A stretch of DNA of 64,000 nucleotides from a virus (taxonomy: Duplodnaviria; Heunggongvirae; Uroviricota; Caudoviricetes). The DNA is taken from the IMG/VR virus record IMGVR_UViG_3300032167_000010; one strand, 5' to 3'. Positions 1 through 64,000 of this stretch are shown piece after piece. The position numbers and the translations under genes are program-made. Under the pieces are notes generated by a model, which did not search any database, had not been told where the DNA came from, and saw only the letters and a program-made list of their open reading frames with translations. Within the stretch, counting starts at the first letter, position 1; the number at the start of each line of letters is the position of its first letter.

Positions 1-5
1 ACGAT

Positions 6-281
6 GTGCAAAAGCATTTTAAGAAAGTAGTTAAAAAAGAAAGACCTGATGGCGAAGTTTATAGATATACGGAACACAGTAGTGAGTTCTGGCCGTATAG
101 ATTAGTTCAAATCGTGAGCAAGTTGCCCGATACATATAAAAACGACTTTATGGAGCGTTATGATATTAAAGAAGATAAATTAAATGCAGTTCTTACTGCT
201 ATCAATCGTGCTCCTAACCAAAAATTGTATCGTTATATTCGTAATATGCTTAGTGAGCTTAAAACTTCGTTTACATGTTAA
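6..281 (+). CDS. hypothetical protein, probably 5'-truncated by the window edge
   Basis: ORF track (GTG at 6); frame stays open back to nt 1; no SD upstream. Confidence 0.4.
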   Translation: MQKHFKKVVKKERPDGEVYRYTEHSSEFWPYRLVQIVSKLPDTYKNDFMERYDIKEDKLNAVLTAINRAPNQKLYRYIRNMLSELKTSFTC

Positions 282-339
282 TATATAAAGTTATTTATTG
301 TATTATATAATATAGAAACGAAATTAGGAGGATTACGTT

Positions 340-1041
340 TTGTACCTGGATTTATTTGACGAGCTTAGATTAAATAAAAAATTAGTAAGGATTGCTGGCT
401 TTGATGTCGCCGCTTATTGGGCCGAGCTACAAAGCGTTCTTAAACAAGTAGTTAAGAAACAGACTGCTGATGAAAGAGGATTCTTTACTTTAGATAGAGA
501 CTATATAGAAAGAGAAACTACTTTAACTATCACAAAGCAACTTAAGTGTGAAGAGAAGTTAGTTGCTATGGGAGTTATTATGAAAGACCCGGCAGAACCG
601 AATAAACTTGCTATTGCAGTAAACGGAATGGTTGCGGTAATCACAGATGAAGATACTACTAAGTTAAAGAAGTCTTCTAAAACTTCTGCTGATGCTAAGG
701 CCGCTAAGATCGCTGGGATTAAAGCGACAATGAAAAGAGCTATCTTTACTACTGACCCTGAACTTAGACCTGCTTATGAACGTTGGGTAGACGGAATGGT
801 TGATGCACAAAATTGTAAGTTTACTAAAGCAGTAGTACAACTGTTCGAGAAGACTGTGTCTCAATATACTACGAACATCGCTACACAACTTAAGATAATA
901 GAAGTCGCAACTATCAATAGCTACAAAGACGCAACTTGGGCAATTAACAAAATTACAAGCTCAACTAATTTTAGAACATCTGTTGCAACAGCACTTCCTG
1001 AGCAAAAGATATGTTCAGGTGTCTCTACAGAAGTTTTTTAA
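340..1041 (+). CDS. hypothetical protein (233 aa)
   Basis: ORF track; TTG start 8 nt after AGGAGG. Confidence 0.55.
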   Translation: MYLDLFDELRLNKKLVRIAGFDVAAYWAELQSVLKQVVKKQTADERGFFTLDRDYIERETTLTITKQLKCEEKLVAMGVIMKDPAEPNKLAIAVNGMVAVITDEDTTKLKKSSKTSADAKAAKIAGIKATMKRAIFTTDPELRPAYERWVDGMVDAQNCKFTKAVVQLFEKTVSQYTTNIATQLKIIEVATINSYKDATWAINKITSSTNFRTSVATALPEQKICSGVSTEVF

Positions 1042-1068
1042 AAAATTGTAAAAATATGTCAAAAATAG

Positions 1069-1097
1069 TTTACAAATATGCTTAAACGCGTTATAAT
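1069..1097 (+). promoter_or_regulatory. early-class promoter (UP-like A/T tract, -35 TTTACA, 17 bp spacer, TATAAT)
   Basis: TTTACA 1069-1074; TATAAT 1092-1097; A-rich tract upstream. Confidence 0.7.
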
Positions 1098-1128
1098 ATA
1101 TGTAGAATAAAAGTTGGAGGACAAATTT

Positions 1129-1509
1129 ATGGAAAAATTTATTGTTGTTGCAAATTTTACTTGTCATGACACTTGTGAAGATGACCTTTATACATCTCAA
1201 TGGTTAGTAGGAACTTTTGATAAAGTTGAAGATTGTATTGAGGCATCGAGAAAAGACTTAGGTAGAGTTGCTCAGGACCACTTTGAGTGTGTTCTTTGTG
1301 AAGAAGAATTTGAGAGTGAAAAAGAATACTACGACGCAATTGCTGAAAACGTTGCTAACTATTGCAGTGACCGTTGGGAGGCAATGATAGGAGGTATTGA
1401 AGTAGAACTAAATACCTCTAACTCAGTAGAAACTATGTCTAATGACTTTATTGATAGTGAGTTCACAGACCAACGTCAAATTGTAAAATATTATATACAT
1501 AAAATATGA
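1129..1509 (+). CDS. hypothetical small Cys-containing protein
   Basis: ORF track 1114..1509; internal ATG 9 nt after GGAGG preferred. Confidence 0.55.
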   Translation: MEKFIVVANFTCHDTCEDDLYTSQWLVGTFDKVEDCIEASRKDLGRVAQDHFECVLCEEEFESEKEYYDAIAENVANYCSDRWEAMIGGIEVELNTSNSVETMSNDFIDSEFTDQRQIVKYYIHKI

Positions 1510-1531
1510 TTAGTATACTGGAGAATGACTT

Positions 1532-1750
1532 ATGGAAAACATTTTAGAAATTATTAGAACAGAACTTGAAGAACTTGCTGAAGAACACAGAGTTGCGGCA
1601 AGTAATGAAAGACTTTGGGCAAAAGGATCGCCTGATGCAGAAACTGCTAAAATGCACGAAGACAATGTAATAGTAAATAATCAAATTGCAGACATATACA
1701 GTAATCTCGCGGCGAACGTTTTGTCTATCGTAGAAACTTACGGCAATTAA
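1532..1750 (+). CDS. hypothetical protein (72 aa)
   Basis: ORF track; SD-like CTGGAGAA upstream. Confidence 0.55.
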   Translation: MENILEIIRTELEELAEEHRVAASNERLWAKGSPDAETAKMHEDNVIVNNQIADIYSNLAANVLSIVETYGN

Positions 1751-1771
1751 AATATCTGGAGGATATATAAA

Positions 1772-2101
1772 ATGAAAAAATCAAAATACCTTGGTTTGAA
1801 ATCAGGCAATTGGGAATGCACGCATGTCGGAGTCGCTTCTGTACAACCTACATTCAAAAAGTATGAAAGGGATTTGTTTGGAAGACGTGTAAGGAGTAAG
1901 AGTCCTGGTAGTAAACAATACTACTATATCTTTGAAAGACTTACTTCCGACAAGAAAGCAATGAAGATGATTAGGCTCAACGCTGCTCAAGCGCGTCTAG
2001 TGCTCTGCAATTGGTTTACTGTTGAGGACTTTGCTAAAAAGAAAGAGACTAAGAGATCACAGGATTTTGCACATAAAGTGAGTTATAGTTTCTGTGATTA
2101 G
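1772..2101 (+). CDS. hypothetical protein (109 aa)
   Basis: ORF track; SD TGGAGGA 8 nt upstream. Confidence 0.55.
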   Translation: MKKSKYLGLKSGNWECTHVGVASVQPTFKKYERDLFGRRVRSKSPGSKQYYYIFERLTSDKKAMKMIRLNAAQARLVLCNWFTVEDFAKKKETKRSQDFAHKVSYSFCD

Positions 2102-2160
2102 TACATAAAATAAATTGATTTAATTGTGAAGTTTGTTAACAAGCTTGCAAATTGTAAAAT

Positions 2161-2200
2161 AGCACTGTGGTTGTTGGACAGTGCTATTTTAATTTTTTTT
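2161..2200 (+). terminator. rho-independent terminator
   Basis: hairpin agcactgt-N9-acagtgct followed by T-run. Confidence 0.6.
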
Positions 2201-2220
2201 GAAAAACTTGCTAAAAACAG

Positions 2221-2249
2221 TTTACAAATTACGGTAATTATGCTATAAT
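2221..2249 (+). promoter_or_regulatory. early-class promoter
   Basis: TTTACA 2221-2226; TGcTATAAT 2241-2249; 17 bp spacer. Confidence 0.7.
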
Positions 2250-2280
2250 ATAGATATAAAATAAATGGAGGATACATAGT

Positions 2281-2709
2281 ATGGATGAAATCGGAGCAAT
2301 TATCTTAGCAGTAGCTTTTATTGGTGGTATTATATTTTTAATAGGATACTGTACACTTGGAACAATTTTATATGATAGACTAGAAGACAAATATAGAAAA
2401 GAGTGGGAAGACGCCCATCCGAATGAACTTATTAGGATTAAAGAACTAGATAAAGAAATCGAAGCCCTTGAGCCGAAGCGACGACTATTACATACAATCA
2501 AGAAGCAGATTGATGAGATTACTGCGGAGATGAAGTATATAGCTAATACAGAAAATACTGAGCTAAAACTTCTTGGTTTAAAACGCATGGCAGAAACCCT
2601 TATAGAAGACGAGCGCCGTTGGTATAAACTACTCGGTGAACGTAATGATATATGTTATGCTTGGTCGGAATATATACAAAACAAAATGCCAAAATGGCTA
2701 AAATATTAA
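2281..2709 (+). CDS. membrane-anchored coiled-coil protein
   Basis: ORF track; N-terminal hydrophobic helix; SD TGGAGGA. Confidence 0.6.
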   Translation: MDEIGAIILAVAFIGGIIFLIGYCTLGTILYDRLEDKYRKEWEDAHPNELIRIKELDKEIEALEPKRRLLHTIKKQIDEITAEMKYIANTENTELKLLGLKRMAETLIEDERRWYKLLGERNDICYAWSEYIQNKMPKWLKY

Positions 2710-2737
2710 AAAATTTCAAAAATTTACCTAAAAACAG

Positions 2738-2766
2738 TTTACAAATTTTACCAAATATGATATAAT
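2738..2766 (+). promoter_or_regulatory. early-class promoter
   Basis: TTTACA 2738-2743; TGaTATAAT ending 2766; 17 bp spacer. Confidence 0.7.
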
Positions 2767-2798
2767 ATTTATAGTAAAAGTTTTGGAGGAAACTATAT

Positions 2799-3140
2799 AT
2801 GAAATTTTCAGATTTAGACAAAAGAGGTGTTGAATTATTTACAGAACACCACGAAGTTAAGTTTTACGAAATGATCTTATGCTTTGCTGCGGAAGAACTC
2901 TTCGAAGAAGATATTGATGAAATCGAATTAACAAATTATCAATTTAATAAACTATTAAATTGTATGACTTGTTATCTCGCTGATGACTATCACGTATCTC
3001 CTTGGCATGTTGCTGATGCACTCGTAGCATTAGTTAAGAAGCACGGAGCTGATACTGTTATTACAGACTGTAATGATGGAGGTAAGTTGCTAGAAACTGA
3101 ACTTTATAAGTTAGAGTCAGGAAGTTATGAAGGAGAATAA
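2799..3140 (+). CDS. hypothetical protein (113 aa)
   Basis: ORF track; SD TGGAGGA. Confidence 0.55.
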   Translation: MKFSDLDKRGVELFTEHHEVKFYEMILCFAAEELFEEDIDEIELTNYQFNKLLNCMTCYLADDYHVSPWHVADALVALVKKHGADTVITDCNDGGKLLETELYKLESGSYEGE

Positions 3141-3142
3141 GT

Positions 3143-3838
3143 ATGTTAAAAGTATATTGTGATGGAGCTTGCTCAGGAAATCCCGGTATGGGTGGTTGGG
3201 CATTTGTAATCCCTAAGTTAGAAGCAGAGGACTCTGGTTATTATGTAAAAACTACAAATAATCGTATGGAAATTACAGCAGTTATTGAAGCTCTTAATTA
3301 TGTTAATGAATACTTTTGGGGCGTTGACAAAGTAGAAATAATTACCGACAGTCAGTATGTAGTTAATACGATGACTAAAGGTTGGCAGAAGAAAAAGAAT
3401 CTAGACTTATGGGAAGCTCTTGATGAAATCCTCTATATGTTTAAAGAAGTCAAGTGGACTTGGGTTAAAGGACATGCCGATAATAAGCATAATCAAAGAT
3501 GTGATGAACTTGCTGTCGAAGCTTATAGAATATACCAACGTGCTAAAGAAGAGAAGGAAAGTCAAAAAGCTCACGAGGCCCTACATAAGTATGACGATTG
3601 TTATGATACAGAAATTCCACTTACTGCTACATCACCTCAGACAGCTGTAGCTATTGCGCTTACCGCACATAAGAGATATACTATTGGTAATCATACTTAT
3701 ACCATATTAGATTGTGCCGGCTTACCTGGTTTATATGTAATAGAGAAAGACTACTGTACACTTATCTACCACGGTACCTTTGACGATTGTATGTATGAAC
3801 TAAAAGACATAAAAAACCCAGACGCACTTCCTTTTTAA
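3143..3838 (+). CDS. rnh: ribonuclease H (RNase HI domain plus ~90 aa C-terminal extension)
   Basis: motifs CDGACSGNPG, TNNRMEI, TDSQYV, VKGHADNKHNQRCDELA match RNase HI catalytic core. Confidence 0.8.
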   Translation: MLKVYCDGACSGNPGMGGWAFVIPKLEAEDSGYYVKTTNNRMEITAVIEALNYVNEYFWGVDKVEIITDSQYVVNTMTKGWQKKKNLDLWEALDEILYMFKEVKWTWVKGHADNKHNQRCDELAVEAYRIYQRAKEEKESQKAHEALHKYDDCYDTEIPLTATSPQTAVAIALTAHKRYTIGNHTYTILDCAGLPGLYVIEKDYCTLIYHGTFDDCMYELKDIKNPDALPF

Positions 3839-3878
3839 AAATAATTTTAAAAATTTTTGAAAAAGCACGTTAAAACAG

Positions 3879-3907
3879 TTTACAAAATTGGAAAAATATG
3901 TTATAAT
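3879..3907 (+). promoter_or_regulatory. early-class promoter
   Basis: TTTACA 3879-3884; TATAAT 3902-3907; 17 bp spacer. Confidence 0.7.
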
Positions 3908-3939
3908 TATAAATGTAAATAAGTTTTGGAGGAAATATT

Positions 3940-4140
3940 ATGGAACTTAAACAATTTGCATTTGACGTATTGGGAGACTTTATGCCAGAAAGAGCTTATG
4001 AGATTACTGAAATGCGTGGTAAACCTGTTGTTATTGTTTTATACAAAGGTTTAGTGCAAGCGCCGAAAGAAATCATTTTTGACGAATGGAACAGAGCGAA
4101 AGCTGGAACTGAATTTGAAGAAGTAAGTCTTTATATGTAA
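3940..4140 (+). CDS. hypothetical protein (66 aa)
   Basis: ORF track; SD TGGAGGA. Confidence 0.55.
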   Translation: MELKQFAFDVLGDFMPERAYEITEMRGKPVVIVLYKGLVQAPKEIIFDEWNRAKAGTEFEEVSLYM

Positions 4141-4154
4141 GGAGGACCAAGAGT

Positions 4155-4547
4155 ATGTCTACACATTGTGGAATTGCAGTAAAAACAGAAAAAGGTTATA
4201 ACACTATCTACTGCCATCACGACGGATATGAAAGTTATATGTATCCTATGTTGGCTAAGAACTATGGTACAGAAGAAAGAGCTAGAGACTTAGTTAGCTT
4301 GGGTGATGCTTCTTGTATCTATGAAAGAATGGTGCCATCTAGAGAGTCTGGACATAGCTTCGACAATCCTGAGGATGGGGTTTGTGTTTTCTATCACAGA
4401 GACAGGGGCGAACGTTGGGAGCAGACTGCACCACAAGTTTTCACTAAGACTACAGTAGTAAATGATTTTTATTATGTGTATATTTTTGAAGACGGACAGT
4501 GGAACGCTTATAAGAACGGAAGAAAAATTATTGTGAGGGTAGACTAA
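4155..4547 (+). CDS. hypothetical protein (130 aa)
   Basis: ORF track; SD AAGGAGGA. Confidence 0.55.
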   Translation: MSTHCGIAVKTEKGYNTIYCHHDGYESYMYPMLAKNYGTEERARDLVSLGDASCIYERMVPSRESGHSFDNPEDGVCVFYHRDRGERWEQTAPQVFTKTTVVNDFYYVYIFEDGQWNAYKNGRKIIVRVD

Positions 4548-4700
4548 TGACTGAGCTCGAACTTATAAAACTTAAGAAAGAAATTTATTACTATTCTGAT
4601 ATCGAGCCAACTGACGAAGAAGCTTGGGAAATCTATGATATCATGCAAGAAAAGCCATACGCAGATTTGAGCGCTGTTGTTGCGGACTACTATGGATGTT
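4548..4700 (+). CDS. hypothetical small protein (51 aa)
   Basis: ORF missed by the 60-aa track cutoff; ATG overlaps upstream stop (TAATGA); ends just before next SD. Confidence 0.4.
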
Positions 4701-4713
4701 AAGGAGGATTAGT

Positions 4714-4941
4714 ATGAAAATTGAAATGACTACGTCGCCTGCAATACATATTAAAGCTATTGGGTACGAGAAGACTAATACAGAAGAAATCTTAAGTCTC
4801 GAGCTTCCTGATGGAATTCGTAAGTTTTACGGAGTGCCGAAGAACATTTATGACGAGCTCATCAAAGTCTTACATCGAGCTGACTTCTTGGTTAAGGTTT
4901 TAGCAAATAATTATAAATATGAAGATATAGTTTGTAATTAA
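4714..4941 (+). CDS. hypothetical protein
   Basis: ORF track 4696..4941; ATG 7 nt after AAGGAGGA. Confidence 0.5.
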   Translation: MKIEMTTSPAIHIKAIGYEKTNTEEILSLELPDGIRKFYGVPKNIYDELIKVLHRADFLVKVLANNYKYEDIVCN

Positions 4942-4979
4942 AAAATTTTTAAAAAAGTTTTAAAACAGGCTTAAAACAG

Positions 4980-5008
4980 TTTACAAATATTTAATTTTGT
5001 GGTATAAT
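4980..5008 (+). promoter_or_regulatory. early-class promoter
   Basis: TTTACA 4980-4985; TGgTATAAT ending 5008; 17 bp spacer. Confidence 0.7.
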
Positions 5009-5039
5009 ATATGTATAAAGATTGTTAAGGAGAGTACAT

Positions 5040-6338
5040 ATGAAAACACTTATTCACTTTAAGGAATTCTGCGACGAAATTACACAAAGTGCGAGCAGAA
5101 AATACAAACAAGAAGTATTAACTAAATATAAAGATGATGAAGTAATTAAGAAATATCTTAAGATTGCTTATGATCCTTATGAGGTATACGGAATTTCTAC
5201 TAAGAAGCTTTCTAAAGGTATTGCTGGAATGACCCTATACACTTTTGATACTATCCTCGAACTCTTTGATTACTTAAAAGTACATAACACAGGCAGAGAC
5301 TGCGATGTTAAATTATGTCAAGCAACATTAGAAGTTGTATATTCGGCGTTTGAGGGCTGTACTTTACTTCTTAAAGAACTTATCTGTAAAGATTTGAGTA
5401 TCGGGTGTGATGCGAAGACCATTAACTCTGTAATGCCTAATCTAATTCCTACGTTTGATGTACAACTCGCCAATAAATACTTCGATAAGCCTGATTACGT
5501 AGAAGGAAAGGAATTTGCTATTACTACGAAGATAGACGGCGGAAGAATTATTGCTATAAAGGAAAATGGCCAAGTTTCATTTTTCACTCGTGCTGGACAA
5601 AGATACGAAGGATTAGTTGATCTCGAAAAAGAAATGCTTGACCGAATTCCGGACAATTTCGTTTTTGATGGTGAGATTACTTTACTTGACTACAAGAGCT
5701 ATGATTCTAAAGACGCTTATAAGCAGGCAATGAAGATTACTAGAGCGGACGGCGAAAAGCATGGAGTTAAGATGCTTGTCTTCGATTGTATGTCTGCGGA
5801 AGAGTTTCGTAAGCAACACTGTCTGGCTGGTTGGTATGTAAGAAGAACGTTAGTAGAAAGTATTTTCAATCTTGCTGGAGACCTTACATATTTCGAACTT
5901 CTTCCAGTATTGTATCAAGGAACTGATACTTCTAAGATTACAGAATTGTTAGATGCCGAGATTGCTCGTGGCCAAGAAGGTATAATGATTAACATTTGCG
6001 ACGCGAAGTACGAATTCAAAAGAACGAACTCACTTCTTAAAGTAAAGAAGATGAATACCCTCGACCTTCAAATCATCGGCTTCGAAGAAGGATCTGGAAG
6101 ACTTGCCGGAACGTTAGGAGCTATCTTAGTTAGATACAAAGATGGAAACATCGTAAAAGTCGGCTCTGGATTTACGGACTGGTTGAGAGAAGAGATTTGG
6201 AAAAATCAAGGAAAGTATTTAGACACTATCTGCGAGATCCAGTATTTTGAAGAGACTACTAATCAAGACGGCGGAATTTCACTTCGCTTCCCTATCTTCA
6301 AAGATTTCAGAACTGACAAGCTTGAGGCCGACTTCTAA
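5040..6338 (+). CDS. lig: ATP-dependent DNA ligase
   Basis: motif I TKIDGGRII (KxDGxR), motif IV QEGIMI, motif V LLKVKK; ORF track 5022..6338 with ATG after AAGGAGAG. Confidence 0.8.
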   Translation: MKTLIHFKEFCDEITQSASRKYKQEVLTKYKDDEVIKKYLKIAYDPYEVYGISTKKLSKGIAGMTLYTFDTILELFDYLKVHNTGRDCDVKLCQATLEVVYSAFEGCTLLLKELICKDLSIGCDAKTINSVMPNLIPTFDVQLANKYFDKPDYVEGKEFAITTKIDGGRIIAIKENGQVSFFTRAGQRYEGLVDLEKEMLDRIPDNFVFDGEITLLDYKSYDSKDAYKQAMKITRADGEKHGVKMLVFDCMSAEEFRKQHCLAGWYVRRTLVESIFNLAGDLTYFELLPVLYQGTDTSKITELLDAEIARGQEGIMINICDAKYEFKRTNSLLKVKKMNTLDLQIIGFEEGSGRLAGTLGAILVRYKDGNIVKVGSGFTDWLREEIWKNQGKYLDTICEIQYFEETTNQDGGISLRFPIFKDFRTDKLEADF

Positions 6339-6356
6339 TAAATTATTAAATTAATA

Positions 6357-6390
6357 AAACCCGTGTATTAATCTGCACGGGTTTTTCTTT
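6357..6390 (+). terminator. rho-independent terminator
   Basis: hairpin aaacccgtg-N9-cacgggttt plus T-run. Confidence 0.65.
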
Positions 6391-6424
6391 ATAAAAAATT
6401 TTTGGAAAATTATGCCAAAAATAG

Positions 6425-6453
6425 TTTACAAAATTAAATTTTTATGTTATAAT
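6425..6453 (+). promoter_or_regulatory. early-class promoter
   Basis: TTTACA 6425-6430; TGtTATAAT ending 6453. Confidence 0.7.
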
Positions 6454-6484
6454 ATAAGTATAAAGCTTAAGTGAGGTACATATT

Positions 6485-6660
6485 ATGAAAAAGATTATTG
6501 TTGTTGTAGCAGACGGAAATGTTGAGACTGTGTTCACTAATGTTGATGAGGAAGTTGAACTTGAGATTGTAGACTTTGATTCTTGTTTTGATTCCCACGA
6601 TGAGCAAGAAGCTTTGGGAGATTACATTGACAGTCTTCGTGCGACAATGAAAGAAATTTA
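6485..6660 (+). CDS. hypothetical acidic small protein (58 aa)
   Basis: ORF below track cutoff; SD GTGAGGT 8 nt upstream. Confidence 0.45.
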
Positions 6661-6672
6661 AGGAGACTAGTT

Positions 6673-6864
6673 ATGAAAAGAGCGGAACAAGTAAGTCAAA
6701 AGAAAACTAAAAAAGAATCTTTGTCTTTTAATATAAAAGTAAATCCTACACATGTGCCTAATATAGAACATGTCCGTATGTGTGAGAAGTTTCCAGCGAG
6801 AACTTTTGAAGATAAGAGATTTAAGAAGCCGAAGCATAAAGAAAAATATTTAGAAAATTATTAA
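6673..6864 (+). CDS. hypothetical basic small protein
   Basis: ORF track; SD AAGGAGA. Confidence 0.5.
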   Translation: MKRAEQVSQKKTKKESLSFNIKVNPTHVPNIEHVRMCEKFPARTFEDKRFKKPKHKEKYLENY

Positions 6865-6882
6865 AAAGTGCTTAAAAATGCT

Positions 6883-6910
6883 TTACAAAATTGGTAAAAT
6901 GTGTTATAAT
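6883..6910 (+). promoter_or_regulatory. early-class promoter (16 bp spacer variant)
   Basis: TTTACA 6883-6888; TGtTATAAT ending 6910. Confidence 0.6.
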
Positions 6911-6949
6911 ATATACATAAAGAATAAATAAAGTTTGGAGGAAACTTTT

Positions 6950-7288
6950 ATGAAAAAAGACCTTAAGAAAACAAATTATGTAATCGTTATGGATTATAGC
7001 AAAGAAAGCTATTTAGCGGAGGCTTACTTATTAGGCTGGAACAATAACGAAGACTGGTTTGACACTGGTATTGACAGTCGCGATATTATGACTCCAGCAG
7101 GTAATGTTAAAAAGAATCATTGGGGTTTAATTGATGTTGACTCACACTCTAGTGCTTATGTAGGTGAAACTTTTGAAGACTGTGCGGACTATGCCGACGG
7201 TGCTAGAAAAGAAGGTTATGAATGTACTATCTGTCGTTTAGAAAAAGACGACGAAGGCAATATCAGACTTATACCAGTAGAAGACTAA
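6950..7288 (+). CDS. hypothetical protein
   Basis: ORF track 6935..7288; ATG 9 nt after GGAGG. Confidence 0.5.
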   Translation: MKKDLKKTNYVIVMDYSKESYLAEAYLLGWNNNEDWFDTGIDSRDIMTPAGNVKKNHWGLIDVDSHSSAYVGETFEDCADYADGARKEGYECTICRLEKDDEGNIRLIPVED

Positions 7289-7311
7289 TACATAATAAGG
7301 AGAATATAATT

Positions 7312-7728
7312 ATGGAAAAGAAAACAACTCGTAGTTCAGTAGAAATTTTAGCAGACATTGATAGATTAAAGCAAGAACTAAAACAAGCTTTAACTGCCGA
7401 AAAGAAAGCAGGTTATAGCGAATTACCTAAAGTAGTTTACATTTGGGATATGTACTTGAATGAAGAAGATAAGGGTAATTGGACTAGTGCTGAAATTTAT
7501 AACGGTCTATATTCCGGTGCAGTTTTTGAGACTGAAGAAGAAGCTTATGATGCTGGTTTGTTTCATCTTAGAGAATTAGAAGATGAAGGTGAATTGACTT
7601 ATGAAGATGAAGACGGCGAAGAATATGAAGCAGAGCCAGAAGATTATACAATCGATACTGTTGCAATTTCAGTTAAGGACGTGGATGAAGAAACTTTAGC
7701 AGGTTCTGGTTTAGAACATTTAATTTAA
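7312..7728 (+). CDS. hypothetical highly acidic protein
   Basis: ORF track 7222..7728; ATG after AAGGAGAA; Glu/Asp-rich C-terminal half. Confidence 0.55.
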   Translation: MEKKTTRSSVEILADIDRLKQELKQALTAEKKAGYSELPKVVYIWDMYLNEEDKGNWTSAEIYNGLYSGAVFETEEEAYDAGLFHLRELEDEGELTYEDEDGEEYEAEPEDYTIDTVAISVKDVDEETLAGSGLEHLI

Positions 7729-7742
7729 TAACGAGGTAGAAA

Positions 7743-8483
7743 ATGGATAAAGAATTATTTACAGAAATACTAGAGTCTCTAAAACAACGTAAGGATTTGT
7801 GCGAAAGTTTTCTAGGCACAGTACATACCACAGAAGATCTTAAACAACTTTCTCTCGCTCGAGCAGTAGAACTTAAGAAGTTTTGTGTAGAAGAAGAAGT
7901 AATCATGACTAAGATTGTTATGGTTGATCTCTACCATATTATTGGCATGGGACAGTTGTCGCCAACTCAGATGATGAAGTTTACATATTTAATGCAGGAC
8001 TACCTTTCTTACCGCCCAGTGATAAAAGCTCTTGCTCAGAAGTTAGACCGCATCGAAGAACTTCCTAAAATCCCTATTAAAACTAAATTTAAGTTAATGG
8101 GATTGGGCAACGCTACTCTAACTTATGGTGAAGGTGAAGTAGTTGATGAAGCTTCAATAGAAGACTACGATAAACTTAGGGAACAGAATATCCCTGAACC
8201 TCCCGCTGAACTTCCTTTTACAATCTCAGGCAATAAGATTAAAGTAGACCTTGGCAAGCTTGATGTGTTTGTTCAGTTAATGGAAATGTTGTTTAAGACA
8301 CCACTCTCTGTTGATAAACTTAAGAGTAAAATTAGTAGTCATGGTGAGTATATAGGAATTACTTGGACTGATATGTTCTATGAAGAAACTTGCGAAGGAC
8401 CTGCTGGTATTTTTGCAGTAGGCAATATGACATCTAACAGCACTCGTCAAAAGATTATGAGTTATGTTAATAAAAAATCTTAA
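7743..8483 (+). CDS. hypothetical protein (246 aa)
   Basis: ORF track; SD-like CGAGGTAG. Confidence 0.55.
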   Translation: MDKELFTEILESLKQRKDLCESFLGTVHTTEDLKQLSLARAVELKKFCVEEEVIMTKIVMVDLYHIIGMGQLSPTQMMKFTYLMQDYLSYRPVIKALAQKLDRIEELPKIPIKTKFKLMGLGNATLTYGEGEVVDEASIEDYDKLREQNIPEPPAELPFTISGNKIKVDLGKLDVFVQLMEMLFKTPLSVDKLKSKISSHGEYIGITWTDMFYEETCEGPAGIFAVGNMTSNSTRQKIMSYVNKKS

Positions 8484-8521
8484 AAATTTTTTAATTTTTT
8501 TGAAAAAGTATATAAAAACAG

Positions 8522-8550
8522 TTTACAAAACTGGTAAAATATGTTATAAT
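8522..8550 (+). promoter_or_regulatory. early-class promoter
   Basis: TTTACA 8522-8527; TGtTATAAT ending 8550. Confidence 0.7.
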
Positions 8551-8593
8551 ATAATTACAAAGTAAATAAACAAATTTTTTGGAGGAAAAATTT

Positions 8594-9106
8594 ATGAACA
8601 AAAAACGTTTTAAGAACATTATTGAACCTGCTAAGAACTTTACAAAGGCATCAGAAGTTTACAACTATCTAGAGTCTCTCGACGATGTAAACTTTATGGC
8701 AAGTGCAATCGCTTATGGATTTGGTTGTACTTATGATGACTACATAGAAGCAGAAGTACACAGTGCTTTATTAGAATTAGTACAAGACAAAGATAAGACT
8801 ATTGCCGAAGTTTATGACGAATACTGTGAGATGTATGCCGAAGAAGAAAGTGATAAAGACTATGATGACGATGAAACATTCAGCTGTTTTAATGGTTATG
8901 ACGGACAAGAACCTGAAGATATAATTGCTTGTGCGGTATTTGATGTATTAGACGCTGTAGATAAGTCTAAAACGGTTAAAGAGGGTTTCAAAGCATTCTT
9001 CCTTGAATATATGGTATATGACAGTGAATTAGATGAAGTTGTATATCTTTTAGACTTAGATGAATACGACATCGAAGACGACTCTGACGAATATTTTAAT
9101 AAATAA
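8594..9106 (+). CDS. hypothetical highly acidic protein
   Basis: ORF track 8579..9106; ATG 8 nt after GGAGG; Asp/Glu-rich. Confidence 0.55.
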   Translation: MNKKRFKNIIEPAKNFTKASEVYNYLESLDDVNFMASAIAYGFGCTYDDYIEAEVHSALLELVQDKDKTIAEVYDEYCEMYAEEESDKDYDDDETFSCFNGYDGQEPEDIIACAVFDVLDAVDKSKTVKEGFKAFFLEYMVYDSELDEVVYLLDLDEYDIEDDSDEYFNK

Positions 9107-9111
9107 CAATA

Positions 9112-9150
9112 GAAATAACCTATCATAAAAGGTAGGTTATTTTTTTTATT
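9112..9150 (+). terminator. rho-independent terminator
   Basis: hairpin aataacctatc-N7-gtaggttatt plus long T-run. Confidence 0.6.
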
Positions 9151-9175
9151 TTTTTTGAAAAGTGCTTAAAAACAG

Positions 9176-9204
9176 TTTACAAATTACGGTAAATGTGATA
9201 TAAT
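9176..9204 (+). promoter_or_regulatory. early-class promoter
   Basis: TTTACA 9176-9181; TGtgaTATAAT region ending 9204; 17 bp spacer. Confidence 0.7.
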
Positions 9205-9238
9205 ATATGTAAGATAAAACGAGGAGGACGTAAGTCTT

Positions 9239-9562
9239 ATGGAAATTATTAAAGTAGAAACAAAAGAACAATTAAAGGCACTCAATGACTGTTCTGCGAT
9301 GACGTGGGAAGGTTTAAGAGAAGAAGACTTTGGTGTTGCATTAAGTATGTGCGGTGCTGAAGGTGCTAAAGGTTATTGCACATTAGGTAAAGTAATGAAC
9401 AAACTTTGTAAGTTAACCGGTTCTAATGCTTATCCTGATGACTTGACTATTTTTAGTATTGATAAGTTTAAGGGACTTGCTATTACGGTAGGTGCTCGCT
9501 GGATGGATGATGTCATTTCGAATAACGCTCGCAGAGAAGGCTATTATCCTTTTAGAAAATAA
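9239..9562 (+). CDS. hypothetical protein (107 aa)
   Basis: ORF track; SD CGAGGAGGA. Confidence 0.55.
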   Translation: MEIIKVETKEQLKALNDCSAMTWEGLREEDFGVALSMCGAEGAKGYCTLGKVMNKLCKLTGSNAYPDDLTIFSIDKFKGLAITVGARWMDDVISNNARREGYYPFRK

Positions 9563-9579
9563 TTGGAGGAATACATATT

Positions 9580-9976
9580 ATGAAAAAAACTTATACTATT
9601 ACATTTAAGGCAGAACTTACTGAAGAGGATGTTAAAGCGATGCAAGGTTGTTTCTATCAAGCAATGAACGAAAGTATGGAAATTTCTGAAGTTTGGGGGG
9701 TTAGAAATTACTGAAGATAAGTTTAGTGCAGAACCAGATAACGGTTTTTATCATATTCACGACTGTGTTGACGCTTTAATGAACTGTGAGAGCATTGATG
9801 AAGTTAACAACTTGTTAGATAACTTCCCTCATAAATTTGGTGAATGGTGGGTAGACACTATTGGTGAAGGGGAAGACGCTTACTACGAAGTCACCAACGA
9901 GTGGTGGGATTCTGTAAACGAAGAACTTTGTAGTAATCAATACCAACTTGACATCGAGGTAGAGGAGGAAGACTAA
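9580..9976 (+). CDS. hypothetical acidic protein encoded in two overlapping frames joined at a G6 tract (+1 frameshift or homopolymer length error)
   Basis: frame 1 ORF 9580..9714 (good SD) overlaps the frame +1 reading frame open from 9668 to 9976; downstream ATG 9779 has no SD; G6 at 9695-9700. Confidence 0.45.
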
Positions 9977-9984
9977 AATTATTT

Positions 9985-9994
9985 GCTAAATTAT
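9985..9994 (+). promoter_or_regulatory. late-type promoter motif tttGCTAAATTATTT (copy 1)
   Basis: GCTAAATTAT 36 nt upstream of ATG 10023. Confidence 0.5.
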
Positions 9995-10022
9995 TTGATT
10001 AACTTCAAAGGAGACCATACTT

Positions 10023-10562
10023 ATGGCAATAATAGAAAACTTTAGTACATTATCACAAGAAGAACTTAAAGAGTTTGTTGATAAACTTATAAAAACTATT
10101 AACACAGAGCAGATCTTCGCAGATAATGCTGAACTTACATTGGATACTCAATGTGCTATAGAGACAAGTGATTTTGATGGCAATCTTTATATCCCACTTG
10201 AGTGTGCTATTGATGTTGAGCGTTTTGCTAAATGGGATTGTGGTAGTCCTGAAGAACGCTTTGATATGAATAGTGCCTATAATCTAAATTTTGATAACTC
10301 TATTATAGAAGATGCAAAAAAATCATTTAAGACGCTTTCTACAACACTTGAAGGTTATAACGTAAGTTTAGAGTTAGATGATGTAGATGACGACGGATAT
10401 GAACAAGTAGAAGTAGATAGCTATTCTGAAGCAGATGCTGGTATTGGTGAGTATGAGTTCTGGGGGCATAAGAGCTACGACTCTCAGCCTTACTGTGAAG
10501 TTGAAGGTACTATAACTAAATCATGTACTTGTTATATAACACTTTGTGTTGAGCCTATTTAA
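10023..10562 (+). CDS. hypothetical highly acidic protein (179 aa)
   Basis: ORF track; SD AAAGGAGA; preceded by GCTAAATTAT motif. Confidence 0.6.
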   Translation: MAIIENFSTLSQEELKEFVDKLIKTINTEQIFADNAELTLDTQCAIETSDFDGNLYIPLECAIDVERFAKWDCGSPEERFDMNSAYNLNFDNSIIEDAKKSFKTLSTTLEGYNVSLELDDVDDDGYEQVEVDSYSEADAGIGEYEFWGHKSYDSQPYCEVEGTITKSCTCYITLCVEPI

Positions 10563-10580
10563 TAATTAAAATTAACTAAT

Positions 10581-10612
10581 AAACCCTGAGGCATATGTCT
10601 TGGGGTTTTTAT
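10581..10612 (+). terminator. putative terminator
   Basis: aaaccc..ggggttttt stem with T-run. Confidence 0.45.
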
Positions 10613-10655
10613 TTTATAAAAAATTAAAAAAATTTTCAAAAAGTTTGTAAAAACA

Positions 10656-10684
10656 GTTTACAAAATTGGAAAAATATGTTATAA
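10656..10684 (+). promoter_or_regulatory. early-class promoter
   Basis: TTTACA 10656-10661; TGtTATAAT ending 10684. Confidence 0.7.
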
Positions 10685-10721
10685 TATTGTATGTAAATAA
10701 GATTTGGAGGTTAGTTAGAAT

Positions 10722-10904
10722 ATGCCAGAACCTAAATATATACCTAAAAAAAGAACAGCACTAGATGGTAAAACTTGGTGGTGTGTTTATGACACTGTGA
10801 AAGACGCTTGGAGTACGATAATTTATTTTGGTAAGTATAAAACTAAAAAAGCTTGCCAAATAGATATTGACTTTTTCACAAAGGAGGATAAGAAGAATGA
10901 CTAA
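10722..10904 (+). CDS. hypothetical protein (60 aa)
   Basis: ORF track; SD TGGAGGT. Confidence 0.5.
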   Translation: MPEPKYIPKKRTALDGKTWWCVYDTVKDAWSTIIYFGKYKTKKACQIDIDFFTKEDKKND

Positions 10905-11229
10905 AACAGAATTTGAAGAAATGACATTAGACGAACTTTTAGAATGGGCTAATGAAAATATCAATGATATTACATACGAAGATACTTTGATTGAATTTGC
11001 AAAGCATAAGATTGATGACGATAATATTTATATGGCCATACATATCCTCGGAGCAATCTATAATAGCGAAGAAGCTTATAACAATTACTACTTATATGAC
11101 TACTCTATGGGAACTTTGGAAACTCCGACACCTATTACTTGTAAAGAAGATTTAGAACCTTACATAGACTTTGATGATGAAGAGGACTGTGAAATATATA
11201 CCTGTTGGGATTTAGACGAGGAGGAATGA
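10897..11229 (+). CDS. hypothetical acidic protein
   Basis: ORF track 10867..11229; ATG after AAGGAGGA. Confidence 0.5.
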   Translation: MTKTEFEEMTLDELLEWANENINDITYEDTLIEFAKHKIDDDNIYMAIHILGAIYNSEEAYNNYYLYDYSMGTLETPTPITCKEDLEPYIDFDDEEDCEIYTCWDLDEEE

Positions 11230-11231
11230 TT

Positions 11232-11441
11232 ATGATTAAGTGTGTATATTTGATTAAATGTGAACGAGATGCGTATGACCCTAATGATATCACCGCTACT
11301 TACACGGATATAGTAGGTTTTGTAGACGACGTTGAAGTTGCAAAAGCATACTGTCTTAAAAGAAATGATGGTTGGGAATACGGTCCTTACTCTTATGAAT
11401 GTGTGAGCGAACTTACTATAAAAGATATGGAGGAAAACTAA
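11232..11441 (+). CDS. hypothetical protein
   Basis: ORF track 11205..11441; ATG 7 nt after GAGGAGG. Confidence 0.5.
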   Translation: MIKCVYLIKCERDAYDPNDITATYTDIVGFVDDVEVAKAYCLKRNDGWEYGPYSYECVSELTIKDMEEN

Positions 11442-11854
11442 TGAGAGACACAACTAATAAAATTTTAGAAATGATCGATGAAGGATTACTTGATGCTAGA
11501 GATGTTGCTCAGATGTGTCTAAAGTATATGAGTGAAGACGCTGTAGCAGATATGGCTGAGGCTAATGAGGTCTTCTTTGAAGAGGAAGAAGATGTTGATG
11601 AAGACTTCGATGAAGAAGCACCTGAATGTCCTTACATAGTTTTCGCTGGGAAGTCTTGTAGCGAAGAAAACCCAATGTCTGCGTGGCCAACTGAAGAAAG
11701 TGCTATCGAAGCGGGAAAAGCAATATTGGCTAGTAAGTCTATTTTCTATAAGTATGTTGAAGTAGTGCTTATGCCGGAAGATGATATTGATACCAACGAA
11801 GTTATTTGGTGGGGAGAAAATGTTGATACGACCAACGTAGGCCAACAGAATTAA
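11441..11854 (+). CDS. hypothetical highly acidic protein
   Basis: ORF track 11399..11854; ATG after TGGAGGAA; EEEEDVDEDFDEE tract. Confidence 0.55.
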   Translation: MRDTTNKILEMIDEGLLDARDVAQMCLKYMSEDAVADMAEANEVFFEEEEDVDEDFDEEAPECPYIVFAGKSCSEENPMSAWPTEESAIEAGKAILASKSIFYKYVEVVLMPEDDIDTNEVIWWGENVDTTNVGQQN

Positions 11855-11930
11855 CCCTGTGGGATTAGTTTAAGTCTAGTTTTAGTATTTTATCATCACT
11901 AGATTAACTAGCCCCAGAGGGCTAAATAAA
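11855..11930 (+). other. long imperfect hairpin followed by variant late motif GCTAAATAAA
   Basis: ccctgtggg(11855-63) pairs with cccagaggg(11913-21), 49-nt enclosed region with inner ctag repeats; GCTAAATAAA 11921-11930. Confidence 0.35.
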
Positions 11931-11962
11931 GACTCAAATACATTATAAATAGGAGAACAAAT

Positions 11963-12190
11963 ATGAAAAAAGAATGCACTGGAAATCTTAAAGAGATTAT
12001 TTTAGCAATGATCGAAAACGAAACGGACTGTTGTGAAGTTACAAATACTGTCGGTGACATTTCTGTAACTGTAGACATTACTATTACTAAGATAGTAGAT
12101 AAAGGTGAAGTAGTCTACGATGCTTACGAAGATAAAGATGATCCTTACAGCGACGAGATTGATGACTACGAGCCTCGAATTTTACATTAA
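11963..12190 (+). CDS. hypothetical acidic protein (75 aa)
   Basis: ORF track; SD ATAGGAGAA. Confidence 0.5.
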   Translation: MKKECTGNLKEIILAMIENETDCCEVTNTVGDISVTVDITITKIVDKGEVVYDAYEDKDDPYSDEIDDYEPRILH

Positions 12191-12229
12191 AATTTTTTAA
12201 AAAATTTTTAAAAAAGTGGCTAAAAACAG

Positions 12230-12258
12230 TTTACAAATCCGGTAAAATATGTTATAAT
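12230..12258 (+). promoter_or_regulatory. early-class promoter
   Basis: TTTACA 12230-12235; TGtTATAAT ending 12258. Confidence 0.7.
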
Positions 12259-12293
12259 ATAATTACAAAGATTGATTAAGGAGACCGCTTGTT

Positions 12294-12485
12294 ATGAAAA
12301 AGTATGGTGTTTACAGAGTATTTATTGAAAACGAAAAAGTTGACAAATGGCTTTGGGGAACTTGGGAAGACCCTCACAGAGCAAATGAAGTCGGACTTGA
12401 AATTCAAGGAGACGGTTATTTTACAGAAGTAATTGAATTTGAAGACCAAGATCCACCTAAACATATCTTTTATCATGCAAACTAA
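12294..12485 (+). CDS. hypothetical protein
   Basis: ORF track; SD TAAGGAGA. Confidence 0.55.
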   Translation: MKKYGVYRVFIENEKVDKWLWGTWEDPHRANEVGLEIQGDGYFTEVIEFEDQDPPKHIFYHAN

Positions 12486-12504
12486 ATACTTGGAGGGTTA
12501 ATTT

Positions 12505-12720
12505 ATGGAAAACGAAAAATATCCTATTAAAGAAGAATGGCAAGAATACTACGATGTATTAGAAGGAATTAGAAGAACTGGCGTCGTGAATATGTGGGGA
12601 GCTTCTCCCTACTTAAAAGAGTTTTGCCCAGAGCTATCAGAAAAAGAATCTCAAGAAATTCTTTGCAACTGGATACATAACTACAACGAGTTAAACAAAA
12701 AGTTTGGCTGGCAAAAATAA
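12505..12720 (+). CDS. hypothetical protein
   Basis: ORF track; SD TGGAGGG. Confidence 0.55.
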   Translation: MENEKYPIKEEWQEYYDVLEGIRRTGVVNMWGASPYLKEFCPELSEKESQEILCNWIHNYNELNKKFGWQK

Positions 12721-12734
12721 AGGAGTACATACGT

Positions 12735-13139
12735 ATGAACTATAATGACACTATTAAAGATTTAACTGCTTGGCTCGAAGACTTAAAGAGATCTGCTAAG
12801 CTTGATGAACCTTTTACCATCTCTTGGTTTAAAGGAACTAAAAATTATCCATTTTCGATTATCGGAGGCTGGACGAAAGGCTTCTCTGATGACTATGCCG
12901 ACTTATTATGCGTTAGTGAATCAGAATCTGAGTATGCTATGTGTGTAAAGATCGTTATCAACGAAGGATCTTATGCGTATACTGACTACGAAGCTATGAA
13001 CATGCCGTATGATGAAGAATCCGGTAATGTTGATGACACTGAAGTCGCTCTTGAGTGGGATGACAACTCTGAAAGTCTCGCTACGTGGTTATTAACGGAG
13101 TGGGAAAGGATTATGAAAGAGCACGGAGAGGAAATCTAA
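12735..13139 (+). CDS. hypothetical protein (134 aa)
   Basis: ORF track; SD AAGGAGTA. Confidence 0.55.
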   Translation: MNYNDTIKDLTAWLEDLKRSAKLDEPFTISWFKGTKNYPFSIIGGWTKGFSDDYADLLCVSESESEYAMCVKIVINEGSYAYTDYEAMNMPYDEESGNVDDTEVALEWDDNSESLATWLLTEWERIMKEHGEEI

Positions 13140-13303
13140 TGTTGTATACCCTAGAATTAACTGAAGAAGAAATAGACTTCATCAAGGAAAGATGCTCACG
13201 TAAGGCGGCGAGATTAGAAGAATCTCATTTAGAAGATACTCCCTGCTATAAACTATCGTGGGACATCATGATCAAGATTATGAATATTAAAAAGGAGAAT
13301 TAG
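13139..13303 (+). CDS. hypothetical protein
   Basis: ORF track 13085..13303; ATG after GGAGAGG overlapping upstream stop. Confidence 0.45.
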   Translation: MLYTLELTEEEIDFIKERCSRKAARLEESHLEDTPCYKLSWDIMIKIMNIKKEN

Positions 13304-13304
13304 T

Positions 13305-13493
13305 ATGGATATATTTAGTCAACGCAGTAATGAACTTCAAAAAGCGTATGAAGAAGGAATAATCCACGGTGTAGAAACCGTGTGTGCTGAACTAACTGAA
13401 ACTTTTAAAGATATTCCAATGTGGGGATCTGTAGCAGTATATCATATCAATAAGTTGTTAGAAAACTTTAATAAGGAGAAAGACGCCAGATGA
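13305..13493 (+). CDS. hypothetical protein
   Basis: ORF track; SD AAAGGAGAA. Confidence 0.5.
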   Translation: MDIFSQRSNELQKAYEEGIIHGVETVCAELTETFKDIPMWGSVAVYHINKLLENFNKEKDAR

Positions 13494-13738
13494 GAAAACC
13501 TGAAATAATCGAAACTTCCGAAATTTCGCCATGTCCGTTTTGTGGTAATACCAAACTTAAGGTAGATAGTAAGCACAATGGTCATTGGTCTACTGTTGGA
13601 ACACACTCTGCTACTGTAAGATGCACTAAGTGTCATGCCAGAGGTCCGACTGCATCGTGTAAAGTATCCCCTGAACTTTATGGTGCAGATGATGCTACTA
13701 AACAGAAAGCAATAGAACTTTGGAATAAGAGGATTTAA
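13490..13738 (+). CDS. Lar-like zinc-finger protein (possible restriction alleviation)
   Basis: SPCPFCGN...CTKCHARG double Cys pairs typical of the Lar family; ATGA overlap with upstream gene. Confidence 0.45.
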   Translation: MRKPEIIETSEISPCPFCGNTKLKVDSKHNGHWSTVGTHSATVRCTKCHARGPTASCKVSPELYGADDATKQKAIELWNKRI

Positions 13739-13740
13739 CT

Positions 13741-14049
13741 ATGAAAAAAGAAATTAGTTTTTGGAAAACACAGTGGTTTAGTATGGTGGTAGCTTTCATT
13801 GCTATTGCTACGGGATTCGTTTATCTTATCGGAGCAGTATCAATAGTAGAACCAGTACTTTCATTATTCTGGTTTTTAATCTCCGAAGTTTGGGTCATTA
13901 CAGCTTTAGTGGACTATAATAACCTTCGTATTAAGAAGATACGAGATAGAATAGAAGTACTTGAGTACTGCGCAATTACAGACATAGTAGAAGAGTCTCC
14001 TAAACACTATGTGGTAAAGAGACGACTCGGTCCAGATAAGGAGGACTAA
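13741..14049 (+). CDS. small membrane protein (2 TM)
   Basis: ORF track; hydrophobic helices. Confidence 0.55.
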   Translation: MKKEISFWKTQWFSMVVAFIAIATGFVYLIGAVSIVEPVLSLFWFLISEVWVITALVDYNNLRIKKIRDRIEVLEYCAITDIVEESPKHYVVKRRLGPDKED

Positions 14050-14051
14050 CT

Positions 14052-14258
14052 ATGGGAAAAACACTTACTCAAAGAATCTATGAAACTCCACTAGATATTA
14101 AAGATGCTCTTTATAACAGTGGATACAAAGCCGGCAAATCAGCAATGATAAGTGAAATAAAAGATATTCTAGAAGACTGCTCTCAGACTAATGGTATAAT
14201 GTTCGTTAGAGCGCTTCAAGATCTTATAGAAAAATACGGAGAGAAAGATGCTAGATAA
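14052..14258 (+). CDS. hypothetical protein
   Basis: ORF track; SD AAGGAGGA. Confidence 0.5.
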   Translation: MGKTLTQRIYETPLDIKDALYNSGYKAGKSAMISEIKDILEDCSQTNGIMFVRALQDLIEKYGEKDAR

Positions 14259-14484
14259 AATTTATCTTTATGGTGCAAGGGATACCACAACAGGAAAGTT
14301 AGTATCAGATATTACTAATCCTAAAAGAAAGTATTGGGATAAGAAAGGTAATGCCGAGAAAGCAATCAGCGATTACAATCGAGGTTATGCCAACAGAAAA
14401 CTTCCGTATTCCGCTAACAAAGGCGAACATGGGATTATCGAATTAGTTATCTTTGAATTAGTAGAGGTGCCAAATGGAAAATAA
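14248..14484 (+). CDS. hypothetical protein
   Basis: ORF track; SD GGAGAGA. Confidence 0.5.
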   Translation: MLDKIYLYGARDTTTGKLVSDITNPKRKYWDKKGNAEKAISDYNRGYANRKLPYSANKGEHGIIELVIFELVEVPNGK

Positions 14485-14698
14485 AGAAATAAAGTATTGG
14501 ATTATTAAGAATCCTGACACTGGACTTTACTACAGAGGTAAGGGAGAAAACCGTTGGGGTAAGTACTACAATCAAGCGTCTATCTTTAGAATTAGAGGGC
14601 AAGTAGAAGAATCCTGTGAGTGGATTAATAGATGCCATCGTAATGGTGAGAAGGCTGAAATTGTAGAAATTAAAATTATAGAAATTAGTAATAATTAA
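14474..14698 (+). CDS. hypothetical protein
   Basis: ORF track; SD GAGGTG. Confidence 0.5.
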   Translation: MENKEIKYWIIKNPDTGLYYRGKGENRWGKYYNQASIFRIRGQVEESCEWINRCHRNGEKAEIVEIKIIEISNN

Positions 14699-14707
14699 CA
14701 AAAAGAA

Positions 14708-14722
14708 ATCGTATAATATAAT
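14708..14722 (+). promoter_or_regulatory. middle-class extended -10 promoter (cgTATAATATAAT)
   Basis: TATAAT 14712-14717 with no -35 at the expected spacing. Confidence 0.35.
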
Positions 14723-14745
14723 ATAAAACATTGGAGGATTTAATT

Positions 14746-14928
14746 ATGAGTATTTATGGTAAATATGAAACTTATAAAATTGTATACTATCCTAAAATTC
14801 AAAATAACGGTCAAATGGGAGTTGCTCTTGTAGAAGCTGGAGACTGGTCGCACGCAATGACTCTTTTCCAAGAACAATATGCCGGACAATTCCACACTGT
14901 AAAGAGCTGTGAAAAATTACTCGGCTAA
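14746..14928 (+). CDS. hypothetical protein
   Basis: ORF track 14731..14928; ATG after TGGAGGA. Confidence 0.5.
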   Translation: MSIYGKYETYKIVYYPKIQNNGQMGVALVEAGDWSHAMTLFQEQYAGQFHTVKSCEKLLG

Positions 14929-14957
14929 TTTAGAAAATTACAGCAAAATGTAAAAAG

Positions 14958-14976
14958 TTTTACTGTATAATATAAT
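14958..14976 (+). promoter_or_regulatory. middle-class extended -10 promoter (cTGTATAATATAAT)
   Basis: TGTATAAT 14964-14971. Confidence 0.45.
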
Positions 14977-14977
14977 A

Positions 14978-15128
14978 GAAAATGCCGCGGGGAATAACTA
15001 CTTTTGATATATCTCTTATCGTTTTCTTTTGTAAGTGTTCCTTCATTCTCCTCCTTAAACATAAACATTCTCCGTGGCTTCCACATAATTATTTAAAAAG
15101 ACCTGCTGTTTTAGTGGGTCTTTTTTCT
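14978..15128 (+). ncRNA. candidate ~150-nt small RNA (promoter + terminator unit without ORF)
   Basis: starts just downstream of TGTATAAT; ends at hairpin gacctgctgttttagtgggtc + T6 (15098-15128); internal ccttcattCTCCTCCttaaac anti-SD-like motif; 5' gccgcgg pairs with 3' ccgtggc. Confidence 0.4.
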
Positions 15129-15175
15129 ACCATTTATTGTATACTATAGTATTATGAAATTTGGAGGATTAACAA

Positions 15176-15364
15176 ATGAGTAAGTACACTACATATTATA
15201 ATAGTAGACAGACGATGTATAGAGATCTAGCGACTAATTGGATGAAGTACGTAGAAGAACATGGGATTACGAAACGTCAGATGCACGGGATGTCTATCTT
15301 CTTTACTAATATCGCTAGAAGATTCGGATTAATGAAAGACTTCCGAGACATCGGAGTTATTTAA
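15176..15364 (+). CDS. hypothetical protein
   Basis: ORF track; SD TGGAGGA. Confidence 0.5.
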   Translation: MSKYTTYYNSRQTMYRDLATNWMKYVEEHGITKRQMHGMSIFFTNIARRFGLMKDFRDIGVI

Positions 15365-15391
15365 TTTTTTTCAAGAACTTCTTAAAAACAG

Positions 15392-15420
15392 TTTACAAAT
15401 TCTACCAAATGTGATATAAT
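15392..15420 (+). promoter_or_regulatory. early-class promoter
   Basis: TTTACA 15392-15397; TGaTATAAT ending 15420. Confidence 0.7.
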
Positions 15421-15453
15421 ATAGGTAGAATAAAAGTTAAGGAGAAATTACCG

Positions 15454-15828
15454 ATGCTTGAAATTATTAAAGAACGTAAAGTAAGAATCGAAAAAGAATA
15501 CTACATTAACTTTGACTGTAAGGCTGACGATAGTTGCGGATTTATTTTCCCTGCTAATCCAGATGAAACTCTTGCGTTGGATAAGATGCCGGAAGAAGCG
15601 AGGGCTAACTATTATACCTGTGAAATGAACGTAGACTTATACAATCGTTGGTTTGAAGAACGCGAAGTAAAAGTAGTTGACTATGCTGTGGGAAAATGTA
15701 GATGTGGTGCCAAAGTCGAACTAACTGACGATGCTTGGATGGGAGCAGTACAGTGTGAGAAGTGTGGTAAGTGGTACAACATCTACGGACAAGAACTCAG
15801 AGACCCGAAGTATTGGGAGGAGGATTAA
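15454..15828 (+). CDS. Zn-ribbon protein
   Basis: ORF track; CRCG..17..CEKCG; SD AAGGAGAA. Confidence 0.55.
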   Translation: MLEIIKERKVRIEKEYYINFDCKADDSCGFIFPANPDETLALDKMPEEARANYYTCEMNVDLYNRWFEEREVKVVDYAVGKCRCGAKVELTDDAWMGAVQCEKCGKWYNIYGQELRDPKYWEED

Positions 15829-15829
15829 G

Positions 15830-16081
15830 ATGAATAGATACCTTATCTTTTCTATTACCATAGCCGAAGATGATCTAAAACATCTTCCTGAGAAATCATG
15901 GTACAATCATAACTACTATGAAATAACCGACTGGAACGACTATCTAATTCCCGAGAAGTGTAATATACTCTTTGAGGAGTGTGAAGATGATGGACCCGGT
16001 GCTTACTATCACTTGGGATACTTTGAGGGTGAACAATTTAAGTCTATGTTTACTTGGTATGAAGATGAAGCATTGATTTAA
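15830..16081 (+). CDS. hypothetical protein
   Basis: ORF track 15731..16081; ATG after GGGAGGAGGA. Confidence 0.5.
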   Translation: MNRYLIFSITIAEDDLKHLPEKSWYNHNYYEITDWNDYLIPEKCNILFEECEDDGPGAYYHLGYFEGEQFKSMFTWYEDEALI

Positions 16082-16120
16082 AAATAATTTAAAAATTTTT
16101 AAAAAACTACTCAAAAACAG

Positions 16121-16149
16121 TTTACAAAATTTGGTAAACATGATATAAT
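16121..16149 (+). promoter_or_regulatory. early-class promoter
   Basis: TTTACA 16121-16126; TGaTATAAT ending 16149. Confidence 0.7.
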
Positions 16150-16182
16150 ATATATAAAGAATAAATAAAAGAGGTACATATT

Positions 16183-16428
16183 ATGCAGTCAACAAGAATC
16201 GCAGATACAAATGAAATTAACAGAAGGTGCAGTGAAGTCTTTGATATGCAAGAAGGCGACTTCGTTTGGGGAATCTTCCTAACTGATGACGGTCAATTGT
16301 TAGTTGAAATGGAAGAGATTACAGAAGACGGTGATAGTTCTGGCATCTTTAACTTTGAACCTAATATGGAAGAAAGACCTGAGGCACTCGCTTACTTGAT
16401 GGGCGAGAGAAACGATTTTAACGATTAA
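16183..16428 (+). CDS. hypothetical acidic protein
   Basis: ORF track; SD AAGAGGTA. Confidence 0.55.
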   Translation: MQSTRIADTNEINRRCSEVFDMQEGDFVWGIFLTDDGQLLVEMEEITEDGDSSGIFNFEPNMEERPEALAYLMGERNDFND

Positions 16429-16468
16429 AAAATAATTAAAAAATTTTTGAAAAAGTAGTTAAAAACAG

Positions 16469-16497
16469 TTTACAAATCTCACCAAATATGTTATAAT
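16469..16497 (+). promoter_or_regulatory. early-class promoter
   Basis: TTTACA 16469-16474; TGtTATAAT ending 16497. Confidence 0.7.
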
Positions 16498-16533
16498 ATA
16501 TGTAATGAATAAAGTTAATAAGGAGAACATATT

Positions 16534-16752
16534 ATGTTTTATTACAAAGTAGAATCAAGTCATTGGCCAAACAATTTAGAATTCAAATCTAAAATTAAAA
16601 TGGAAGTAGGACAATGTTTCCGAATTACTTCTCACGATGGTTTCAAATCGTATCCAACTAGATTTAAGGTATTAAGTGTTTCAGATACTCCTGAATATAC
16701 TGGAACTGTTGTTGAAATTCTAGATGCCGATTTAACTGTTGAACAGTTCTAA
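16534..16752 (+). CDS. hypothetical protein
   Basis: ORF track; SD AAGGAGAA. Confidence 0.55.
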   Translation: MFYYKVESSHWPNNLEFKSKIKMEVGQCFRITSHDGFKSYPTRFKVLSVSDTPEYTGTVVEILDADLTVEQF

Positions 16753-16818
16753 CTTTAATCACACTTATCCAAACTCGTTTTGGTTAATCTAATTTTCATA
16801 TTTTCAACTTTCGGAAAA

Positions 16819-16852
16819 AGACTGATAGAGAAAATCTATTGGTCTTTTTTCT
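16819..16852 (+). terminator. rho-independent terminator
   Basis: agactgatag-N7-ctattggtct (two G-U wobbles) plus T6. Confidence 0.55.
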
Positions 16853-16860
16853 TTTACTTA

Positions 16861-16889
16861 TTTACAGACCTCCGGAACCGTGCTATAAT
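16861..16889 (+). promoter_or_regulatory. early-class promoter (divergent spacer sequence, same geometry)
   Basis: TTTACA 16861-16866; TGcTATAAT ending 16889; 17 bp spacer. Confidence 0.6.
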
Positions 16890-16916
16890 TATCTAGAAAG
16901 TTGGAGGTGAAAGTAG

Positions 16917-17105
16917 ATGATTAGTTATTTAAGACTCAAAGATATGTGTAGAACTGTCTGGTCTTTATTAACTGAAGAAGAGCGGGACTACTATCTAGAA
17001 AATGTCGGGATGATTAAATTTATAAAAGATGTTTCTAACTTACTTGGTTTGACACCAGAATATCTTTTAGTTGAACTATATGATGAGATACTAGAACAAT
17101 TGTAA
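16917..17105 (+). CDS. hypothetical protein
   Basis: ORF track; SD TTGGAGGTGA. Confidence 0.5.
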   Translation: MISYLRLKDMCRTVWSLLTEEERDYYLENVGMIKFIKDVSNLLGLTPEYLLVELYDEILEQL

Positions 17106-17109
17106 AAGA

Positions 17110-17142
17110 AGAGATCGGTCGTTTGTTGACCGGTCTTTTTAA
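17110..17142 (+). terminator. rho-independent terminator
   Basis: gatcggtc-gtttgtt-gaccggtc plus T-run. Confidence 0.6.
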
Positions 17143-17186
17143 TTAAAAAAAATTAAAAAATTTTCAAAAAAAGTTATTAAAAACAG

Positions 17187-17215
17187 TTTACAAATTTTGT
17201 TAAATGTGATATAAT
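17187..17215 (+). promoter_or_regulatory. early-class promoter
   Basis: TTTACA 17187-17192; TGtgaTATAAT ending 17215. Confidence 0.7.
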
Positions 17216-17271
17216 ATATATGTAAATAAGTGAATGACACTTATAAAAAATAAAAAGGACGGAAACACATT

Positions 17272-17475
17272 ATGGAAAAAAAGTATGAAATTAGTTATTT
17301 TAGAAGTACAGGAAAACCTGACGAAGTCGTAGACAGAGACACGATGGAAGATATTGTTTATGAGTTAGAAAGTTTTGAAAGAGACGATGTAAACATGATA
17401 CACGAACTTGAACCTGACGGTAGTTTAGGAAAAACTATTTGGACTGAAGAAGAAGGTTTATTCGTACTTCTTTAA
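17272..17475 (+). CDS. hypothetical acidic protein
   Basis: ORF track; SD AAAGGACGGA. Confidence 0.5.
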   Translation: MEKKYEISYFRSTGKPDEVVDRDTMEDIVYELESFERDDVNMIHELEPDGSLGKTIWTEEEGLFVLL

Positions 17476-17502
17476 TTAGTTCTATCTAATAAATTTACAT
17501 AG

Positions 17503-17540
17503 AATAAAGTCTTATTAAATTAAGACTTTATTTTTTTTCA
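17503..17540 (+). terminator. rho-independent terminator
   Basis: aataaagtctta-ttaaat-taagactttatt plus T8. Confidence 0.65.
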
Positions 17541-17558
17541 AAAACTTGTTAAAAACAG

Positions 17559-17587
17559 TTTACTTTTCCGGTAAAATATGGTATAAT
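17559..17587 (+). promoter_or_regulatory. early-class promoter (-35 TTTACT variant)
   Basis: TTTACT 17559-17564; TGgTATAAT ending 17587. Confidence 0.6.
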
Positions 17588-17615
17588 ATATATAGAATAA
17601 AGAGGAGATTTTATT

Positions 17616-17852
17616 ATGATAAGTTTTGAAGATTATTTTTGGGATTGTAGAATAAAGAGTTATGATAAGAAAGTTCTAAATGGTAAATTTCCAATTAGAA
17701 AACTTGTAAATAGATGTCAAAAAGTTAATTGGGACAAAATGGAAGAAGTTTCTAAATTAAAAAGTTTTCAAATTTATAACTATTTAGAAAACAATCACGA
17801 CTTATTAGAAAAACTTTGGGAGTTAGAATTTGGAGTGAGTATTCATTCTTAA
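17616..17852 (+). CDS. hypothetical protein
   Basis: ORF track; SD AAGAGGAGA. Confidence 0.5.
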   Translation: MISFEDYFWDCRIKSYDKKVLNGKFPIRKLVNRCQKVNWDKMEEVSKLKSFQIYNYLENNHDLLEKLWELEFGVSIHS

Positions 17853-17866
17853 TAGGAGGAAATAAA

Positions 17867-18283
17867 ATGATTAAAGAAATTGTTAAAGACGCAGAGTTCT
17901 TAACACAAAAATCCGAACAAGTAAGCATAGAAGAAGCACAAGAAATTATTACTGACCTTCTAGATACTGCTAATTATCACATCGACAATTGTTGTGGTTT
18001 GGCAGCACCTCAGATTGGAGTACATAAAAGAGTAATAGTTATTAGAAATGGAAATACTTTCTTCCCTATGATTAACCCTGTGGTTATTAAGAAGGATGGT
18101 AGAAAGTTTGTTAACAACGAAGGTTGCCTTTCTTTGGAAGGAACTAGATCGGTAGACCGTTACTCTTCGGTCCTTGTTGGATATCTTGATAAGTCTGGCA
18201 AGAGAATAGTTAAAACTTTTAACGGACTTCTTGCTATCATTATTCAACATGAGACTGACCATCTTAATGGGATACTTATTTAG
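17867..18283 (+). CDS. def: peptide deformylase
   Basis: PDF motifs GLAAPQIG, EGCLS, QHETDHLNG (HExxH); ATG after TAGGAGGAA; ORF track 17816..18283. Confidence 0.8.
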   Translation: MIKEIVKDAEFLTQKSEQVSIEEAQEIITDLLDTANYHIDNCCGLAAPQIGVHKRVIVIRNGNTFFPMINPVVIKKDGRKFVNNEGCLSLEGTRSVDRYSSVLVGYLDKSGKRIVKTFNGLLAIIIQHETDHLNGILI

Positions 18284-18294
18284 GAGTACATAGT

Positions 18295-18585
18295 ATGGTG
18301 AAGTTTAAACTATTACAGATTAGAGATATAGATAACTGCAGTTATTCTTTTCTTGGATTTAATACCGCCAGACAGATGGGCTTTTCACTAAATGACTATG
18401 AAGTTGTTTATGAAGATGAAGTGGGATCTGTAGATGACGAAGATGCCTTGGAGTCGCTGTTCTACATTTTTAATGCCGACTGTCCTGAAGACTTCAAAGG
18501 TAGATCGATGTCGGTCAGTGACGTAGTAGAACTAGATGGAAAGTATTACTATACAGATATTGTAGGATTTAAGGAAATTAAGTAA
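18295..18585 (+). CDS. hypothetical acidic protein
   Basis: ORF track; SD TAGGAGTA. Confidence 0.5.
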   Translation: MVKFKLLQIRDIDNCSYSFLGFNTARQMGFSLNDYEVVYEDEVGSVDDEDALESLFYIFNADCPEDFKGRSMSVSDVVELDGKYYYTDIVGFKEIK

Positions 18586-18598
18586 GGAGACATTGATT

Positions 18599-18856
18599 AT
18601 GAAGAAGAATATAATTAAAACAACTGCTGGATGTTGTCCTAAATGTCATCGTCCTAATAAACAAATAGTAGAAGGTAAGTACCCAATGTACGATAGGTTC
18701 GAGGATACTATTACTAAGTACTTCATCTGTGAGGGATGCTTAACTGAGTATTATGAAAAGTTTAATCTTGAATATGCCGGCTGCGAAGTAATCGAACTTA
18801 CTGAGAACGGTTACGGTGTGGTTGCGTACGACGCACTCGGTACTGAGGTAAAGTAA
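18599..18856 (+). CDS. Zn-ribbon protein
   Basis: ORF track 18593..18856; CPKCH..CEGC; ATG after TAAGGAGA. Confidence 0.5.
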   Translation: MKKNIIKTTAGCCPKCHRPNKQIVEGKYPMYDRFEDTITKYFICEGCLTEYYEKFNLEYAGCEVIELTENGYGVVAYDALGTEVK

Positions 18857-19134
18857 TGAAATACTACCACGGAACCTCTATTGTTGGCCTAGAAGAAATA
18901 CTACCACCAATAGATACTAATAATTTAAGAGAGGATTTTAGATCAGGTTTTCAGGACTGTGTGTTTATTACTCCTCTAAAGAAGTCTGCAGAAACCTATG
19001 CCAGAAAATGTGCAGCTAAGTTTGGAGGAACTCCTACTGTTTATGAAGTAGAGCCAGTTAATCCAATTAGTCTAAACGTAGGGCAGTACGTCTGTGATAA
19101 AGCTTTTGTACTGGATAGTTATGAGGTAAAGTAA
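18856..19134 (+). CDS. hypothetical protein
   Basis: ORF track; ATGA overlap with upstream gene. Confidence 0.5.
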   Translation: MKYYHGTSIVGLEEILPPIDTNNLREDFRSGFQDCVFITPLKKSAETYARKCAAKFGGTPTVYEVEPVNPISLNVGQYVCDKAFVLDSYEVK

Positions 19135-19135
19135 A

Positions 19136-19351
19136 ATGACATACACTATTGAATTGGATAAGTATGATTTAGCTAGACTTAAACGTATAGTAAAAGATGC
19201 ACTGCAAAGAGAACTTAAAGCTATAGACGTTTCTATAAAATGTAATGATGAAAGTGGTGAGGCTTTGGCAGACTATGAAGCTACACAACTTATGATGTTA
19301 TTGGGAAAATTGGATAATGTTATTCCAGTAGCAGATAAGATTACTGTTTAA
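19136..19351 (+). CDS. hypothetical protein, paralog of 37543..37751
   Basis: shared IELDK..L..LK.IV.D....LDNVIP[IV]ADK pattern. Confidence 0.55.
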   Translation: MTYTIELDKYDLARLKRIVKDALQRELKAIDVSIKCNDESGEALADYEATQLMMLLGKLDNVIPVADKITV

Positions 19352-19364
19352 GGAGATCCTAACT

Positions 19365-19559
19365 ATGGAACCTATGAACGAAGAATATAAAGAAGAACTA
19401 AAGAAAGAACTCGGTAATGCTATTGCCGCCTACGGACAGATCTTAACTAAAGCTTTTCTAGGAATTAGCACACCTAAATTCGAACATCTGATGAGGTGCA
19501 CCGAAGATGAACTAAGACATAAGATGCAGATGCTTAAAGACTTTCATAGTGCGTTATAA
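19365..19559 (+). CDS. hypothetical protein, paralog of 20755..20949
   Basis: ~50% identity over 64 aa (ME.MN.EYK.EL..ELGNAIAAY.Q.L). Confidence 0.55.
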   Translation: MEPMNEEYKEELKKELGNAIAAYGQILTKAFLGISTPKFEHLMRCTEDELRHKMQMLKDFHSAL

Positions 19560-19560
19560 A

Positions 19561-19617
19561 ATATTTAAGGTAGCCTATTAAAAATAGACTGCCTTTTATT
19601 GTATAGTATAATAATTA
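19561..19617 (+). repeat. terminator/promoter junction repeat, copy 1
   Basis: aatatttaaggtagcctatta..ttattgtatagtataat; near-copy at 20381-20437. Confidence 0.5.
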
Positions 19618-19635
19618 GAACAGGAGAACTGATTA

Positions 19636-19899
19636 ATGAAAAAATATAAGTTTAACGTTAACCGTTACATGTATGTAAAACTAACCGACTTCGGTAAGGA
19701 AAAGATTATTGAGAAGTGTGGTTATGGATACTTCGAGCATTGTATAGAGAACAAGAAACAACCAGACGGATACTACCAGCTTCAGGCACATGAAGTGATG
19801 AACTTATTAGGTGAGTATTGCTATAATGGTGCTCTTCAATTACCATTTGAACTTGATGTATACTTTACTGATGAAGACCTTAAATCTGTGGAGGATTAA
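19636..19899 (+). CDS. hypothetical protein
   Basis: ORF track; SD CAGGAGAA. Confidence 0.5.
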   Translation: MKKYKFNVNRYMYVKLTDFGKEKIIEKCGYGYFEHCIENKKQPDGYYQLQAHEVMNLLGEYCYNGALQLPFELDVYFTDEDLKSVED

Positions 19900-19900
19900 T

Positions 19901-20191
19901 ATGAGCGTAGTAAAAGAAGCATATGGTTATGGTGCTTCACATTGTAAATTAACTTATAGATATGCTATTACTAATATGCCAGAAGAAGATTCCGTATTAA
20001 TAGAATCAGTAGAGTACATAATGAATAAAGCCTTTTATGCAGCCGAAGCTGAGATAGAAAAAGAACTTTACAAGAGAGGATTAATGACCTGTAATGCTTA
20101 CCTTTACCGTATTGATGACATGCGTGTAAATGGTAATTACTTAGTACAAGACTATATTAAAGAACTAGATGCTAAGTATAAGGAGAACTAA
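19901..20191 (+). CDS. hypothetical protein
   Basis: ORF track 19811..20191; ATG after GTGGAGGA. Confidence 0.5.
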   Translation: MSVVKEAYGYGASHCKLTYRYAITNMPEEDSVLIESVEYIMNKAFYAAEAEIEKELYKRGLMTCNAYLYRIDDMRVNGNYLVQDYIKELDAKYKEN

Positions 20192-20192
20192 T

Positions 20193-20375
20193 ATGACATT
20201 TGTAGAATTTACAGAGATGACTTACGGAGTAGACCGTTGGCAGATCTTCTTTAACGGTAAATGGATCGTCGGAACAGATACCCTAGACAGTAAGTATTAC
20301 GATATGACTATTACTGGATTTGACTTCGAAGCCGATGATTATGGAAGGATTACCTGCACGGTAGATTTAAAATAA
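20193..20375 (+). CDS. hypothetical protein
   Basis: ORF track 20169..20375; ATG after AAGGAGAA. Confidence 0.45.
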   Translation: MTFVEFTEMTYGVDRWQIFFNGKWIVGTDTLDSKYYDMTITGFDFEADDYGRITCTVDLK

Positions 20376-20380
20376 CTAAA

Positions 20381-20437
20381 AAATATTTAAGGTGGTCTAT
20401 TAATAATGGGTCACCCTTTATTGTATAATATAGTAAG
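20381..20437 (+). repeat. terminator/promoter junction repeat, copy 2
   Basis: aaatatttaaggtggtctatta..tttattgtataatatag. Confidence 0.5.
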
Positions 20438-20463
20438 TAAACAAATTATGTCGAGGTAGATAT

Positions 20464-20568
20464 ATGAATCCTTTAAATATTATTGCTCAAGTTGCATTAG
20501 TAGTTGCTACAGGCCTTAGCATTACATATATAATATACCTAATAACTGATTTAGTAAAAAGGAAATAG
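20464..20568 (+). CDS. hypothetical 34-aa hydrophobic peptide
   Basis: ORF below track cutoff; SD GAGGTAG 8 nt upstream; single TM-like helix. Confidence 0.35.
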   Translation: MNPLNIIAQVALVVATGLSITYIIYLITDLVKRK

Positions 20569-20572
20569 TACA

Positions 20573-20755
20573 ATGAGCATAAGTACAACTACAGATAACT
20601 TCTTTTTTGACAAGTGGCATACTCAATATTTAGATCAAACTGAGGAGCCTGCTTATAGCGATACGCTTAACGGAAAGAAGATAAGTATTTCTAAGACAGA
20701 GAATATAGTATTAACTATTCCTATAAAAAGATTAACCGGTGGGGAGGTAAAATAA
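20573..20755 (+). CDS. hypothetical protein
   Basis: ORF track; SD AAAGGAAA. Confidence 0.45.
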   Translation: MSISTTTDNFFFDKWHTQYLDQTEEPAYSDTLNGKKISISKTENIVLTIPIKRLTGGEVK

Positions 20756-20949
20756 TGGAACAGATGAATGCAGAATATAAAAAAGAACTAAGAACAGAAT
20801 TAGGAAATGCGATTGCAGCTTATGCCCAAGTTTTGCGTAGAGCCTCTGAAGGAATTCTTACACCAGGATTTGCGCCTTTATTAAAATGCTCTGAATTAGA
20901 ACTGAGGTACAAATTAGAAATACTCAAAGAGTTATATAATAGCTTTTAA
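20755..20949 (+). CDS. hypothetical protein, paralog of 19365..19559
   Basis: ORF track; SD GGGGAGGT. Confidence 0.55.
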   Translation: MEQMNAEYKKELRTELGNAIAAYAQVLRRASEGILTPGFAPLLKCSELELRYKLEILKELYNSF

Positions 20950-20960
20950 GGAGAATTAGT

Positions 20961-21377
20961 ATGGATAAGAAATTAGCGTATCAAATACAAATACACCTTT
21001 GTACGGATGGTGACTTTGCTTTTAGAAAGGATTTATTATGGGATGATTTCTTTACTAATGATTGTAGAGAGATTCTTATTTGTGGTGAAGAGGACTTCGT
21101 ATGTAATATCTATGAAAAAGATATGAGCCGTTGTAAGTGGGACCCTGGTGAATGGTCAATGTATACAGCTAGAAGTACTTTTGAACAATACATATCTGCA
21201 ATGCATGTCTTGCATACCCACCTATATATTTGGCAAGATTTATTAGAGTGCCTCGAAAAGCTAGAGAGATGGATCTACCATCGTGAGACATTTGAAAATA
21301 AAGATTATTTTACTGCTTATATGTACGGAAACTATGAGGGTACAGAATTTACTATAACAAGAATCGAGGAGAACTAG
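20961..21377 (+). CDS. hypothetical protein (138 aa)
   Basis: ORF track; SD AAGGAGAA. Confidence 0.55.
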   Translation: MDKKLAYQIQIHLCTDGDFAFRKDLLWDDFFTNDCREILICGEEDFVCNIYEKDMSRCKWDPGEWSMYTARSTFEQYISAMHVLHTHLYIWQDLLECLEKLERWIYHRETFENKDYFTAYMYGNYEGTEFTITRIEEN

Positions 21378-21378
21378 T

Positions 21379-21624
21379 ATGGAATTTATATTTGGAGATA
21401 TAATATATAAGTATGAGGATGGACATATTTATTATAAAACGGACTATGGTACTTACCATTATTTTTGTCCGGTGCTTAGAGAGCTAGAAGAAATACTAGG
21501 GCTCTTTACAGAAGAAGGACAGATAACTATTTTAGAAGCTATTGTTCATGGCTGTCTGTATGGATATAGCGACGGTAAGAAAGCAAAGATTAGCGAAATT
21601 AGAAGAGCGCTTGATATAGATTAA
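21379..21624 (+). CDS. hypothetical protein
   Basis: ORF track; SD CGAGGAGAA. Confidence 0.5.
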   Translation: MEFIFGDIIYKYEDGHIYYKTDYGTYHYFCPVLRELEEILGLFTEEGQITILEAIVHGCLYGYSDGKKAKISEIRRALDID

Positions 21625-21636
21625 GGAGGACTTGTT

Positions 21637-22041
21637 GTGGAACAAAAAGAAATAGCAATCCAATGTTTAGAAAGACTCGACATCTATAAACCTTACATTA
21701 GAAAGTTTAAATCAAAAGCCGGCATTCCCTGCTTCTTTGAAAACTTCGGTGGATACTATGTAGATCAAGAACCTGAGATCTGGAACAAGGTAAAAGAAGT
21801 AGAAAAAGAATACGGTGGTCTAGTCTACGCCCTTACACATGAGAGAACTAACATTGGGGAAACCTGGTCGATGTTATATATACCGAAAGACTGTGAGATT
21901 GTTGAAGATGTTCTTGATCCGATTAACTCAAAAGAATTCTATGTCTTTGCTTACGTCTGGAATAAAGATGACGACTGGTGCTCAGAGTTCGGCGACATCG
22001 TAGTAAGGTCCTTCGGTGGTGGCATAAAAAGAATTGGTTAA
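21637..22041 (+). CDS. hypothetical protein (GTG start)
   Basis: ORF track; GTG 6 nt after AAGGAGGA. Confidence 0.5.
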   Translation: MEQKEIAIQCLERLDIYKPYIRKFKSKAGIPCFFENFGGYYVDQEPEIWNKVKEVEKEYGGLVYALTHERTNIGETWSMLYIPKDCEIVEDVLDPINSKEFYVFAYVWNKDDDWCSEFGDIVVRSFGGGIKRIG

Positions 22042-22048
22042 TTAATAG

Positions 22049-22077
22049 TTTACAAAACTTCTTTCTTGTAGTATAAT
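22049..22077 (+). promoter_or_regulatory. early-class promoter (isolated copy)
   Basis: TTTACA 22049-22054; TATAAT 22072-22077; 17 bp spacer. Confidence 0.6.
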
Positions 22078-22160
22078 GTATCTGTATTCTGTTGAGCTGA
22101 TTTATATTAGTATCATTACTCAAAGGGGCTGACTATCTTAATTGGTAGTCGGTCTTTTTA
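22078..22160 (+). ncRNA. candidate ~80-nt small RNA (promoter + terminator unit without ORF)
   Basis: no SD or ORF between TATAAT (22077) and terminator hairpin gactatc-ttaatt-ggtagtc + T5 (22130-22160). Confidence 0.35.
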
Positions 22161-22163
22161 TTT

Positions 22164-22173
22164 GCTAAATTAT
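22164..22173 (+). promoter_or_regulatory. late-type promoter motif (copy 2)
   Basis: tatttGCTAAATTATTTaga 44 nt upstream of ATG 22217. Confidence 0.5.
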
Positions 22174-22216
22174 TTAGATAACTTATTAAATTAATAAATT
22201 TAAGGGGGCTCTCATA

Positions 22217-22741
22217 ATGAGACAAACTATAAAAGAATCGTCTAACAACAATAATATTTTATATACCAAATCTTCTGGAGAATATCTAGAGGCAAATAGC
22301 AGTGGTCATGGTTATGCTGCATATAATAAGTTCAACGTATATCTCGGACATATTAGTGCCGACTCTGATGAAGAGGCTATTAATAAGTTCATGGCTAAAG
22401 AGCCTGAATATGAGTCTTTAGAAGAAGCTACTAATTATGATTTTACCAGATATAAACTACACGCAGAAATAGTAATCGAAAGAGAGTACGGGGAAGATGC
22501 TGAATATCACTTAATGAATTACCATAAGTACTATCAAGCCTTCGAACCTGAATATATCTTATTATATGAATTAATAGACCAAGGCAAGTTTATAATAGTT
22601 ACTACAAGTAATGATGCAATAGAAGAGTTTGATACTATAACAGAAGCTAATAATTACTGGGATGAGTTCTTCTCTGAACCTGAAGATGAAGAATCTTTTG
22701 TAAAAGATGCCGCAGATAACTGGCATACACAAGAGTGGTAA
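22217..22741 (+). CDS. hypothetical acidic protein (174 aa)
   Basis: ORF track; SD AAGGGGG. Confidence 0.55.
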   Translation: MRQTIKESSNNNNILYTKSSGEYLEANSSGHGYAAYNKFNVYLGHISADSDEEAINKFMAKEPEYESLEEATNYDFTRYKLHAEIVIEREYGEDAEYHLMNYHKYYQAFEPEYILLYELIDQGKFIIVTTSNDAIEEFDTITEANNYWDEFFSEPEDEESFVKDAADNWHTQEW

Positions 22742-22760
22742 GATACTGATTTAAATACAT

Positions 22761-22792
22761 AAAGACCTTTCAAGTAATTGAGAGGTCTTTTC
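22761..22792 (+). terminator. rho-independent terminator
   Basis: aaagacctttc-aagtaattg-agaggtcttt plus T-run. Confidence 0.65.
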
Positions 22793-22796
22793 TTTT

Positions 22797-22806
22797 GCTA
22801 AATTAT
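22797..22806 (+). promoter_or_regulatory. late-type promoter motif (copy 3)
   Basis: ttttGCTAAATTATCTaga 39 nt upstream of ATG 22845. Confidence 0.5.
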
Positions 22807-22844
22807 CTAGATATTAATTCTTGATAAAAGGCGGAACTTGCTAA

Positions 22845-23456
22845 ATGAACTTTAATGATGTATATTCTACACTAGAAACTTTATATGAAGCGAAGAGGGT
22901 AATCCATGATGCAGACATCCTTTACCACTTCACTAACCCGACACCATTCTTAAAGATCTTTAAAGAGGATTGCTTACGCGCAGACGTTCATCTAGACGCA
23001 GTTTGTCTAACCACAGATAAGGACTACCAGATCTACGGGTATCCCTGTGGCATCCAGTTTAGTCGTAGCAAATTAACCCAGGCAGGTTACGATCTAGTTC
23101 CCTTTGATGAATTCGAAGATGACCCAGAATCTAGAGGAGAATCAGAGGAGCGCATCTATGGGAACATTAATAACATGTCTAACTACGTAACTGCCGTCTA
23201 TATAAATTGGGAAAACATCTCATTAGTACAAAGTGCTGAGGGGGACAGAATAGCAGATGCTGTATATGATGAGCAAGGAAATGAAGATGAGACCTATGAC
23301 TTAATGCTAGAAGAATTCAGGTCCTTACTATCAGAACTAAAGGGTAGAGGAATTAGAGTAGTAGAGAAAGGTTACCCGGTGACCGGTGAATATTATTTAG
23401 ATACAGACGGGACTCTTCAGTATGGTCAGATGCCAGCACTTAGCACTGCGAGCTAA
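22845..23456 (+). CDS. hypothetical protein with N-terminal MNFNDVYSTLETLYEAK motif; locally GC-richer
   Basis: ORF track; SD AAAGGCGGAA; N-terminus shared with 52078 and 51302 proteins. Confidence 0.6.
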   Translation: MNFNDVYSTLETLYEAKRVIHDADILYHFTNPTPFLKIFKEDCLRADVHLDAVCLTTDKDYQIYGYPCGIQFSRSKLTQAGYDLVPFDEFEDDPESRGESEERIYGNINNMSNYVTAVYINWENISLVQSAEGDRIADAVYDEQGNEDETYDLMLEEFRSLLSELKGRGIRVVEKGYPVTGEYYLDTDGTLQYGQMPALSTAS

Positions 23457-23474
23457 TTTAGTTAATTAAATATT

Positions 23475-23510
23475 TAAAGACTCTTCTATAAAACGAGGGT
23501 CTTTTATTTT
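23475..23510 (+). terminator. rho-independent terminator
   Basis: aaagactc-ttctataaaac-gagggtcttt plus T-run. Confidence 0.55.
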
Positions 23511-23581
23511 TACTTAAACAATTAAATTTGGAATCTTGACATTGTATAATATAATATAAAAAATTATACGGAGAAATAGAT

Positions 23582-23971
23582 ATGAAATTTAATCAAGTTG
23601 AAACTACTTTTATTTGTCAGTTTAGTAAGCCAGCAAACATAGCGATGCTCGAAGGATATAAAACACGTAGAGACAAAAGTAATAAAGAACTTGCTAATTA
23701 CTATCGAGATATAGTTTGCGCTCTTGCTAATACACCGGCGTGGGGAGTATCTGGCGTTAATAAGATGATGAATGAACTTACTGCAGCAGTTAGAGCATCT
23801 CTTACTAAAGCAAAGAAAGGTAAGACTTCTGCGTATGCTCACGCAAATAAGCTTCTTACTTATGTCGCTCATTTCGGTAACGAAGATGCCAAGCCTTGCT
23901 ATAGTGGTAGATATAAGTTAGCGCCTATTCTTACGACTGAAGAATTACTTCAATTAGAAACAATGGTTTAA
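23582..23971 (+). CDS. hypothetical basic protein (129 aa)
   Basis: ORF track; SD ACGGAGAAA; upstream TTGTATAATATAAT. Confidence 0.55.
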   Translation: MKFNQVETTFICQFSKPANIAMLEGYKTRRDKSNKELANYYRDIVCALANTPAWGVSGVNKMMNELTAAVRASLTKAKKGKTSAYAHANKLLTYVAHFGNEDAKPCYSGRYKLAPILTTEELLQLETMV

Positions 23972-23980
23972 GGTATACAT

Positions 23981-24370
23981 ATGGCACCTGAATTAATCCT
24001 ATCAATAGTATCCCTAGGACTATCCACTATCACAAGTATATTAACATTAACCATAAATGCAAAGATAGGTAGACTTAATAACCTTGAGGCTGAACATAAA
24101 TACAAGAAACACATAACTAAATTTGAACTTAGCTTTAAAGATGAAGAATGGCTATTTAACCTAATGAAGTCAGATGAATTTCATAACTATGATAACAAGA
24201 GCCGACGTTTAATTCACAAGTGGTGGCGAGAATATAGTAAAACATATCTGCCTAAAAAACTAAAGGCTACGCTGCCTAATAGCCATGACTTTAGTGGTGT
24301 AATATTACGTTGCCCACCTCCTGTTGAAGTTCCTGTTGAAGACTGCTGCGATATTGATAAAGAGGATTAA
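23981..24370 (+). CDS. membrane-anchored protein
   Basis: ORF track; N-terminal TM helix; SD AAGGTATA. Confidence 0.5.
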   Translation: MAPELILSIVSLGLSTITSILTLTINAKIGRLNNLEAEHKYKKHITKFELSFKDEEWLFNLMKSDEFHNYDNKSRRLIHKWWREYSKTYLPKKLKATLPNSHDFSGVILRCPPPVEVPVEDCCDIDKED

Positions 24371-24466
24371 GGAATTAGTCTTCTTTTTTTTTATTTACAA
24401 AAATTTATTAAATTCTGAAATAAAAGATCGTATAATATAATGATAGAAATTTTATGAGGTACATTT

Positions 24467-24781
24467 ATGTATAATGTTGTAGGCTATAAAAATAAACCAG
24501 CTGTAGTAATGAGTAAGAATGATAGTGTAGCATCTGTTATGTATTTTATAGAAGAAGATAATATGATAAAAGCTGCTATAGACACTGTTTATGATAAAGC
24601 GTTGATAACCGATTACGTTTGTCCGTATGCAGATGCAACCCACCCAACCAGAATTTACTGTAGCGGCGGTAAGTGTATGTACATGATGAACTCACCGGCA
24701 GAATTAAACTATGTTTGTCTAAAATGCTTAAACGAATCTTTATTAAGCAAAGCTGCGGATGAAGGTATTATAGAGAGGTAA
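24467..24781 (+). CDS. Cys-rich hypothetical protein
   Basis: ORF track; SD TGAGGTA. Confidence 0.5.
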   Translation: MYNVVGYKNKPAVVMSKNDSVASVMYFIEEDNMIKAAIDTVYDKALITDYVCPYADATHPTRIYCSGGKCMYMMNSPAELNYVCLKCLNESLLSKAADEGIIER

Positions 24782-24784
24782 CTT

Positions 24785-24925
24785 ATGGAATTTATTTTAA
24801 CTTGTAAATCAGATACCCAAAGTGGATATGCTGTAATGACTATCTGTGGTAGTAACTTAGACCTTGCCCTCTGCGAGTATGAAGGTAGCCAAGAAGATAT
24901 TGTATCTATAGTGAGGGTATTTTAA
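24785..24925 (+). CDS. hypothetical 46-aa protein
   Basis: ORF below track cutoff; SD GAGAGGTAA 6 nt upstream. Confidence 0.35.
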   Translation: MEFILTCKSDTQSGYAVMTICGSNLDLALCEYEGSQEDIVSIVRVF

Positions 24926-24929
24926 AAGT

Positions 24930-25088
24930 ATGTTCATTAAATTCATTTTAGATAATAAAGAAGTTACTTATGAAGAACTACAGCAAGCAATGAAGAATTT
25001 AGATGCTGGATTTGGCTATAAATATTTTTTTAAATTAGACGATATTAAAAGTGATGGTACCTTAATATTTGAAAGACTAATTGTATAA
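24930..25088 (+). CDS. hypothetical 52-aa protein
   Basis: ORF below track cutoff; fills the gap, weak SD. Confidence 0.3.
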   Translation: MFIKFILDNKEVTYEELQQAMKNLDAGFGYKYFFKLDDIKSDGTLIFERLIV

Positions 25089-25108
25089 GTTATGTTGGAG
25101 GCTAATCT

Positions 25109-25420
25109 ATGGCAGAAGTTACTAGACACGGAATATATTATTCAGAAGCTAATAAATGTATTCTTTTAGATCCTATTATTGAAAACCCAGTAGACATTAG
25201 ATGTCCAGAGTGTGGTTATGCTTTTACTATTGACAAACAATACATAGATAAAGGGGAACGTAATACTAGAGCATATTGTCGTAATTGTGAGTGTGAGTTT
25301 ATTCCTGAAGAATCTGATATAATTGAAAAACAATTGTCAGATGAAGACATGTCATTAATTAGCCACCTAAAAATTATTGCCTATAAAATGGATAAAGTTA
25401 TAGAAGGACTAAATAAATAA
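25109..25420 (+). CDS. Zn-ribbon protein
   Basis: ORF track; CPECG..CRNCEC; SD TTGGAGG. Confidence 0.5.
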   Translation: MAEVTRHGIYYSEANKCILLDPIIENPVDIRCPECGYAFTIDKQYIDKGERNTRAYCRNCECEFIPEESDIIEKQLSDEDMSLISHLKIIAYKMDKVIEGLNK

Positions 25421-25424
25421 AAAC

Positions 25425-25625
25425 ATGACTAGAGAGAAAGCTTTAGAAGTAAGTAATTTACTATTTAAGATAGAAAGATATGAAGCATTAATAGAAGACA
25501 TTAGTAGTTTAAATGGATTAGAAGAACTCGCTGAAGTTTATGGGGAAACCGAACTAGAAGCCGAGCTAACAGGAGTTGTTCAGGGTAGGCTAAATAAACT
25601 GCTTAAAAAACTGAAGGAGCTGTAG
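25425..25625 (+). CDS. hypothetical coiled-coil protein
   Basis: ORF track; no clear SD. Confidence 0.4.
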   Translation: MTREKALEVSNLLFKIERYEALIEDISSLNGLEELAEVYGETELEAELTGVVQGRLNKLLKKLKEL

Positions 25626-25874
25626 ATGAATAAAGACGCGTTAGTTAGAGCAAAAGAGCTCGAACACCAAATAGATACTTATAGTAAGATAGCTTTTGCT
25701 ATGACTTTTCCATATACAAAGTTTAAGCTTTTTAAAAAGCAGGCCTATATTGGTTATGCCGGATATAATGCCCACCCTGAAATTGCAGTGTCAGATCCTG
25801 AACTAGCAAAGCTTATTGCAGACTACTGTAAGGATAAAATAAATAAACTTAATGCAAAACTAGAGGAGATGTAA
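25626..25874 (+). CDS. hypothetical protein
   Basis: ORF track; SD GAAGGAG 6 nt upstream; ATG follows upstream TAG. Confidence 0.5.
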   Translation: MNKDALVRAKELEHQIDTYSKIAFAMTFPYTKFKLFKKQAYIGYAGYNAHPEIAVSDPELAKLIADYCKDKINKLNAKLEEM

Positions 25875-25876
25875 GT

Positions 25877-26314
25877 ATGGAAGAAAAAGAAACTTTAGTA
25901 GAACAGATCGCTAAGGCAATTTGTCCTATTATTCAACCCCTTCAATGTAGGGAACTCTGTACAAATGTAGGTAATTGCCAAGAATTAAAAGAAGTATGTA
26001 GGAAAATAGTTAATGGTTTTTCTAAGCACGATACTGCGGTGGTGCTGACAAGAGAAGAATACGAAGAATATCAAGATTTACTTAAAAACTTTGATAACTA
26101 TCTTTTTGAATATAGAAAATTTGCTGATGGATGTATCAAAGATAAAGGCAAGGAAACGGCAGAGAAGATTTTATTTAAGGTTTATTCTAAACTAACTGAA
26201 CCGTCAACTTGGAAACAAATGCATACTTGGTGGCTATATAACGGAGAGTGTGAACAACTTAAAGCATTATTGAACGAAATTGCAATTAGTGAAGGCGTTG
26301 AAATAAAGGAGTAG
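25877..26314 (+). CDS. hypothetical protein (145 aa)
   Basis: ORF track; SD GGAGGAGATG. Confidence 0.55.
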   Translation: MEEKETLVEQIAKAICPIIQPLQCRELCTNVGNCQELKEVCRKIVNGFSKHDTAVVLTREEYEEYQDLLKNFDNYLFEYRKFADGCIKDKGKETAEKILFKVYSKLTEPSTWKQMHTWWLYNGECEQLKALLNEIAISEGVEIKE

Positions 26315-26317
26315 GCT

Positions 26318-26479
26318 ATGAAAACCTATAAAGCAATAGTTTCTACAATAGAAATTGTAGATGTGACCGCTGAAAGTGAGGAGCAGGCGATCGAAAGAGT
26401 TAAAGCAAGCTTACCTCCACGTACAGTGGCAGAAGTACAAATAGCACAAGAAACTAATATAGAAGAAATAAAGGAGTAA
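26318..26479 (+). CDS. hypothetical 53-aa protein (small-paralog family)
   Basis: ORF below track cutoff; SD AAAGGAGTAGG. Confidence 0.4.
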   Translation: MKTYKAIVSTIEIVDVTAESEEQAIERVKASLPPRTVAEVQIAQETNIEEIKE

Positions 26480-26483
26480 GATT

Positions 26484-26651
26484 ATGAACACTTATATAGT
26501 AACGTGGTTAGATACGCATGATAATATTATGTCTGAACAAGTAGAGGCTTACGATGTTAATGGTGCCTGCTGGTGTATTAGCTGTAGGCCGTCAGATATT
26601 ATATCGGTAATTAGAATTTATAATAAAGTACAAGAGGCGCACTATGAGTAA
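26484..26651 (+). CDS. hypothetical 55-aa protein, MNTYIVTW family
   Basis: SD AAAGGAGTAAG; same N-terminus as 27624 ORF. Confidence 0.45.
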   Translation: MNTYIVTWLDTHDNIMSEQVEAYDVNGACWCISCRPSDIISVIRIYNKVQEAHYE

Positions 26652-27624
26652 TAATCCAATTAAAGGTTTAACTGAATTATATGATGAAGCAGTTAAAAAA
26701 TCAGATGATGCCGGTTTAGCAGAAGTATATAAGCAAGCAACAGATGCAGTATTTAACGCTTTAAAGAAAGAGCTTAAAGAATACCGTAAGCTTGATATTA
26801 CTATAGAAGATGTAGAATACCTAGACGGTTATTTTATCTTTGGTATGGGAACGAACTCAGTAGTTCATTTTCACATTAAAGAAACTCCTGGTTGGAAGTA
26901 TGGCATCTGGTGGTCGCCAGTAGAAACAAAAGATTCTACAGAAGAAAATCCTAAATATGAACTTAATAAATTACATTGTAGTGTCTTCACTCAATACGAA
27001 GAAGAGATAGATAAGTTTAAACCTTCAGCATCTACGTTTGTAAAAGAGTTTACTTTCTATTTAGATAATACTTCAGGCTACGGTATGTGGGAGTTTGTCA
27101 AGACTATTAAGTTTATTCACGAGGAACCTTACCTTGCTTTTTATAGAGAGATGACATATACTGATTTTAATCACGAGCACGTTAGCCGAGCGAAAGCTAA
27201 GTCTTATTTCGAACGCCATTTTAAACAAAAGAGACTTGAAGAAGAAACCACTGCATTTAACGATAAAGAATTACTTAAGACTATCTATACTATCTTAAAA
27301 GAAGATATAGACGAAGGTACTTGTTTCGTACACGACCGTGGTGATAATTGGCATCCTAGATACGAGATCGTTATGAAGAATCCTTTTGATATAGAGGACG
27401 GCTGCTATGGATTATTTGATATACTAGAAGACGCATATGCTACCGAAGCACAAAAGCTTTGGGATGAAACAGTAAAAGATTGTGAAAAGCGAGCAGACAA
27501 AGCTGATAGCTACTGGTATAAGTGTTGTCACGATAGCTTGATATTAGTATCTGCCGATAGATTTAAAGAGTGTTCTGAAAGCGCTAATATAATAGATGTT
27601 AAGAAGTTAATGGAGGTTGACTAA
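26644..27624 (+). CDS. hypothetical protein (326 aa)
   Basis: ORF track; SD CAAGAGGCG. Confidence 0.6.
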   Translation: MSNNPIKGLTELYDEAVKKSDDAGLAEVYKQATDAVFNALKKELKEYRKLDITIEDVEYLDGYFIFGMGTNSVVHFHIKETPGWKYGIWWSPVETKDSTEENPKYELNKLHCSVFTQYEEEIDKFKPSASTFVKEFTFYLDNTSGYGMWEFVKTIKFIHEEPYLAFYREMTYTDFNHEHVSRAKAKSYFERHFKQKRLEEETTAFNDKELLKTIYTILKEDIDEGTCFVHDRGDNWHPRYEIVMKNPFDIEDGCYGLFDILEDAYATEAQKLWDETVKDCEKRADKADSYWYKCCHDSLILVSADRFKECSESANIIDVKKLMEVD

Positions 27625-27779
27625 TGAACACTTATATCGTAACTTGGTTTAATGAAGAATACGAAGAGTACAGAACTGAACAAATAGATGCCACTGATAT
27701 AGTAGAGGCTTGTTATTATGTTGGATGTAAACTAGAAAACGTGGTATCTGCGACTAGAATCTATAAGGGGAGTGATTAA
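27624..27779 (+). CDS. hypothetical 51-aa protein, MNTYIVTW family
   Basis: SD ATGGAGGTTGA; paralog of 26484 ORF. Confidence 0.45.
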   Translation: MNTYIVTWFNEEYEEYRTEQIDATDIVEACYYVGCKLENVVSATRIYKGSD

Positions 27780-27780
27780 T

Positions 27781-27930
27781 ATGTACTTATATGAAATAAA
27801 ATATAAAGATAATACGACTGAATATGTAGAAGCAACAGATGTCCAAAATGCTTGTAGTGTTGCTAATTGCAGAATGGATAATGTTGTGTCGGTAATGATA
27901 GTGCATGAAGTAGAGAAAGAGGAAAATTAG
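27781..27930 (+). CDS. hypothetical 49-aa protein, related small family
   Basis: SD AAGGGGAGTGA; shares ATDV..AC....NVVS pattern. Confidence 0.4.
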   Translation: MYLYEIKYKDNTTEYVEATDVQNACSVANCRMDNVVSVMIVHEVEKEEN

Positions 27931-27931
27931 T

Positions 27932-28111
27932 ATGGCACAAGCAACAGTATGTGATAAATGTGGTACAGTTTTAAAATACGCACCTGATACTAAGATTAAA
28001 ATTTATTATCACCCTTATGGTGATATACATTATGAGCTATGCTCTAAGTGCACGGAAGAACTAAAGAAGTGGCTTAATAGTGAAAAGCCCTGGAATAAGG
28101 AGACTAAATAA
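27932..28111 (+). CDS. Zn-ribbon small protein (59 aa)
   Basis: CDKCG..CSKC; SD GAGGAAAA. Confidence 0.45.
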   Translation: MAQATVCDKCGTVLKYAPDTKIKIYYHPYGDIHYELCSKCTEELKKWLNSEKPWNKETK

Positions 28112-28914
28112 TGAAACCGATTATTAAATGGGTGGGTGGAAAGCATGGCAATTTGGAGCATATTAGAAAGTTGTTGCCCGAAAACTATAACAGATATTAT
28201 GAACCTTTCTTAGGAGGCGGAGCAGTATTACTAGACCTTAATCCGAAAGAAGCTTACGTGAATGATATTAACTCAGAGCTAATAAATATGTATATTCAAG
28301 TAAGAGAGGATGTAGAAGTAGTAATTAGAGAGCTAGTTAAATTTGACGAGCTACATGAATCTTACGCTAACCCGAAAGTATTCTACTATGATGTTAGAAA
28401 AGATTTTAATAATAATCTTAGAAGCAATACTGCCACTCAGGCAGCAAGATTTATATACTTAAATAAACACTGTTTTAATGGTTTATACAGAGAAAACTCT
28501 AAGTGTGAGTTTAACGTGCCTTTTAATGGAAAGCTTACTGGCGGTTCTTTTGATGCCGAACATCTTAGAGAAGTATCTAAGCAGATTCATGACGTAATGT
28601 TTCTTAACGGCGACTTTGAAGACTGCGTATGTCACGCTGATAAAGGCGATCTAGTGTTCCTAGATCCCCCTTACGACAATTCTTTTACTGACTATACAGG
28701 AGCCGGCTTTGAAAGAGATGAGCAAATCAGAGTAGCTAAGAAATTTAAAGAACTATCTGATAGAGGTTGTTATTGTATGTTAACTAATCACGATACGCCG
28801 CTTATCAGAGAACTATATAAAGAATATAACTTTACCGAAGTAGACGTCCGCCGTAGTATCAATAGAAAAGGCGATAATAGAAAAGGTAAAGAAGTTATTA
28901 TTACTACTTATTAG
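28111..28914 (+). CDS. dam: DNA N6-adenine methyltransferase (Dam/D12 class)
   Basis: N-terminal KWVGGK...EPFLGGGAV (SAM motif) and catalytic DPPY; SD AAGGAGA. Confidence 0.8.
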   Translation: MKPIIKWVGGKHGNLEHIRKLLPENYNRYYEPFLGGGAVLLDLNPKEAYVNDINSELINMYIQVREDVEVVIRELVKFDELHESYANPKVFYYDVRKDFNNNLRSNTATQAARFIYLNKHCFNGLYRENSKCEFNVPFNGKLTGGSFDAEHLREVSKQIHDVMFLNGDFEDCVCHADKGDLVFLDPPYDNSFTDYTGAGFERDEQIRVAKKFKELSDRGCYCMLTNHDTPLIRELYKEYNFTEVDVRRSINRKGDNRKGKEVIITTY

Positions 28915-28922
28915 GAGTATCT

Positions 28923-29501
28923 ATGTTAAAAGTTATTTTTTGCGGGATTACTTTACTTATTGTTATTGGCATCATTGTTTTTCTTTTATGCGGTTATACA
29001 CAAAGAAAAACAATGTCAAAAGATTATGTGCTAGATTTAACTAAAAAGACTACTTATGAATCAGCTACTATCGTGGAACAGTGGGCGGCTGCCGAGGAGC
29101 GTCTTGAAAAAGAACGCACTTGGATTAACGAAGTAAAAGAACTTTGTAAACTGAACATAGTTAAGCTTAGCCGAAGACTACCGGTCGGAGTATCTAGAGT
29201 AGAACATTACAATAACATAATAGATGAAGTTTATTATAGAGCCATGAGTACTAATGCGAATTACTTTATAATCGCGTCTAATTGGCTTCCTATCTTTTCT
29301 TTTACTGCAGACTTTGAGATGACTGAAACTATGCCTATTCAAGGCTCTTATGTTGCAGGTACTTATAAAGGACTTCCTATCATTGTTTCACCTTGCTTAG
29401 GTTCCTTTGAAATGATTTGTGGAGCAGATACGCCCACGCCTGAATATAATACTGCAGCTATAGACATGAATAAGTTTATGTTTATTAAGCTCGAAGACTA
29501 A
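28923..29501 (+). CDS. membrane-anchored protein (N-terminal TM, juxtamembrane KDYVLD)
   Basis: ORF track; SD TAGGAGTA. Confidence 0.55.
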   Translation: MLKVIFCGITLLIVIGIIVFLLCGYTQRKTMSKDYVLDLTKKTTYESATIVEQWAAAEERLEKERTWINEVKELCKLNIVKLSRRLPVGVSRVEHYNNIIDEVYYRAMSTNANYFIIASNWLPIFSFTADFEMTETMPIQGSYVAGTYKGLPIIVSPCLGSFEMICGADTPTPEYNTAAIDMNKFMFIKLED

Positions 29502-29544
29502 TTAAAATAAATTACTAATAAATTAATGAAGGAGATATTTAAAT

Positions 29545-29895
29545 ATGGGTTGGTTTGATGCAGCAGCTACTTATCGTAGTGGTAAAACACCAAAGTATAA
29601 AGTAGGAGATAAAGTATATAGACTACTTGTTATTCCGCCGAAGTTTAATAAAAGAAAGCTACAGAAGTTCTGCGTGCCTTGTGAGATTATGGGAGTATCC
29701 GCAAAGAAGAGCGGCTTTATCTTTAGAGAGTTTACTTATACAGTTAAGTCCGCAGCTGGCGAAACTGTAGAAAACGTTTATGAGTCAGAACTTTATACTG
29801 AATATCAGAATGTGCCAGAAACTAAGAATCCTGATATTACTTTTAAAGAAGCAGTAGAAGAAGCTCTAGAACAAATGACAGAGGAAGCACAGTAA
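29545..29895 (+). CDS. hypothetical protein, MGW-N-terminal paralog A
   Basis: ORF track; SD GAAGGAGA; N-terminus MGWFDAAATYRSGKTPKYKVGDKVY. Confidence 0.55.
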   Translation: MGWFDAAATYRSGKTPKYKVGDKVYRLLVIPPKFNKRKLQKFCVPCEIMGVSAKKSGFIFREFTYTVKSAAGETVENVYESELYTEYQNVPETKNPDITFKEAVEEALEQMTEEAQ

Positions 29896-29898
29896 CTT

Positions 29899-30639
29899 AT
29901 GGGTTGGATTCATTCAAAGTTTTCATATAAGAGCGGTAAGTGGCCAGAATATAAAGTAGGGGAAGAAGTTTATCTAGTTAGAGATATTCCTGATCCTTGG
30001 CTTGGAACTGGCTTATCTCCTGTGCCTGCTAAGTATAAAATAAAGGAAGTATCTAAGACTGCTTGTGGCGGGATTATTAATAGAGAGTTTGTATATGTTA
30101 TTGTAAATACCGAAACTAATATGGTAACAATAAATGTGTATGAATCAGAACTTAGATCTGCCGCTCAGCCACTAGGATACTATAAACCAGATCACAGACA
30201 TACAGATTATGAATACCTGATAATTGGCGTTACAAATAAGCTCGATCGTAATGAAGCACCAAGTTTCTACAATGACAATATTCTAGAGCTTACTTGGGAT
30301 AGCCGAACCGATACTTACCGTCTTTGGTTTGATTCTACTATTACAAACAGCGCGATCGTACGCAATGTAACTCTTTTACTTATGAGCTTGTCATTAGAAG
30401 GATATTCAGATGATGAGGTTGTAAGAATTCAGTATAAGTATATAGAACCTACACTTAAAGTCGGCGAGGGGCAGCTAGAAGGAAAAGACGCCTGGATAGC
30501 AAAGTCTATCTATATACTTGTAGCTAGAAGATTTATCTGGGATGATATAGTATGTCATGACGAAAAAGATGAGTATATAAAGACACATCCTTCTGCGGAA
30601 AAGGTATATAGACCTGATAAGAAATATATTAAGGAGTAA
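29899..30639 (+). CDS. hypothetical protein, MGW-N-terminal paralog B
   Basis: same frame as upstream gene, separated by TAA + 1 codon; N-terminus MGWIHSKFSYKSGKWPEYKVGEEVY. Confidence 0.55.
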   Translation: MGWIHSKFSYKSGKWPEYKVGEEVYLVRDIPDPWLGTGLSPVPAKYKIKEVSKTACGGIINREFVYVIVNTETNMVTINVYESELRSAAQPLGYYKPDHRHTDYEYLIIGVTNKLDRNEAPSFYNDNILELTWDSRTDTYRLWFDSTITNSAIVRNVTLLLMSLSLEGYSDDEVVRIQYKYIEPTLKVGEGQLEGKDAWIAKSIYILVARRFIWDDIVCHDEKDEYIKTHPSAEKVYRPDKKYIKE

Positions 30640-30645
30640 CTGTGA

Positions 30646-31335
30646 ATGACTACTGAGCTTTATATTTTACACGTATTTATATTTATGCTGCTAGGTTTTG
30701 CTTTGCTAGGCTGTCATCATTTTTTATCTAAATATCGTGATCGTCTTAGAGAAGAAGTACAAGCTAAAAAAGATAAAGAAAATAAAAAGGAAAATAAGAC
30801 TATGAAGAAGACTATTGTTGTTAATTTAGCTGGTGCACCTGGTGCTGGGAAGAGCACTGGCGCTGCAAAGATATTTAGTGAACTTAAGATGCTAGGTATT
30901 AACTGTGAACTTGTAGGTGAGTTTGCAAAAGATATAACCTGGGAGCATAATACTACAGCACTTAGCTGTCAGGAATATGTATTCGGAAAGCAGTCTTATC
31001 GTTTAGCTAGATGCAGAAATGACGTAGACGTTATTATTACTGATAGTCCCCTCCCGCTTACTATTATCTATACGCAAGACGAAGCTATTAAGAAACCACT
31101 TACTGATTTGGTTATGGCAGTATTTAATACATATGATAATATTAGCTTCTTTATAAATAGAACTAAGCCTTACAATCCTAAAGGCCGCAATCAGACTATG
31201 GAAGAGAGCGATGCTATTAGCTTAAGAATTAAGGGGCTTTACAAGGAATTAAATATCCCATACATAGAAATTAATGGTGATTCTGCAGGATACGAAAAAG
31301 CTGTTGAATTAATATTAGATAAACTAAATAAATAA
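30646..31335 (+). CDS. P-loop NTPase / kinase-like protein with N-terminal TM helix
   Basis: Walker A GAPGAGKST; DVIITDSP Walker-B-like; hydrophobic N-terminus. Confidence 0.6.
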   Translation: MTTELYILHVFIFMLLGFALLGCHHFLSKYRDRLREEVQAKKDKENKKENKTMKKTIVVNLAGAPGAGKSTGAAKIFSELKMLGINCELVGEFAKDITWEHNTTALSCQEYVFGKQSYRLARCRNDVDVIITDSPLPLTIIYTQDEAIKKPLTDLVMAVFNTYDNISFFINRTKPYNPKGRNQTMEESDAISLRIKGLYKELNIPYIEINGDSAGYEKAVELILDKLNK

Positions 31336-31341
31336 GAAAAT

Positions 31342-31380
31342 ATTTACCAATTATTTTTAGAATAGTTGGTAATTTTTATT
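31342..31380 (+). terminator. rho-independent terminator (twin of 32605-32645)
   Basis: atttaccaattatt-tttaga-atagttggtaat + T5. Confidence 0.65.
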
Positions 31381-31439
31381 TAATGCACTGTATTATATAA
31401 TATAAAACTTAAACAAATAAAAATTATAAAGGAGTATTT

Positions 31440-32591
31440 ATGGTAGGTTTTATTTTTGGTATCATTATTTTACTAGCCGGCATTATTACCGGCATATGTT
31501 TAACTACTTGTAAAAGAGAAGTTGAAACAAAAGAGTATGTACTAGACGAGAACGGCTCGCCTATTAGAAACAATTGGGGTGAACCTAAGTACATAACCAA
31601 GACAAGTGTTAAAAAGCCTTATAAAAAGTATAGTGGCTTTGCTTATGCTGCAGGCATCTTTTTAGGTATCTTATTAACGTTCTTTGGCTGCATGGCTTCT
31701 GTATCTACCGGAAACACTGGTGTCGTAACTACTTTTGGTAAAGTTGAAAATTATACTTTAGAAGCAGGTTTTCACCTTAAAGCACCTTGGCATACGGTTA
31801 CTGAAATGGACAATAGAGTGCAGAAGACTACGGTAGAATTAAGCTGCTTTAGCTCTGACATTCAAGAAGTGTCTATGAAGTATACCCTTAATTATCAAAT
31901 CGATAAAGCTAACGCACAAGAGATTTATAGAACGGTAGGTGTTAATTATTATGCTACTATCGTAGAGCCTAATATTGCTGAGGCAGTTAAAGTTGCTACT
32001 GCACAGTACACTGCAGAACAATTGGTACAAACGAGAAGTAACCTTGCGAAAGATATTGAGACGTTGTTAGAAGAAAACTTAGGACGTTTTAATATTAAAG
32101 TATCTTCTACTGCTATCGAGGATATGGACTTTACTGATGCATTTACTAACGCAGTTGAAGCTAAGCAAGTAGCTGAACAAAAGAAAAAACAAGCCGAAAT
32201 CGAACAAGCTCAAGCATTGGCTCAAGCAGAAAATGATAAGAAGATTGCAGAGACTAATGCAAAAGCAAATGCAGAAGTAGCTAAGATTCAAGCTGAGGCT
32301 GATATGGAAGTTGCGAAGATTGCTGCTGACTCTGCTGAATATCAAGGTAAGAAAGAAGCCGCTATTGCTCTTCAACGTTTAGCAAGTATCAATGGTTGGA
32401 CTGTAGTTATGGATGAAGAAACAGGACTTAATAAACTCTATAAACCTGATGGTTCTGAAGTAAATGAAGAAGAATTAAAAGCCGGCGCTGAAAGACTTAT
32501 TGAATATTACTATACTCAACAGTGGGATGGTAAGTTACCTGAAACTGTTCTTGGTTCAGACGATAACCTTCTAATTGGCGTAGGAAATTAA
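31440..32591 (+). CDS. SPFH/Band-7 (prohibitin/stomatin/HflKC-like) membrane protein
   Basis: two N-terminal TM segments, SPFH core, Ala/Glu/Gln/Lys-rich coiled-coil tail; SD AAAGGAGTA. Confidence 0.8.
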   Translation: MVGFIFGIIILLAGIITGICLTTCKREVETKEYVLDENGSPIRNNWGEPKYITKTSVKKPYKKYSGFAYAAGIFLGILLTFFGCMASVSTGNTGVVTTFGKVENYTLEAGFHLKAPWHTVTEMDNRVQKTTVELSCFSSDIQEVSMKYTLNYQIDKANAQEIYRTVGVNYYATIVEPNIAEAVKVATAQYTAEQLVQTRSNLAKDIETLLEENLGRFNIKVSSTAIEDMDFTDAFTNAVEAKQVAEQKKKQAEIEQAQALAQAENDKKIAETNAKANAEVAKIQAEADMEVAKIAADSAEYQGKKEAAIALQRLASINGWTVVMDEETGLNKLYKPDGSEVNEEELKAGAERLIEYYYTQQWDGKLPETVLGSDDNLLIGVGN

Positions 32592-32604
32592 TAATATAAT
32601 TTAA

Positions 32605-32645
32605 ATAAATTACCAGTTATATTAATGTAACTGGTAATTTTTATT
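32605..32645 (+). terminator. rho-independent terminator (twin of 31342-31380)
   Basis: aattaccagttat-attaat-gtaactggtaatt + T5. Confidence 0.7.
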
Positions 32646-32703
32646 ATACTTATATTGTATTATATATTGTAATAACTTAAAAGGAAATGGCTATATGTAG
32701 AAA

Positions 32704-33045
32704 ATGCACCTAATAAAATTAGAAGAATTAAACGACTGGGTAGAACGTTTAGCTAGCCCTGGTGAGGTTGCTATCTACTATGAGAGCAGAGCAGATATAC
32801 TATATGTATATAAGTATGAAGGCTCAGACGAAAATCCACAGTGGTTACGCTTTGTAAAAGAATTACCTGTATTAGAAGAGCTTCCTACGGTAAAAGGTAA
32901 ATGGATACCCGTAAGCCAGAAACCTGGAGTTCACGCAGGTATGAAGTGTTCTATTTGTAAAGCTAAAATTTCTTATAAAGATTATTACGGCGGCCAGCAT
33001 AACTATTGTTATAAATGTGGTGCCAAGATGACTAAGGAGGATTAA
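32704..33045 (+). CDS. Zn-ribbon protein
   Basis: ORF track; CSICK..CYKCG. Confidence 0.5.
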   Translation: MHLIKLEELNDWVERLASPGEVAIYYESRADILYVYKYEGSDENPQWLRFVKELPVLEELPTVKGKWIPVSQKPGVHAGMKCSICKAKISYKDYYGGQHNYCYKCGAKMTKED

Positions 33046-33048
33046 TCA

Positions 33049-33552
33049 ATGGAAAAGAATTGTACTAACTGTAAACATAGGATTCCTGTATACGGAGCGG
33101 ACTACGACTTTTGTAATCATATAAAACACTTAGGTATAAAAGCAAATGAGCATGCTTTGTGTTCAGAGCACGAACTTCAAGAAGAACCTACCTATACTAA
33201 TGAAGAAATACAAGAAGTATTACTTGGTTTAAAGTGTTGTACTGGCTCACAAAGTAAGGGGTGTATAGACTGTCCGTTTGCTAGATATGAGTGTACCTGT
33301 CAACAAGACCTTATGTTTGCAGCTAAAGTAGTTATAGAAAAGTTACAAAAAGAACTGGGTGGTTATATTGTAGATCAAGGTATCTGGATAACCCGAAATG
33401 ACTATTTAGAAAAAGAAAATAAGAAACTTTGGAATAGCTGCCATCAAGGATATGACGTTGGCTATAAATATGGAAAGCAAGATGCGCTCACTGCAGACGG
33501 AGCTAAACCTTCTAATGAAAAACCAGAACGTGAACAAGAACTCGCTCAATGA
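33049..33552 (+). CDS. Cys-rich protein
   Basis: ORF track; CTNCKH, CIDCPF..CTC; SD TAAGGAGGA. Confidence 0.55.
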   Translation: MEKNCTNCKHRIPVYGADYDFCNHIKHLGIKANEHALCSEHELQEEPTYTNEEIQEVLLGLKCCTGSQSKGCIDCPFARYECTCQQDLMFAAKVVIEKLQKELGGYIVDQGIWITRNDYLEKENKKLWNSCHQGYDVGYKYGKQDALTADGAKPSNEKPEREQELAQ

Positions 33553-33573
33553 TATTAAGGATGCAATAGACTA

Positions 33574-33834
33574 ATGGAAGAATACAGGTTAGAAGAATTA
33601 TTTAAAGAAAGAATAAAAGCAGAACTTGCTGCCATTAATGTTGGTAAAGACATTTCTCTTAAAGCAGAAGTTAGAGATGATATTTTAGAGGGCGCGCTTA
33701 GAATGTCCTTAGGTGAGCTTAGTAATGCTATACACAAAGGAGCGCTTGCGGAATATTTTTTAGTGCTAGGTGATTATGACTTAGCAAAATTATATCACAA
33801 GCAATACACGAAAGAGCTCAAGGAATTATTATGA
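33574..33834 (+). CDS. hypothetical protein
   Basis: ORF track; weak SD. Confidence 0.45.
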   Translation: MEEYRLEELFKERIKAELAAINVGKDISLKAEVRDDILEGALRMSLGELSNAIHKGALAEYFLVLGDYDLAKLYHKQYTKELKELL

Positions 33835-33929
33835 TTATAGCAGTTATTATTTTAAGTATTTTACTATTCTCATCACTTACTTTTATTGCTGAAAGCTGTG
33901 CGTGGGAATATAAAGCAGAGGTTTTATGA
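33831..33929 (+). CDS. hypothetical 32-aa hydrophobic peptide
   Basis: ATGA overlap; SD AAGGAAT; fills the gap to next SD. Confidence 0.3.
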   Translation: MIIAVIILSILLFSSLTFIAESCAWEYKAEVL

Positions 33930-33939
33930 GGTATAAAAT

Positions 33940-34131
33940 ATGAATAAATATTTAATTGCATTTACAGAGTATAAACATTATTTCTCCACAGAACTTGAGA
34001 TAAGTACTTTTTGGACTGAAGCGGAAAATATGAAAGAAGCTGTTAAAAACACAAAAGCCGTAAATAGCGTTTATGATATTATAGCTATCACTCAATTAGA
34101 TGATAGTATTACTTGGGAGGACATTGACTAA
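33940..34131 (+). CDS. hypothetical protein
   Basis: ORF track; SD TGAGGTATAA. Confidence 0.45.
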   Translation: MNKYLIAFTEYKHYFSTELEISTFWTEAENMKEAVKNTKAVNSVYDIIAITQLDDSITWEDID

Positions 34132-34406
34132 TGGAGATACCTTACAGTATTGGCCAGCACATTTGGGGAGTAGATGCCAGAGATAATAAAATTCAAATAA
34201 ATGAATATGAAATAACTATGATAACTATTAAAAAAGACCTTACTATTAAATTAAGATTAACTAGAGTAAAAGAGAAATGGTCCCATGAGATTTGTGCAAC
34301 TGCACTAAATAGAGTTGATGAAAAAACATGTAATTGTTATCATACTTATGAAGAATGTGCTAAAAAGCATTATGAATTATTAAAAGCTTTGGAGGGTCAT
34401 AATTAA
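34131..34406 (+). CDS. hypothetical protein
   Basis: ORF track; ATGA-type overlap. Confidence 0.5.
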   Translation: MEIPYSIGQHIWGVDARDNKIQINEYEITMITIKKDLTIKLRLTRVKEKWSHEICATALNRVDEKTCNCYHTYEECAKKHYELLKALEGHN

Positions 34407-34407
34407 T

Positions 34408-34599
34408 ATGGAAGAAACTAGAAAAATAGTGCGTGAAGAAATTGCACGCGCAGCAGAAATTTGGTGTAAAAAAGTTGCACATTATGAAAAGCATTTAACC
34501 ACGCCAGATGGTTCTGTTTGGTATGGAAACCGTGCTGCAACTATAGATGAGAAGTTTGAATTATTTCTTAGACTTTTAGAGGAGAGCAAAGATGAATAA
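34408..34599 (+). CDS. hypothetical protein
   Basis: ORF track; SD TGGAGGGT. Confidence 0.5.
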   Translation: MEETRKIVREEIARAAEIWCKKVAHYEKHLTTPDGSVWYGNRAATIDEKFELFLRLLEESKDE

Positions 34600-34912
34600 A
34601 CATTATAGTGTATCAATAATAGACCCAGAAGAACGATATGATATGCCGGTTTATGCACATTCTGTGAAAGAACTTAGCAGTCAAGTAATAAAAAGTGGCC
34701 CAGATGCGCCTTATATCGAAACTGAAGTAGTAGTAAAAGCTGTTTTTAGAGAATATAATCCAGATTATGGCGATGGTAAGCTTTGTAAATGTGGCCATTC
34801 TTATTATAGGCATTTTGATTCTTGTGAAAATATGGCCCCAATAGGCTGCAAATATTGTGGATGTCATACTTTTGTCCCCGCAGAGGAAATTGATAATGGA
34901 CAAACGTTGTAA
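34592..34912 (+). CDS. Cys/His-rich protein
   Basis: ORF track; CKCGHSYYRH..CKYCGCH. Confidence 0.5.
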   Translation: MNKHYSVSIIDPEERYDMPVYAHSVKELSSQVIKSGPDAPYIETEVVVKAVFREYNPDYGDGKLCKCGHSYYRHFDSCENMAPIGCKYCGCHTFVPAEEIDNGQTL

Positions 34913-35183
34913 AGACTGTACTTATAAGGGTTTCGAAGAACGAGATAAGAATGAAGCTTGGCCTTTTTGTATGTACAAAGATGAAGACTTAAGAAAGAAA
35001 GCTGCTGAATATTGGAATTATATACATCGATATTCTATTAGATATGGAGTGGAGCACAAGATAAAAGACTTTCCTCAAGAAAATGTTCCGTCTTGCCAAA
35101 TGGTTCAAGCAGCTTATAGTGAATTATATGGGACGACTTGTCCTAACTATAGAGGAGTAGAAAATGTTAAAGAAAAAGAATAA
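34896..35183 (+). CDS. Cys-rich protein
   Basis: ORF track 34857..35183; ATG after AGAGGAAAT. Confidence 0.45.
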   Translation: MDKRCKDCTYKGFEERDKNEAWPFCMYKDEDLRKKAAEYWNYIHRYSIRYGVEHKIKDFPQENVPSCQMVQAAYSELYGTTCPNYRGVENVKEKE

Positions 35184-35847
35184 AGAACTTTCTGTTGAAA
35201 GAATAACTGATAAAGAAGAAGTTAAGATGATGGCTAATGACATAGATTATGCATGTGTTAATTTGTCGTCAGAGCAGAGACTTGAGATTGCTAAAGTACT
35301 AGCTATTCTTGGTTATGGAAAATTAAATAAAGAAAAAACTGGTAATTGGGTTGTTTCAGAAAGAGGTTGTGTGATAACCTGTTCAAATTGTAAAGAACGT
35401 GTAGAGCTATATTGGCCTGATGGGACAGAGATAGGGCCGACATTACCTTATTGTCCATTCTGTGGGACTAAGATAGCCAGTTCTGCAGAAGTAAAAGATG
35501 TTGATAAGAAGCTGGGGAGAACAGTTATGAAAATTTGGTTAGATGATATTAGACCTGCACCAATAGATTATATTTGGCTTAAAAGTGTAGATGAGGCAAA
35601 AACATGGATACTTAACTGTGAAAGAAAGTATACAGAAAAGCATATAAAAGAAGATATTTTTGATACATCTCTCTTAGCTCGATATTGGGATATGAGTTGC
35701 GATACAAGTGACTATATAGAGCTTTTAAACTGGCTTGAAAGCACCAATAGAATAAACTTTACTTTTAAACTCCATGGCACAAACATAGTAGGTGTAGAAA
35801 ATATGCGCCGTATTATAAAAAGAAATGGTTGGACAGAGGTGAAATAA
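35164..35847 (+). CDS. Zn-ribbon protein (227 aa)
   Basis: ORF track; CSNCKE..CPFCG. Confidence 0.55.
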   Translation: MLKKKNKELSVERITDKEEVKMMANDIDYACVNLSSEQRLEIAKVLAILGYGKLNKEKTGNWVVSERGCVITCSNCKERVELYWPDGTEIGPTLPYCPFCGTKIASSAEVKDVDKKLGRTVMKIWLDDIRPAPIDYIWLKSVDEAKTWILNCERKYTEKHIKEDIFDTSLLARYWDMSCDTSDYIELLNWLESTNRINFTFKLHGTNIVGVENMRRIIKRNGWTEVK

Positions 35848-35849
35848 TT

Positions 35850-36050
35850 ATGAACAATACAAGATGTATGGTAAATTTTAATTGTGAAAAATGTATAAAA
35901 GGTGATGTATGCCCTCATAAAAGTAAAGTTGCTGAGCTTGTCGAAAATTTTTCTGATAAGGTATGTGGGCATCCATTTAATGCTTCATTAACTTGTTGGG
36001 CATATATAAACAAATCTAAATCAACAACTGGATTAATTAAAGGTGAGTAA
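35850..36050 (+). CDS. Cys-rich small protein
   Basis: ORF track 35829..36050; ATG after GAGGTGAAAT. Confidence 0.45.
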   Translation: MNNTRCMVNFNCEKCIKGDVCPHKSKVAELVENFSDKVCGHPFNASLTCWAYINKSKSTTGLIKGE

Positions 36051-36051
36051 T

Positions 36052-36267
36052 ATGTGTAAATATTGTGATTGTGTAGATATTCCCATGGCTGGAAAATATG
36101 GAAATGGAATTGAAAGTATAGAGAGTGAAAGTGTTTTCGCTCATATACAACAAACACCAGATAATAAATTTTTATTTGGAATTGATGAGGATGTTTTTTA
36201 CCATTTTGAAATTAACTACTGCCCTATGTGTGGTAGAGATTTAAGTTATAAATCTGAGGTGAAGTAA
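36052..36267 (+). CDS. Zn-ribbon small protein
   Basis: ORF track 36043..36267; CKYCDC..CPMCG. Confidence 0.45.
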   Translation: MCKYCDCVDIPMAGKYGNGIESIESESVFAHIQQTPDNKFLFGIDEDVFYHFEINYCPMCGRDLSYKSEVK

Positions 36268-36268
36268 T

Positions 36269-36523
36269 ATGGCTTGGAATGAAATTGGACTTATTATACT
36301 TTTCTGTTCAGTTATAAGTGTTTTCACTCATTGGTTTGTTTGGGCTATTCTAGAAGAGTTTATAGATAAGCCTCCATTTTTATATACTCCTGGCACATTA
36401 TATCTCCATACAAAAATGAATTGGTTTGGCTGTATTATGATTTATATTATTCTGTTTCCATTTGGTTTTGTATTTGAAATAGGTGGATTTTTAAGATGGT
36501 TATTTACAGTAGGGAGGAGATGA
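36269..36523 (+). CDS. small membrane protein, NWFGC family copy 1
   Basis: ORF track; conserved NWFGC and C-terminal VGRR. Confidence 0.55.
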   Translation: MAWNEIGLIILFCSVISVFTHWFVWAILEEFIDKPPFLYTPGTLYLHTKMNWFGCIMIYIILFPFGFVFEIGGFLRWLFTVGRR

Positions 36524-36527
36524 TAAC

Positions 36528-36788
36528 ATGGCTTGGTATCAATATTTATTATGTTTTTATATAGCATTCTCAATAGTAACATTTATAATTGTTTTGGCAA
36601 TATTTATTGACGAGCCGTATGAATGGATAATTCAATCTCCAATTCAATTATATGAAAAAACAAATATGAATTGGTTTGGCTGCATTTTTATTTGGTTTTT
36701 AGAATTTTTATTAATGCCAGTACCTGTGATTTTGTCATTAATCTGGGACTTTTTTAACTGGTTAGTTCATGTTGGGAGGAAAGATTAA
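36528..36788 (+). CDS. small membrane protein, NWFGC family copy 2
   Basis: ORF track; NMNWFGC, ..VGRKD. Confidence 0.55.
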   Translation: MAWYQYLLCFYIAFSIVTFIIVLAIFIDEPYEWIIQSPIQLYEKTNMNWFGCIFIWFLEFLLMPVPVILSLIWDFFNWLVHVGRKD

Positions 36789-36789
36789 T

Positions 36790-36972
36790 ATGTGTTTATT
36801 TAGAAAAAAAGAAAAACAATTATATGAAATAACTTATGAATCTTATGGTATTAACAGAGAAATTTTTGCAGCAAAAAGTCCAGAACAAGCAATAAGAAAA
36901 TTTCATCGAAAACATTATTCATGCTGGGATGTAATAGATATAAAATTATATAAAATGTTAGAGGTAGAATAA
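36790..36972 (+). CDS. hypothetical protein
   Basis: ORF track 36769..36972; ATG after GGGAGGAAAG. Confidence 0.45.
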   Translation: MCLFRKKEKQLYEITYESYGINREIFAAKSPEQAIRKFHRKHYSCWDVIDIKLYKMLEVE

Positions 36973-36973
36973 T

Positions 36974-37210
36974 ATGGTTTGGTGGTTAATTTTAATAATT
37001 TTATATCTTATATCACATGCAATAGGAGTAGCTCAAATTTCGTACACAGAAGAAAAATTTGATTTTGCCTTTCTCTCACCTTATACCTTATATAAATATT
37101 GTAAAGTAAATATGTTTGGTGCAATATTCTTATGGTTATTGCATTTAGCAGTTACTCCTATTTATGCGTTGATAGGTTTATTTATTTGGTTGTGTACAGT
37201 AGGGAGGTAA
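36974..37210 (+). CDS. small membrane protein, NWFGC family copy 3 (divergent: NMFGA)
   Basis: ORF track; ends ..CTVGR. Confidence 0.5.
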   Translation: MVWWLILIILYLISHAIGVAQISYTEEKFDFAFLSPYTLYKYCKVNMFGAIFLWLLHLAVTPIYALIGLFIWLCTVGR

Positions 37211-37216
37211 AATAAT

Positions 37217-37540
37217 ATGACATTAAGATTAGCAATAAAATCAATTGAAACTTATAATTGTATCGAAGGAAAAGATGGTTTATACAATCATAGTTGGGTT
37301 CCAGTAAGTGCTATTGTAGATAAATTACCATTTAATAAACTTATGGAAAAATATCCTAAATTAAACATAATCTATGAAGGAATTTTTAATAACGGAAAAC
37401 TTCTCAACTATACAATAAAGGGACCTAAAAAGCTTTGCAATGAAGTTATGATAAGCTTAACGAGCATAGCTGAATTAGCAAAATATTTTGATATAATGAC
37501 AGTTGGTAAGTATGATTACTATTGGAAGAAAGGGTGGTAA
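37217..37540 (+). CDS. hypothetical protein
   Basis: ORF track; SD GGGAGGTAAAA. Confidence 0.5.
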   Translation: MTLRLAIKSIETYNCIEGKDGLYNHSWVPVSAIVDKLPFNKLMEKYPKLNIIYEGIFNNGKLLNYTIKGPKKLCNEVMISLTSIAELAKYFDIMTVGKYDYYWKKGW

Positions 37541-37542
37541 TA

Positions 37543-37751
37543 TGAAATATATTATTGAATTAGATAAAGATGAATTAAGTTTTTTAAAAGGTATAGTTAG
37601 AGACACACGCTATAAATTACTTGATAAGCTTAGAAATAATATCTTTGATAAAAAATCAATTAACCATATTATTACTCAAACGCTTATATTAAGCGAGAGA
37701 TTAGACAATGTTATTCCTATAGCAGACAAAGCAAATAAAGAGGTGAAATAA
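37543..37751 (+). CDS. hypothetical protein, paralog of 19136..19351
   Basis: ORF track 37503..37751; ATG after AAGGGTGGTAAT. Confidence 0.5.
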
Positions 37752-37752
37752 T

Positions 37753-37944
37753 ATGAAAATATGGAAGATATTAACACAAATATTGATTGATATCCTTGTT
37801 ATGATAGGTTTGTTGTGCTTGATGGTGCATTTAATAATTGCATGGAAACTCAATATAATTACAAGTAGTTTGTTTGGTATTCTTACTGGTGTAGTTATTG
37901 TTACAATATGGTATGTAATATATCTAATATTTTATAAGAGGTAA
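37753..37944 (+). CDS. small membrane protein (2 TM)
   Basis: ORF track; SD AGAGGTGAAA. Confidence 0.5.
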   Translation: MKIWKILTQILIDILVMIGLLCLMVHLIIAWKLNIITSSLFGILTGVVIVTIWYVIYLIFYKR

Positions 37945-37950
37945 GGCAAA

Positions 37951-38139
37951 ATGACAAAAATATTGATACAATATTTACTCTATCTTATTCGTTGGCAACT
38001 TTCTACACCAATATTGGCGATAGTGCTATGGTTATTCGGAATAGGCGTTTCACCATTTATACCAACTGTAATAGCAAATTTGATTGGTGGATTAATATTT
38101 TTTTGGATAGATAAATGGATATTTAATAAAAACAGTTAA
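37951..38139 (+). CDS. small membrane protein (2 TM)
   Basis: ORF track; SD AGAGGTAAGG. Confidence 0.5.
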   Translation: MTKILIQYLLYLIRWQLSTPILAIVLWLFGIGVSPFIPTVIANLIGGLIFFWIDKWIFNKNS

Positions 38140-38154
38140 CAGAGGTAAAGTACT

Positions 38155-38508
38155 ATGTTTAATGAAAAAGTAATAGAAGTAATTGCAAGTGTTCTTCCAT
38201 ATGAAGAAACTGAGAATAAATTACTTGCAAAGACAATAGCAAAGACTTTATGGGATAGTGGGCTTGTTATGAATAGCCCTGAAATGATGGATGAGCAAGA
38301 ACCTAATATCTATAAATGGACTGCTATGGAAAACGATGGTTATACCCATATGGAATCCGGAGTCGCTATGAATATGCTTGATGCTTTTATCAAAGCTACT
38401 GAGTATAGTCCGAGCTATCATAAATATATAGAAATAGAAAAAGTAGAAAAAGAAGATTATACTGATGCTCACAAAGAGTTATTAGATTGGTATAAAGAGG
38501 TGAAATAA
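38155..38508 (+). CDS. hypothetical protein
   Basis: ORF track; SD AGAGGTAAAG. Confidence 0.5.
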   Translation: MFNEKVIEVIASVLPYEETENKLLAKTIAKTLWDSGLVMNSPEMMDEQEPNIYKWTAMENDGYTHMESGVAMNMLDAFIKATEYSPSYHKYIEIEKVEKEDYTDAHKELLDWYKEVK

Positions 38509-38509
38509 T

Positions 38510-38746
38510 ATGGAAATAGAAAGAAAGGTTTTGGTTGGATATATTTGTGATACTTCCAGTGTTAAGCCGTTTCAGAAAGCTCTTCAGGATTATTTAGATA
38601 ACGGCTGGCAGGTAGAGCATACTGAGCATACAGATAGAGCTGTTGTGGCATTCTTTTATAGAATAAAAGATACCGGAGTAGAAGAAGAGTCAATGGATAA
38701 TTCACTTAATGAGTCTGCTTACGAAAATACTAAGAGGTATTTATGA
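38510..38746 (+). CDS. hypothetical protein
   Basis: ORF track; SD AGAGGTGAAA. Confidence 0.5.
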   Translation: MEIERKVLVGYICDTSSVKPFQKALQDYLDNGWQVEHTEHTDRAVVAFFYRIKDTGVEEESMDNSLNESAYENTKRYL

Positions 38747-39105
38747 AATTTGGATATCAACCTAAAATAGGACCAGCTACGCCACCAGAGCCGCCAACCT
38801 CCGGAAGCAACGCAGACTTAAGCGTTAAGGTAAAAACAGAAGATATAGTAATCTTGAGTACAAAAGAGTATTTAGACTTACTTAGTACTATAAATAGACT
38901 AAGGCAATATGATTATGAAAGAGATGTTGTTTTACACGCAAAGCTTATTAGCAAAACCAGAGAAGAAAATTCAAAAGAAATTTTTGAAAAGCTAGATGAA
39001 ATTTGTAAAGGTTTCTGTTGGGATTTTAACCATTATCAAGATACTTGGTTTGGACAAAAGTTTTTAGCATTGGCAAAAGAATACGGAGTAGAATTATGCA
39101 GATAG
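38743..39105 (+). CDS. hypothetical protein
   Basis: ORF track; ATGA overlap. Confidence 0.5.
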   Translation: MKFGYQPKIGPATPPEPPTSGSNADLSVKVKTEDIVILSTKEYLDLLSTINRLRQYDYERDVVLHAKLISKTREENSKEIFEKLDEICKGFCWDFNHYQDTWFGQKFLALAKEYGVELCR

Positions 39106-39482
39106 ATTATATTTTATATAAAGGTAAAACATTAGAAGGCATTTGGGTAGAAGGACTTCCTTGTTATAATATTTATAAACAGTTGTGTATACAGCCACTT
39201 GATAATATGCCATGTTGTGTTATTAACAGAGATACTCTCAGTAGATTTACCACGCAAATTGATAAAAATTCTGTGAAGATTTTTGACGGAGATATTACTA
39301 GATTTACAAAAGATGGTTTTCCAATGTTAATTAGGTGGGACTGTGAACAAGCTCGATTTGTTTTTCACGATACTATAAACAACGTTGATATTTACATGTA
39401 TAGAATGCTTGCGGAGCAGTGTGAAGTAATTGGAAATGTGTGGGATAACCCAAAACTTTTGGAGGACTCAGAAGATGACTAA
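39096..39482 (+). CDS. YopX-family protein
   Basis: C-terminal VIGNVWDNPKLLED matches the YopX signature (IGNIYENPELL); ORF track 39045..39482. Confidence 0.6.
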   Translation: MQIDYILYKGKTLEGIWVEGLPCYNIYKQLCIQPLDNMPCCVINRDTLSRFTTQIDKNSVKIFDGDITRFTKDGFPMLIRWDCEQARFVFHDTINNVDIYMYRMLAEQCEVIGNVWDNPKLLEDSEDD

Positions 39483-39729
39483 GGTTTACAAGAAAGGTGA
39501 ACGTGGCAGAATTCCTACTCGTATTAAAGCGGCAGTAGAAAAAGAGATTGAGAAATATGGTTTTTATATGGCATGGCATTACTTTGCTTATGATTGTGAT
39601 TTTGGTAATTTAACTAGCTGGGAAATTCAAACTTGGAGAGCTTTTGATCAATATGAAAGAACCAATAAAATTAAAGAAAAACCACTTACTACAAAATCTA
39701 TGATGGGGAGATTAGCAAATGGAAATTAA
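39475..39729 (+). CDS. hypothetical protein
   Basis: ORF track 39430..39729; ATG 9 nt after GGAGG. Confidence 0.45.
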   Translation: MTKVYKKGERGRIPTRIKAAVEKEIEKYGFYMAWHYFAYDCDFGNLTSWEIQTWRAFDQYERTNKIKEKPLTTKSMMGRLANGN

Positions 39730-40039
39730 ATATGAACGTATCAAAGATAACAGTGACGCCACGAGTAATTATGATGTAATAGTTAAGTACCCTATATCTT
39801 TTGCAGAGTTTTACAGAGTAATTCTTGAAAATGACGATAGCTTTAGAATAGTTCTTCACGCTACGAATGATACTTATGGTGGCTGGTGTTATAATAAAGT
39901 TGAAATTAGCCACAATGAAACCGAAGATGTAGAGATGTTTGATAGATATATGAAAGAAACTGTTGTTGACTGCTGGGCAAATGGCGGTTGGGGACAAATG
40001 ACATATTTTATGACTTTTGCTGAACAGGAGGTAAATTAA
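39719..40039 (+). CDS. hypothetical protein
   Basis: ORF track. Confidence 0.5.
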   Translation: MEIKYERIKDNSDATSNYDVIVKYPISFAEFYRVILENDDSFRIVLHATNDTYGGWCYNKVEISHNETEDVEMFDRYMKETVVDCWANGGWGQMTYFMTFAEQEVN

Positions 40040-40040
40040 T

Positions 40041-40235
40041 ATGAGAAGCTCAAATGAAGTTACTCAAGAGATTTTTCAGTTATTTAGTGAATTGATAGCG
40101 GCACGAGAAGCTGAAGAAAGTGAACAAAGAGCTAAGTTCGATTATTTAGAACATAGATTAAATGACTTATATAACAAGATTGACCTTCAAGAAAATAAAA
40201 ATAGACAAATCGCTCAAATATTATTAAAAGATTAA
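40041..40235 (+). CDS. hypothetical coiled-coil protein
   Basis: ORF track; SD CAGGAGGTAAA. Confidence 0.45.
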   Translation: MRSSNEVTQEIFQLFSELIAAREAEESEQRAKFDYLEHRLNDLYNKIDLQENKNRQIAQILLKD

Positions 40236-40282
40236 TTATTTTATTGTATTATAAAATATAATAATATTTGGAGGTATTATTT

Positions 40283-40486
40283 ATGAGTTATTTATGTTAT
40301 AAGTGTAGAAAAGAAATAGAAGGTAAACCCGGACACTTAGTTTATGGTTATAAGAAAGGTAAGCCTTTTTCATTAGTTCTTTGTAAAGACTGTCGAGATG
40401 AGCTTACTGACGAACAAGTTGAAGAACTTGAAAGAACTCAAGCATCCAATACTATTTCTGAAGAATTAGGAATTTTAGGACAATAA
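40283..40486 (+). CDS. Zn-ribbon small protein
   Basis: ORF track 40268..40486; ATG after TGGAGGTA; CYKCR..CKDCR. Confidence 0.5.
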   Translation: MSYLCYKCRKEIEGKPGHLVYGYKKGKPFSLVLCKDCRDELTDEQVEELERTQASNTISEELGILGQ

Positions 40487-40488
40487 TT

Positions 40489-41370
40489 ATGATAATGACA
40501 AAAATTAGACCAACTTTTACGATGTTAGTAGGCATTCCAGGTTGTGGAAAAACCTCATTCGCAGAAGAACTTAAAAATGAAACTACAGTTCATTTATCTT
40601 CTGATGCCATTAGAAAAGAGCTTTGGGGCGATGAGAATTGCCAAGATGATCACAATAGAGTATTTAACTTAATGCATGAAAGAACTTTGTATGCTTTAAG
40701 AAATGGCTATGATGTAATCTATGATGCTACTAATATTACTAGAAAGAGCAGAAGAAGTATACTTGAGAAACTTCCTGCTTATGTAGATAAAAAATGTGTT
40801 ATTGTGTAGGCACCTATTTCATTTTGTTTAGCTAGGGATATGCACAGAGGTAGACATGTGGGTGAAGAAGTAATTATGTCAATGCTTAAAAGATTTGAAG
40901 CTCCTTTTTATGATGAAGGCTTTGATAGTATTGAAGTAAAATATTCTGGCTATTTTTTAAACAGTGATTATTTTACTGAGTGTAAACAGGCCTTAGAAAT
41001 TCCACATGATAACCCACATCATACTGCAGACGTAGCAGAACATTGTAGACTTTGTGGTGAAAATCTTTTAGACCAAGACTTGCCAAGAGTTGTAAAATCG
41101 GCAGGCTATGTTCACGATATTGGTAAACCTATTACAAAGACTTTTGTCAACAATAAAGGTGAAACTACTGAAATCGCACATTACTATGGGCATCAGGCAG
41201 CTGGTGCGTGGATTAGCTATGGATTTTTAGATGAAGATAATATTACACTTGCTTGGTTAATTTCCACACATATGGCGCCTTTTATTAATCAGAAATACTA
41301 TAATAGCTTAGACCCTTTATATAAGAATTGGATTGACGCTTTACATAAGGCTGACTTGGAAGCACACTAA
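40489..41370 (+). pseudogene. Pnk-like polynucleotide kinase domain fused to HD phosphohydrolase domain, interrupted by in-frame TAG at 40807-40809
   Basis: Walker A GIPGCGKTS; kinase motif CLARDMHRGRHVGEEVIMSM continues in the same frame right after the TAG; HD signatures HDNPHHTAD / HDIGKP downstream; both track ORFs 40489..40809 and 40840..41370 are in the same frame. Confidence 0.6.
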
Positions 41371-41388
41371 AAACGAACAAATTTATCC

Positions 41389-41398
41389 GCTAAATTAT
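41389..41398 (+). promoter_or_regulatory. late-type promoter motif (copy 4)
   Basis: atccGCTAAATTATTAaag 46 nt upstream of GTG 41444. Confidence 0.45.
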
Positions 41399-41443
41399 TA
41401 AAGAAGACTACAAAGTCTTACTACTATTTGGAGGATATTTGTT

Positions 41444-41869
41444 GTGATTAAAAACAAAGCGACTTTTTATCTTTTATCGTTTACTTGGGGCATTGTGATG
41501 TCTATAATTGGATGCCTAGCAGCACTCGGACTTTTAATTGCTGGGCATAAACCAGAAAAGTGGGGCTATTGCTTACATTTTAGGCTTGGTAAAAATTGGG
41601 GCGGAGTTAATTTAGGTCCAGTAATTATTACTGATGTGTATTCTGGTGATTCTAGTAGTATTAAGAACCACGAGCACGGACACGCGCTTCAGAACTGTAA
41701 ATACGGACTCTTTATGATAGTAGTTAGTATTATGTCGTTTATACGTTATTGGTACAGAGAGCTTAAGTACTATAGAAAAAACTTAATTCCACCTACTGCC
41801 TACGATGACGCTTGGTATGAAGGTGAAGCTACTAAACTAGGTGATGAGTTTATGGCAGCTTTTGAGTAA
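41444..41869 (+). CDS. integral membrane protein with HExxH (HEHGH) motif
   Basis: ORF track; GTG 8 nt after GGAGGA; 3-4 TM segments. Confidence 0.5.
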   Translation: MIKNKATFYLLSFTWGIVMSIIGCLAALGLLIAGHKPEKWGYCLHFRLGKNWGGVNLGPVIITDVYSGDSSSIKNHEHGHALQNCKYGLFMIVVSIMSFIRYWYRELKYYRKNLIPPTAYDDAWYEGEATKLGDEFMAAFE

Positions 41870-41897
41870 AAATAAAAACTATAATTAAATAAAAAAG

Positions 41898-41935
41898 AAA
41901 GATCTCTTATTTATCTCTAAGAGGTCTTTTATTTT
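41898..41935 (+). terminator. rho-independent terminator
   Basis: aagatctctta-tttatctc-taagaggtctt + T-run. Confidence 0.6.
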
Positions 41936-41987
41936 ACCACTTTTTACTGTATTTTATAATATAGATTAATACTATGGAGGATAGAGA

Positions 41988-42185
41988 ATGAAGTGGTCTG
42001 TTAGTGTTGGATTAAGATTGGCTATTGATTATGATGATATTGAAGCTGAAACTCAAGAAGACGCTGAAGCAATCGCTATAGAAAAAGCTCTTGAAGATGT
42101 TGATTATAATAACGCTTCTTGTGATGAAAGTGATGTTATTGTATATGCTGCTTGGCCAGAAGAGGAGGAAGAAGATGTATATTAA
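41988..42185 (+). CDS. hypothetical acidic protein
   Basis: ORF track; SD TGGAGGATAGAGA. Confidence 0.5.
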   Translation: MKWSVSVGLRLAIDYDDIEAETQEDAEAIAIEKALEDVDYNNASCDESDVIVYAAWPEEEEEDVY

Positions 42186-42396
42186 TAGAATATGCTGTCC
42201 AGTTTGTTCTGGTACGGGTAAAGCTCAAAAGTGGGTTATGGTTGAAACCCATCCAGATGGCACTGGAACTCTTAAAGCTGAAGAATGTGTTTGTGGTAAT
42301 TGTAGCGGAAAAGGTTATACTACTTATCCGGTATTTACTACAGAAGAAGCTAAAGTTATCGCAAAGCATTTTGGTTTTGTAATTATAGGAGATTAA
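42175..42396 (+). CDS. DnaJ-type (CxxCxGxG) zinc-finger mini-protein
   Basis: CPVCSGTGK and CGNCSGKG repeats; ATG after AGAGGAGGAAGA; track ORF 42091 is an unlikely N-extension. Confidence 0.5.
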   Translation: MYINRICCPVCSGTGKAQKWVMVETHPDGTGTLKAEECVCGNCSGKGYTTYPVFTTEEAKVIAKHFGFVIIGD

Positions 42397-42397
42397 A

Positions 42398-42715
42398 ATG
42401 ACTAATTTTGAAAAATTTAAATCTATGTCTATAGATGAGTTGGCGGATTGGCTAGATAAGTATGGACAATTTGATGGCTCACCCTGGATGGAGTGGTTTA
42501 ATGACAACTACTGTAAAAAATGTGAGTCTATCAAATGCAAATTTTCTGAGGCAGATGAAAAACTTGGATTTACTCCCTTGTTCCCAGGTAAAGAAATAGA
42601 CTGTGCCTATTGTGAACTAGAGAAGCACTGTAAATTTTTTACAGAGCTTATGGAAGTTCCAGACAATAAGAGCATAATTGAGATGTGGTTAAATCAGGAG
42701 GTGCAAAATGGATAA
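42398..42715 (+). CDS. Cys-rich protein
   Basis: ORF track; CKKCESIKC..CAYCELEKHC. Confidence 0.5.
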   Translation: MTNFEKFKSMSIDELADWLDKYGQFDGSPWMEWFNDNYCKKCESIKCKFSEADEKLGFTPLFPGKEIDCAYCELEKHCKFFTELMEVPDNKSIIEMWLNQEVQNG

Positions 42716-43130
42716 AGAACTTAGTAAAGAAGTAGATGAAATTATGAGTGTTTTGTTTGCATATGCTGAACGTTTTAATACAGCCACTACTGCAGTAGCT
42801 ACTCAAGCATTTATAAATCAATTATATCCAGCCTTTAGGGGTTATGCAGAAGCACTCGTTGCAGCCGGTTATAAAAATTGTAAAGATAAGAGAGTGGTGG
42901 ATCCAAAAGAATACGACAAACTTCAGTATTATAGATTTGAAACTGGTATTAAACATGGACGTAAAGAAGTCTTTTCTGCAGTAAAAGAACTTATAGATCA
43001 TACTGATATTGTGGTAGACAATGATGTACATACTTGGCAGCCCGATGCTGGCTATGACAAAAAACAAGTAGACGAAGGTTTAAAAGAACTAGCTAAAAGG
43101 TTTGAGGTAAAAATAGATGACAATTATTGA
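42708..43130 (+). CDS. hypothetical protein
   Basis: ORF track; SD CAGGAGGTGCAAA. Confidence 0.5.
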   Translation: MDKELSKEVDEIMSVLFAYAERFNTATTAVATQAFINQLYPAFRGYAEALVAAGYKNCKDKRVVDPKEYDKLQYYRFETGIKHGRKEVFSAVKELIDHTDIVVDNDVHTWQPDAGYDKKQVDEGLKELAKRFEVKIDDNY

Positions 43131-43392
43131 AATTGAACGTAAACCAGATCACAAAATATTTACTGCTACCATAAAATTAAACTACGATGAACTAAGAGAC
43201 TTAGACCACGGTATGTATCAGTTATGCAAAGACGAGGAAAACAAGAAAAATACTTCCTATCATGAAACACATAAAGAAATAGCTTTATTATTTGATTTAG
43301 TAAAACACGGTCATCTTGATAGCTGCTCAATAGATATGCTGCATGATTTGCAAAAAGCTATAGATGAGAGCATAAAAAAGGAGATTGAATAG
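43117..43392 (+). CDS. hypothetical protein
   Basis: ORF track. Confidence 0.5.
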   Translation: MTIIEIERKPDHKIFTATIKLNYDELRDLDHGMYQLCKDEENKKNTSYHETHKEIALLFDLVKHGHLDSCSIDMLHDLQKAIDESIKKEIE

Positions 43393-43676
43393 TGAAAGAA
43401 TTTAATTTAGGTCAAGCTGTGTATTATTGTCATTGTTATGGCGAATCTTATGGAAGTAAATCGTATAGATGGGGTAATATACGACTTGGTTTTATTACTG
43501 ATAAAAAATATATAGAAGCTCGCAATCAGTATATTTATATTGTTGGTACTATAAACCCTTATGACGAACTTGGAGCCATTTATAAAACACTTGGCCCACA
43601 TCTAATATTTGGATATAATGAGTATCACAACGCTCTAGAAAAATTAAAAGAGCTTTGTGAAGAGGTAGATGAATAA
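43392..43676 (+). CDS. hypothetical protein (GTG start)
   Basis: GTG 7 nt after AAGGAGA. Confidence 0.45.
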   Translation: MKEFNLGQAVYYCHCYGESYGSKSYRWGNIRLGFITDKKYIEARNQYIYIVGTINPYDELGAIYKTLGPHLIFGYNEYHNALEKLKELCEEVDE

Positions 43677-44239
43677 TGAAGCTAACTGAAGAACAAAAAC
43701 GTAATAAACAGCTGGTTGAACGTTATCCTTTTTTACTGCCTCGTAATGTATGGACTGATAAAATACCTGAAAACTACGATTATCACTATATTAGAGGCAT
43801 CGGGGAGCTTCCTGAAGGTTGGGAAAAATTATTCTTACAAATGTGTGAAGATATTAGACAGCCTCTGATTGATGCGGACTATTTAGACAAATTTAGATTT
43901 ACTCAAATTAAAGAAAAATATAACCGTATGGAATGCTATAACAATGGAGCTCCTGAGAAAGTACATAAAATTTTAGATAAGTACTCGATGATGGCTGGCT
44001 ATATTTGCACTGTCTGTGGAAAACCAGCCACATTTGAAACTGAAGGCTATATTGCTTCTTACTGCGATGAGTGCTTTAAAGATAAAGCGAGACACTACCC
44101 AGGTGAATGGATTAAATTTAATCCTAGCTACATAGTACACGGTTATGCAAATGGAAAAAGCTATAGAAAGATCATTTCATTTAAAAGAGAATGGAATAGA
44201 TATATTAAAAGTTTAGAAAGTGAGGCAATAAATATATGA
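43676..44239 (+). CDS. Zn-ribbon protein (187 aa)
   Basis: ORF track; CTVCG..CDEC. Confidence 0.55.
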   Translation: MKLTEEQKRNKQLVERYPFLLPRNVWTDKIPENYDYHYIRGIGELPEGWEKLFLQMCEDIRQPLIDADYLDKFRFTQIKEKYNRMECYNNGAPEKVHKILDKYSMMAGYICTVCGKPATFETEGYIASYCDECFKDKARHYPGEWIKFNPSYIVHGYANGKSYRKIISFKREWNRYIKSLESEAINI

Positions 44240-44457
44240 ACATTGTAAAAGTTGGTATTGGAGTCATGCGCGCTGAACAAGTAGCGAAGCTATTGAAAAC
44301 ACTTGCGCAGGCGAGCAGTACAAAGGTTTCTGAATGGATTGCTATACCGCACGAAGTGGATATTATAACAAACGTTTCTATAGAACAACTAAGATTGCTT
44401 AAATCTATTGTAGATAGACGTATTGAAGAACTTGAAACTAAGGAGGATGTAGAATGA
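44236..44457 (+). CDS. hypothetical protein
   Basis: ORF track; ATGA overlap. Confidence 0.45.
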   Translation: MNIVKVGIGVMRAEQVAKLLKTLAQASSTKVSEWIAIPHEVDIITNVSIEQLRLLKSIVDRRIEELETKEDVE

Positions 44458-44639
44458 GAGACTCAAATAGAATACCTGAATTGTTGAAAGTATTACAAAC
44501 TGGCTGGGAAAAGGTGCCTGACTGGCGTTTTGGTCAGTTAATTGAAAATCTTAAGCGATTTATAAACAAGCAAGATTTATTTTATATAGAAGATGATGAT
44601 TTAATAAATGCTTTGATTGAATTTTTTGATTTAATTTAA
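44454..44639 (+). CDS. hypothetical protein
   Basis: ORF track; SD TAAGGAGGATG. Confidence 0.45.
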   Translation: MRDSNRIPELLKVLQTGWEKVPDWRFGQLIENLKRFINKQDLFYIEDDDLINALIEFFDLI

Positions 44640-44666
44640 ATAATATTATTTTTGGAGAAAATTTAT

Positions 44667-45017
44667 ATGAAAATTTTTGGAATTAACTTTGAAACAAAGA
44701 AAGAACTTCGCGCTAAAAACTCTGAACTTATCGGTAAAATTAATAAGTTAGGGAAAGCCTTAGATTTCGCTAATGATGAACTTCATTATATGCAGATAAG
44801 GTTTCCACTTGAACTTGGTCAAGTGGTGTATGATGTAGCACTTAAAAACGCTCAGGGTAAATATACTAAAACTAAACCATCTCGTGAACATAGCACAATT
44901 ACCCCAGTTGAAGTAAATGAAAAGAATTATTTTGGACTCGTTAAGCGTCTTAATCATAATGATGTATTCTTGACTCAAGAAGCTGCCTTAGAATACCTTA
45001 AATCGGTGTGTAAATAA
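44667..45017 (+). CDS. hypothetical protein
   Basis: ORF track 44652..45017; ATG 9 nt after TGGAGAAAA. Confidence 0.5.
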   Translation: MKIFGINFETKKELRAKNSELIGKINKLGKALDFANDELHYMQIRFPLELGQVVYDVALKNAQGKYTKTKPSREHSTITPVEVNEKNYFGLVKRLNHNDVFLTQEAALEYLKSVCK

Positions 45018-46129
45018 TGGATTATAAAGGATATAAATTATTAGATAAAATTATGTTGGTTTGCAGAGACCTTCCTTCACGCACGGACGGTTATGGTCTT
45101 AATTGTGGAGCAAAAGCGTACCAAGCATACTTTGTGGATCCTTCTAGCAAAAACCAGTTAGACTCCGCAAGAAATTGGGCGGAATGGACAGAGTTTGGAC
45201 CTTCTTATACAAATGCCGAAGGTAGGTGGACGCACGAATGGGAAATCAAACATAAGCCTGCAGAATTTACTTTTGATAATGATGGTTTTACACTTGAACT
45301 ACTAGACTGCGCAGGTGGAAGTTCTCAGGGCGGTAAACTCTCTTTTTGGAATTGTTTAGTAAATAAAGACGACAAAACTTTTAAGATTGGTATTAACTCA
45401 GAGATGTTATTAAATCTGTTAAAAGACGCAGATTTTAATAAAGGCGTTTGTCAAAGCCCACTTATTTTTATTACACAGAAAGGCAGAGTGGGCTTGACAG
45501 TTAAAGATTCTGAAACCTACAGGCAATGTATTAGCGACAGAGATCTTAAAAAGAAATTTGGCTCTGAAACTACTTCTAAGTTTGCTTTCGGCGACCTACT
45601 TAAAACAGCGACGCTTAAAGAAGTATATCTTGGAACGCTTACTCAGTATTATACTGTTGATATTGGAATAAATAGAGACCGCCGGTATCACGAGCGAATT
45701 AACTTTAAAGAGTGCACAGTTGTTAAGTTAGCAAAGCCTATTACTTACCATGTCTTTGAGAGCCTATACAGCGAGGATAAAAAATTATCTGAATTTATAG
45801 AAGGTTATAAGAAGTATCAATATTCATACCCAGACCTTAAAAAGACCTGTCCTAAAAGAGTAATTGACGGCAAAATTGATTTAGATATTACAGAAGAAGA
45901 CTTTTATAATGAAGTAATAGATAAAGCATATAACTTCGAACTTTATAAGAAATTATACATTGATAGCTATGTTTCTTATGGTAATAAAGCACCTGCTATT
46001 GACGAAGATGTAGTTTTATACTATTTCTTAGGGTCTAGAATATTTGGTCTTGGAAAAGAACCTTTTGAACTTCCTGAAGATATTATGAGCAGACTTAAAG
46101 CTGCCGGTATAAAATACGTGGAGGAGTAG
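45017..46129 (+). CDS. hypothetical protein (370 aa)
   Basis: ORF track; ATGA-type overlap. Confidence 0.6.
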   Translation: MDYKGYKLLDKIMLVCRDLPSRTDGYGLNCGAKAYQAYFVDPSSKNQLDSARNWAEWTEFGPSYTNAEGRWTHEWEIKHKPAEFTFDNDGFTLELLDCAGGSSQGGKLSFWNCLVNKDDKTFKIGINSEMLLNLLKDADFNKGVCQSPLIFITQKGRVGLTVKDSETYRQCISDRDLKKKFGSETTSKFAFGDLLKTATLKEVYLGTLTQYYTVDIGINRDRRYHERINFKECTVVKLAKPITYHVFESLYSEDKKLSEFIEGYKKYQYSYPDLKKTCPKRVIDGKIDLDITEEDFYNEVIDKAYNFELYKKLYIDSYVSYGNKAPAIDEDVVLYYFLGSRIFGLGKEPFELPEDIMSRLKAAGIKYVEE

Positions 46130-46133
46130 ACCT

Positions 46134-46313
46134 ATGAAATATATTGTAGATATGGATGCTTTTGCAGACTGCTTAGAATGCTTACATGGTATGGTAATTA
46201 ATGGTAAAGATTATGTTTCTATTGAAATGGTAAAGGCATTTATTGAAAGATTTCCAAAAGATCCGGTAGTCCTACAAGCTGAGACTAATACTGAGCTAGA
46301 ACAAGCAGAATAA
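46134..46313 (+). CDS. hypothetical 59-aa protein
   Basis: ORF below track cutoff; SD GTGGAGGAG 8 nt upstream. Confidence 0.45.
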   Translation: MKYIVDMDAFADCLECLHGMVINGKDYVSIEMVKAFIERFPKDPVVLQAETNTELEQAE

Positions 46314-46435
46314 TCCAGATTTAAACGTTTTAGGCTAAGATGTATAAATTATTTATTATAGTATAAAGTGTCTTAAAACGCGAATTTGGGCTCCAAAATA
46401 CCTGTTAAAAACTAAATAAAATAATTAAAAAATTC

Positions 46436-46456
46436 TATTGATTATTGTATAATATA
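46436..46456 (+). promoter_or_regulatory. middle-class extended -10 promoter (attaTTGTATAATATAT)
   Basis: TGTATAAT core; sits before the 46490 gene in the longest non-coding gap. Confidence 0.4.
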
Positions 46457-46489
46457 TCAGTAGAATTTTTATTTTTGGGGTGTATAAAA

Positions 46490-46759
46490 ATGACGAGATA
46501 TAATATTTACTATTCACAATATAGTATTACGGCGCGGAAGTATATTTCATATATTAAAGTGATACATACCGAGGATGTTTATCACGAAATTGGCTGGATG
46601 ATTTGTAATGCACTTGAACATATCGATAAAATTAGATATACTCGACCGAGAGCGAGTGAAGAAGCTTGTGAGCAGTTTTGGATTGATAGTGGCTATATAA
46701 AAATTTCAGACAACCTTTGGATGCTTGAAAAGAAATCTGATGAAGACGATGATAAATAG
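46490..46759 (+). CDS. hypothetical protein
   Basis: ORF track 46445..46759; ATG after GGGGTG. Confidence 0.5.
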   Translation: MTRYNIYYSQYSITARKYISYIKVIHTEDVYHEIGWMICNALEHIDKIRYTRPRASEEACEQFWIDSGYIKISDNLWMLEKKSDEDDDK

Positions 46760-46772
46760 GAGGAATGTAAAA

Positions 46773-47126
46773 ATGACATTTATAGAAGAACTTAAACAAC
46801 TTTCTGAATCTGTGGCACTACGCCATAAGCTTGAAAGACAATTAAATGAAATTAAAGCTAAGATGAAAACTGCGGCGAGTAATGGTTATAGGGGTTTTAA
46901 AATTGACATTATTACGTTATTAGACTCAAGAGCTAGTATTATACGTTTACCAGATATTAATGCTGAAAATTATTACTGTATTTTTACTAATAATGAAACT
47001 TTTTACATTGATGCTATTAGCAGCTTCTTAGCTGAACTTGGATTTAATACTTCTGAAATTGCTTATGTTAAACGTAGCAATATTACGGACGGCTACAACT
47101 CAATGCTTATTACTATACTTTGGTAG
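46773..47126 (+). CDS. hypothetical protein
   Basis: ORF track 46725..47126; ATG after TAGGAGGAATG. Confidence 0.5.
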   Translation: MTFIEELKQLSESVALRHKLERQLNEIKAKMKTAASNGYRGFKIDIITLLDSRASIIRLPDINAENYYCIFTNNETFYIDAISSFLAELGFNTSEIAYVKRSNITDGYNSMLITILW

Positions 47127-47136
47127 GAGGATAACT

Positions 47137-47943
47137 ATGGAAAGAGACGCAGCTATTATGGAAAGAGTAAGACAGCATTTTGCTGAAGCTCTTAAATATT
47201 TTCCAGAAGATAGAATTGTTGGTGTATTTTTACAAGGAAGCCAAAATTACGGATTAGATTTACCAACGTCGGACGTAGATACTAAGCTAATTGTAGTACC
47301 GACTTTTCACAATATTGCTTTAAACAGTAAGCCTGTTAGCACCACGCACGTCAGAGCAAACGACGAACATATTGATTTTAAAGATATTCGTCTTTATATG
47401 GAAACTTTTAGGAAACAGAATTTAAACTTCCTTGAGATTTTATTTACGGACTACTATATCATCAATCCGCTTTACGAAGAACAATGGAATAGACTAGTAA
47501 AAGCTCGTGAAGAAATTGCGCGTATGAATCCTTATCGTGCGGTAAAATCTATGAAGGGTATTGCTCTAGAAAAATTTCATGCAATGGAGCATCCCTATCC
47601 AACGAAGCTTGACTTAATCGAAAAATATGGTTTTGATGGAAAACAGGTACACCACCTTATCAGAGTTGCCGACTATCTTACTAGATATATAAATGGTGAA
47701 TCTTACGCAGGCTGTTTAAAACCAAGTAAGCATTTAGTAGAACATATGTTAGAATATAAACGTCACGAAATCGACCTTGAAACGGCAAGAAAAGAAGCGA
47801 AATTAGTATTAGACTTTACAACTAAGATAGCCGATGATTTTTGCTCGACTCACAAAGATGAAGAAGACTCAATGATGCGAGAGCTGCTTCAAGACGTGTC
47901 ATATAATATTATGAAAATTGCAACATTAAAAGAACTTACATGA
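47137..47943 (+). CDS. Pol-beta-superfamily nucleotidyltransferase (RlaP-like)
   Basis: GSQNYGLDLPTSDVDTKLIVVP (GS..YG....SD.D) plus downstream NLNFLEILFT; ATG after GGTAGGAGGAT. Confidence 0.6.
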   Translation: MERDAAIMERVRQHFAEALKYFPEDRIVGVFLQGSQNYGLDLPTSDVDTKLIVVPTFHNIALNSKPVSTTHVRANDEHIDFKDIRLYMETFRKQNLNFLEILFTDYYIINPLYEEQWNRLVKAREEIARMNPYRAVKSMKGIALEKFHAMEHPYPTKLDLIEKYGFDGKQVHHLIRVADYLTRYINGESYAGCLKPSKHLVEHMLEYKRHEIDLETARKEAKLVLDFTTKIADDFCSTHKDEEDSMMRELLQDVSYNIMKIATLKELT

Positions 47944-47956
47944 GGAGATAGGAATA

Positions 47957-48265
47957 ATGAAAGTAATAAATTTGAAACGCGGTCAGGGAAAGACTACAAG
48001 ACTTTTATATGCAAGTGAATTCGATGAAATACCTATATTATGTGAAACGCGAGAAACTAAAAAATTTTTACTTGATACTGCATTTCAGCTTGGACTAACC
48101 ATACCAGAGCCTATCACTGTAAATGATTTAATTTCTAATAAATCAACAATGCACTATTCGGACATTCTCATAGACGAAGCTCCGCATGTGTTGCAGTGCT
48201 TATTAAGGAATTTAGGCGTAGTTGACGATATAAGAGCTATCACATTAACATCTGATAAAATATAA
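47957..48265 (+). CDS. mini P-loop NTPase (102 aa) with Walker A and B
   Basis: KRGQGKTT and DILIDEA; SD TGAGGAGATAGG. Confidence 0.5.
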   Translation: MKVINLKRGQGKTTRLLYASEFDEIPILCETRETKKFLLDTAFQLGLTIPEPITVNDLISNKSTMHYSDILIDEAPHVLQCLLRNLGVVDDIRAITLTSDKI

Positions 48266-48303
48266 CTTATTAAGCATGGTATAACTTACCGTGCTCTTTT
48301 CTT

Positions 48304-49068
48304 TTGAATCCCTGGCCGATTTACTGTATATTAAATAGAAAGGTCGGTGATACATGTTTGAAACGAAACATAGAGTTAATAGTAAAACTAATATTACTTA
48401 GCATTTTAATTCTTTTGCTTCTTTTTATTAACCACAAAAGTAATAAGGCTGAAACAATGACCAGCCAAAAGTCCGCTATAGCTCCAAAAGCTAGTTATAC
48501 TTTAAAAATACCTGAAAATACTTTACCTGAAGATAGCTCAGCCTTAGTGGAGTCTGATACTACAGAACCGGTTGTAGAACAGCCTATTATCGAAGCTGTA
48601 GAAAAATCAGACCCTTATAAAACATGGGAAGAAGAATATTTTTATGCAGCTAACGTTTATAAGTATTTCATGCAAAGAGGCTTTACTAAAGAAGCAACGG
48701 CTGGTATAATTGGAAACATGATGATAGAAACTTCTGGAGGTTCGTTAGACCTTAAACCGAATATTTATAGTAAAAGTGGAAATTACTACGGGCTTTGTCA
48801 GTGGTCTAAAAAGTATTATCCAGAAGCACATGGGCTTTCTTTTAAACGGCAATTAAACTATTTATTTAAAACAATGCCTGCAGAATTTAAAACTTTTGGG
48901 TGGTTATATAAAGACGGTTTTAATTTTAAAGACTTTACTAAAATGACTAATGTTAAAGAAGCGGCTATTGCTTTTACTAAAGTATATGAACGTTGTAGCC
49001 CAGTTAGCTACAAACAACGTCAACAGGCTGCATTAAAAGCATACAACTATTTTAAAGCACTCAAATAA
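48304..49068 (+). CDS. membrane-anchored lysozyme-like / lytic-transglycosylase-like peptidoglycan hydrolase (start uncertain)
   Basis: hydrophobic anchor VKLILLSILILLLLFI; domain IGNMMIETSGGS...GNYYGLCQWS resembles the ES..GxxGLMQ SLT-type signature; alternative TTG start at 48358. Confidence 0.45.
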   Translation: MNPWPIYCILNRKVGDTCLKRNIELIVKLILLSILILLLLFINHKSNKAETMTSQKSAIAPKASYTLKIPENTLPEDSSALVESDTTEPVVEQPIIEAVEKSDPYKTWEEEYFYAANVYKYFMQRGFTKEATAGIIGNMMIETSGGSLDLKPNIYSKSGNYYGLCQWSKKYYPEAHGLSFKRQLNYLFKTMPAEFKTFGWLYKDGFNFKDFTKMTNVKEAAIAFTKVYERCSPVSYKQRQQAALKAYNYFKALK

Positions 49069-49082
49069 TGGGTGCTTTTATT
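49053..49082 (+). terminator. rho-independent terminator
   Basis: aaagcactc-aaataat-gggtgcttt + T-run, overlapping the stop codon. Confidence 0.55.
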
Positions 49083-49123
49083 GTATAATATTATATATAA
49101 AATAACTAGGAGTTTTTATTATA

Positions 49124-49675
49124 ATGGTATATAAAACAGAACAAGAACGTATTGCTGAATTTATAGAGGAAGCCTCAAAGTATAGTACTTTGAATATTTC
49201 AAAAGAGTTTATGGATTGGTTAAAAGAACAAGGCTTCTTTACTAAACCTGCAGCAATTAAACATCATGGAAACTATGAAGGTGGTTTATTTGATCACAGT
49301 TTAGCAGTTGCTCAAAGTTTACTTACTATGACGGGAGCTTTAAATCTTAAGTGGCAAAACCCACGTTCACCTTTTGTAGTTGGTATGTTCCACGACCTCT
49401 GTAAATTGGATGACTATGCAATAAAACAAGAAGATTCTGGTAAATTCTTTTGGTACAATAATGATAAAATTCTTAATGGTCACGGGGATAAGTCACTTAT
49501 AATGTTATCTCAGTTTTTAAAGCTGACGGAAGAAGAAATCTTATGTATTAGATATCACATGGGAGCTTATCAAACTGATGACTGGGATTCTTATGATAAA
49601 GCAATTAGAAAATATGAAACAGTTCTTTGGACTCATACTGCCGATATGTATGCTTCTAAGATTTTAAATATTTAA
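49124..49675 (+). CDS. HD-domain phosphohydrolase
   Basis: H..G..H then FHDLCKLDD (HD signature); SD CTAGGAGTTT; upstream TTGTATAATAT. Confidence 0.7.
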   Translation: MVYKTEQERIAEFIEEASKYSTLNISKEFMDWLKEQGFFTKPAAIKHHGNYEGGLFDHSLAVAQSLLTMTGALNLKWQNPRSPFVVGMFHDLCKLDDYAIKQEDSGKFFWYNNDKILNGHGDKSLIMLSQFLKLTEEEILCIRYHMGAYQTDDWDSYDKAIRKYETVLWTHTADMYASKILNI

Positions 49676-49689
49676 TGAGGGAAATTTTT

Positions 49690-50103
49690 ATGTATATTAA
49701 TAAAATTAATAAAGATTCTGCTTGGATAGTCTATGAAACTTTTGAAAATAATGAACATAGTTTTAAAGCACAATGTCCACATTGTGGGTATACTTATGAG
49801 ATAGCTTGTTCTATGGATCTAGAGAGTTATGAATACACTACTGAACCGCTTAAAGAAGGTTGTCCGCTTTGTCTTAAAAGTATGAGAAAGACTAAAGAAA
49901 CGCCTTTTATTGTTGGATCTGGCATTGGACGTAATCTTTTAGATGAACTCCCACCTAAAACTTTGAGTATTGACTGTGATACCATTATTCTTAACCAAAG
50001 AAGTCTTGATATTTCTTTTAAACTAGAAAGAGTAAATTTAGAAAAGTTTGATAACTTAACTATCAATGGATTTACTTTTGTGAGGGAGAAAACAGATGAA
50101 TAA
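49690..50103 (+). CDS. Zn-binding hypothetical protein
   Basis: ORF track 49675..50103; CPHCG..CPLC; ATG after GAGGGAAA. Confidence 0.5.
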   Translation: MYINKINKDSAWIVYETFENNEHSFKAQCPHCGYTYEIACSMDLESYEYTTEPLKEGCPLCLKSMRKTKETPFIVGSGIGRNLLDELPPKTLSIDCDTIILNQRSLDISFKLERVNLEKFDNLTINGFTFVREKTDE

Positions 50104-50479
50104 TTTCTTTGTAATTTTACTTATGATTTTCTGTCATATTTTAGATGATTATGGCCTACAAGTACCTTGCTTATGTAATTTAAAACAAAGGAAATTTTGG
50201 AAAGAGAAAGCGCCGGAAAAGATGTATAAATAAGATTATATCTGGGCCCTAATTATGCACTCATTTAGTTGGGCTTTTATGATCATGCTTCCAATCGCGG
50301 CAGTAATGAAATTTGAAGTTGATATTTTATTTGGAATTATTTTTGGAATAAACGTAGTATTACACGCAATAATAGATAATGAGAAAGCAAATAAATTTCA
50401 TATTAATCTTTGGGTTGATCAATTATTACATATAGTACAAATACTTGGAACTGCTTTTATTTTATTAGGTACATATTAA
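50096..50479 (+). pseudogene. small integral membrane protein gene interrupted by in-frame TAA at 50231-50233
   Basis: 45-aa ORF (SD GAGGGAGAAAA) and track ORF 50255..50479 are in the same frame with one stop between; downstream part has no SD. Confidence 0.4.
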
Positions 50480-50868
50480 TGAAAAGAAAATCAATATCAA
50501 AAAAGATGCGTGAGGCTGTTTATAATAAGTATGACGGCCATTGTGCTTATTGTGGAAAAAAGTTAGAACCAAAAGGCTGGCAGTTAGACCACCTAATTCC
50601 GTATCAAAGAGAACGATTTGGTAGGTATACAGAAGGGCAGATTGAATGCTTTGAAAACTATATGCCGGCATGTAGGCGTTGTAACCACTATAAGAGAGCA
50701 CATTCATTAGAAGTATTTAGAGAAATGATTGGAGAGATTCCTAAGAAACTTTATCGAGATAATTACATATATAAAGTCGGACTTGATTACGATCTAATCG
50801 AATCAAAAGAACATATGATTAGATTTTATTTTGAATTAAGTGAAGAAGAAAGAAAAGCGAGGAATTAA
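50479..50868 (+). CDS. HNH endonuclease
   Basis: CAYCG..DHLIPY..N..CRRCNHYK HNH signature; ATGA overlap. Confidence 0.75.
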   Translation: MKRKSISKKMREAVYNKYDGHCAYCGKKLEPKGWQLDHLIPYQRERFGRYTEGQIECFENYMPACRRCNHYKRAHSLEVFREMIGEIPKKLYRDNYIYKVGLDYDLIESKEHMIRFYFELSEEERKARN

Positions 50869-50869
50869 T

Positions 50870-51232
50870 ATGTTTTTTAATAAAAAGAAATCTACTAGCT
50901 CTTGTTCGGAAATTACAGTAAACGGTAAAACTATTAGAGTTAGGGGTAATAACATTACAGTAGTCAATGATAAAATAATTGTTGACGGTATAGTCCTTGA
51001 TGAATCTATGGATTTTAAAAATATTACCGTGATTGTTGAAGGCGACTGTAATAAGCTAGATGCTTGTGGAGATGTTGAAATAAAAGGTAGCTGCGGTTCT
51101 GTCGACTGTAGCGGCAGCTGTCATATTGAAGGTAATGTACATGGAGACGTTGACGCTAGTGGATCTGTAACTTGTGGAGATGTTGCTGGGAATATCGATG
51201 CTAGTGGCAGTGTTAGATGTACAAAAAGATAA
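50870..51232 (+). CDS. beta-helix-like repeat protein (bactofilin-like GxV/GxI repeats)
   Basis: ORF track 50840..51232; ATG after GCGAGGAATTAAT; repeats GDVDASGSV.CGDVAGNIDASGSV. Confidence 0.45.
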   Translation: MFFNKKKSTSSCSEITVNGKTIRVRGNNITVVNDKIIVDGIVLDESMDFKNITVIVEGDCNKLDACGDVEIKGSCGSVDCSGSCHIEGNVHGDVDASGSVTCGDVAGNIDASGSVRCTKR

Positions 51233-51257
51233 TTTGATAATTTAATAAAAATTAACT

Positions 51258-51267
51258 GCTAAATTAT
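51258..51267 (+). promoter_or_regulatory. late-type promoter motif (copy 5)
   Basis: taactGCTAAATTATTTgta 35 nt upstream of ATG 51302. Confidence 0.5.
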
Positions 51268-51301
51268 TTGTAAGAAAAAGCTCAGTGAGGAGTTTATAAA
51301 T

Positions 51302-52042
51302 ATGAATAATTTATGGAGCACGTTTTTAGAGCTAGACGCTTTATATGAAGACGTTTATGACTTTAAATCTACGAATAAAAACAATTGGATATCTATGCAA
51401 CCAAAAGCTAATGTTCAACAACCAATTGCTCAATCACAACCTATTACTAAACCTGCTATTACAAGTCCTAATGGTAAGTGTGTCGTAGTTATTGTCTCAG
51501 ATAAAGGCAGACTTAGAGCTTTTGGTACTGATGGGGTTAATCCAGGAGCTTTTGTAGCTTTTCCAAATAATTTAAGACAATTCGAAGGCCAAAAATACGA
51601 AGTTGACCAATTAATTTGGAATGGAAAAAACTATAGAGTATCTGGTAATATTAAAGAAATTAAACCAGTACCATTAACAACAACGCCTACTTCGCAATCA
51701 GCAAGCTCAGTTAATACTCAAAATAATAGTCAAAGTACTACTAGTATTGATATACCAGCTATTTTAAAAGCTTGGCTAAGTTTTATGAATGACGTGGGTT
51801 TACCTGGTGATACTTGGTATGATTATGACTTAGGAGACGATGATAAAGTTCCTTTAATTTTATCTGACTCAGATTTATTGAATGATTTAGCAGCTAAAAT
51901 TGAAATAGCTTTAAAAAACGAGGGTTTATTTGATATCTTCAGTACTTCTGATCCCGCTGAGGCACTGGATGACGATAATGATAAGGCGCTAGAAATAATT
52001 TCTTGTATTGCTGATGAAATTGTAGAACTCTTAGAGTTATAA
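51302..52042 (+). CDS. hypothetical protein with N-terminal MNNLWSTFLELDALYED motif
   Basis: ORF track; SD GTGAGGAGTT; acidic C-terminus. Confidence 0.6.
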   Translation: MNNLWSTFLELDALYEDVYDFKSTNKNNWISMQPKANVQQPIAQSQPITKPAITSPNGKCVVVIVSDKGRLRAFGTDGVNPGAFVAFPNNLRQFEGQKYEVDQLIWNGKNYRVSGNIKEIKPVPLTTTPTSQSASSVNTQNNSQSTTSIDIPAILKAWLSFMNDVGLPGDTWYDYDLGDDDKVPLILSDSDLLNDLAAKIEIALKNEGLFDIFSTSDPAEALDDDNDKALEIISCIADEIVELLEL

Positions 52043-52077
52043 AGATAAATAAAAATTAATAAGGAGACTTATAAAAA

Positions 52078-52779
52078 ATGAATTTTAATAGTGTTTTTGA
52101 AGAACTTAGCAGTCTTTATGAAGAAAAGGTTGTAGAAGAAGTTAAACCTACAGAAGAAGAACTTAAAGTGGAAGAGCGCTGCTCAAATGAAGCTGAGCCT
52201 TGCGAAGAAGCTTGTGCTAAAAAATTAGAAGAGGCTACCAATGAAGAAGAAACTGAAACTGTTAATGACGAAGCTCCAGTAGAAGAAGTTTCTGAAGAAG
52301 AACCCGCAGGTGAAATTGAATTTGCAGAAGAACCTGTTGAACCTATTGCTAGACAGCTAATTCTTGAATGCTCTAAATGCGGTGCAATTATAATCAAAGA
52401 TGAAGCTGACGTAGTTATTGATGAAGAATCTGATTTAGTAAATATCGAAGAAGAGTGTCCATTCTGTGAAGAAACAGAAGGCTACAAGATTATTGGTGTT
52501 GTTGCTCCATATGAAGCAATTGAAGAAGACTCTGTAGAAGTATCCGAAGAACTTGAACCTGTAGAAGCTAATGATAATGCAGATTTAAATGAGTATTATG
52601 ACGCTGAAGCTCCTCTTGGAAGAGACACGCCTTATTATACTAATAGCGCTAAATCTTGGGGAGACCCAGTCCCACAATGGTGGTTAGACCAAGGCGGTAC
52701 TCGAGCAAGCTGGAATGCACGAAATACTTCTAGTGGTCGCAAATGGGATGAAGAAACCGGCGGAAAGGATAGATATTAA
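52078..52779 (+). CDS. highly acidic Glu-rich protein with N-terminal MNFNSVFEELSSLYEEK motif and two CxxC pairs
   Basis: ORF track; SD AAGGAGACTTAT. Confidence 0.6.
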   Translation: MNFNSVFEELSSLYEEKVVEEVKPTEEELKVEERCSNEAEPCEEACAKKLEEATNEEETETVNDEAPVEEVSEEEPAGEIEFAEEPVEPIARQLILECSKCGAIIIKDEADVVIDEESDLVNIEEECPFCEETEGYKIIGVVAPYEAIEEDSVEVSEELEPVEANDNADLNEYYDAEAPLGRDTPYYTNSAKSWGDPVPQWWLDQGGTRASWNARNTSSGRKWDEETGGKDRY

Positions 52780-52832
52780 GCAAAATGCTATTAATATGCA
52801 TAAGTTTATTTAACTTTTAGAGTTTTAAAATA

Positions 52833-52866
52833 AAAAGACTGGCTTTATACCGGTCTTTTTATTTTA
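52833..52866 (+). terminator. rho-independent terminator
   Basis: aaagactgg-ctttata-ccggtcttt + T-run. Confidence 0.65.
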
Positions 52867-52884
52867 CATTTTAGCTAAAATAGC

Positions 52885-52912
52885 CTTTATTATATTGTAT
52901 ATTATAATATAA
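52885..52912 (+). promoter_or_regulatory. middle-class extended -10 promoter
   Basis: tttattatATTGTATATTATAATATA. Confidence 0.35.
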
Positions 52913-52934
52913 CAAAAATAACGGAGAGTATTTT

Positions 52935-53360
52935 ATGATTAATTATATGTTTATGTTGCGTCCTACTGAAAAGAAATTTACTACGGTTTGTCCAGCTTGT
53001 GCCAAACGTGGCGAGGTAGTTGATACTTGTAGAACTTGCTATGGTAAAGGTGTGATCAGAAAGAGTACTATGCAATATTATGTACGAACGAATCCTATTG
53101 AAATTGAAAAAATAGATCGTGATCCTAAAAATGGAATTTTAAGATACTGGGAAGATGCTAGCGATTTTTGCTATGAAACCACTACACCTAAATTAAATAA
53201 ATATGTTCCAGATGTTCCATATGGAGTGCACCTTTGTCATTTTGATAGAAAGTCTGCACAAATTGAGTGTGATAGAATTAATAAGTATCTTAGTGAAAAA
53301 GCGAAGCGTGCTGAGTCAGAAGTAGATAAATTAAGTATTGAGCTTAATTATATTTTTTAG
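52935..53360 (+). CDS. DnaJ-type zinc-finger protein
   Basis: CPACAKRG and CRTCYGKG; SD ACGGAGAGT. Confidence 0.5.
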   Translation: MINYMFMLRPTEKKFTTVCPACAKRGEVVDTCRTCYGKGVIRKSTMQYYVRTNPIEIEKIDRDPKNGILRYWEDASDFCYETTTPKLNKYVPDVPYGVHLCHFDRKSAQIECDRINKYLSEKAKRAESEVDKLSIELNYIF

Positions 53361-53369
53361 GAGTTTCTA

Positions 53370-53540
53370 ATGGATATTACGTATTGCAATAATGAATGTT
53401 CTATTGGTAAAAAAGCACGCGAAGAATTTTTAAATGATAATAATTCGGCTTTTGATGCTGTTATAGATTTCTGGCATTTTGTTGACGAATGTGTAAAAAC
53501 TTGTCCTTATAAAGATAAACATAACACGGAGGATAGATAA
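53370..53540 (+). CDS. Cys-rich 56-aa protein
   Basis: ORF below track cutoff; SD TAGGAGTTTC. Confidence 0.4.
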   Translation: MDITYCNNECSIGKKAREEFLNDNNSAFDAVIDFWHFVDECVKTCPYKDKHNTEDR

Positions 53541-53543
53541 ATA

Positions 53544-54074
53544 ATGAAAGTATGTTGTATTAGCGCGAAAGCGAGACACGGAAAAGATACTGCAGCAGCC
53601 ATAATCGCAAAATATCTCGAAAAGCAAGGCCACAGAGTACTTATTACTCATTTTGCAGATTTACTTAAATATATTTGTAATAAATTTTTTGGTTGGGATG
53701 GTAATAAAGACGAAAAAGGTAGAACGCTGCTTCAATATGTTGGAACAGACGTAGTTGGTGCACAAAAACCAGACTTTTGGGCAAATTTTATAATAGATAT
53801 TTTAAAGTTATTTGAAAATGAGTGGGATTTTGTACTTATTCCAGATTGCAGATATCCTATTGAGATGACTACAATGGAAAATAACTTTGATACTACTCTT
53901 CTTAGAGTCGAAAGACCTAATTTTGATAACGGTTTAACTGACGAACAAAAGAAACATCCTTCTGAGACGGCTATGGATAATTATCCCTATGACACTGTTT
54001 TATACAATGACAGCGACCTTGATACTTTTAAAGATAAAGTAGAATGGTTCGCGGATAATTTTTTACTTAACTGA
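53544..54074 (+). CDS. deoxynucleoside monophosphate kinase (T4 gp1-like)
   Basis: SAKARHGKDTAA P-loop, LLQYVGTDVV, IPDCRYPIE resemble T4 dNMP kinase; SD ACGGAGGATAG. Confidence 0.55.
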   Translation: MKVCCISAKARHGKDTAAAIIAKYLEKQGHRVLITHFADLLKYICNKFFGWDGNKDEKGRTLLQYVGTDVVGAQKPDFWANFIIDILKLFENEWDFVLIPDCRYPIEMTTMENNFDTTLLRVERPNFDNGLTDEQKKHPSETAMDNYPYDTVLYNDSDLDTFKDKVEWFADNFLLN

Positions 54075-54076
54075 TT

Positions 54077-54460
54077 ATGATATATACTACTTATTTTGCT
54101 AAACTTAGGTCTTTACCTAAAAATATTATTCCTATTGCTATTTGTGCAAAGCCGCCTGTGGGCTATCGAGGACCGGCTTATAGACAGCTTGCACCACACT
54201 ATGACTTTTACAGTCAATATAAAGTCAGTGGTGATAGAGAGTATTTTGAACAGTGTTACAACAATCTAGTATTAAAAGACTTAAATCCAACTAAAGTTAT
54301 AGCTGATTTATATGGCCTAGTAGGAAAAAGCTACTGCGACGGTGATATTGCTTTAGTATGCTACGAAAAGGCTACTGACTTTTGTCATAGACATCTGGTG
54401 GCGTATTGGTTGCAAGAAAATGGCTATAAGTGCGAAGAATTTGACTTTGACAAAAAATAA
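54077..54460 (+). CDS. DUF488-like protein
   Basis: C-terminal LVCYEKATDFCHRHLVAYWL matches the DUF488 C..CHR.L.A..L signature. Confidence 0.45.
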   Translation: MIYTTYFAKLRSLPKNIIPIAICAKPPVGYRGPAYRQLAPHYDFYSQYKVSGDREYFEQCYNNLVLKDLNPTKVIADLYGLVGKSYCDGDIALVCYEKATDFCHRHLVAYWLQENGYKCEEFDFDKK

Positions 54461-54476
54461 AGCTTACTTATTATCA

Positions 54477-54486
54477 GCTAAATTAA
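54477..54486 (+). promoter_or_regulatory. late-type promoter motif (copy 6, GCTAAATTAA)
   Basis: 21 nt upstream of ATG 54507. Confidence 0.4.
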
Positions 54487-54506
54487 TATAGTGAGGTGAT
54501 TTTGAC

Positions 54507-54692
54507 ATGTTAAAACTAGAAAAAGACACACAACAAAATCAAGAGCTTAGTAATAATATAAAACTTACTATTAAAACGCCCAAAGACTGTTTAACTGTGC
54601 CTAAAATTAACCCAAAAGAAATTAAATCTGCAGAGCAGCCAATACATCCCACTGAAAAACAAAATAATGAATCTTTATTTGAAATTTATTAA
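54507..54692 (+). CDS. hypothetical protein
   Basis: ORF track; SD GTGAGGTGATTT. Confidence 0.45.
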   Translation: MLKLEKDTQQNQELSNNIKLTIKTPKDCLTVPKINPKEIKSAEQPIHPTEKQNNESLFEIY

Positions 54693-54725
54693 GGTAGACC
54701 TTTTAAAGTCTACCTTTTATTTTTA
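54691..54725 (+). terminator. rho-independent terminator
   Basis: perfect 8-bp stem aggtagac/gtctacct + T-run. Confidence 0.7.
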
Positions 54726-54743
54726 TCTTTGATTATAAAAAGT

Positions 54744-54753
54744 GCTAAATTAT
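54744..54753 (+). promoter_or_regulatory. late-type promoter motif (copy 7)
   Basis: aaagtGCTAAATTATTTgat 48 nt upstream of TTG 54801. Confidence 0.5.
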
Positions 54754-54800
54754 TTGATATATTAATTTTATATAAAAATAACAACTAGGAGGACTTACGC

Positions 54801-55313
54801 TTGCTTAGTTATTGTACAAATTATCTAGCGACGATGCCTGAAATTACGGTATATATGAATTGTGATACCAGGCTTGCAGTAAATCTACGTATGTTTGATT
54901 TGGGCGACGATGATGAGTTTGTTTTTGCTATAAAAAACTATAATCACATTAATTCACCTTATGTATATTTATTTAAAGCTCGAAAAACTGATATAGACGA
55001 AAACGGTGAGGTGCTTTTTAAAATTGCCCCAGAGGTATCTAGACAAATAAAACCTGGCGCTTTTTATAATTTTTCTGTTTTATTAAACGCTTATAACCAG
55101 AAGAAAGAGACTGAATACAAAAAACTTACTGATAATGGAGAGATTAGAATTGAATACGGTGCTCAAGACCTTCAAACCAAGCCTGACCCTAACGACCCTA
55201 AAGGTGAAATTGTTAGTGTACGTTTTGAGTTGCTTCCTGAAGAGGCCGAGGTTGGAGTACCCAGTAAGTATTTAAGTAGTAAAATAGTTGGAATACGCTT
55301 AGAGGAGGTTTAA
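54801..55313 (+). CDS. hypothetical (probably structural) protein
   Basis: ORF track; TTG 7 nt after AGGAGGA. Confidence 0.5.
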   Translation: MLSYCTNYLATMPEITVYMNCDTRLAVNLRMFDLGDDDEFVFAIKNYNHINSPYVYLFKARKTDIDENGEVLFKIAPEVSRQIKPGAFYNFSVLLNAYNQKKETEYKKLTDNGEIRIEYGAQDLQTKPDPNDPKGEIVSVRFELLPEEAEVGVPSKYLSSKIVGIRLEEV

Positions 55314-55314
55314 T

Positions 55315-55611
55315 ATGTTAGAAATAAAAAGACCTTCTAAAAAACCTATTGTAGTAATTAGATCCGCGACAGGTAATGAGCTTTCTAACTATGAAAAACG
55401 TAAACTTGCTAATATCGAAGAGAGCGCCCAAGTAAATAAAATTGAAGTTATTAAACTTGGCGAAACGCGTCTTCCAATTGACCCGCTTAATAAAGAAGTT
55501 AGAATTGATTTAGGCAACCTTGCTTTTAAGTCAGCTATTAAGCCGGAAGACTTGTCAGCGGAAGATCTTTTCTTTATTAAATGTGAGCTGGACGAAACCG
55601 CATTAAAGTGA
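55315..55611 (+). CDS. hypothetical protein
   Basis: ORF track; SD AGAGGAGGTTTAAT. Confidence 0.5.
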   Translation: MLEIKRPSKKPIVVIRSATGNELSNYEKRKLANIEESAQVNKIEVIKLGETRLPIDPLNKEVRIDLGNLAFKSAIKPEDLSAEDLFFIKCELDETALK

Positions 55612-55622
55612 GGTAATTATAA

Positions 55623-55868
55623 ATGAACGAAGAAAAAAATAGATTAGACGAACTACTTACTGCTATTGCGGAAGGAACTGTGCCAGAAAATTGGACCTGT
55701 TTAAATCGTCTAGAGCAATACTTAATTTGTATATTAACGCGTAAAGATATTGAAACCCTTGGTGAACCTTTAAATAGACTTGAAGTTTTATTACGAGCTC
55801 TATATGAAGTAGTTCCTGAGAATGCTATTGAAGTTCTTTCTGCGCGTTTAGAAGAAACAAATAATTAA
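55623..55868 (+). CDS. hypothetical protein
   Basis: ORF track; SD GTGAGGTAAT. Confidence 0.5.
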   Translation: MNEEKNRLDELLTAIAEGTVPENWTCLNRLEQYLICILTRKDIETLGEPLNRLEVLLRALYEVVPENAIEVLSARLEETNN

Positions 55869-55888
55869 TTTAAGTGAGGAGATAGATT

Positions 55889-56101
55889 ATGGCAACTTAT
55901 AAAGTATGGCTTACTGTGAAAGATAGCTATGGCAATACTAAAGAAGTAGACGGCGGCACTATTGATGTAAATCTTGCTGAAATGACCGAGACTGAAGTTA
56001 GCACAGTAGCCGAAAAACTTGACTCTTATCTTGCTACAGATGCTGCGGTAGAGAATAAGAACACTATTAAATACTCAGACTTTGAGATAAAATCAGAGTA
56101 A
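55889..56101 (+). CDS. hypothetical protein
   Basis: ORF track; SD GTGAGGAGATAG. Confidence 0.5.
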   Translation: MATYKVWLTVKDSYGNTKEVDGGTIDVNLAEMTETEVSTVAEKLDSYLATDAAVENKNTIKYSDFEIKSE

Positions 56102-56110
56102 TAAGGAGTT

Positions 56111-57787
56111 ATGAAAATGAATGATTTTAAAATTAAACGTGGCCTATCATCAGTAGTATTTATCGAGCCGGGAGTGATTAATCCACAACTAGTTATTGAA
56201 GAAGGCTGTTGGTATCTTTGTACTGACACCGCAGAACTTTATTTAGGTGTTCAGATAGACACTGGCTTAACATTAAAGAAAATTAATGGTCATAATGCAG
56301 TAGATATCCCAACTCAATCACCTGACGGTGGAGATGGTGAAGCTCCTAGAGGTTTAATCGGTGCTTATATAGATGAAGCTGGAGAGCTTTGTGTAATTTT
56401 TTCAGATAATACTGAAGAATCGCTTGGTGTGGTTGTTGGCAAAAACGGTATTGACGGTAAAGATGGTACCAACGGTATCGATGGCCGCGATGGTATTACA
56501 CCACATATCGGTGATAATGGAAATTGGTACCTTGGAGAACTAAACACCGGAGTTTCTGCAGCCGGTACTGAGGGCCCACAAGGACCTCAAGGTGAAGCTG
56601 GTCCCCAAGGTAGTCAAGGTGAAAAAGGCGAAAAAGGTGACGCTTTTACATACGAAGATTTTACAGAAGAGCAATTAGCTGCTCTTAAAGGTGAACAAGG
56701 TCCCACAGGTAAAGACGGTTATACTCCCGTTAAAGGTGTTGACTATTTTGATGGAGCTGCGGGTAAAGACGGTAAAGACGGTTTAACTACCGCTGTAAAG
56801 GTTAACGGTACTGTTTATGAACACGACAACGGCGTTATTGAATTACCTAACTTTATTACTGAACATCAATCTTTAGCAGACTATGCCAAAAAGACAGACT
56901 TATTTAGTAAGTCTTATAATGATTTAACTGATAAGCCTACTATTCCTTCTATTGAAGGCCTAGCGACAGAAGATTATATAAATAATGCTATTGCAAATAT
57001 CAAACATCCTGCTAGTCCGACAAAAGTAAGTGATTTAGAAAATGACGCAGGCTATATTACTTCTGCGGATATTCCTGAAACTGACTTAAGTAATTATTAC
57101 ACAAAGACAGAAGTTGATAATAAAATACTTGACATAAAAGCTAATGATGTACCTTTTACAAGCGCTAAATTTGTTGCAAAAGCGTTTGGCGGATTTGCCG
57201 TCGGTGATGATTTAAACGGCTTAACTGTTGCTCAATTATTTGCTAAATTATTAGAGCTAACTGATACTAAACCTGGTGAAAATCCTGACGTCCCTGAGGT
57301 TCCAACTGAGCCAGACGGCGTAATAGATGAGATTATAACCGACAAGCTTCCTATGTATTCTGTAAATGCTGAGGGTGAAGTTATTGAGATATCTTATGAT
57401 GATGTAATTACTTATACAGAAGCTACCGCAAGTGAACAACCTACAGAGTCTGGTTTTTATCAAATAACAAATGAAACTGGCGAAGTTATTGAGTCTGGCT
57501 ACCAAGAATTAACTGCAGAAAACCCAAATACTATTTATATTATTGCATTACCTAAAGGCGTTGATTTTAATACAATGGTTACTACTCAAACTTATGACAT
57601 GCTAGAAGGTAAATGGAAAGATGATTCTCTCGAAATGTCTAGAGACTATGACACAATAAGCGGTATTTGTGAAGCACTTTCTATTGATACTTCACACATT
57701 GACCTTAAAAAATATATTCTTTGGGCAGATTTAACTTCAGGACAAGGACCTAGTGGTAAGATACATAGATTTATTATAAAGGAATAA
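56111..57787 (+). CDS. collagen-like repeat tail-fibre protein
   Basis: ~25 G-X-Y triplets (GKNGIDGKDGTNGIDGRDG...GPQGPQGEAGPQGSQGEKGEKG); SD TAAGGAGTT; alternative ATG 56117. Confidence 0.7.
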   Translation: MKMNDFKIKRGLSSVVFIEPGVINPQLVIEEGCWYLCTDTAELYLGVQIDTGLTLKKINGHNAVDIPTQSPDGGDGEAPRGLIGAYIDEAGELCVIFSDNTEESLGVVVGKNGIDGKDGTNGIDGRDGITPHIGDNGNWYLGELNTGVSAAGTEGPQGPQGEAGPQGSQGEKGEKGDAFTYEDFTEEQLAALKGEQGPTGKDGYTPVKGVDYFDGAAGKDGKDGLTTAVKVNGTVYEHDNGVIELPNFITEHQSLADYAKKTDLFSKSYNDLTDKPTIPSIEGLATEDYINNAIANIKHPASPTKVSDLENDAGYITSADIPETDLSNYYTKTEVDNKILDIKANDVPFTSAKFVAKAFGGFAVGDDLNGLTVAQLFAKLLELTDTKPGENPDVPEVPTEPDGVIDEIITDKLPMYSVNAEGEVIEISYDDVITYTEATASEQPTESGFYQITNETGEVIESGYQELTAENPNTIYIIALPKGVDFNTMVTTQTYDMLEGKWKDDSLEMSRDYDTISGICEALSIDTSHIDLKKYILWADLTSGQGPSGKIHRFIIKE

Positions 57788-57799
57788 GGAGATTTACAT

Positions 57800-58573
57800 A
57801 TGGCTTTAGAAATATCTAATCAATATCTATATACAGGTAGAGGCCCTTTTGACGCGAAGTCTATTGTAAAAACTTATGCTGACTTACTATCAGAAGAAAC
57901 TTGGAAGTCTGACAAGGGCAATATTATCGCTTATAACGGTATGGTTGTTGCGGTATGGCTTAATAAAGAAGACCCTACTAAAAACGGCATTTATTATCTG
58001 TATGATAGTGCGGTTTTATCTAATCAGACCGCGGCTTATATAGTGCCAGCACCGGATGTTACGAAAGAAGAAAACTGGCACAAATTAGCAGAAATATCTG
58101 ACCTAGAAGCTTTTACAAAAGTACTTTCTAACAGGTTAACCGAGCTCGAAGGAGTTGAGCTGTTCCAAAAAATCGAACAGGAAACTGAGTTGCCTAATAA
58201 CTTTGACTCAGACGAATTTAACCCTAATATTACATATTATAGAGTTCGTCAGCTTGGTGCTGATACTGATGCTTATATACTTTATACTTATATATATGAT
58301 AAAGACTCTAATCGTTATTTACGTAAAGCTAACGCTAATGACGCGAGAGCAAGTGTTTCCGACGTAGAGGTTAATAACGAAGGCGGTATCACAGTATACT
58401 ATTCTGATGGAACCTCAAAAACTGTCTGCGTAGGAAGCTCTAATGTTGACCTTACTAACTACGCAACTAAAGATTTCGTAGAAGAGTACGTAGACAATTC
58501 ATTTACTAGTTTTACTGAGTCACTTAAAACGACTATATTATTTGGTGGTGACTCTGACCCAAATGATGACTAA
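57800..58573 (+). CDS. hypothetical structural protein
   Basis: ORF track; SD TAAGGAGATTTA. Confidence 0.5.
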   Translation: MALEISNQYLYTGRGPFDAKSIVKTYADLLSEETWKSDKGNIIAYNGMVVAVWLNKEDPTKNGIYYLYDSAVLSNQTAAYIVPAPDVTKEENWHKLAEISDLEAFTKVLSNRLTELEGVELFQKIEQETELPNNFDSDEFNPNITYYRVRQLGADTDAYILYTYIYDKDSNRYLRKANANDARASVSDVEVNNEGGITVYYSDGTSKTVCVGSSNVDLTNYATKDFVEEYVDNSFTSFTESLKTTILFGGDSDPNDD

Positions 58574-58593
58574 AACAAAATTAATTAGAATTA

Positions 58594-58603
58594 GCTAAAT
58601 TAA
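58594..58603 (+). promoter_or_regulatory. late-type promoter motif (copy 8, GCTAAATTAA)
   Basis: 61 nt upstream of ATG 58664. Confidence 0.4.
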
Positions 58604-58663
58604 TATGTGTGTTTAAAAACATGCATAACTAAAAATAAAAATTATAATTAAAGGAGATACTTT

Positions 58664-59860
58664 ATGGCAGAACAAACTATTAATACTATTATAGTGTTAA
58701 GAAATGACTCAACCACCGAGTGGCAAAAATCTAGCTACAAGTTGAGAAGCGGCGAAGTTGGCGTTGGCTATATGACTCGTACAGTAGACGGCGAAAACAA
58801 AGTAGTGCCTATCATCAAAGTTGGTGACGGTACTAGCACCTGGAGTCAGCTTCCTCAGGCTGAAGGTGTGTTTGAACAACCTGTTACTTTAACACAGAAC
58901 TTCGGTTACTACAATGACGTACCTGCAGGTAGCTTCAAGACTTACTCAAGCACTGCTGGTATGACTACTTCAGAATTCCTTCTTAGCGCGCTTAAGAAGA
59001 CTGTTGAACCTACTATTACTCAACCAAATGCATCTTTTAGCTCTGTAAGCGCAACGGTGCAAAATAATGACCCTGAAATGGGCGCGTATATCACAGCTCT
59101 TAACTGGGATGGCTCAACATCAAACGGTAAGTACAACGTCGGTACAGCAGCTGACCAAGCTACTGGTATTAGTGCTAGCAACTTCAAGTGGTCAGTTACT
59201 ACGAATAAAACAATTGATGGCAACCCTCCTGCTGCATCAGACCAGGTAGATGGTTCCTTCGCATTAGCAGACAATTCAGCTAACGAAGGTGGTGTAGATA
59301 ACCGTATTCAAATTACGTCTGAATCTAGCACAGAATATGCTAAGATTTATGCAACAGTTACTTTAGATTTGACAAATACTACTGTTAATGCTCCTAAGAA
59401 TAACTTAAACGAAGTTACTTCTGGTACAATAACTGGTTTTGATAAAAATGGCACTAAAACAAAAGACCTTACTGGTTCCGTTAAAGTAACTGGATATAGA
59501 AAACCTTTCTGGGGCTGGAAGAGCTCTACCGATGCTTTAGCGGATCCTACAGCCATTACTTCAGTACAAGTAAGAGCGCTTGGCAATAGTGGTACTTCTA
59601 CTGCTGGACTTCCTACTTCTCTAAAGGTGCCTGCTGGTACGAAGCAAGTTTTCTTTGCAGCAAAAGCTGGTGCCAAATCTTCTTTAACTGTTAAAAACGT
59701 AACTAAAGAGCCTGCAACCAGTGTTGCTTGTACAAAGAAAGCAAGACTTCTTACAGTTGATGGCGCTAACGGCTATACCGCAGTTGACTATGACGTATGG
59801 TATATCAATTTGGACGCACCTTTCACTGGTGAAACTAGTCTTGAGCTTACTTGGGCTTAA
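58664..59860 (+). CDS. tail-fibre-like protein
   Basis: N-terminal RNDSTTEWQ..L..GE.GV.....K.GDG.S.WS.LPQ motif common to phage tail fibres; SD AAAGGAGATAC. Confidence 0.55.
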   Translation: MAEQTINTIIVLRNDSTTEWQKSSYKLRSGEVGVGYMTRTVDGENKVVPIIKVGDGTSTWSQLPQAEGVFEQPVTLTQNFGYYNDVPAGSFKTYSSTAGMTTSEFLLSALKKTVEPTITQPNASFSSVSATVQNNDPEMGAYITALNWDGSTSNGKYNVGTAADQATGISASNFKWSVTTNKTIDGNPPAASDQVDGSFALADNSANEGGVDNRIQITSESSTEYAKIYATVTLDLTNTTVNAPKNNLNEVTSGTITGFDKNGTKTKDLTGSVKVTGYRKPFWGWKSSTDALADPTAITSVQVRALGNSGTSTAGLPTSLKVPAGTKQVFFAAKAGAKSSLTVKNVTKEPATSVACTKKARLLTVDGANGYTAVDYDVWYINLDAPFTGETSLELTWA

Positions 59861-59878
59861 TAAGGAGGGCAATATATA

Positions 59879-62251
59879 ATGGCAAAATCATATCTTGATA
59901 TTCAAAATTCAGCCTATAAAGTAGGCAATATTATGGACTGGACCAATGCCCTTACTCGTTTAAGCGGTGTTCCTGTCGATATTACAGAAGTTTATGACTC
60001 ATTTGATAAAGCAGTTGTGTATGCAGCAACAAACCCTGTTGCTTATGAAGGTCAGTTAATCACTGTTACTGAAAATGGTGATACTACTGTTTATGTAATT
60101 ACACCTTCAGAACAAGGCACTCACAAAGTTATTGAAAAAGTAGATAACGTTGATACAGAAGTAGAATATTCTATTTATATTAAGAAAGTAGGCACAGTTC
60201 CTACCGGTGATGACGCATCTATCACAGTAACTGAAGACGGAAGAGTAGCTCTTAAAGGCTTTGCTAATGCAGAAGATGCTTATTTACCTCGCGTAAAAGT
60301 AACTAATGGTGTTAGATCTATCGAGTGGGTACCTATTAACCAAATCGTTGAAGGTGACACAAATACCGTAACAAAAGTTGAAGTTGCTGAAGGCTCTGCA
60401 CTTAGTATTGAGAAAGACGAAGATGTTAATACTGACACTGTTACATATACTCTTGACGTAGCAATTCCTGAATATGCTGTTAAGAAGACTACTGGTACTG
60501 GCGTAGTAAATTATGAACTTACTAAAGACGGTATAGCTGTTGCAGAGCAAATCGTGGTACCTAATGCTTATAATGATTCGGCTTTAGTTGAGAGAGTTGA
60601 AGACGTTGAGGCTTTAGCTGCTGGAAATAAAGACGTTTTAGATAATGCTGTAGAAGATATAAGCGATCACGAAGACCGCTTAGAGGCTATCGAGGCATTC
60701 TTTGATGGTGCGGCTGCAGATGAAGGCGAAGGTGAAAGTCTTAAAAATGCTCTTGATACTTTAGTTGAAATCCAAACTTTTATTAATACTGAAGGTGAAA
60801 CTGCTAAAGATTTACTTGATGCTATTAACGAAAATACCGAGGATATCGCTGCTTTACAAAAGACCTTAGCTACTAACGGCGACTTTGAAAAACGCGTAGC
60901 TGAGGTTGAAGCTAAGGCATCTAATAATACTAGTGACATTGAGGCACTTCAAGAACTTACTACTACTAGTGGCGCAATCTATACAGCAATTAACGCTGCT
61001 AAAGATCAAGCAGATAAGGGTGTAGCTGATGCTGCTACGGCTCAAGCTGCTGCAAATGCTGCTGATGCTAAAGCTGTTAATGCTCAAAAAGAAGTTGATG
61101 CTCTTGAAACTGAAGTTGCTGGTATTAAAACTACAGCTGAAGATGCCAATGCTTTAGCTATTGCAAATGATGGTCGTTTAGATACTGCAGAAGCTAATAT
61201 TGACGCTTTAGAAGCTATTGTTAAAACCGGTGCTAATACTAATGCTGCTCTTAGAGAAGCTATTACAGAACTCCAAGGTATTGTTAAAACTGGAGATGAT
61301 GCAAATAGCGCACTTCGTACTGACCTAACAAATTTGGGTAAAGATTTAAGCGACTTAGCTACAGCTATTAATGATGAAAATAGCGGTCTCGCTAAAACTA
61401 ACGAAATTGCTGATAATGCAGCATCTTTAGCTGCTGAAAACGCCGGCCGTTTAGATACTGCAGAAGCTGATATTGATGTGTTACAAGAAATCGTAGATTC
61501 TGGTGATGGTAAAACAATTAGAAACGATATTACTGCACTTCAACAATTAACTGGTGATGGTTCTAAAGGTAATAACGCTTTATATACAGAAATCTCTAGA
61601 GTTGCTGGATTGGTGGATAATAAGACAGCTGGCCTTAGTGCAACAAAAGCTATCGCAGACAATGCCGCTAGTGAAGCATCTGATGCACATAGCCGTTTAG
61701 ATGATATTGATACTATCTTAACTGGGTACGAGGATATTAACGTTAAAGATGATGTAAACGACGCTAGAAACGCTGCTTATACTGCTGATGGAAAGGCAGT
61801 TGCTGCACAAAACGCTGCAGATGCTGCTCAAGGTACGGCTAATGCAGTTAAAGCTGCTGTAGAAGATGCAGCGACAGGTCTCGCTAAGACGAAAGAAGTT
61901 GCTGACGCCGCTGCCGCAAAAGCTGCTGAAAACGCTGGTCGTTTAGATACAGCTGCAGATGCTATTGAGGATTTAGAAAGTATTGTTTTAGATCCTGATA
62001 GCGTTGGTAATGAAAAATTACGTGCTGACTTAGACGCTATTACAGGCAGTGTTAATAACGCATCAACAGGTCTTGCTAAAACTAAAGAAATTGCTGATAA
62101 TGCAGCGGCTGCTGCAAGTGCAAATAGTGATCGTCTTGATGCTATTGAAGGTGATTGTGTAAAAATTGGCACAGATAACAAACTTTACCACGGTAAAGAC
62201 GGTGATGTTATTATTTTCTATTGCGGTTCTGCAACTGAAAATATTGATTAA
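59879..62251 (+). CDS. long Ala-rich coiled-coil fibre protein with internal repeats (790 aa)
   Basis: ORF track; SD AAGGAGGGCAAT; repeated GLAKTKEIADNAA..AENAGRLDTAE units. Confidence 0.65.
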   Translation: MAKSYLDIQNSAYKVGNIMDWTNALTRLSGVPVDITEVYDSFDKAVVYAATNPVAYEGQLITVTENGDTTVYVITPSEQGTHKVIEKVDNVDTEVEYSIYIKKVGTVPTGDDASITVTEDGRVALKGFANAEDAYLPRVKVTNGVRSIEWVPINQIVEGDTNTVTKVEVAEGSALSIEKDEDVNTDTVTYTLDVAIPEYAVKKTTGTGVVNYELTKDGIAVAEQIVVPNAYNDSALVERVEDVEALAAGNKDVLDNAVEDISDHEDRLEAIEAFFDGAAADEGEGESLKNALDTLVEIQTFINTEGETAKDLLDAINENTEDIAALQKTLATNGDFEKRVAEVEAKASNNTSDIEALQELTTTSGAIYTAINAAKDQADKGVADAATAQAAANAADAKAVNAQKEVDALETEVAGIKTTAEDANALAIANDGRLDTAEANIDALEAIVKTGANTNAALREAITELQGIVKTGDDANSALRTDLTNLGKDLSDLATAINDENSGLAKTNEIADNAASLAAENAGRLDTAEADIDVLQEIVDSGDGKTIRNDITALQQLTGDGSKGNNALYTEISRVAGLVDNKTAGLSATKAIADNAASEASDAHSRLDDIDTILTGYEDINVKDDVNDARNAAYTADGKAVAAQNAADAAQGTANAVKAAVEDAATGLAKTKEVADAAAAKAAENAGRLDTAADAIEDLESIVLDPDSVGNEKLRADLDAITGSVNNASTGLAKTKEIADNAAAAASANSDRLDAIEGDCVKIGTDNKLYHGKDGDVIIFYCGSATENID

Positions 62252-62280
62252 AATAATTTAAAAAACTTATAGTATTTAAA

Positions 62281-62306
62281 AAGGTAACCTTACACGGTTA
62301 CCTTTT
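62281..62306 (+). terminator. rho-independent terminator
   Basis: perfect aggtaacc-ttacac-ggttacct + T5. Confidence 0.7.
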
Positions 62307-62324
62307 TATTTATTAAATCTATTT

Positions 62325-62334
62325 GCTAAATTAT
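62325..62334 (+). promoter_or_regulatory. late-type promoter motif (copy 9)
   Basis: ctatttGCTAAATTATACgaa 34 nt upstream of ATG 62368. Confidence 0.5.
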
Positions 62335-62367
62335 ACGAACAAAAAATTAATGATGGGAGTTAGCATT

Positions 62368-64000
62368 ATGATAGTAAAACACCGTAGAGGAACAACTCAA
62401 GAATGGAAAGATTTTGATCTTATTCCAGAAGAGGGTGAACTGATAATAGAAGAGTGTCTTGACGGTACTAGAAAGTGTAAGATAGGTACCGGCTATACAA
62501 TATTCTCAAAACTACCTTATATAGATGATAAAACTAAGACTATTTTACTACAAGAGCTAGCAAAAACACAAGCCGAGCTCGAAGAAAAGATAGCTGAAAT
62601 AAAAGAGAGCCTTCCAGAAAATATTTCAAGTATTAGACAAGAAATATCTCAAGTTATTGAGGCAAAGAGCTCAGAATTAACGAATGATTTTATTAATAGA
62701 GATGAAATTGTTAGTACAGACATTAAGGGCGAGATCTCTAAAACAGCAAATACCTTACGTAGTGAAACAAAGGCTGCTACAAAAGCTGTCACAGAGCAAG
62801 CCCAGGAGGCCAGAAATAACCTTAAAACTGAGTTAGAGTCAAAGATTGCTAAAGATATATCTGAAGCTAAAACTTCGTTAGAATCTACAATATTTGACGA
62901 AAAAAGCGCTCGTGAAGGAGCTATTAATGACATATATAAAGTTATTGCGGATGCAGACATTGCGAGCAAGAACGAGCTTAACTCAGCAATTAATAAATTA
63001 GACAATACAATAAATACTCGTATTAATAGCGTAGTTAGTCAAACGGCTTCTGATATATCTTCGCTTGAAACACAACTGGATAATAAAGCAGAAGAACTTG
63101 ACAATAAAATTGATGATAGCTTTAAGACAATTAATGAAGCTTTGACTGCTGCGATAAATACTTTAGAACAACAAACGAAAGAGGCTGATGAGAATAATAC
63201 TGCTCAAATAAGAGGTTTAGAAAAAGACATAGCAGCTTTAGCTACTTTCAATAAAGGTCTTGTAGATCGTATAGACCTCGATCAAGAGAAACTTTTAGCT
63301 AATATTGAAGACCTTGACACTAGAATAACTGATACGGAAGAAGGGTTACAGACTGACCTTGCTGCCGTTGAGACTGCTTTAATTGATAAGATGTCTTACA
63401 TAGAACAGCAAGGCACAGCCGCTGCCGAAGAGCTTTCAAAACATATAAACACTCTAAAAGAAAGTGTAAATAGTCTATCAGAAAAATTAAAAGCTACTCA
63501 AGGTCAGCTTGATACTGATGTTGAAAAATTTTTAGCTAATATTGAAGACCTTGACACTAGAATAAATACTGCAGAAGATAGTTTGTCTGATGAGCTTACT
63601 GAAATTGAAACTACTTTAGATGGTGCGATAACTCTTTTAGAGCAATATTGCAAAGAAACGGACGCAGAGCTTTTAGCACAAATAAAGTCGGTTATGGAAA
63701 ATGTTACTATTTTACATTCTGACATTAGTACCTTAGAAGGTACTTTTCTTGAATACCGTGATAAAACAATTGCCAGCTTTTGTGTGTTAGAAGAAACAAT
63801 CGGTATTCAGTCCACTCCCGCTGCCGGTGTTGAAGGTGAAGACGATTATGTGCCTGCTGAAGCTGCTACTGGTATTTATGCTATTATCGAAGACGGTGAT
63901 AAAGAGTTGACAGACCAAATTGCTTCTGTAAATCAAGCATTACTAGATACTAAAACAACTTATGAAGCAAAAGTAGCTGAACTTACTGCGGAAGATGCTG
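62368..64000 (+). CDS. tail-fibre protein with coiled-coil repeats (3'-truncated by window edge)
   Basis: N-terminal RRGTTQEWKDFDLIPEEGELIIEE....KIGTGYTIFSKLPY fibre signature; repeated LANIEDLDTRI units; SD GATGGGAGTTAG. Confidence 0.6.
   Translation, partial: MIVKHRRGTTQEWKDFDLIPEEGELIIEECLDGTRKCKIGTGYTIFSKLPYIDDKTKTILLQELAKTQAELEEKIAEIKESLPENISSIRQEISQVIEAKSSELTNDFINRDEIVSTDIKGEISKTANTLRSETKAATKAVTEQAQEARNNLKTELESKIAKDISEAKTSLESTIFDEKSAREGAINDIYKVIADADIASKNELNSAINKLDNTINTRINSVVSQTASDISSLETQLDNKAEELDNKIDDSFKTINEALTAAINTLEQQTKEADENNTAQIRGLEKDIAALATFNKGLVDRIDLDQEKLLANIEDLDTRITDTEEGLQTDLAAVETALIDKMSYIEQQGTAAAEELSKHINTLKESVNSLSEKLKATQGQLDTDVEKFLANIEDLDTRINTAEDSLSDELTEIETTLDGAITLLEQYCKETDAELLAQIKSVMENVTILHSDISTLEGTFLEYRDKTIASFCVLEETIGIQSTPAAGVEGEDDYVPAEAATGIYAIIEDGDKELTDQIASVNQALLDTKTTYEAKVAELTAEDA

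What the first reader, a model, noticed from the sequence alone, without database searches (positions are those of the whole stretch)
31342..32645. SPFH/prohibitin gene as an autonomous cassette flanked by twin terminators
Seen in sequence: the SPFH/Band-7 gene (31440..32591) is bracketed by two near-identical terminators (ATTTACCAATTATT…ATAGTTGGTAAT+T5 at 31342-31380; AATTACCAGTTAT…GTAACTGGTAATT+T5 at 32605-32645). Each is followed by a TGTATTATATA(AT) class-2 promoter. Established knowledge: SPFH proteins scaffold membrane microdomains and usually partner with NfeD proteins or FtsH. They are rare in phages and recur in some bacterial defence or abortive-infection contexts. Inference: a moron-like module, possibly for superinfection exclusion, membrane remodelling during infection, or control of lysis timing.
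Basis: partly seen in the sequence, partly recalled or inferred. Interest (0 to 1): 0.6.

Follow-up and report, generated by a model that had tools for sequence, protein, structure and literature searches.

The report
Portable prohibitin-like gene in jumbo phage
A ~222-kb virus of gut Clostridia carries a host-derived membrane-scaffold (prohibitin-like) gene with its own promoter and terminator; relatives keep, move, swap or break this gene, and the "twin terminators" are ordinary genome punctuation, not insertion scars.

Summary
The sequence features are real. ORF 31440-32591 is an SPFH/Band_7 protein closest to prohibitins. Stable hairpins sit at 31344-31372 and 32607-32640. Each is followed by TGTATTATATA. 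"Near-identical" overstates the hairpin similarity, which is about 81% with one gap.

The upstream hairpin is the terminator of the preceding AAA_28 gene. It follows that gene in every relative, with or without SPFH after it. The promoter, 5'UTR and downstream hairpin travel with the SPFH gene in relatives where the gene sits elsewhere.

Both hairpins belong to a genome-wide family of terminator+promoter modules. 17 of 21 hairpins in the window have a promoter motif after them. The modules resemble the PeSL cassettes of T4-type phages. The AAA_28/SPFH joint lies inside the shared promoter core.

The gene is widespread in this phage group, with more than 120 sequence clusters. Its position varies: three arrangements, and no copy in the matching interval of one relative. 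It is mosaic between lineages and naturally disrupted in two lineages. Its base composition is ordinary. It matches no PADLOC defence-system model and has no NfeD partner.

Verdict: a relocatable, dispensable accessory transcription unit, a new member of known kinds. The biochemical role is unknown. A membrane cage acting on a host protein such as FtsH is the best guess. Interest is modest.

The parts
30646..31335 (+). Upstream neighbour: an AAA_28 nucleoside/nucleotide-kinase-like gene. It is not part of the SPFH unit. The likely true start is 30802.
   Evidence: Pfam AAA_28, E 1.3e-14. About 120 homologs at 75-91% identity are ~180 aa long and align from window position 30802.
31344..31381 (+). 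Hairpin T1 plus T-run: the intrinsic-terminator-like element of the AAA_28 gene.
   Evidence: Folding energy -11.7 kcal/mol, z = -4.3. A hairpin plus class-2 promoter follows AAA_28 in L017, L021, L022, L025 and L029, whether or not SPFH comes next. There is a compensatory A-T to G-C change between the window and L017.
31388..31405 (+). Class-2 promoter-like core (C)TGTATTATATAATATAA. The recombination joint between the AAA_28-type module and the SPFH unit lies here.
   Evidence: Exact motif. Alignment A4 shows the sequence 5' of and through the core matches the AAA_28 modules of L025/L029, while the sequence 3' of it matches the SPFH 5'UTRs of L021-L025. Promoter activity is inferred, not shown.
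31406..31439 (+). Conserved A-rich 5'UTR with a Shine-Dalgarno sequence (AAAGGAG at 31428-31434).
   Evidence: Conserved with SPFH genes at other genomic positions (L021, L022, L023, L025).
31440..32591 (+). SPFH/prohibitin-like membrane protein, 383 aa. Layout: TM1 residues 3-23, basic loop, TM2 residues 65-87, SPFH domain about 88-231, long helix 233-318, small C-terminal domain with a WDGKLP motif.
   Evidence: Band_7 E 6e-35. phrog_200 E 3.6e-44. Solved-structure sequence matches to prohibitin 1/2, E down to 7e-18. AlphaFold2 model pLDDT 67. Foldseek top hits are prohibitin, erlin, HflK/C-FtsH, stomatin and QmcA. Hydropathy and charge.
31576..31579 (+). G4 tract. A G3 allele in natural strains shifts the reading frame after codon 46.
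   Evidence: L013, L014 and L020 differ from the window by this single deletion across 1368 nt. The G3 allele is on about 10 contigs (P0003, P0044) and the intact allele on 19.
32607..32645 (+). Hairpin T2 plus T-run: the SPFH gene's own terminator-like element.
   Evidence: Folding energy -16.1 kcal/mol, z = -5.3. An orthologous hairpin with compensatory changes follows SPFH in L017 and in L021/L023, where the gene is at a different position.
32655..32672 (+). Class-2 promoter-like core for the next gene (32704-33045).
   Evidence: Exact TGTATTATATA at 32656-32666. Same module layout as the other hairpin+promoter units.

Best explanation
The locus is a monocistronic transcription unit: a class-2 promoter, a conserved A-rich 5'UTR, a prohibitin-like SPFH ORF, and an intrinsic terminator (T2). 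It lies in the variable, small-ORF-rich region of a ~222-kb phage of gut Clostridia.

The upstream hairpin T1 is the terminator of the preceding AAA_28 gene. T1 and T2 resemble each other because both belong to one family of composite hairpin + T-run + TTGTATTATATA modules that punctuate this genome. These modules resemble the PeSL cassettes of T4-type phages.

Homologous recombination inside the shared promoter core joined the SPFH unit to the AAA_28 module in the window/L017 sub-lineage. That junction is shown by alignment; the mechanism is inferred. The same kind of exchange would explain why relatives carry the unit at other positions, lack it in this interval, or carry mosaic alleles.

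The protein derives from a chromosomal Clostridia SPFH gene (shown: 54% identity). It has two added features: an N-terminal extra TM helix plus loop, and a ~21-residue insertion.

Inferred function: it inserts into the host membrane with the SPFH domain on the outer face and oligomerises into a ring or cage, like prohibitin and HflK/C. That cage would enclose or restrict a host membrane protein, most plausibly the FtsH protease, during early to middle infection. It would give a conditional benefit and is not essential for the phage.
For: Ownership of the signals:
- A hairpin plus promoter follows AAA_28 in all lineages.
- The SPFH genes of L021/L023 keep the promoter core, the 5'UTR and a T2-type hairpin at another position.
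- The hairpins show covariation.

Module family:
- Nine modules align at 72% column identity.
- 17 of 21 hairpins are followed by a promoter motif, and three motif classes occur on the + strand only.
- The junction is chimeric at the promoter core.
- The PeSL precedent is described in PMC2839356 and PMC4122927.

Mobility:
- Arrangement A: AAA_28-SPFH (window, L017).
- Arrangement B: SPFH follows the 137-aa gene about 4.5 kb downstream of AAA_28 (L021-25).
- Arrangement C: DnaE-SPFH-Macro-PARP (L018, L030, L032).
- L180 has none in the interval.
- The tree is incongruent with flanking genes and the ORF is mosaic.

Dispensability:
- The G4-to-G3 frameshift is on about 10 contigs against 19 intact.
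- L025 has a 20-nt deletion in TM2.

Protein:
- Band_7, prohibitin sequence matches, fold matches to cage-forming SPFH complexes.
- Two TM segments with a net-basic loop.
- Chromosomal Clostridia homologs.
Against: - No experiment or expression data exist. Promoter activity, terminator activity and timing are inferred from motifs.
- The class-2 motif lacks a clear -35 element and does not fit the canonical TGnTATAAT spacing.
- T1 and T2 stay more alike within a genome (especially L017) than mere family membership requires. That could mean gene conversion or a specific shared function.
- Mosaicism complicates the direction of transfer. The window's ORF core resembles the DnaE-adjacent type, while its UTR and T2 resemble the L021 type.
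- No exact empty site with the same two flanking genes directly joined was found.
- The FtsH link rests only on analogy with HflK/C and prohibitin. The protein scores far below the HflC equivalog cutoff (37 against 134 bits), and no partner gene is linked.
- The structural model has only moderate confidence (pLDDT 67, pTM 0.32).
Confidence: 0.6

Rival explanations
1. Classical moron. A foreign promoter-gene-terminator module was recently inserted between AAA_28 and gene 32704-33045, and the twin terminators mark the insertion boundaries, for example by duplication of the target terminator.
For: - The gene has its own promoter and terminator.
- The two hairpins are the most similar pair in the window.
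- L180 has window-like gene order but no SPFH.
- The SPFH allele is closer to phages with unrelated context, at 82-83%, than to the closer genomic relatives, at 58-65%.
Against: - T1 is present after AAA_28 in all lineages regardless of SPFH.
- All of about 30 near-identical genomes and the 89% relative L017 carry the gene at the same site.
- GC, GC3 and codon usage are ordinary.
- No direct-repeat scars exist beyond the shared module.
- The gene is present across at least three lineages of the group.
- The genes that follow AAA_28 in L180 are not those that follow SPFH in the window.
Confidence: 0.15
2. The protein acts in superinfection exclusion or inter-phage competition. A membrane cage on the outer face of the membrane blocks DNA entry by other phages.
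For: - The protein is membrane-anchored, with its bulk predicted to lie outside the cytoplasm.
- It sits among early/middle accessory genes, and L018 has an early-type promoter with a TTGACA -35 element.
- It is dispensable and polymorphic in nature.
- The surface insertion is mosaic between lineages, as might be expected under an arms race.
Against: - No PADLOC model matches.
- The SPFH core is extremely conserved, at 85-100% in 40-residue windows, between phages whose other shared genes are about 50% identical. That suggests a conserved host target rather than diversifying selection.
- Literature searches found no SPFH protein shown to act in exclusion.
Confidence: 0.15
3. The protein controls lysis timing. 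The SPFH ring sequesters or stabilises holin or antiholin, or reinforces the membrane until lysis.
For: - An endolysin (Amidase_2) lies 1.3-5 kb downstream of SPFH in L018 and L032, and in the same block in L021.
- SPFH scaffolds organise membrane proteins (established knowledge).
Against: - No lysis gene is adjacent in the window.
- The linkage to the amidase is loose and not conserved across arrangements.
- No holin was identified next to SPFH in any locus.
Confidence: 0.08
4. The similar T1 and T2 stems are specific binding sites for a phage RNA- or DNA-binding regulator, for example an antiterminator, that gates transcription into and out of SPFH.
For: - The stem word ATTACCAGTTAT occurs with at most 2 mismatches at all four arms, and is otherwise at chance frequency in the window.
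- Within L017 the two hairpins are even more alike.
Against: - The stem sequence drifts freely with compensatory changes between lineages: ACCAG/CTGGT becomes GCTGG/CCAGC-type. This is typical of selection on structure, not on sequence.
- L006, L021 and L025 have dissimilar hairpins at the two positions.
Confidence: 0.05

Closest known systems
PeSL (promoter-early stem-loop) cassettes of T4-type phages (Arbiol et al. 2010, PMC2839356; Comeau et al. 2014, PMC4122927)
   Same: - Short composite terminator/promoter modules are repeated many times, concentrated in variable regions rich in small ORFs.
- They flank single accessory genes.
- Recombination within the shared motif joins otherwise unrelated sequences. 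Here the joint lies in the TTGTATTATATA core.
- They also flank some genes of known function.
   Different: - A different phage group: a ~222-kb phage of Clostridia, not a T4-like myovirus.
- A different motif. The stem-loop always lies upstream of the promoter rather than overlapping it.
- Three motif classes take part, not only early sigma-70-type promoters.
- Mini-circles, promoter activity and terminator activity have not been demonstrated here.
Morons of lambdoid phages
   Same: - The gene has its own promoter and terminator.
- It is non-essential.
- Its position and presence vary among relatives, with signs of horizontal exchange.
   Different: - No exact empty site was found.
- Composition is not atypical.
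- The gene is widely conserved in the phage group.
- There is no sign of a temperate lifestyle, so expression from a prophage is not relevant.
- The upstream terminator belongs to the neighbouring gene.
HflK/C-FtsH complex of E. coli and the mitochondrial prohibitin PHB1/2 complex
   Same: - Same domain order: N-terminal membrane anchor, SPFH domain, very long helix.
- The SPFH domain is predicted on the non-cytoplasmic side.
- These are the best sequence and fold matches among solved structures.
   Different: - A single gene rather than a paralog pair.
- Two TM segments in the phage form.
- It scores far below the HflC equivalog cutoff.
- Sequence identity to prohibitin is low (19-24% in the Foldseek alignments).
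- Association with a protease has not been tested.
Other phage-encoded SPFH proteins: PHROG 200; Faecalibacterium phage FP_Toutatis 'prohibitin family protein'; T4-like 44RR/Aeh1/RB43; RaK2-like and Vi01-like phages
   Same: - A Band_7 gene in large phages, with unknown function.
- FP_Toutatis is 44% identical over 63% of the protein.
   Different: - This clade has the long two-TM form (~383 aa) with a C-terminal insertion.
- It is very abundant in gut metagenomes.
- Some of the other phage proteins are annotated as lipoproteins or were detected in virion mass spectrometry.
Chromosomal Clostridia SPFH gene (L153 3860-4855; L162 3902-4870)
   Same: - 54% identity from the SPFH domain to the C-terminal W(D/N)G(K/E)LP motif.
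- A stand-alone gene without an NfeD partner.
   Different: The host form has one TM segment and lacks the ~21-residue insertion. It sits among transporter and YidC-like genes, not in a phage.

Membership tests
SPFH / Band 7 superfamily | Match to the SPFH domain profile above the curated threshold | tested here: met
   PF01145: 121.3 bits against a cutoff of 23.6, covering profile positions 2-176 of 176.
SPFH / Band 7 superfamily | N-terminal membrane anchor, alpha/beta SPFH fold, then a long coiled-coil helix | tested here: met
   Hydrophobic segments at residues 3-23 and 65-87. The model shows an alpha/beta domain at 128-231 and a helix at 233-318. Foldseek probability is 1.00 to prohibitin, erlin, HflK/C, stomatin and QmcA. 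Model confidence is moderate.
SPFH / Band 7 superfamily | Assembly into a large ring or cage oligomer in the membrane | not testable with these tools
   Only a monomer model was made. This needs biochemistry or cryo-EM.
HflK/HflC protease modulators | Score above the HflC/HflK equivalog cutoff | tested here: not met
   TIGR01932 hflC: 37.3 bits against a cutoff of 134.4. NF008259: 20.4 against 427.
HflK/HflC protease modulators | Two adjacent paralogous genes (K and C) | tested here: not met
   A single SPFH gene is present in every arrangement examined.
HflK/HflC protease modulators | Physical association with FtsH | not testable with these tools
   Inferred by analogy only.
SPFH-NfeD operon (e.g. 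QmcA-YbbJ) | Adjacent NfeD-family partner gene | tested here: not met
   The neighbours in the window are AAA_28 and a 113-aa protein with no family match above cutoff. In relatives the neighbours are Macro-like, KH_2 or DnaE genes. The chromosomal homologs also lack NfeD.
Moron | Own promoter and terminator | tested here: met
   Shown by motif and structure only: a class-2 core at 31389-31399 and hairpin T2, both conserved with the gene in other contexts.
Moron | Absent from an otherwise collinear relative, with the flanking genes directly joined | tested here: inconclusive
   The gene is present in about 30 near-identical contigs and in L017. L180 has window-like order and no SPFH in the interval, but different genes follow AAA_28. 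L036 was uninformative.
Moron | Base composition or codon usage distinct from the surrounding genome | tested here: not met
   GC is 0.372 against 0.343 +/- 0.034. GC3 is 0.260 against 0.270 +/- 0.061. Codon-usage KL is 0.13, typical for genes of 250 aa or more.
PeSL-like regulatory cassettes | Repeated composite stem-loop + promoter motif concentrated in variable regions | tested here: met
   17 of 21 hairpins are followed within 70 nt by one of three + strand-only motifs. The modules can be aligned across genes and genomes.
PeSL-like regulatory cassettes | Recombination joints located inside the motif | tested here: met
   Alignment A4 shows the window/L017 module switching from AAA_28-type to SPFH-type sequence at the invariant TTGTATTATATA core. 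This is a single junction, and the mechanism is inferred.
PeSL-like regulatory cassettes | Demonstrated promoter and terminator activity, and mini-circle formation | not testable with these tools
   Needs reporter assays and PCR or sequencing of circular junctions.
Known anti-phage defence systems | Match to a PADLOC-DB v2 model | tested here: not met
   No match at E <= 0.01 for the SPFH protein or five neighbouring proteins.

The most novel reading that the evidence does not exclude
The phage prohibitin-like protein is a switchable host-takeover factor. It would form a cage on the outer face of the Clostridia membrane that captures a specific host complex (FtsH or a phage-receptor/DNA-entry complex). 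The frequent G4/G3 frameshift allele would be a population-level ON/OFF or long/short-isoform polymorphism kept by fluctuating selection. Terminator-promoter modules would act as the vehicle that moves the unit between co-infecting jumbo phages.
Probability: 0.1. Interest if true: 0.6.

Novelty: new member of a known kind. Interest (0 to 1): 0.3.

Why it matters
Phage-encoded SPFH proteins are annotated again and again in large phages, yet no function is known (PMC7760394, PMC13239085). This clade may be a useful entry point for three reasons:
- The gene is abundant in gut and rumen metagenomes.
- It has a clear cellular ancestor in Clostridia.
- Natural intact and frameshifted alleles occur in otherwise near-identical genomes, which amounts to a ready-made knockout comparison.

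Separately, the locus is a clean example of gene shuffling mediated by terminator-promoter modules outside the T4-like phages. This suggests that PeSL-type modular exchange is a more general way for large phage genomes to rearrange accessory genes. Neither point changes current understanding. Both extend it.

Tried and rejected
1. Megablast of 5 kb around the gene against 50,697 annotated phage records found no match. No cultured close relative exists.
2. IMG/VR searches seeded on the two flanking genes found nothing. I first read this as "neighbours not conserved". That was wrong. It was an artefact of exact-peptide seeding, because the large protein search found about 120 AAA_28 clusters at 75-91% identity.
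3. I considered whether the stem word is a genome-wide repeat family. It is not. Only the four arms at T1/T2 match well, and the overall count is at chance level.
4. I considered a simple deletion between two promoter cores in an L021-type ancestor as the origin of the AAA_28-SPFH joint. I rejected it as the sole event, because w44652 lies downstream of SPFH in the window but upstream in L021-25, and the genes downstream of SPFH differ.
5. I tested whether the 141-aa gene after SPFH in L030/L032 is an NfeD partner. It is not; it is a weak Macro-domain match paired with the PARP gene.
6. I tried cross-matching IMG/VR contigs that carry AAA_28 with those that carry SPFH, to show absence. This was inconclusive, because the scan needs exact peptide seeds and missed the SPFH gene in L045.
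7. L036 as an empty site was uninformative, because the expected position falls at the end of the fetched locus.
8. An Rfam search of 31200-32800 found nothing meaningful.
9. No tRNA genes are in the window.
Full report
**Observation**

The window is phage DNA with all genes on the + strand. ORF 31440-32591 encodes a 383-aa protein. It matches Pfam Band_7/SPFH at E 6e-35 and PHROG 200.

Two hairpins flank the ORF.
- T1 (31344-31372) folds at -11.7 kcal/mol, z = -4.3.
- T2 (32607-32640) folds at -16.1 kcal/mol, z = -5.3.
- Both are followed by T-runs.
- Each is followed 15-16 nt later by an exact TGTATTATATA (31389, 32656). These are two of only three exact copies in the window.

So the described features exist at the stated coordinates.

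The two hairpins share TTACCA[A/G]TTA and TGGTAATTTTTATT, but overall similarity is about 81% with one gap. Their score is the best of 136 terminator pairs, yet only slightly above the next pairs (20 against 18, 18, 17). A palindrome-preserving null gives p of about 0.003. The stem word is not a genome-wide repeat.

**Genome punctuation**

My scan for AT-rich hairpins found about 21 hairpin+T-run elements in 64 kb. 17 of them are followed within 70 nt by one of three motifs that occur on the + strand only:
- class 1, ACAGTTTAC followed by a TATAAT-type -10 element: 13 copies between 2 and 18 kb;
- class 2, TGTAT[AT][AT]TAT: 8-10 copies;
- class 3, GCTAAATTAT: 8 copies.

Being bracketed by terminator+promoter modules is therefore the normal state of genes in this region. 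ORF 22845-23456 is another single gene between two similar hairpins.

**Which phage this is**

Exact-protein look-ups place the window in a ~222-kb genome, on contigs of 221,766 and 222,944 bp. The genome recurs in dozens of metagenome assemblies. All of these carry the SPFH gene between the same neighbours.

No cultured phage is similar at the DNA level. Strong Shine-Dalgarno sites and sigma-A-like class-1 promoters suggest a Firmicutes host. SPFH relatives occur in 405 places in GTDB genomes, nearly all gut or rumen Clostridia MAGs. Together these point to a Clostridia host (inference).

**Who owns which hairpin**

Relatives were retrieved through the SPFH protein and through the upstream AAA_28 protein.

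A hairpin plus class-2 promoter follows AAA_28 in every lineage, whether the next gene is SPFH (window, L017) or something else (L021, L022, L025, L029). T1 is therefore the AAA_28 terminator.

In L021-L025 the SPFH gene lies about 4.5 kb further downstream, after 14-16 small ORFs. There it still carries three elements:
- the TGTATTATATA core;
- a conserved 5'UTR (AAACCTTAAAAACAAAA...AAAGGAG);
- a hairpin clearly orthologous to T2 (AAATTGCTGGTTATTTT...AATAATCAGCAATTTTTATTATA).

Six alignable hairpins give 95.6% paired cells and compensatory double changes in 5 of 15 pairs. Sliding the register abolishes the signal. The unit that belongs to SPFH is thus promoter + UTR + ORF + T2.

**The junction**

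Alignment A4 shows that the window/L017 intergenic module is chimeric.
- From the hairpin through TGTATTATATAATATAAA it matches the AAA_28 modules of L025/L029.
- From AAC-TTAAACAAA onward it matches the SPFH 5'UTR of L021-L025.
- The switch falls inside the invariant TTGTATTATATA core.

All nine modules compared align at 72% column identity. This is the pattern described for PeSL cassettes in T4-type phages. There, repeated terminator/promoter motifs in hyperplastic regions serve as sites of homologous exchange that shuffle accessory genes (PMC2839356, PMC4122927).

**Is it a moron?**

Evidence for mobility:
- Three arrangements exist: AAA_28-SPFH (window, L017); 137-aa gene-SPFH-KH-domain gene (L021-25); and DnaE-(0-2 small ORFs)-SPFH, followed by a 41-aa ORF in L018 and by Macro-like-PARP genes in L030 and L032.
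- L180 keeps the window's large-scale order (w29545/w29899 ... AAA_28 ... w42398 ... w44652-w45017). It has no SPFH within 10 kb on either side of AAA_28.
- Only 1 of 19 IMG/VR loci anchored on AAA_28 has any SPFH gene within 10 kb.
- The SPFH tree nests window+L017 among the DnaE-adjacent alleles (74-83% identity) and far from L021/L023 (62-63%). The flanking genes say the opposite: AAA_28 is 76-78% and w29545 is 80% in L021-25, and w19636 is 79.5% in L025 against 63% in L001.
- The ORF is mosaic. Window against L017 is 85-100% identical in 40-residue windows up to about residue 300, then 52-67% over residues ~300-360, where the window matches L001/L018/L030 at 82-97%.

Evidence against a recent foreign insertion:
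- No empty site exists in near-identical genomes or in L017.
- Composition and codon usage are ordinary.
- The gene is common: more than 120 clusters at 90% identity, each 70-93% identical to the query, on contigs up to 222 kb.
- The stand-alone layout is not general. Among 47 IMG/VR SPFH loci, 2 have hairpins on both sides, 14 have one downstream, and 28 show neither signal.

I conclude that this is a relocatable accessory unit, long resident in this phage group, and not a freshly acquired moron.

**Dispensability**

L013, L014 and L020 are identical to the window across 1368 nt except for one G missing from the G4 run at 31576-31579.
- This truncates the first ORF at 51 aa.
- It leaves a 338-aa ORF (TTG start) that retains TM2 and the SPFH domain.
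- The frameshift allele is on about 10 contigs from JGI, Logan and ENA samples, against 19 with the intact gene.

Independently, L025 has a 20-nt deletion inside the TM2 coding segment. The gene can evidently be lost or shortened in nature.

**The protein**

- Among solved structures, the best sequence matches are prohibitin 1/2, with E down to 7e-18.
- The HflC equivalog model scores far below its cutoff.
- An AlphaFold2 model (pLDDT 67) shows a TM helix at 2-23, a beta-hairpin loop, a TM helix at 62-89, an alpha/beta domain at 128-231, one helix spanning 233-318, and a small C-terminal beta-hairpin plus helix.
- Foldseek places it with prohibitin, erlin, HflK/C-FtsH, stomatin, QmcA-YbbJ and flotillin, all of which form rings or cages.
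- The loop between the two TM segments has 10 K/R against 6 D/E. By the positive-inside rule this puts the SPFH domain outside the cytoplasm, as in HflK/C (inference).

Chromosomal Clostridia contigs of 685 kb and 505 kb carry a 322-331-aa stand-alone homolog among transporter and YidC-like genes. The one compared directly, L153 on the 685-kb contig, is 54% identical. The phage form adds TM1 plus the loop and a ~21-residue insertion. That insertion is the same segment that is mosaic between phages.

No NfeD partner occurs in any context, and no PADLOC model matches.

**Function**

Nothing here shows what the protein does. Papers that mention phage SPFH genes say the same.

My best guess, with about 30% confidence in this part, is a membrane cage that restricts a host membrane protein such as FtsH. 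It rests on analogy with the two closest solved systems and on the very high conservation of the SPFH core between otherwise divergent phages. Superinfection exclusion and lysis timing remain open.

**Verdict**

The sequence features are real, but the "twin terminators" are ordinary punctuation. T1 belongs to the neighbouring gene. The interpretation as an autonomous unit is right, while "moron" and "defence" are at best partly right. In novelty terms this is a new member of known kinds: a phage SPFH gene, and PeSL-like modular shuffling. Interest is modest.

Noticed in passing
window 31576-31579 (also L013 10795-11945, L014, L020): A one-base deletion in a G4 run splits the SPFH gene into 51 aa plus 338 aa (also called as 299 aa). 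It occurs on about 10 independent contigs, against 19 with the intact gene, in otherwise identical sequence. The shortened product would resemble the single-TM host form.
   Followed up: partly
L025 11405-12540: An independent 20-nt deletion inside the TM2 coding segment disrupts the SPFH gene of a 234-kb relative.
   Followed up: partly
L001 9916-9930 and 11125-11139: A perfect 15-bp inverted repeat (TTGTTGTAATGGTAT / ATACCATTACAACAA) tightly brackets the SPFH ORF. It is unique within the 21-kb locus. The upstream arm overlaps the promoter-like -10 region, and this locus has no hairpin terminators. It is unexplained.
   Followed up: partly
window 32330-32530 (protein residues ~300-360): The ORF is mosaic. 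This segment is only 52-67% identical to the otherwise 90% identical L017, but 82-97% identical to L001/L018/L030. It coincides with a ~21-residue insertion that is absent from the chromosomal Clostridia homolog.
   Followed up: partly
window, whole (e.g. 2217, 3875, 8518, 9172 for class 1; 9985, 22164, 54744, 62325 for class 3): Three promoter-like motif classes occur on the + strand only: ACAGTTTAC (13 copies, 2-18 kb), TGTAT[AT][AT]TAT (8-10 copies) and GCTAAATTAT (8 copies, including sites upstream of the tail-fibre region). They probably mark temporal classes.
   Followed up: partly
window 22761-23504: ORF 22845-23456 (203 aa) is another single gene bracketed by two similar hairpins (AAAGAC...GGTCTTT stems). 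This shows the twin-terminator layout is not unique to SPFH.
   Followed up: no
window 30646-30801: The AAA_28 ORF is 229 aa, but about 120 homologs are ~180 aa and align from position 30802. The extra 52 N-terminal residues are hydrophobic. This may be a fused or mis-extended small membrane ORF.
   Followed up: no
L030 8178-9836; L032 8171-9826: In DnaE-adjacent relatives, SPFH is followed by a Macro-like 141-aa gene and a PARP-domain gene of about 406 aa. This is a putative ADP-ribosylation writer/eraser pair.
   Followed up: no
L153 3860-4855; L162 3902-4870: Chromosomal Clostridia contigs (685 kb and 505 kb) carry a stand-alone SPFH homolog (54% identity for L153, the one compared directly) among transporter and YidC-like genes. 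This is the likely cellular source of the phage gene.
   Followed up: partly
L018 9930-9975: In L018 the SPFH gene is preceded by a class-1-like promoter with a TTGACA -35 element (AAAACAGTTGACAA...TGTATTATAAC). Expression timing may therefore differ between lineages.
   Followed up: no

What the first reader, a model, noticed from the sequence alone, without database searches (positions are those of the whole stretch)
40489..41370. In-frame amber codon inside a Pnk-like kinase / HD-phosphohydrolase fusion gene
Seen in sequence: ORFs 40489..40809 and 40840..41370 are in the same frame, separated only by TAG at 40807-40809. The kinase signature continues across the stop (…KCVIV * APISFCLARDMHRGRHVGEEVIMSMLKRFEAP), matching the T4-Pnk-type kinase motif (…L.RN.KRG…VP..V…M). 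Upstream is the Walker A GIPGCGKTS; downstream an HD domain (HDNPHHTAD…HDIGKP). Established knowledge: 5'-kinase/3'-phosphatase end-healing enzymes (T4 Pnk, bacterial Pnkp) repair tRNA or RNA cleaved by host anticodon nucleases, working with a ligase. Here the phosphatase module would be an HD domain rather than HAD or a metallophosphoesterase. Inference: either (a) a recent nonsense mutation (pseudogene), (b) a sequencing error, or (c) expression by amber readthrough/suppression. TAG does terminate other genes here (2101, 28914, 46129), so global recoding is unlikely.
Basis: partly seen in the sequence, partly recalled or inferred. Interest (0 to 1): 0.7.

Follow-up and report, generated by a model that had tools for sequence, protein, structure and literature searches.

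The report
Nonsense-mutated phage RNA-repair kinase gene
A jumbo phage's RNA end-healing gene (polynucleotide kinase fused to an HD phosphoesterase) has a real single-base change that turned a family-conserved tryptophan codon into a stop, so this is most likely an ordinary, recently broken gene and not a case of unusual decoding.

Summary
ORFs 40489..40809 and 40840..41370 are one gene cut by TAG at 40807-40809. The Pfam AAA_33 kinase profile runs straight across the stop, and an HD domain follows.

More than 1,300 homologs exist as uninterrupted proteins of about 293 aa, the best 81% identical. In 117 of 117 full-length homologs the stop column is Trp, and in 5 of 5 relatives with DNA the codon is TGG. 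TAG is therefore a single G-to-A change.

It is not a sequencing error. Both fragments occur unchanged on 18 or more contigs from JGI, ENA and Logan assemblies. One of these differs from the window at two poly-G tracts yet shares the TAG.

It is not recoding. The other 13 TAG stops on the + strand sit at normal gene ends, 11 of them with the next gene's start within 11 nt. Tail-fibre genes and a 2,813-aa ORF are intact in the standard code. No tRNA lies in the 82 kb I could read, no RNA structure follows the stop, and 0 of 40 relatives found at DNA level carry an in-frame stop.

The 106-aa product lacks the kinase lid arginines and should be inactive. A 170-aa HD protein might restart at GTG 40858.

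Verdict: a young pseudogene or truncation, of low interest. Suppression by a tRNA in the unread ~63% of the genome is not excluded.

The parts
40489..40806 (+). Codons 1-106 of the kinase-HD gene, the only part translated before the stop. It holds the P-loop GIPGCGKTS (residues 15-23), the general-base Asp39 with Arg42, Thr81, and the beta-strand ending at residue 106.
   Evidence: ORF list. Pfam AAA_33 covers profile positions 2-90 only. Alignment to CthPnk with residue roles from PMC3902929. The exact 106-aa protein occurs on 18 contigs.
40807..40809 (+). In-frame TAG replacing the family-conserved Trp107 codon (TGG to TAG, a G-to-A change at 40808).
   Evidence: W in 117 of 117 full-length homologs. 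Codon is TGG in 5 of 5 relatives' DNA. TAG is present in the JGI and ENA contigs. In the AF2 model of the ortholog, W107 is the last residue of strand 100-107.
40810..41370 (+). Remainder of the ancestral reading frame (codons 108-293 plus TAA). It holds the kinase lid helices with Arg116, Arg120 and Arg122, a linker, and the HD domain (Pfam HD residues 178-268, about 41020-41292). There are no further stops or frameshifts.
   Evidence: Translation. Pfam HD at 26.7-28.2 bits against a cut-off of 22. Lid roles. The query departs from columns conserved at 90% or more at only 2 sites, which is the family median.
40847..40860 (+). Possible internal restart: SD-like GAGG (40847-40850), a 7-nt spacer, then GTG 40858. 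This would give a 170-aa protein carrying the whole HD domain. ATG 40840 is the alternative start (176 aa) but has no well-spaced SD.
   Evidence: Read directly from the sequence. Gene callers in ENA and Logan assemblies chose the GTG (P0123) and others chose the ATG (P0049). Expression is inferred, not shown.

Best explanation
This is one ancestral gene for a bifunctional RNA/DNA end-healing enzyme, with an N-terminal Pnk-type 5'-OH polynucleotide kinase and a C-terminal HD phosphoesterase. A single G-to-A transition changed the family-conserved Trp107 codon TGG to TAG.

The mutation is real and is present in every available assembly of this roughly 222-kb jumbo phage. Translation normally stops at codon 107. 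The 106-aa product keeps the P-loop and the Asp/Arg acceptor-site residues. It lacks the lid (Arg116, Arg120, Arg122) that binds the NTP, so kinase activity is lost.

The rest of the frame is still pristine, so the event is evolutionarily recent. The HD half may still be made at a low level by re-initiation at GTG 40858 or ATG 40840.

Shown: the mutation, its fixation in the assemblies, intact orthologs, and normal TAG usage. Inferred: loss of kinase activity, the possible HD restart product, and dispensability of the gene in the current host.
For: - **One gene.** The AAA_33 profile spans the stop. There are 1,357 homologs, the top ones about 293 aa and uninterrupted.
- **Ancestral codon.** The stop column is W in 117 of 117 and the codon is TGG in 5 of 5 relatives.
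- **No recurrence.** Among 40 relatives located by tblastn on DNA, which is independent of gene calling, none has an in-frame stop.
- **Intact ortholog in place.** The syntenic relative L008 (YopX ... kinase-HD ... 140 aa ... 373 aa) has the gene intact.
- **Not an error.** The exact 106-aa and 176/170-aa fragments occur on 18 or more contigs from JGI, ENA and Logan. The ENA contig differs from the window by two poly-G indels yet shares the TAG.
- **TAG is an ordinary terminator here.** The other 13 TAG stops on the + strand lie at gene ends. At 11 of them the next gene starts within 11 nt, mostly behind a GGAG-type SD.
- **Late genes are standard code.** The tail-fibre ORFs of 558, 398 and 790 aa and a 2,813-aa ORF are intact.
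- **Lost residues matter.** The lid residues after the stop correspond to CthPnk Arg116, Arg120 and Arg123, which bind the NTP.
- **No decay.** The query departs from conserved columns at only 2 sites, the family median.
Against: - The downstream 186 codons carry no second lesion. That is also what continued selection on a read-through product would produce.
- All known genomes of this phage carry the TAG and no intact allele is in the database. The truncation is therefore tolerated, or compensated.
- Only about 82 kb of a roughly 222-kb genome could be scanned for a suppressor tRNA.
- No expression data exist.
Confidence: 0.8

Rival explanations
1. The TAG is read through. A phage- or host-encoded amber suppressor tRNA, or basal near-cognate readthrough, yields some full-length 293-aa kinase-HD enzyme, so the stop acts as an expression throttle and not as a knockout.
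For: - The downstream frame is perfectly intact, and the allele is fixed in 18 or more assemblies.
- Jumbo phages of this family do carry tRNA genes. L013 has Met, Leu(CAA) and Gln(TTG) next to its kinase-HD gene.
- In more distant relatives the column holds M, A, F, I or V, so a non-Trp insertion might be tolerated.
- About 63% of the genome is unread.
Against: - No tRNA was found in the window or its flanks, 82 kb in all, by ARAGORN or Rfam.
- TAG ends about 10% of + strand genes at ordinary junctions.
- No stable structure lies downstream (z=0.22), and the context UAG-G with no CARYYA-like motif is read directly from the sequence.
- The stop is not conserved in any of about 157 relatives.
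- This is the only interrupted conserved gene seen in 64 kb.
Confidence: 0.09
2. The gene now works as two pieces. The 106-aa N fragment and a restarted 170/176-aa C fragment are both made, and either reassemble into an active kinase-HD or leave a stand-alone functional HD phosphoesterase that is the selected product.
For: - GAGG lies 7 nt upstream of GTG 40858, and gene callers accept that start.
- The HD domain is complete downstream of it.
- The AF2 model of the ortholog has distinct kinase and HD halves.
Against: - A restart at 40858 drops Arg116, Arg120 and Arg122, and a restart at 40840 drops Arg116. An active split kinase is therefore unlikely.
- None of about 157 relatives is split.
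- The SD-like element lies in coding sequence and may be there by chance.
- No expression data exist.
Confidence: 0.07
3. The TAG is a sequencing or assembly artefact and the true genome has TGG.
For: Metagenome assemblies do contain errors. The window differs from an ENA contig at two poly-G tracts.
Against: - The same fragments are present on 18 or more contigs from three independent sources.
- The change is a substitution, not a homopolymer-length error.
- No intact allele of this strain exists among 15 billion proteins. The closest intact proteins are the partial P0122, which shares the 90%-identity cluster of the C fragment, and the full-length P0001 at 81%.
Confidence: 0.02
4. The phage uses an alternative genetic code in which TAG is a sense codon, genome-wide or in a gene subset.
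For: Two relatives lie on contigs binned into 'uncultured Bacteroidales' MAGs. From my own knowledge, TAG-recoded phages are known among phages of Bacteroidales. This was not checked here.
Against: - There are 14 TAG-terminated + strand genes, 12 of them followed by the next gene's start within 11 nt or less.
- The Dam methylase ends at TAG after a full-length Pfam match.
- Structural genes are intact in code 11.
- Reassigning TAG gives no special gain in ORF length.
Confidence: 0.01

Closest known systems
Kinase-HD proteins of Tsamsa-like and other large Bacillus phages (PJN02, Tsamsa, Izhevsk, PK-3), annotated 'polynucleotide kinase', 'AAA family ATPase' or 'HD-domain containing protein'
   Same: They have the same architecture, an N-terminal AAA_33 kinase and a C-terminal HD domain. 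A single tblastn segment covers residues 10-262 at 33-35% identity. In PJN02 the gene sits among RNA ligase, endonuclease, nucleotidyltransferase and DNA ligase genes.
   Different: Those genes are uninterrupted. They are only about 35% identical to this one and belong to siphoviruses of Bacillus, not to this uncultured jumbo phage.
Runella slithyformis HD-Pnk (Munir & Shuman 2017, as described in PMC6097658)
   Same: It is a bifunctional end-healing enzyme built from an HD 2',3'-phosphoesterase and a P-loop 5'-OH polynucleotide kinase, and its gene is clustered with a ligase. Close relatives of the window gene likewise sit directly downstream of an Rnl1-type RNA ligase.
   Different: The domain order is reversed, with HD at the N terminus in Runella and at the C terminus here. 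No direct sequence comparison was made. The window copy is cut by a stop, and no ligase is adjacent.
Clostridium thermocellum Pnkp kinase domain (CthPnk) and T4 Pnk
   Different: The phosphatase partner is a metallophosphoesterase in CthPnkp and a HAD/DxD domain in T4 Pnk, whereas here it is an HD domain. CthPnkp also carries a ligase domain.
Stop-codon-recoded phages (TAG or TGA reassigned with phage suppressor tRNAs)
   Same: Both show an in-frame TAG in a phage gene.
   Different: Recoded phages have many in-frame stops, mainly in late genes, and avoid that codon as a terminator. Here there is a single TAG at a Trp position and TAG is used normally as a stop.

Membership tests
Pnk-type P-loop 5'-OH polynucleotide kinase (T4 Pnk / CthPnk clade, Pfam AAA_33) | P-loop GxxGxGK[ST] | tested here: met
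   GIPGCGKTS at residues 15-23, aligned to the CthPnk P-loop GSSGSGKST.
Pnk-type P-loop 5'-OH polynucleotide kinase (T4 Pnk / CthPnk clade, Pfam AAA_33) | Acceptor-site general-base Asp with an Arg three residues later, and the phosphate-binding Thr (CthPnk Asp38, Arg41, Thr80) | tested here: met
   SSD39..R42 and DAT81N align to CthPnk ISSD..R and DATN. The roles come from PMC3902929. D39, R42 and T81 are invariant in the family.
Pnk-type P-loop 5'-OH polynucleotide kinase (T4 Pnk / CthPnk clade, Pfam AAA_33) | Lid helices with NTP-binding arginines (CthPnk Arg116, Arg120, Arg123) present in the translated product | tested here: not met
   R116, R120 and R122 are encoded, but downstream of the TAG at codon 107. 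The ancestral gene meets the feature, whereas the 106-aa product does not.
Pnk-type P-loop 5'-OH polynucleotide kinase (T4 Pnk / CthPnk clade, Pfam AAA_33) | Fold closest to the polynucleotide kinases | tested here: met
Pnk-type P-loop 5'-OH polynucleotide kinase (T4 Pnk / CthPnk clade, Pfam AAA_33) | 5'-OH polynucleotide kinase activity | not testable with these tools
   This needs a biochemical assay of the repaired (TAG to TGG) protein.
HD superfamily metal-dependent phosphohydrolase | H...HD...H...D metal-ligand motifs and a Pfam HD match above the gathering score | tested here: met
HD-Pnk type bifunctional end-healing enzyme (Runella) | N-terminal HD domain and C-terminal Pnk domain in one polypeptide | tested here: not met
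   Both domains are present but in the opposite order, with the kinase at 11-139 and HD at 178-268. The Runella order is described.
HD-Pnk type bifunctional end-healing enzyme (Runella) | Genetic clustering with a polynucleotide ligase | tested here: inconclusive
   An Rnl1-like ligase lies directly upstream in relatives L006, L007 and L009/L010. It is absent next to the gene in the window, L008 and L011, and there is no Rnl1 homolog in 82 kb of this phage. An ATP-dependent DNA ligase lies 34 kb away.
Stop-codon-recoded phage / programmed amber readthrough | Multiple in-frame TAGs in conserved genes, and avoidance of TAG as a terminator | tested here: not met
   There is one interrupted gene only. 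14 of 139 + strand genes end in TAG, the other 13 of them at normal gene ends. Late genes are intact.
Stop-codon-recoded phage / programmed amber readthrough | Suppressor tRNA(CUA) in the genome | tested here: inconclusive
   There are no tRNAs in the window, L002 or L003, 82 kb in all. The other roughly 140 kb could not be fetched.
Stop-codon-recoded phage / programmed amber readthrough | Stop conserved in relatives, or a stimulatory downstream RNA structure | tested here: not met
   No stop was found in 117 protein homologs or 40 DNA loci. The fold z-score is 0.22.

The most novel reading that the evidence does not exclude
The amber codon is kept on purpose. The unread part of this roughly 222-kb phage genome would encode an amber suppressor tRNA, possibly derived from tRNA-Trp. 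Full-length kinase-HD would then be made only when that tRNA is expressed. This would be a one-gene translational switch on an RNA-repair enzyme, in a phage that otherwise uses TAG as a normal stop.
Probability: 0.05. Interest if true: 0.55.

Novelty: new member of a known kind. Interest (0 to 1): 0.15.

Why it matters
As it stands, it matters little. It is a clean example of a fresh nonsense mutation in an accessory phage gene. For annotation, 40489..41370 should be called one disrupted kinase-HD gene, not two genes.

It also shows that this jumbo phage persists in several metagenomes without a working end-healing kinase. That hints that its current host poses no RNA-cleaving threat requiring this enzyme.

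The wider family is more interesting than the stop. It has more than 1,300 members, a kinase-then-HD order, and often sits directly downstream of an Rnl1-type RNA ligase. It looks like a common phage RNA-repair cassette. I found no biochemical study of this domain order in the papers searched; only the reversed Runella HD-Pnk turned up.

Tried and rejected
- **Global TAG recoding: rejected.** This rests on stop usage, junction anatomy and intact late genes.
- **Programmed readthrough structure: none found.** The downstream fold has z=0.22.
- **Suppressor tRNA: none in 82 kb.** ARAGORN and Rfam found no tRNA in the window or the 10-kb flanks. I could not walk further, because contig look-ups accept only window proteins or proteins returned by a homolog search.
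- **Using the repeated promoter motif to tile the genome: dropped.** All 16 copies lie in one roughly 21-kb early region.
- **Exact-pattern scans for TAG or TGG alleles: no matches.** IMG/VR, the JGI metagenome collection and the GTDB genomes all returned nothing. Population polymorphism therefore could not be assessed that way.
- **Near-identical phage records in GenBank: none.** Megablast of 20 kb found nothing, and blastn of the gene found only a 97-nt patch in Bacillus phages.
- **Selection after the mutation: not testable.** All assemblies are 99.99-100% identical, so there is no divergence to measure. I used deviation from conserved columns instead.
- **RNA ligase partner: none found in 82 kb.** tblastn with three relatives' Rnl1-like proteins and two PJN02 ligases found nothing.
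- **PDB sequence search with the HD fragment alone: uninformative**.

Full report
**Observation**

The window sequence shows ORF 40489..40809 (106 aa) ending in TAG at 40807-40809. ORF 40840..41370 (176 aa) is in the same frame. Translating 40489-41370 gives 294 codons with one internal stop and the terminal TAA.

With X at the stop, Pfam AAA_33 matches profile positions 2-143 of 143 over residues 11-139. The kinase domain therefore runs straight through the stop (E=9e-23), whereas the N fragment alone covers only profile positions 2-90. PF01966 (HD) matches residues 178-268 above its gathering score.

**What the gene is**

A search of 5.8 billion protein clusters found 1,357 homologs. The top ones are uninterrupted proteins of 284-312 aa with both domains, the best 81% identical.

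An AlphaFold2 model of that intact ortholog (P0001) is confident, with pLDDT 93.9 and pTM 0.91.
- **Catalytic residues.** Sequence alignment to CthPnk, read against the published structure paper PMC3902929, places the P-loop Lys21/Thr22, the general base Asp39, Arg42 and Thr81 before the stop. The lid residues Arg116, Arg120 and Arg122 correspond to CthPnk Arg116, Arg120 and Arg123, which stack on the nucleobase and hold the gamma phosphate. They come after the stop.

The same kinase-then-HD architecture occurs in Tsamsa-like Bacillus phages, where it is annotated 'polynucleotide kinase'. In phage PJN02 it lies among two RNA ligases, an endonuclease, a nucleotidyltransferase and a DNA ligase.

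In three closer relatives (L006, L007, L009/L010) an Rnl1-type RNA ligase lies immediately upstream of the intact gene. PF09511 hits the L007 copy, and the three ligases are 60-69% identical to each other.

The family is therefore best read as the end-healing partner of an RNA ligase. It resembles Runella HD-Pnk, described in PMC6097658, but with the domain order reversed.

**What the stop is**

- In an alignment of 117 full-length homologs the stop column is Trp in 117 of 117.
- In the DNA of five relatives the codon is TGG. TAG is thus a single G-to-A transition at 40808.
- In the model, Trp107 is the last residue of the central beta-strand 100-107, just before the lid helices 110-119 and 126-134.
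- Apart from the stop, the query departs from columns conserved at 90% or more at only one other position (V238A). Its total of two deviations equals the family median, so there is no sign of decay.

**Not an artefact**

The exact 106-aa fragment is on 18 contigs. The exact C fragment is on 18 contigs as the 176-aa call and on 6 as the 170-aa call. These come from JGI, ENA and Logan, and the longest contig is 444,602 bp.

A JGI contig (L001) and an ENA contig (L002-L004) are 99.99-100% identical to the window and carry the TAG. The ENA contig differs from the window at two poly-G tracts. The assemblies are therefore independent, yet they share the stop.

No intact allele of this strain exists in the database. 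The nearest intact sequences are the partial P0122 and the full-length P0001.

Contig lengths of 221,766, 222,944 and 444,602 bp suggest a genome of about 222 kb, with the longest contig being a dimer. This is an inference.

**Not recoding or programmed readthrough**

- **Stop usage.** On the + strand TAA, TAG and TGA end 112, 14 and 13 genes.
- **Junction anatomy.** The other 13 TAG stops lie at gene ends. At 11 of them the next gene's start follows within 11 nt, mostly behind a GGAG-type Shine-Dalgarno. The TAG at 40807 has neither.
- **Intact conserved genes.** The Dam methylase ends at TAG after a full-length Pfam match. The tail-fibre ORFs and a 2,813-aa ORF are uninterrupted in the standard code.
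- **No tRNA.** ARAGORN and Rfam find none in the window or the two 10-kb flanks, 82 kb in total.
- **No RNA structure.** The RNA downstream of the stop folds no better than shuffles (z=0.22).
- **No recurrence.** Forty relatives located at DNA level by tblastn, so pseudogenes would not be missed, have no in-frame stop. The syntenic relative L008 has the gene intact.

**Consequences (inferred)**

The 106-aa product lacks the lid and should be kinase-dead.

GTG 40858 is preceded by GAGG at a 7-nt spacing, and some gene callers use it (P0123). A 170-aa HD protein could therefore arise by re-initiation, but this is untested.

No Rnl1 homolog is present in the 82 kb read. The repair cassette may already be incomplete in this phage, which would fit relaxed need for the kinase.

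**Limits**

About 63% of the genome could not be retrieved. Contig look-ups accept only window proteins or proteins returned by a homolog search, and exact-pattern scans of IMG/VR, JGI contigs and GTDB found nothing. A suppressor tRNA elsewhere in the genome therefore cannot be excluded, and there are no expression data.

**Verdict**

This is a real, recent TGG-to-TAG nonsense mutation in a member of a widespread phage kinase-HD end-healing family. The finding is ordinary and of low interest.

The residual novel reading is deliberate suppression-dependent expression. I put it at about 5%.

Noticed in passing
window 2216-17182 and L002 5900-9016 (16 sites, all + strand): There are sixteen copies of a strong extended sigma-70-type promoter, AAAACAGTTTACAA, then 13-14 nt, then TGnTATAAT. 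Most are followed by GGAGG and a start codon. They are confined to a region of about 21 kb (window -3761 to 17182), which looks like the early-gene region.
   Followed up: partly
window 9700 and 31579: The window and ENA contig ERZ27248446 k141_1405776 differ in poly-G length at two sites. G6 against G5 at 9700 splits a 131-aa ORF (ENA) into a 65-aa ORF in the window. G4 against G3 at 31579 gives a 383-aa Band_7/SPFH protein in the window and a 338-aa one in ENA. These are either assembly errors or real phase-like variation.
   Followed up: partly
window 35164-35847, 47038-47943, 5022-6338: Other nucleic-acid-repair-flavoured genes lie in the window. They are a protein with a cREC_REC 'cyclic-phosphate processing receiver' domain (PF20274), a phrog_388 nucleotidyltransferase and an ATP-dependent DNA ligase. 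Relative L006 also carries cREC_REC and a Thg1-like gene near its kinase-HD.
   Followed up: no
L007 5892-7046; L006 6696-7985; L009 193-1335: An Rnl1-type RNA ligase lies directly upstream of the intact kinase-HD gene in three related phages, forming a two-gene heal-and-seal cassette. It is absent at the syntenic site in the window.
   Followed up: yes
window ~62368 onward (L003 12490-20931): A 2,813-aa ORF with LRR_5 repeats starts near the end of the window, downstream of collagen-like tail-fibre genes (56111-62251). The 398-aa protein at 58664-59860 has a weak Mtd_N (tropism determinant) match.
   Followed up: no
L013 4081-4156, 4429-4513, 7913-7987: A 48%-identical relative lies on a 175,925-bp contig binned as 'uncultured Bacteroidales'. 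It has tRNA-Met, tRNA-Leu(CAA) and tRNA-Gln(TTG) genes flanking its kinase-HD gene.
   Followed up: no
contig lengths reported for P0049, P0121 and P0123: The longest contig carrying the gene is 444,602 bp, almost exactly twice the 221,766-222,944-bp contigs. This suggests a concatemer or dimer assembly of a genome of about 222 kb.
   Followed up: no
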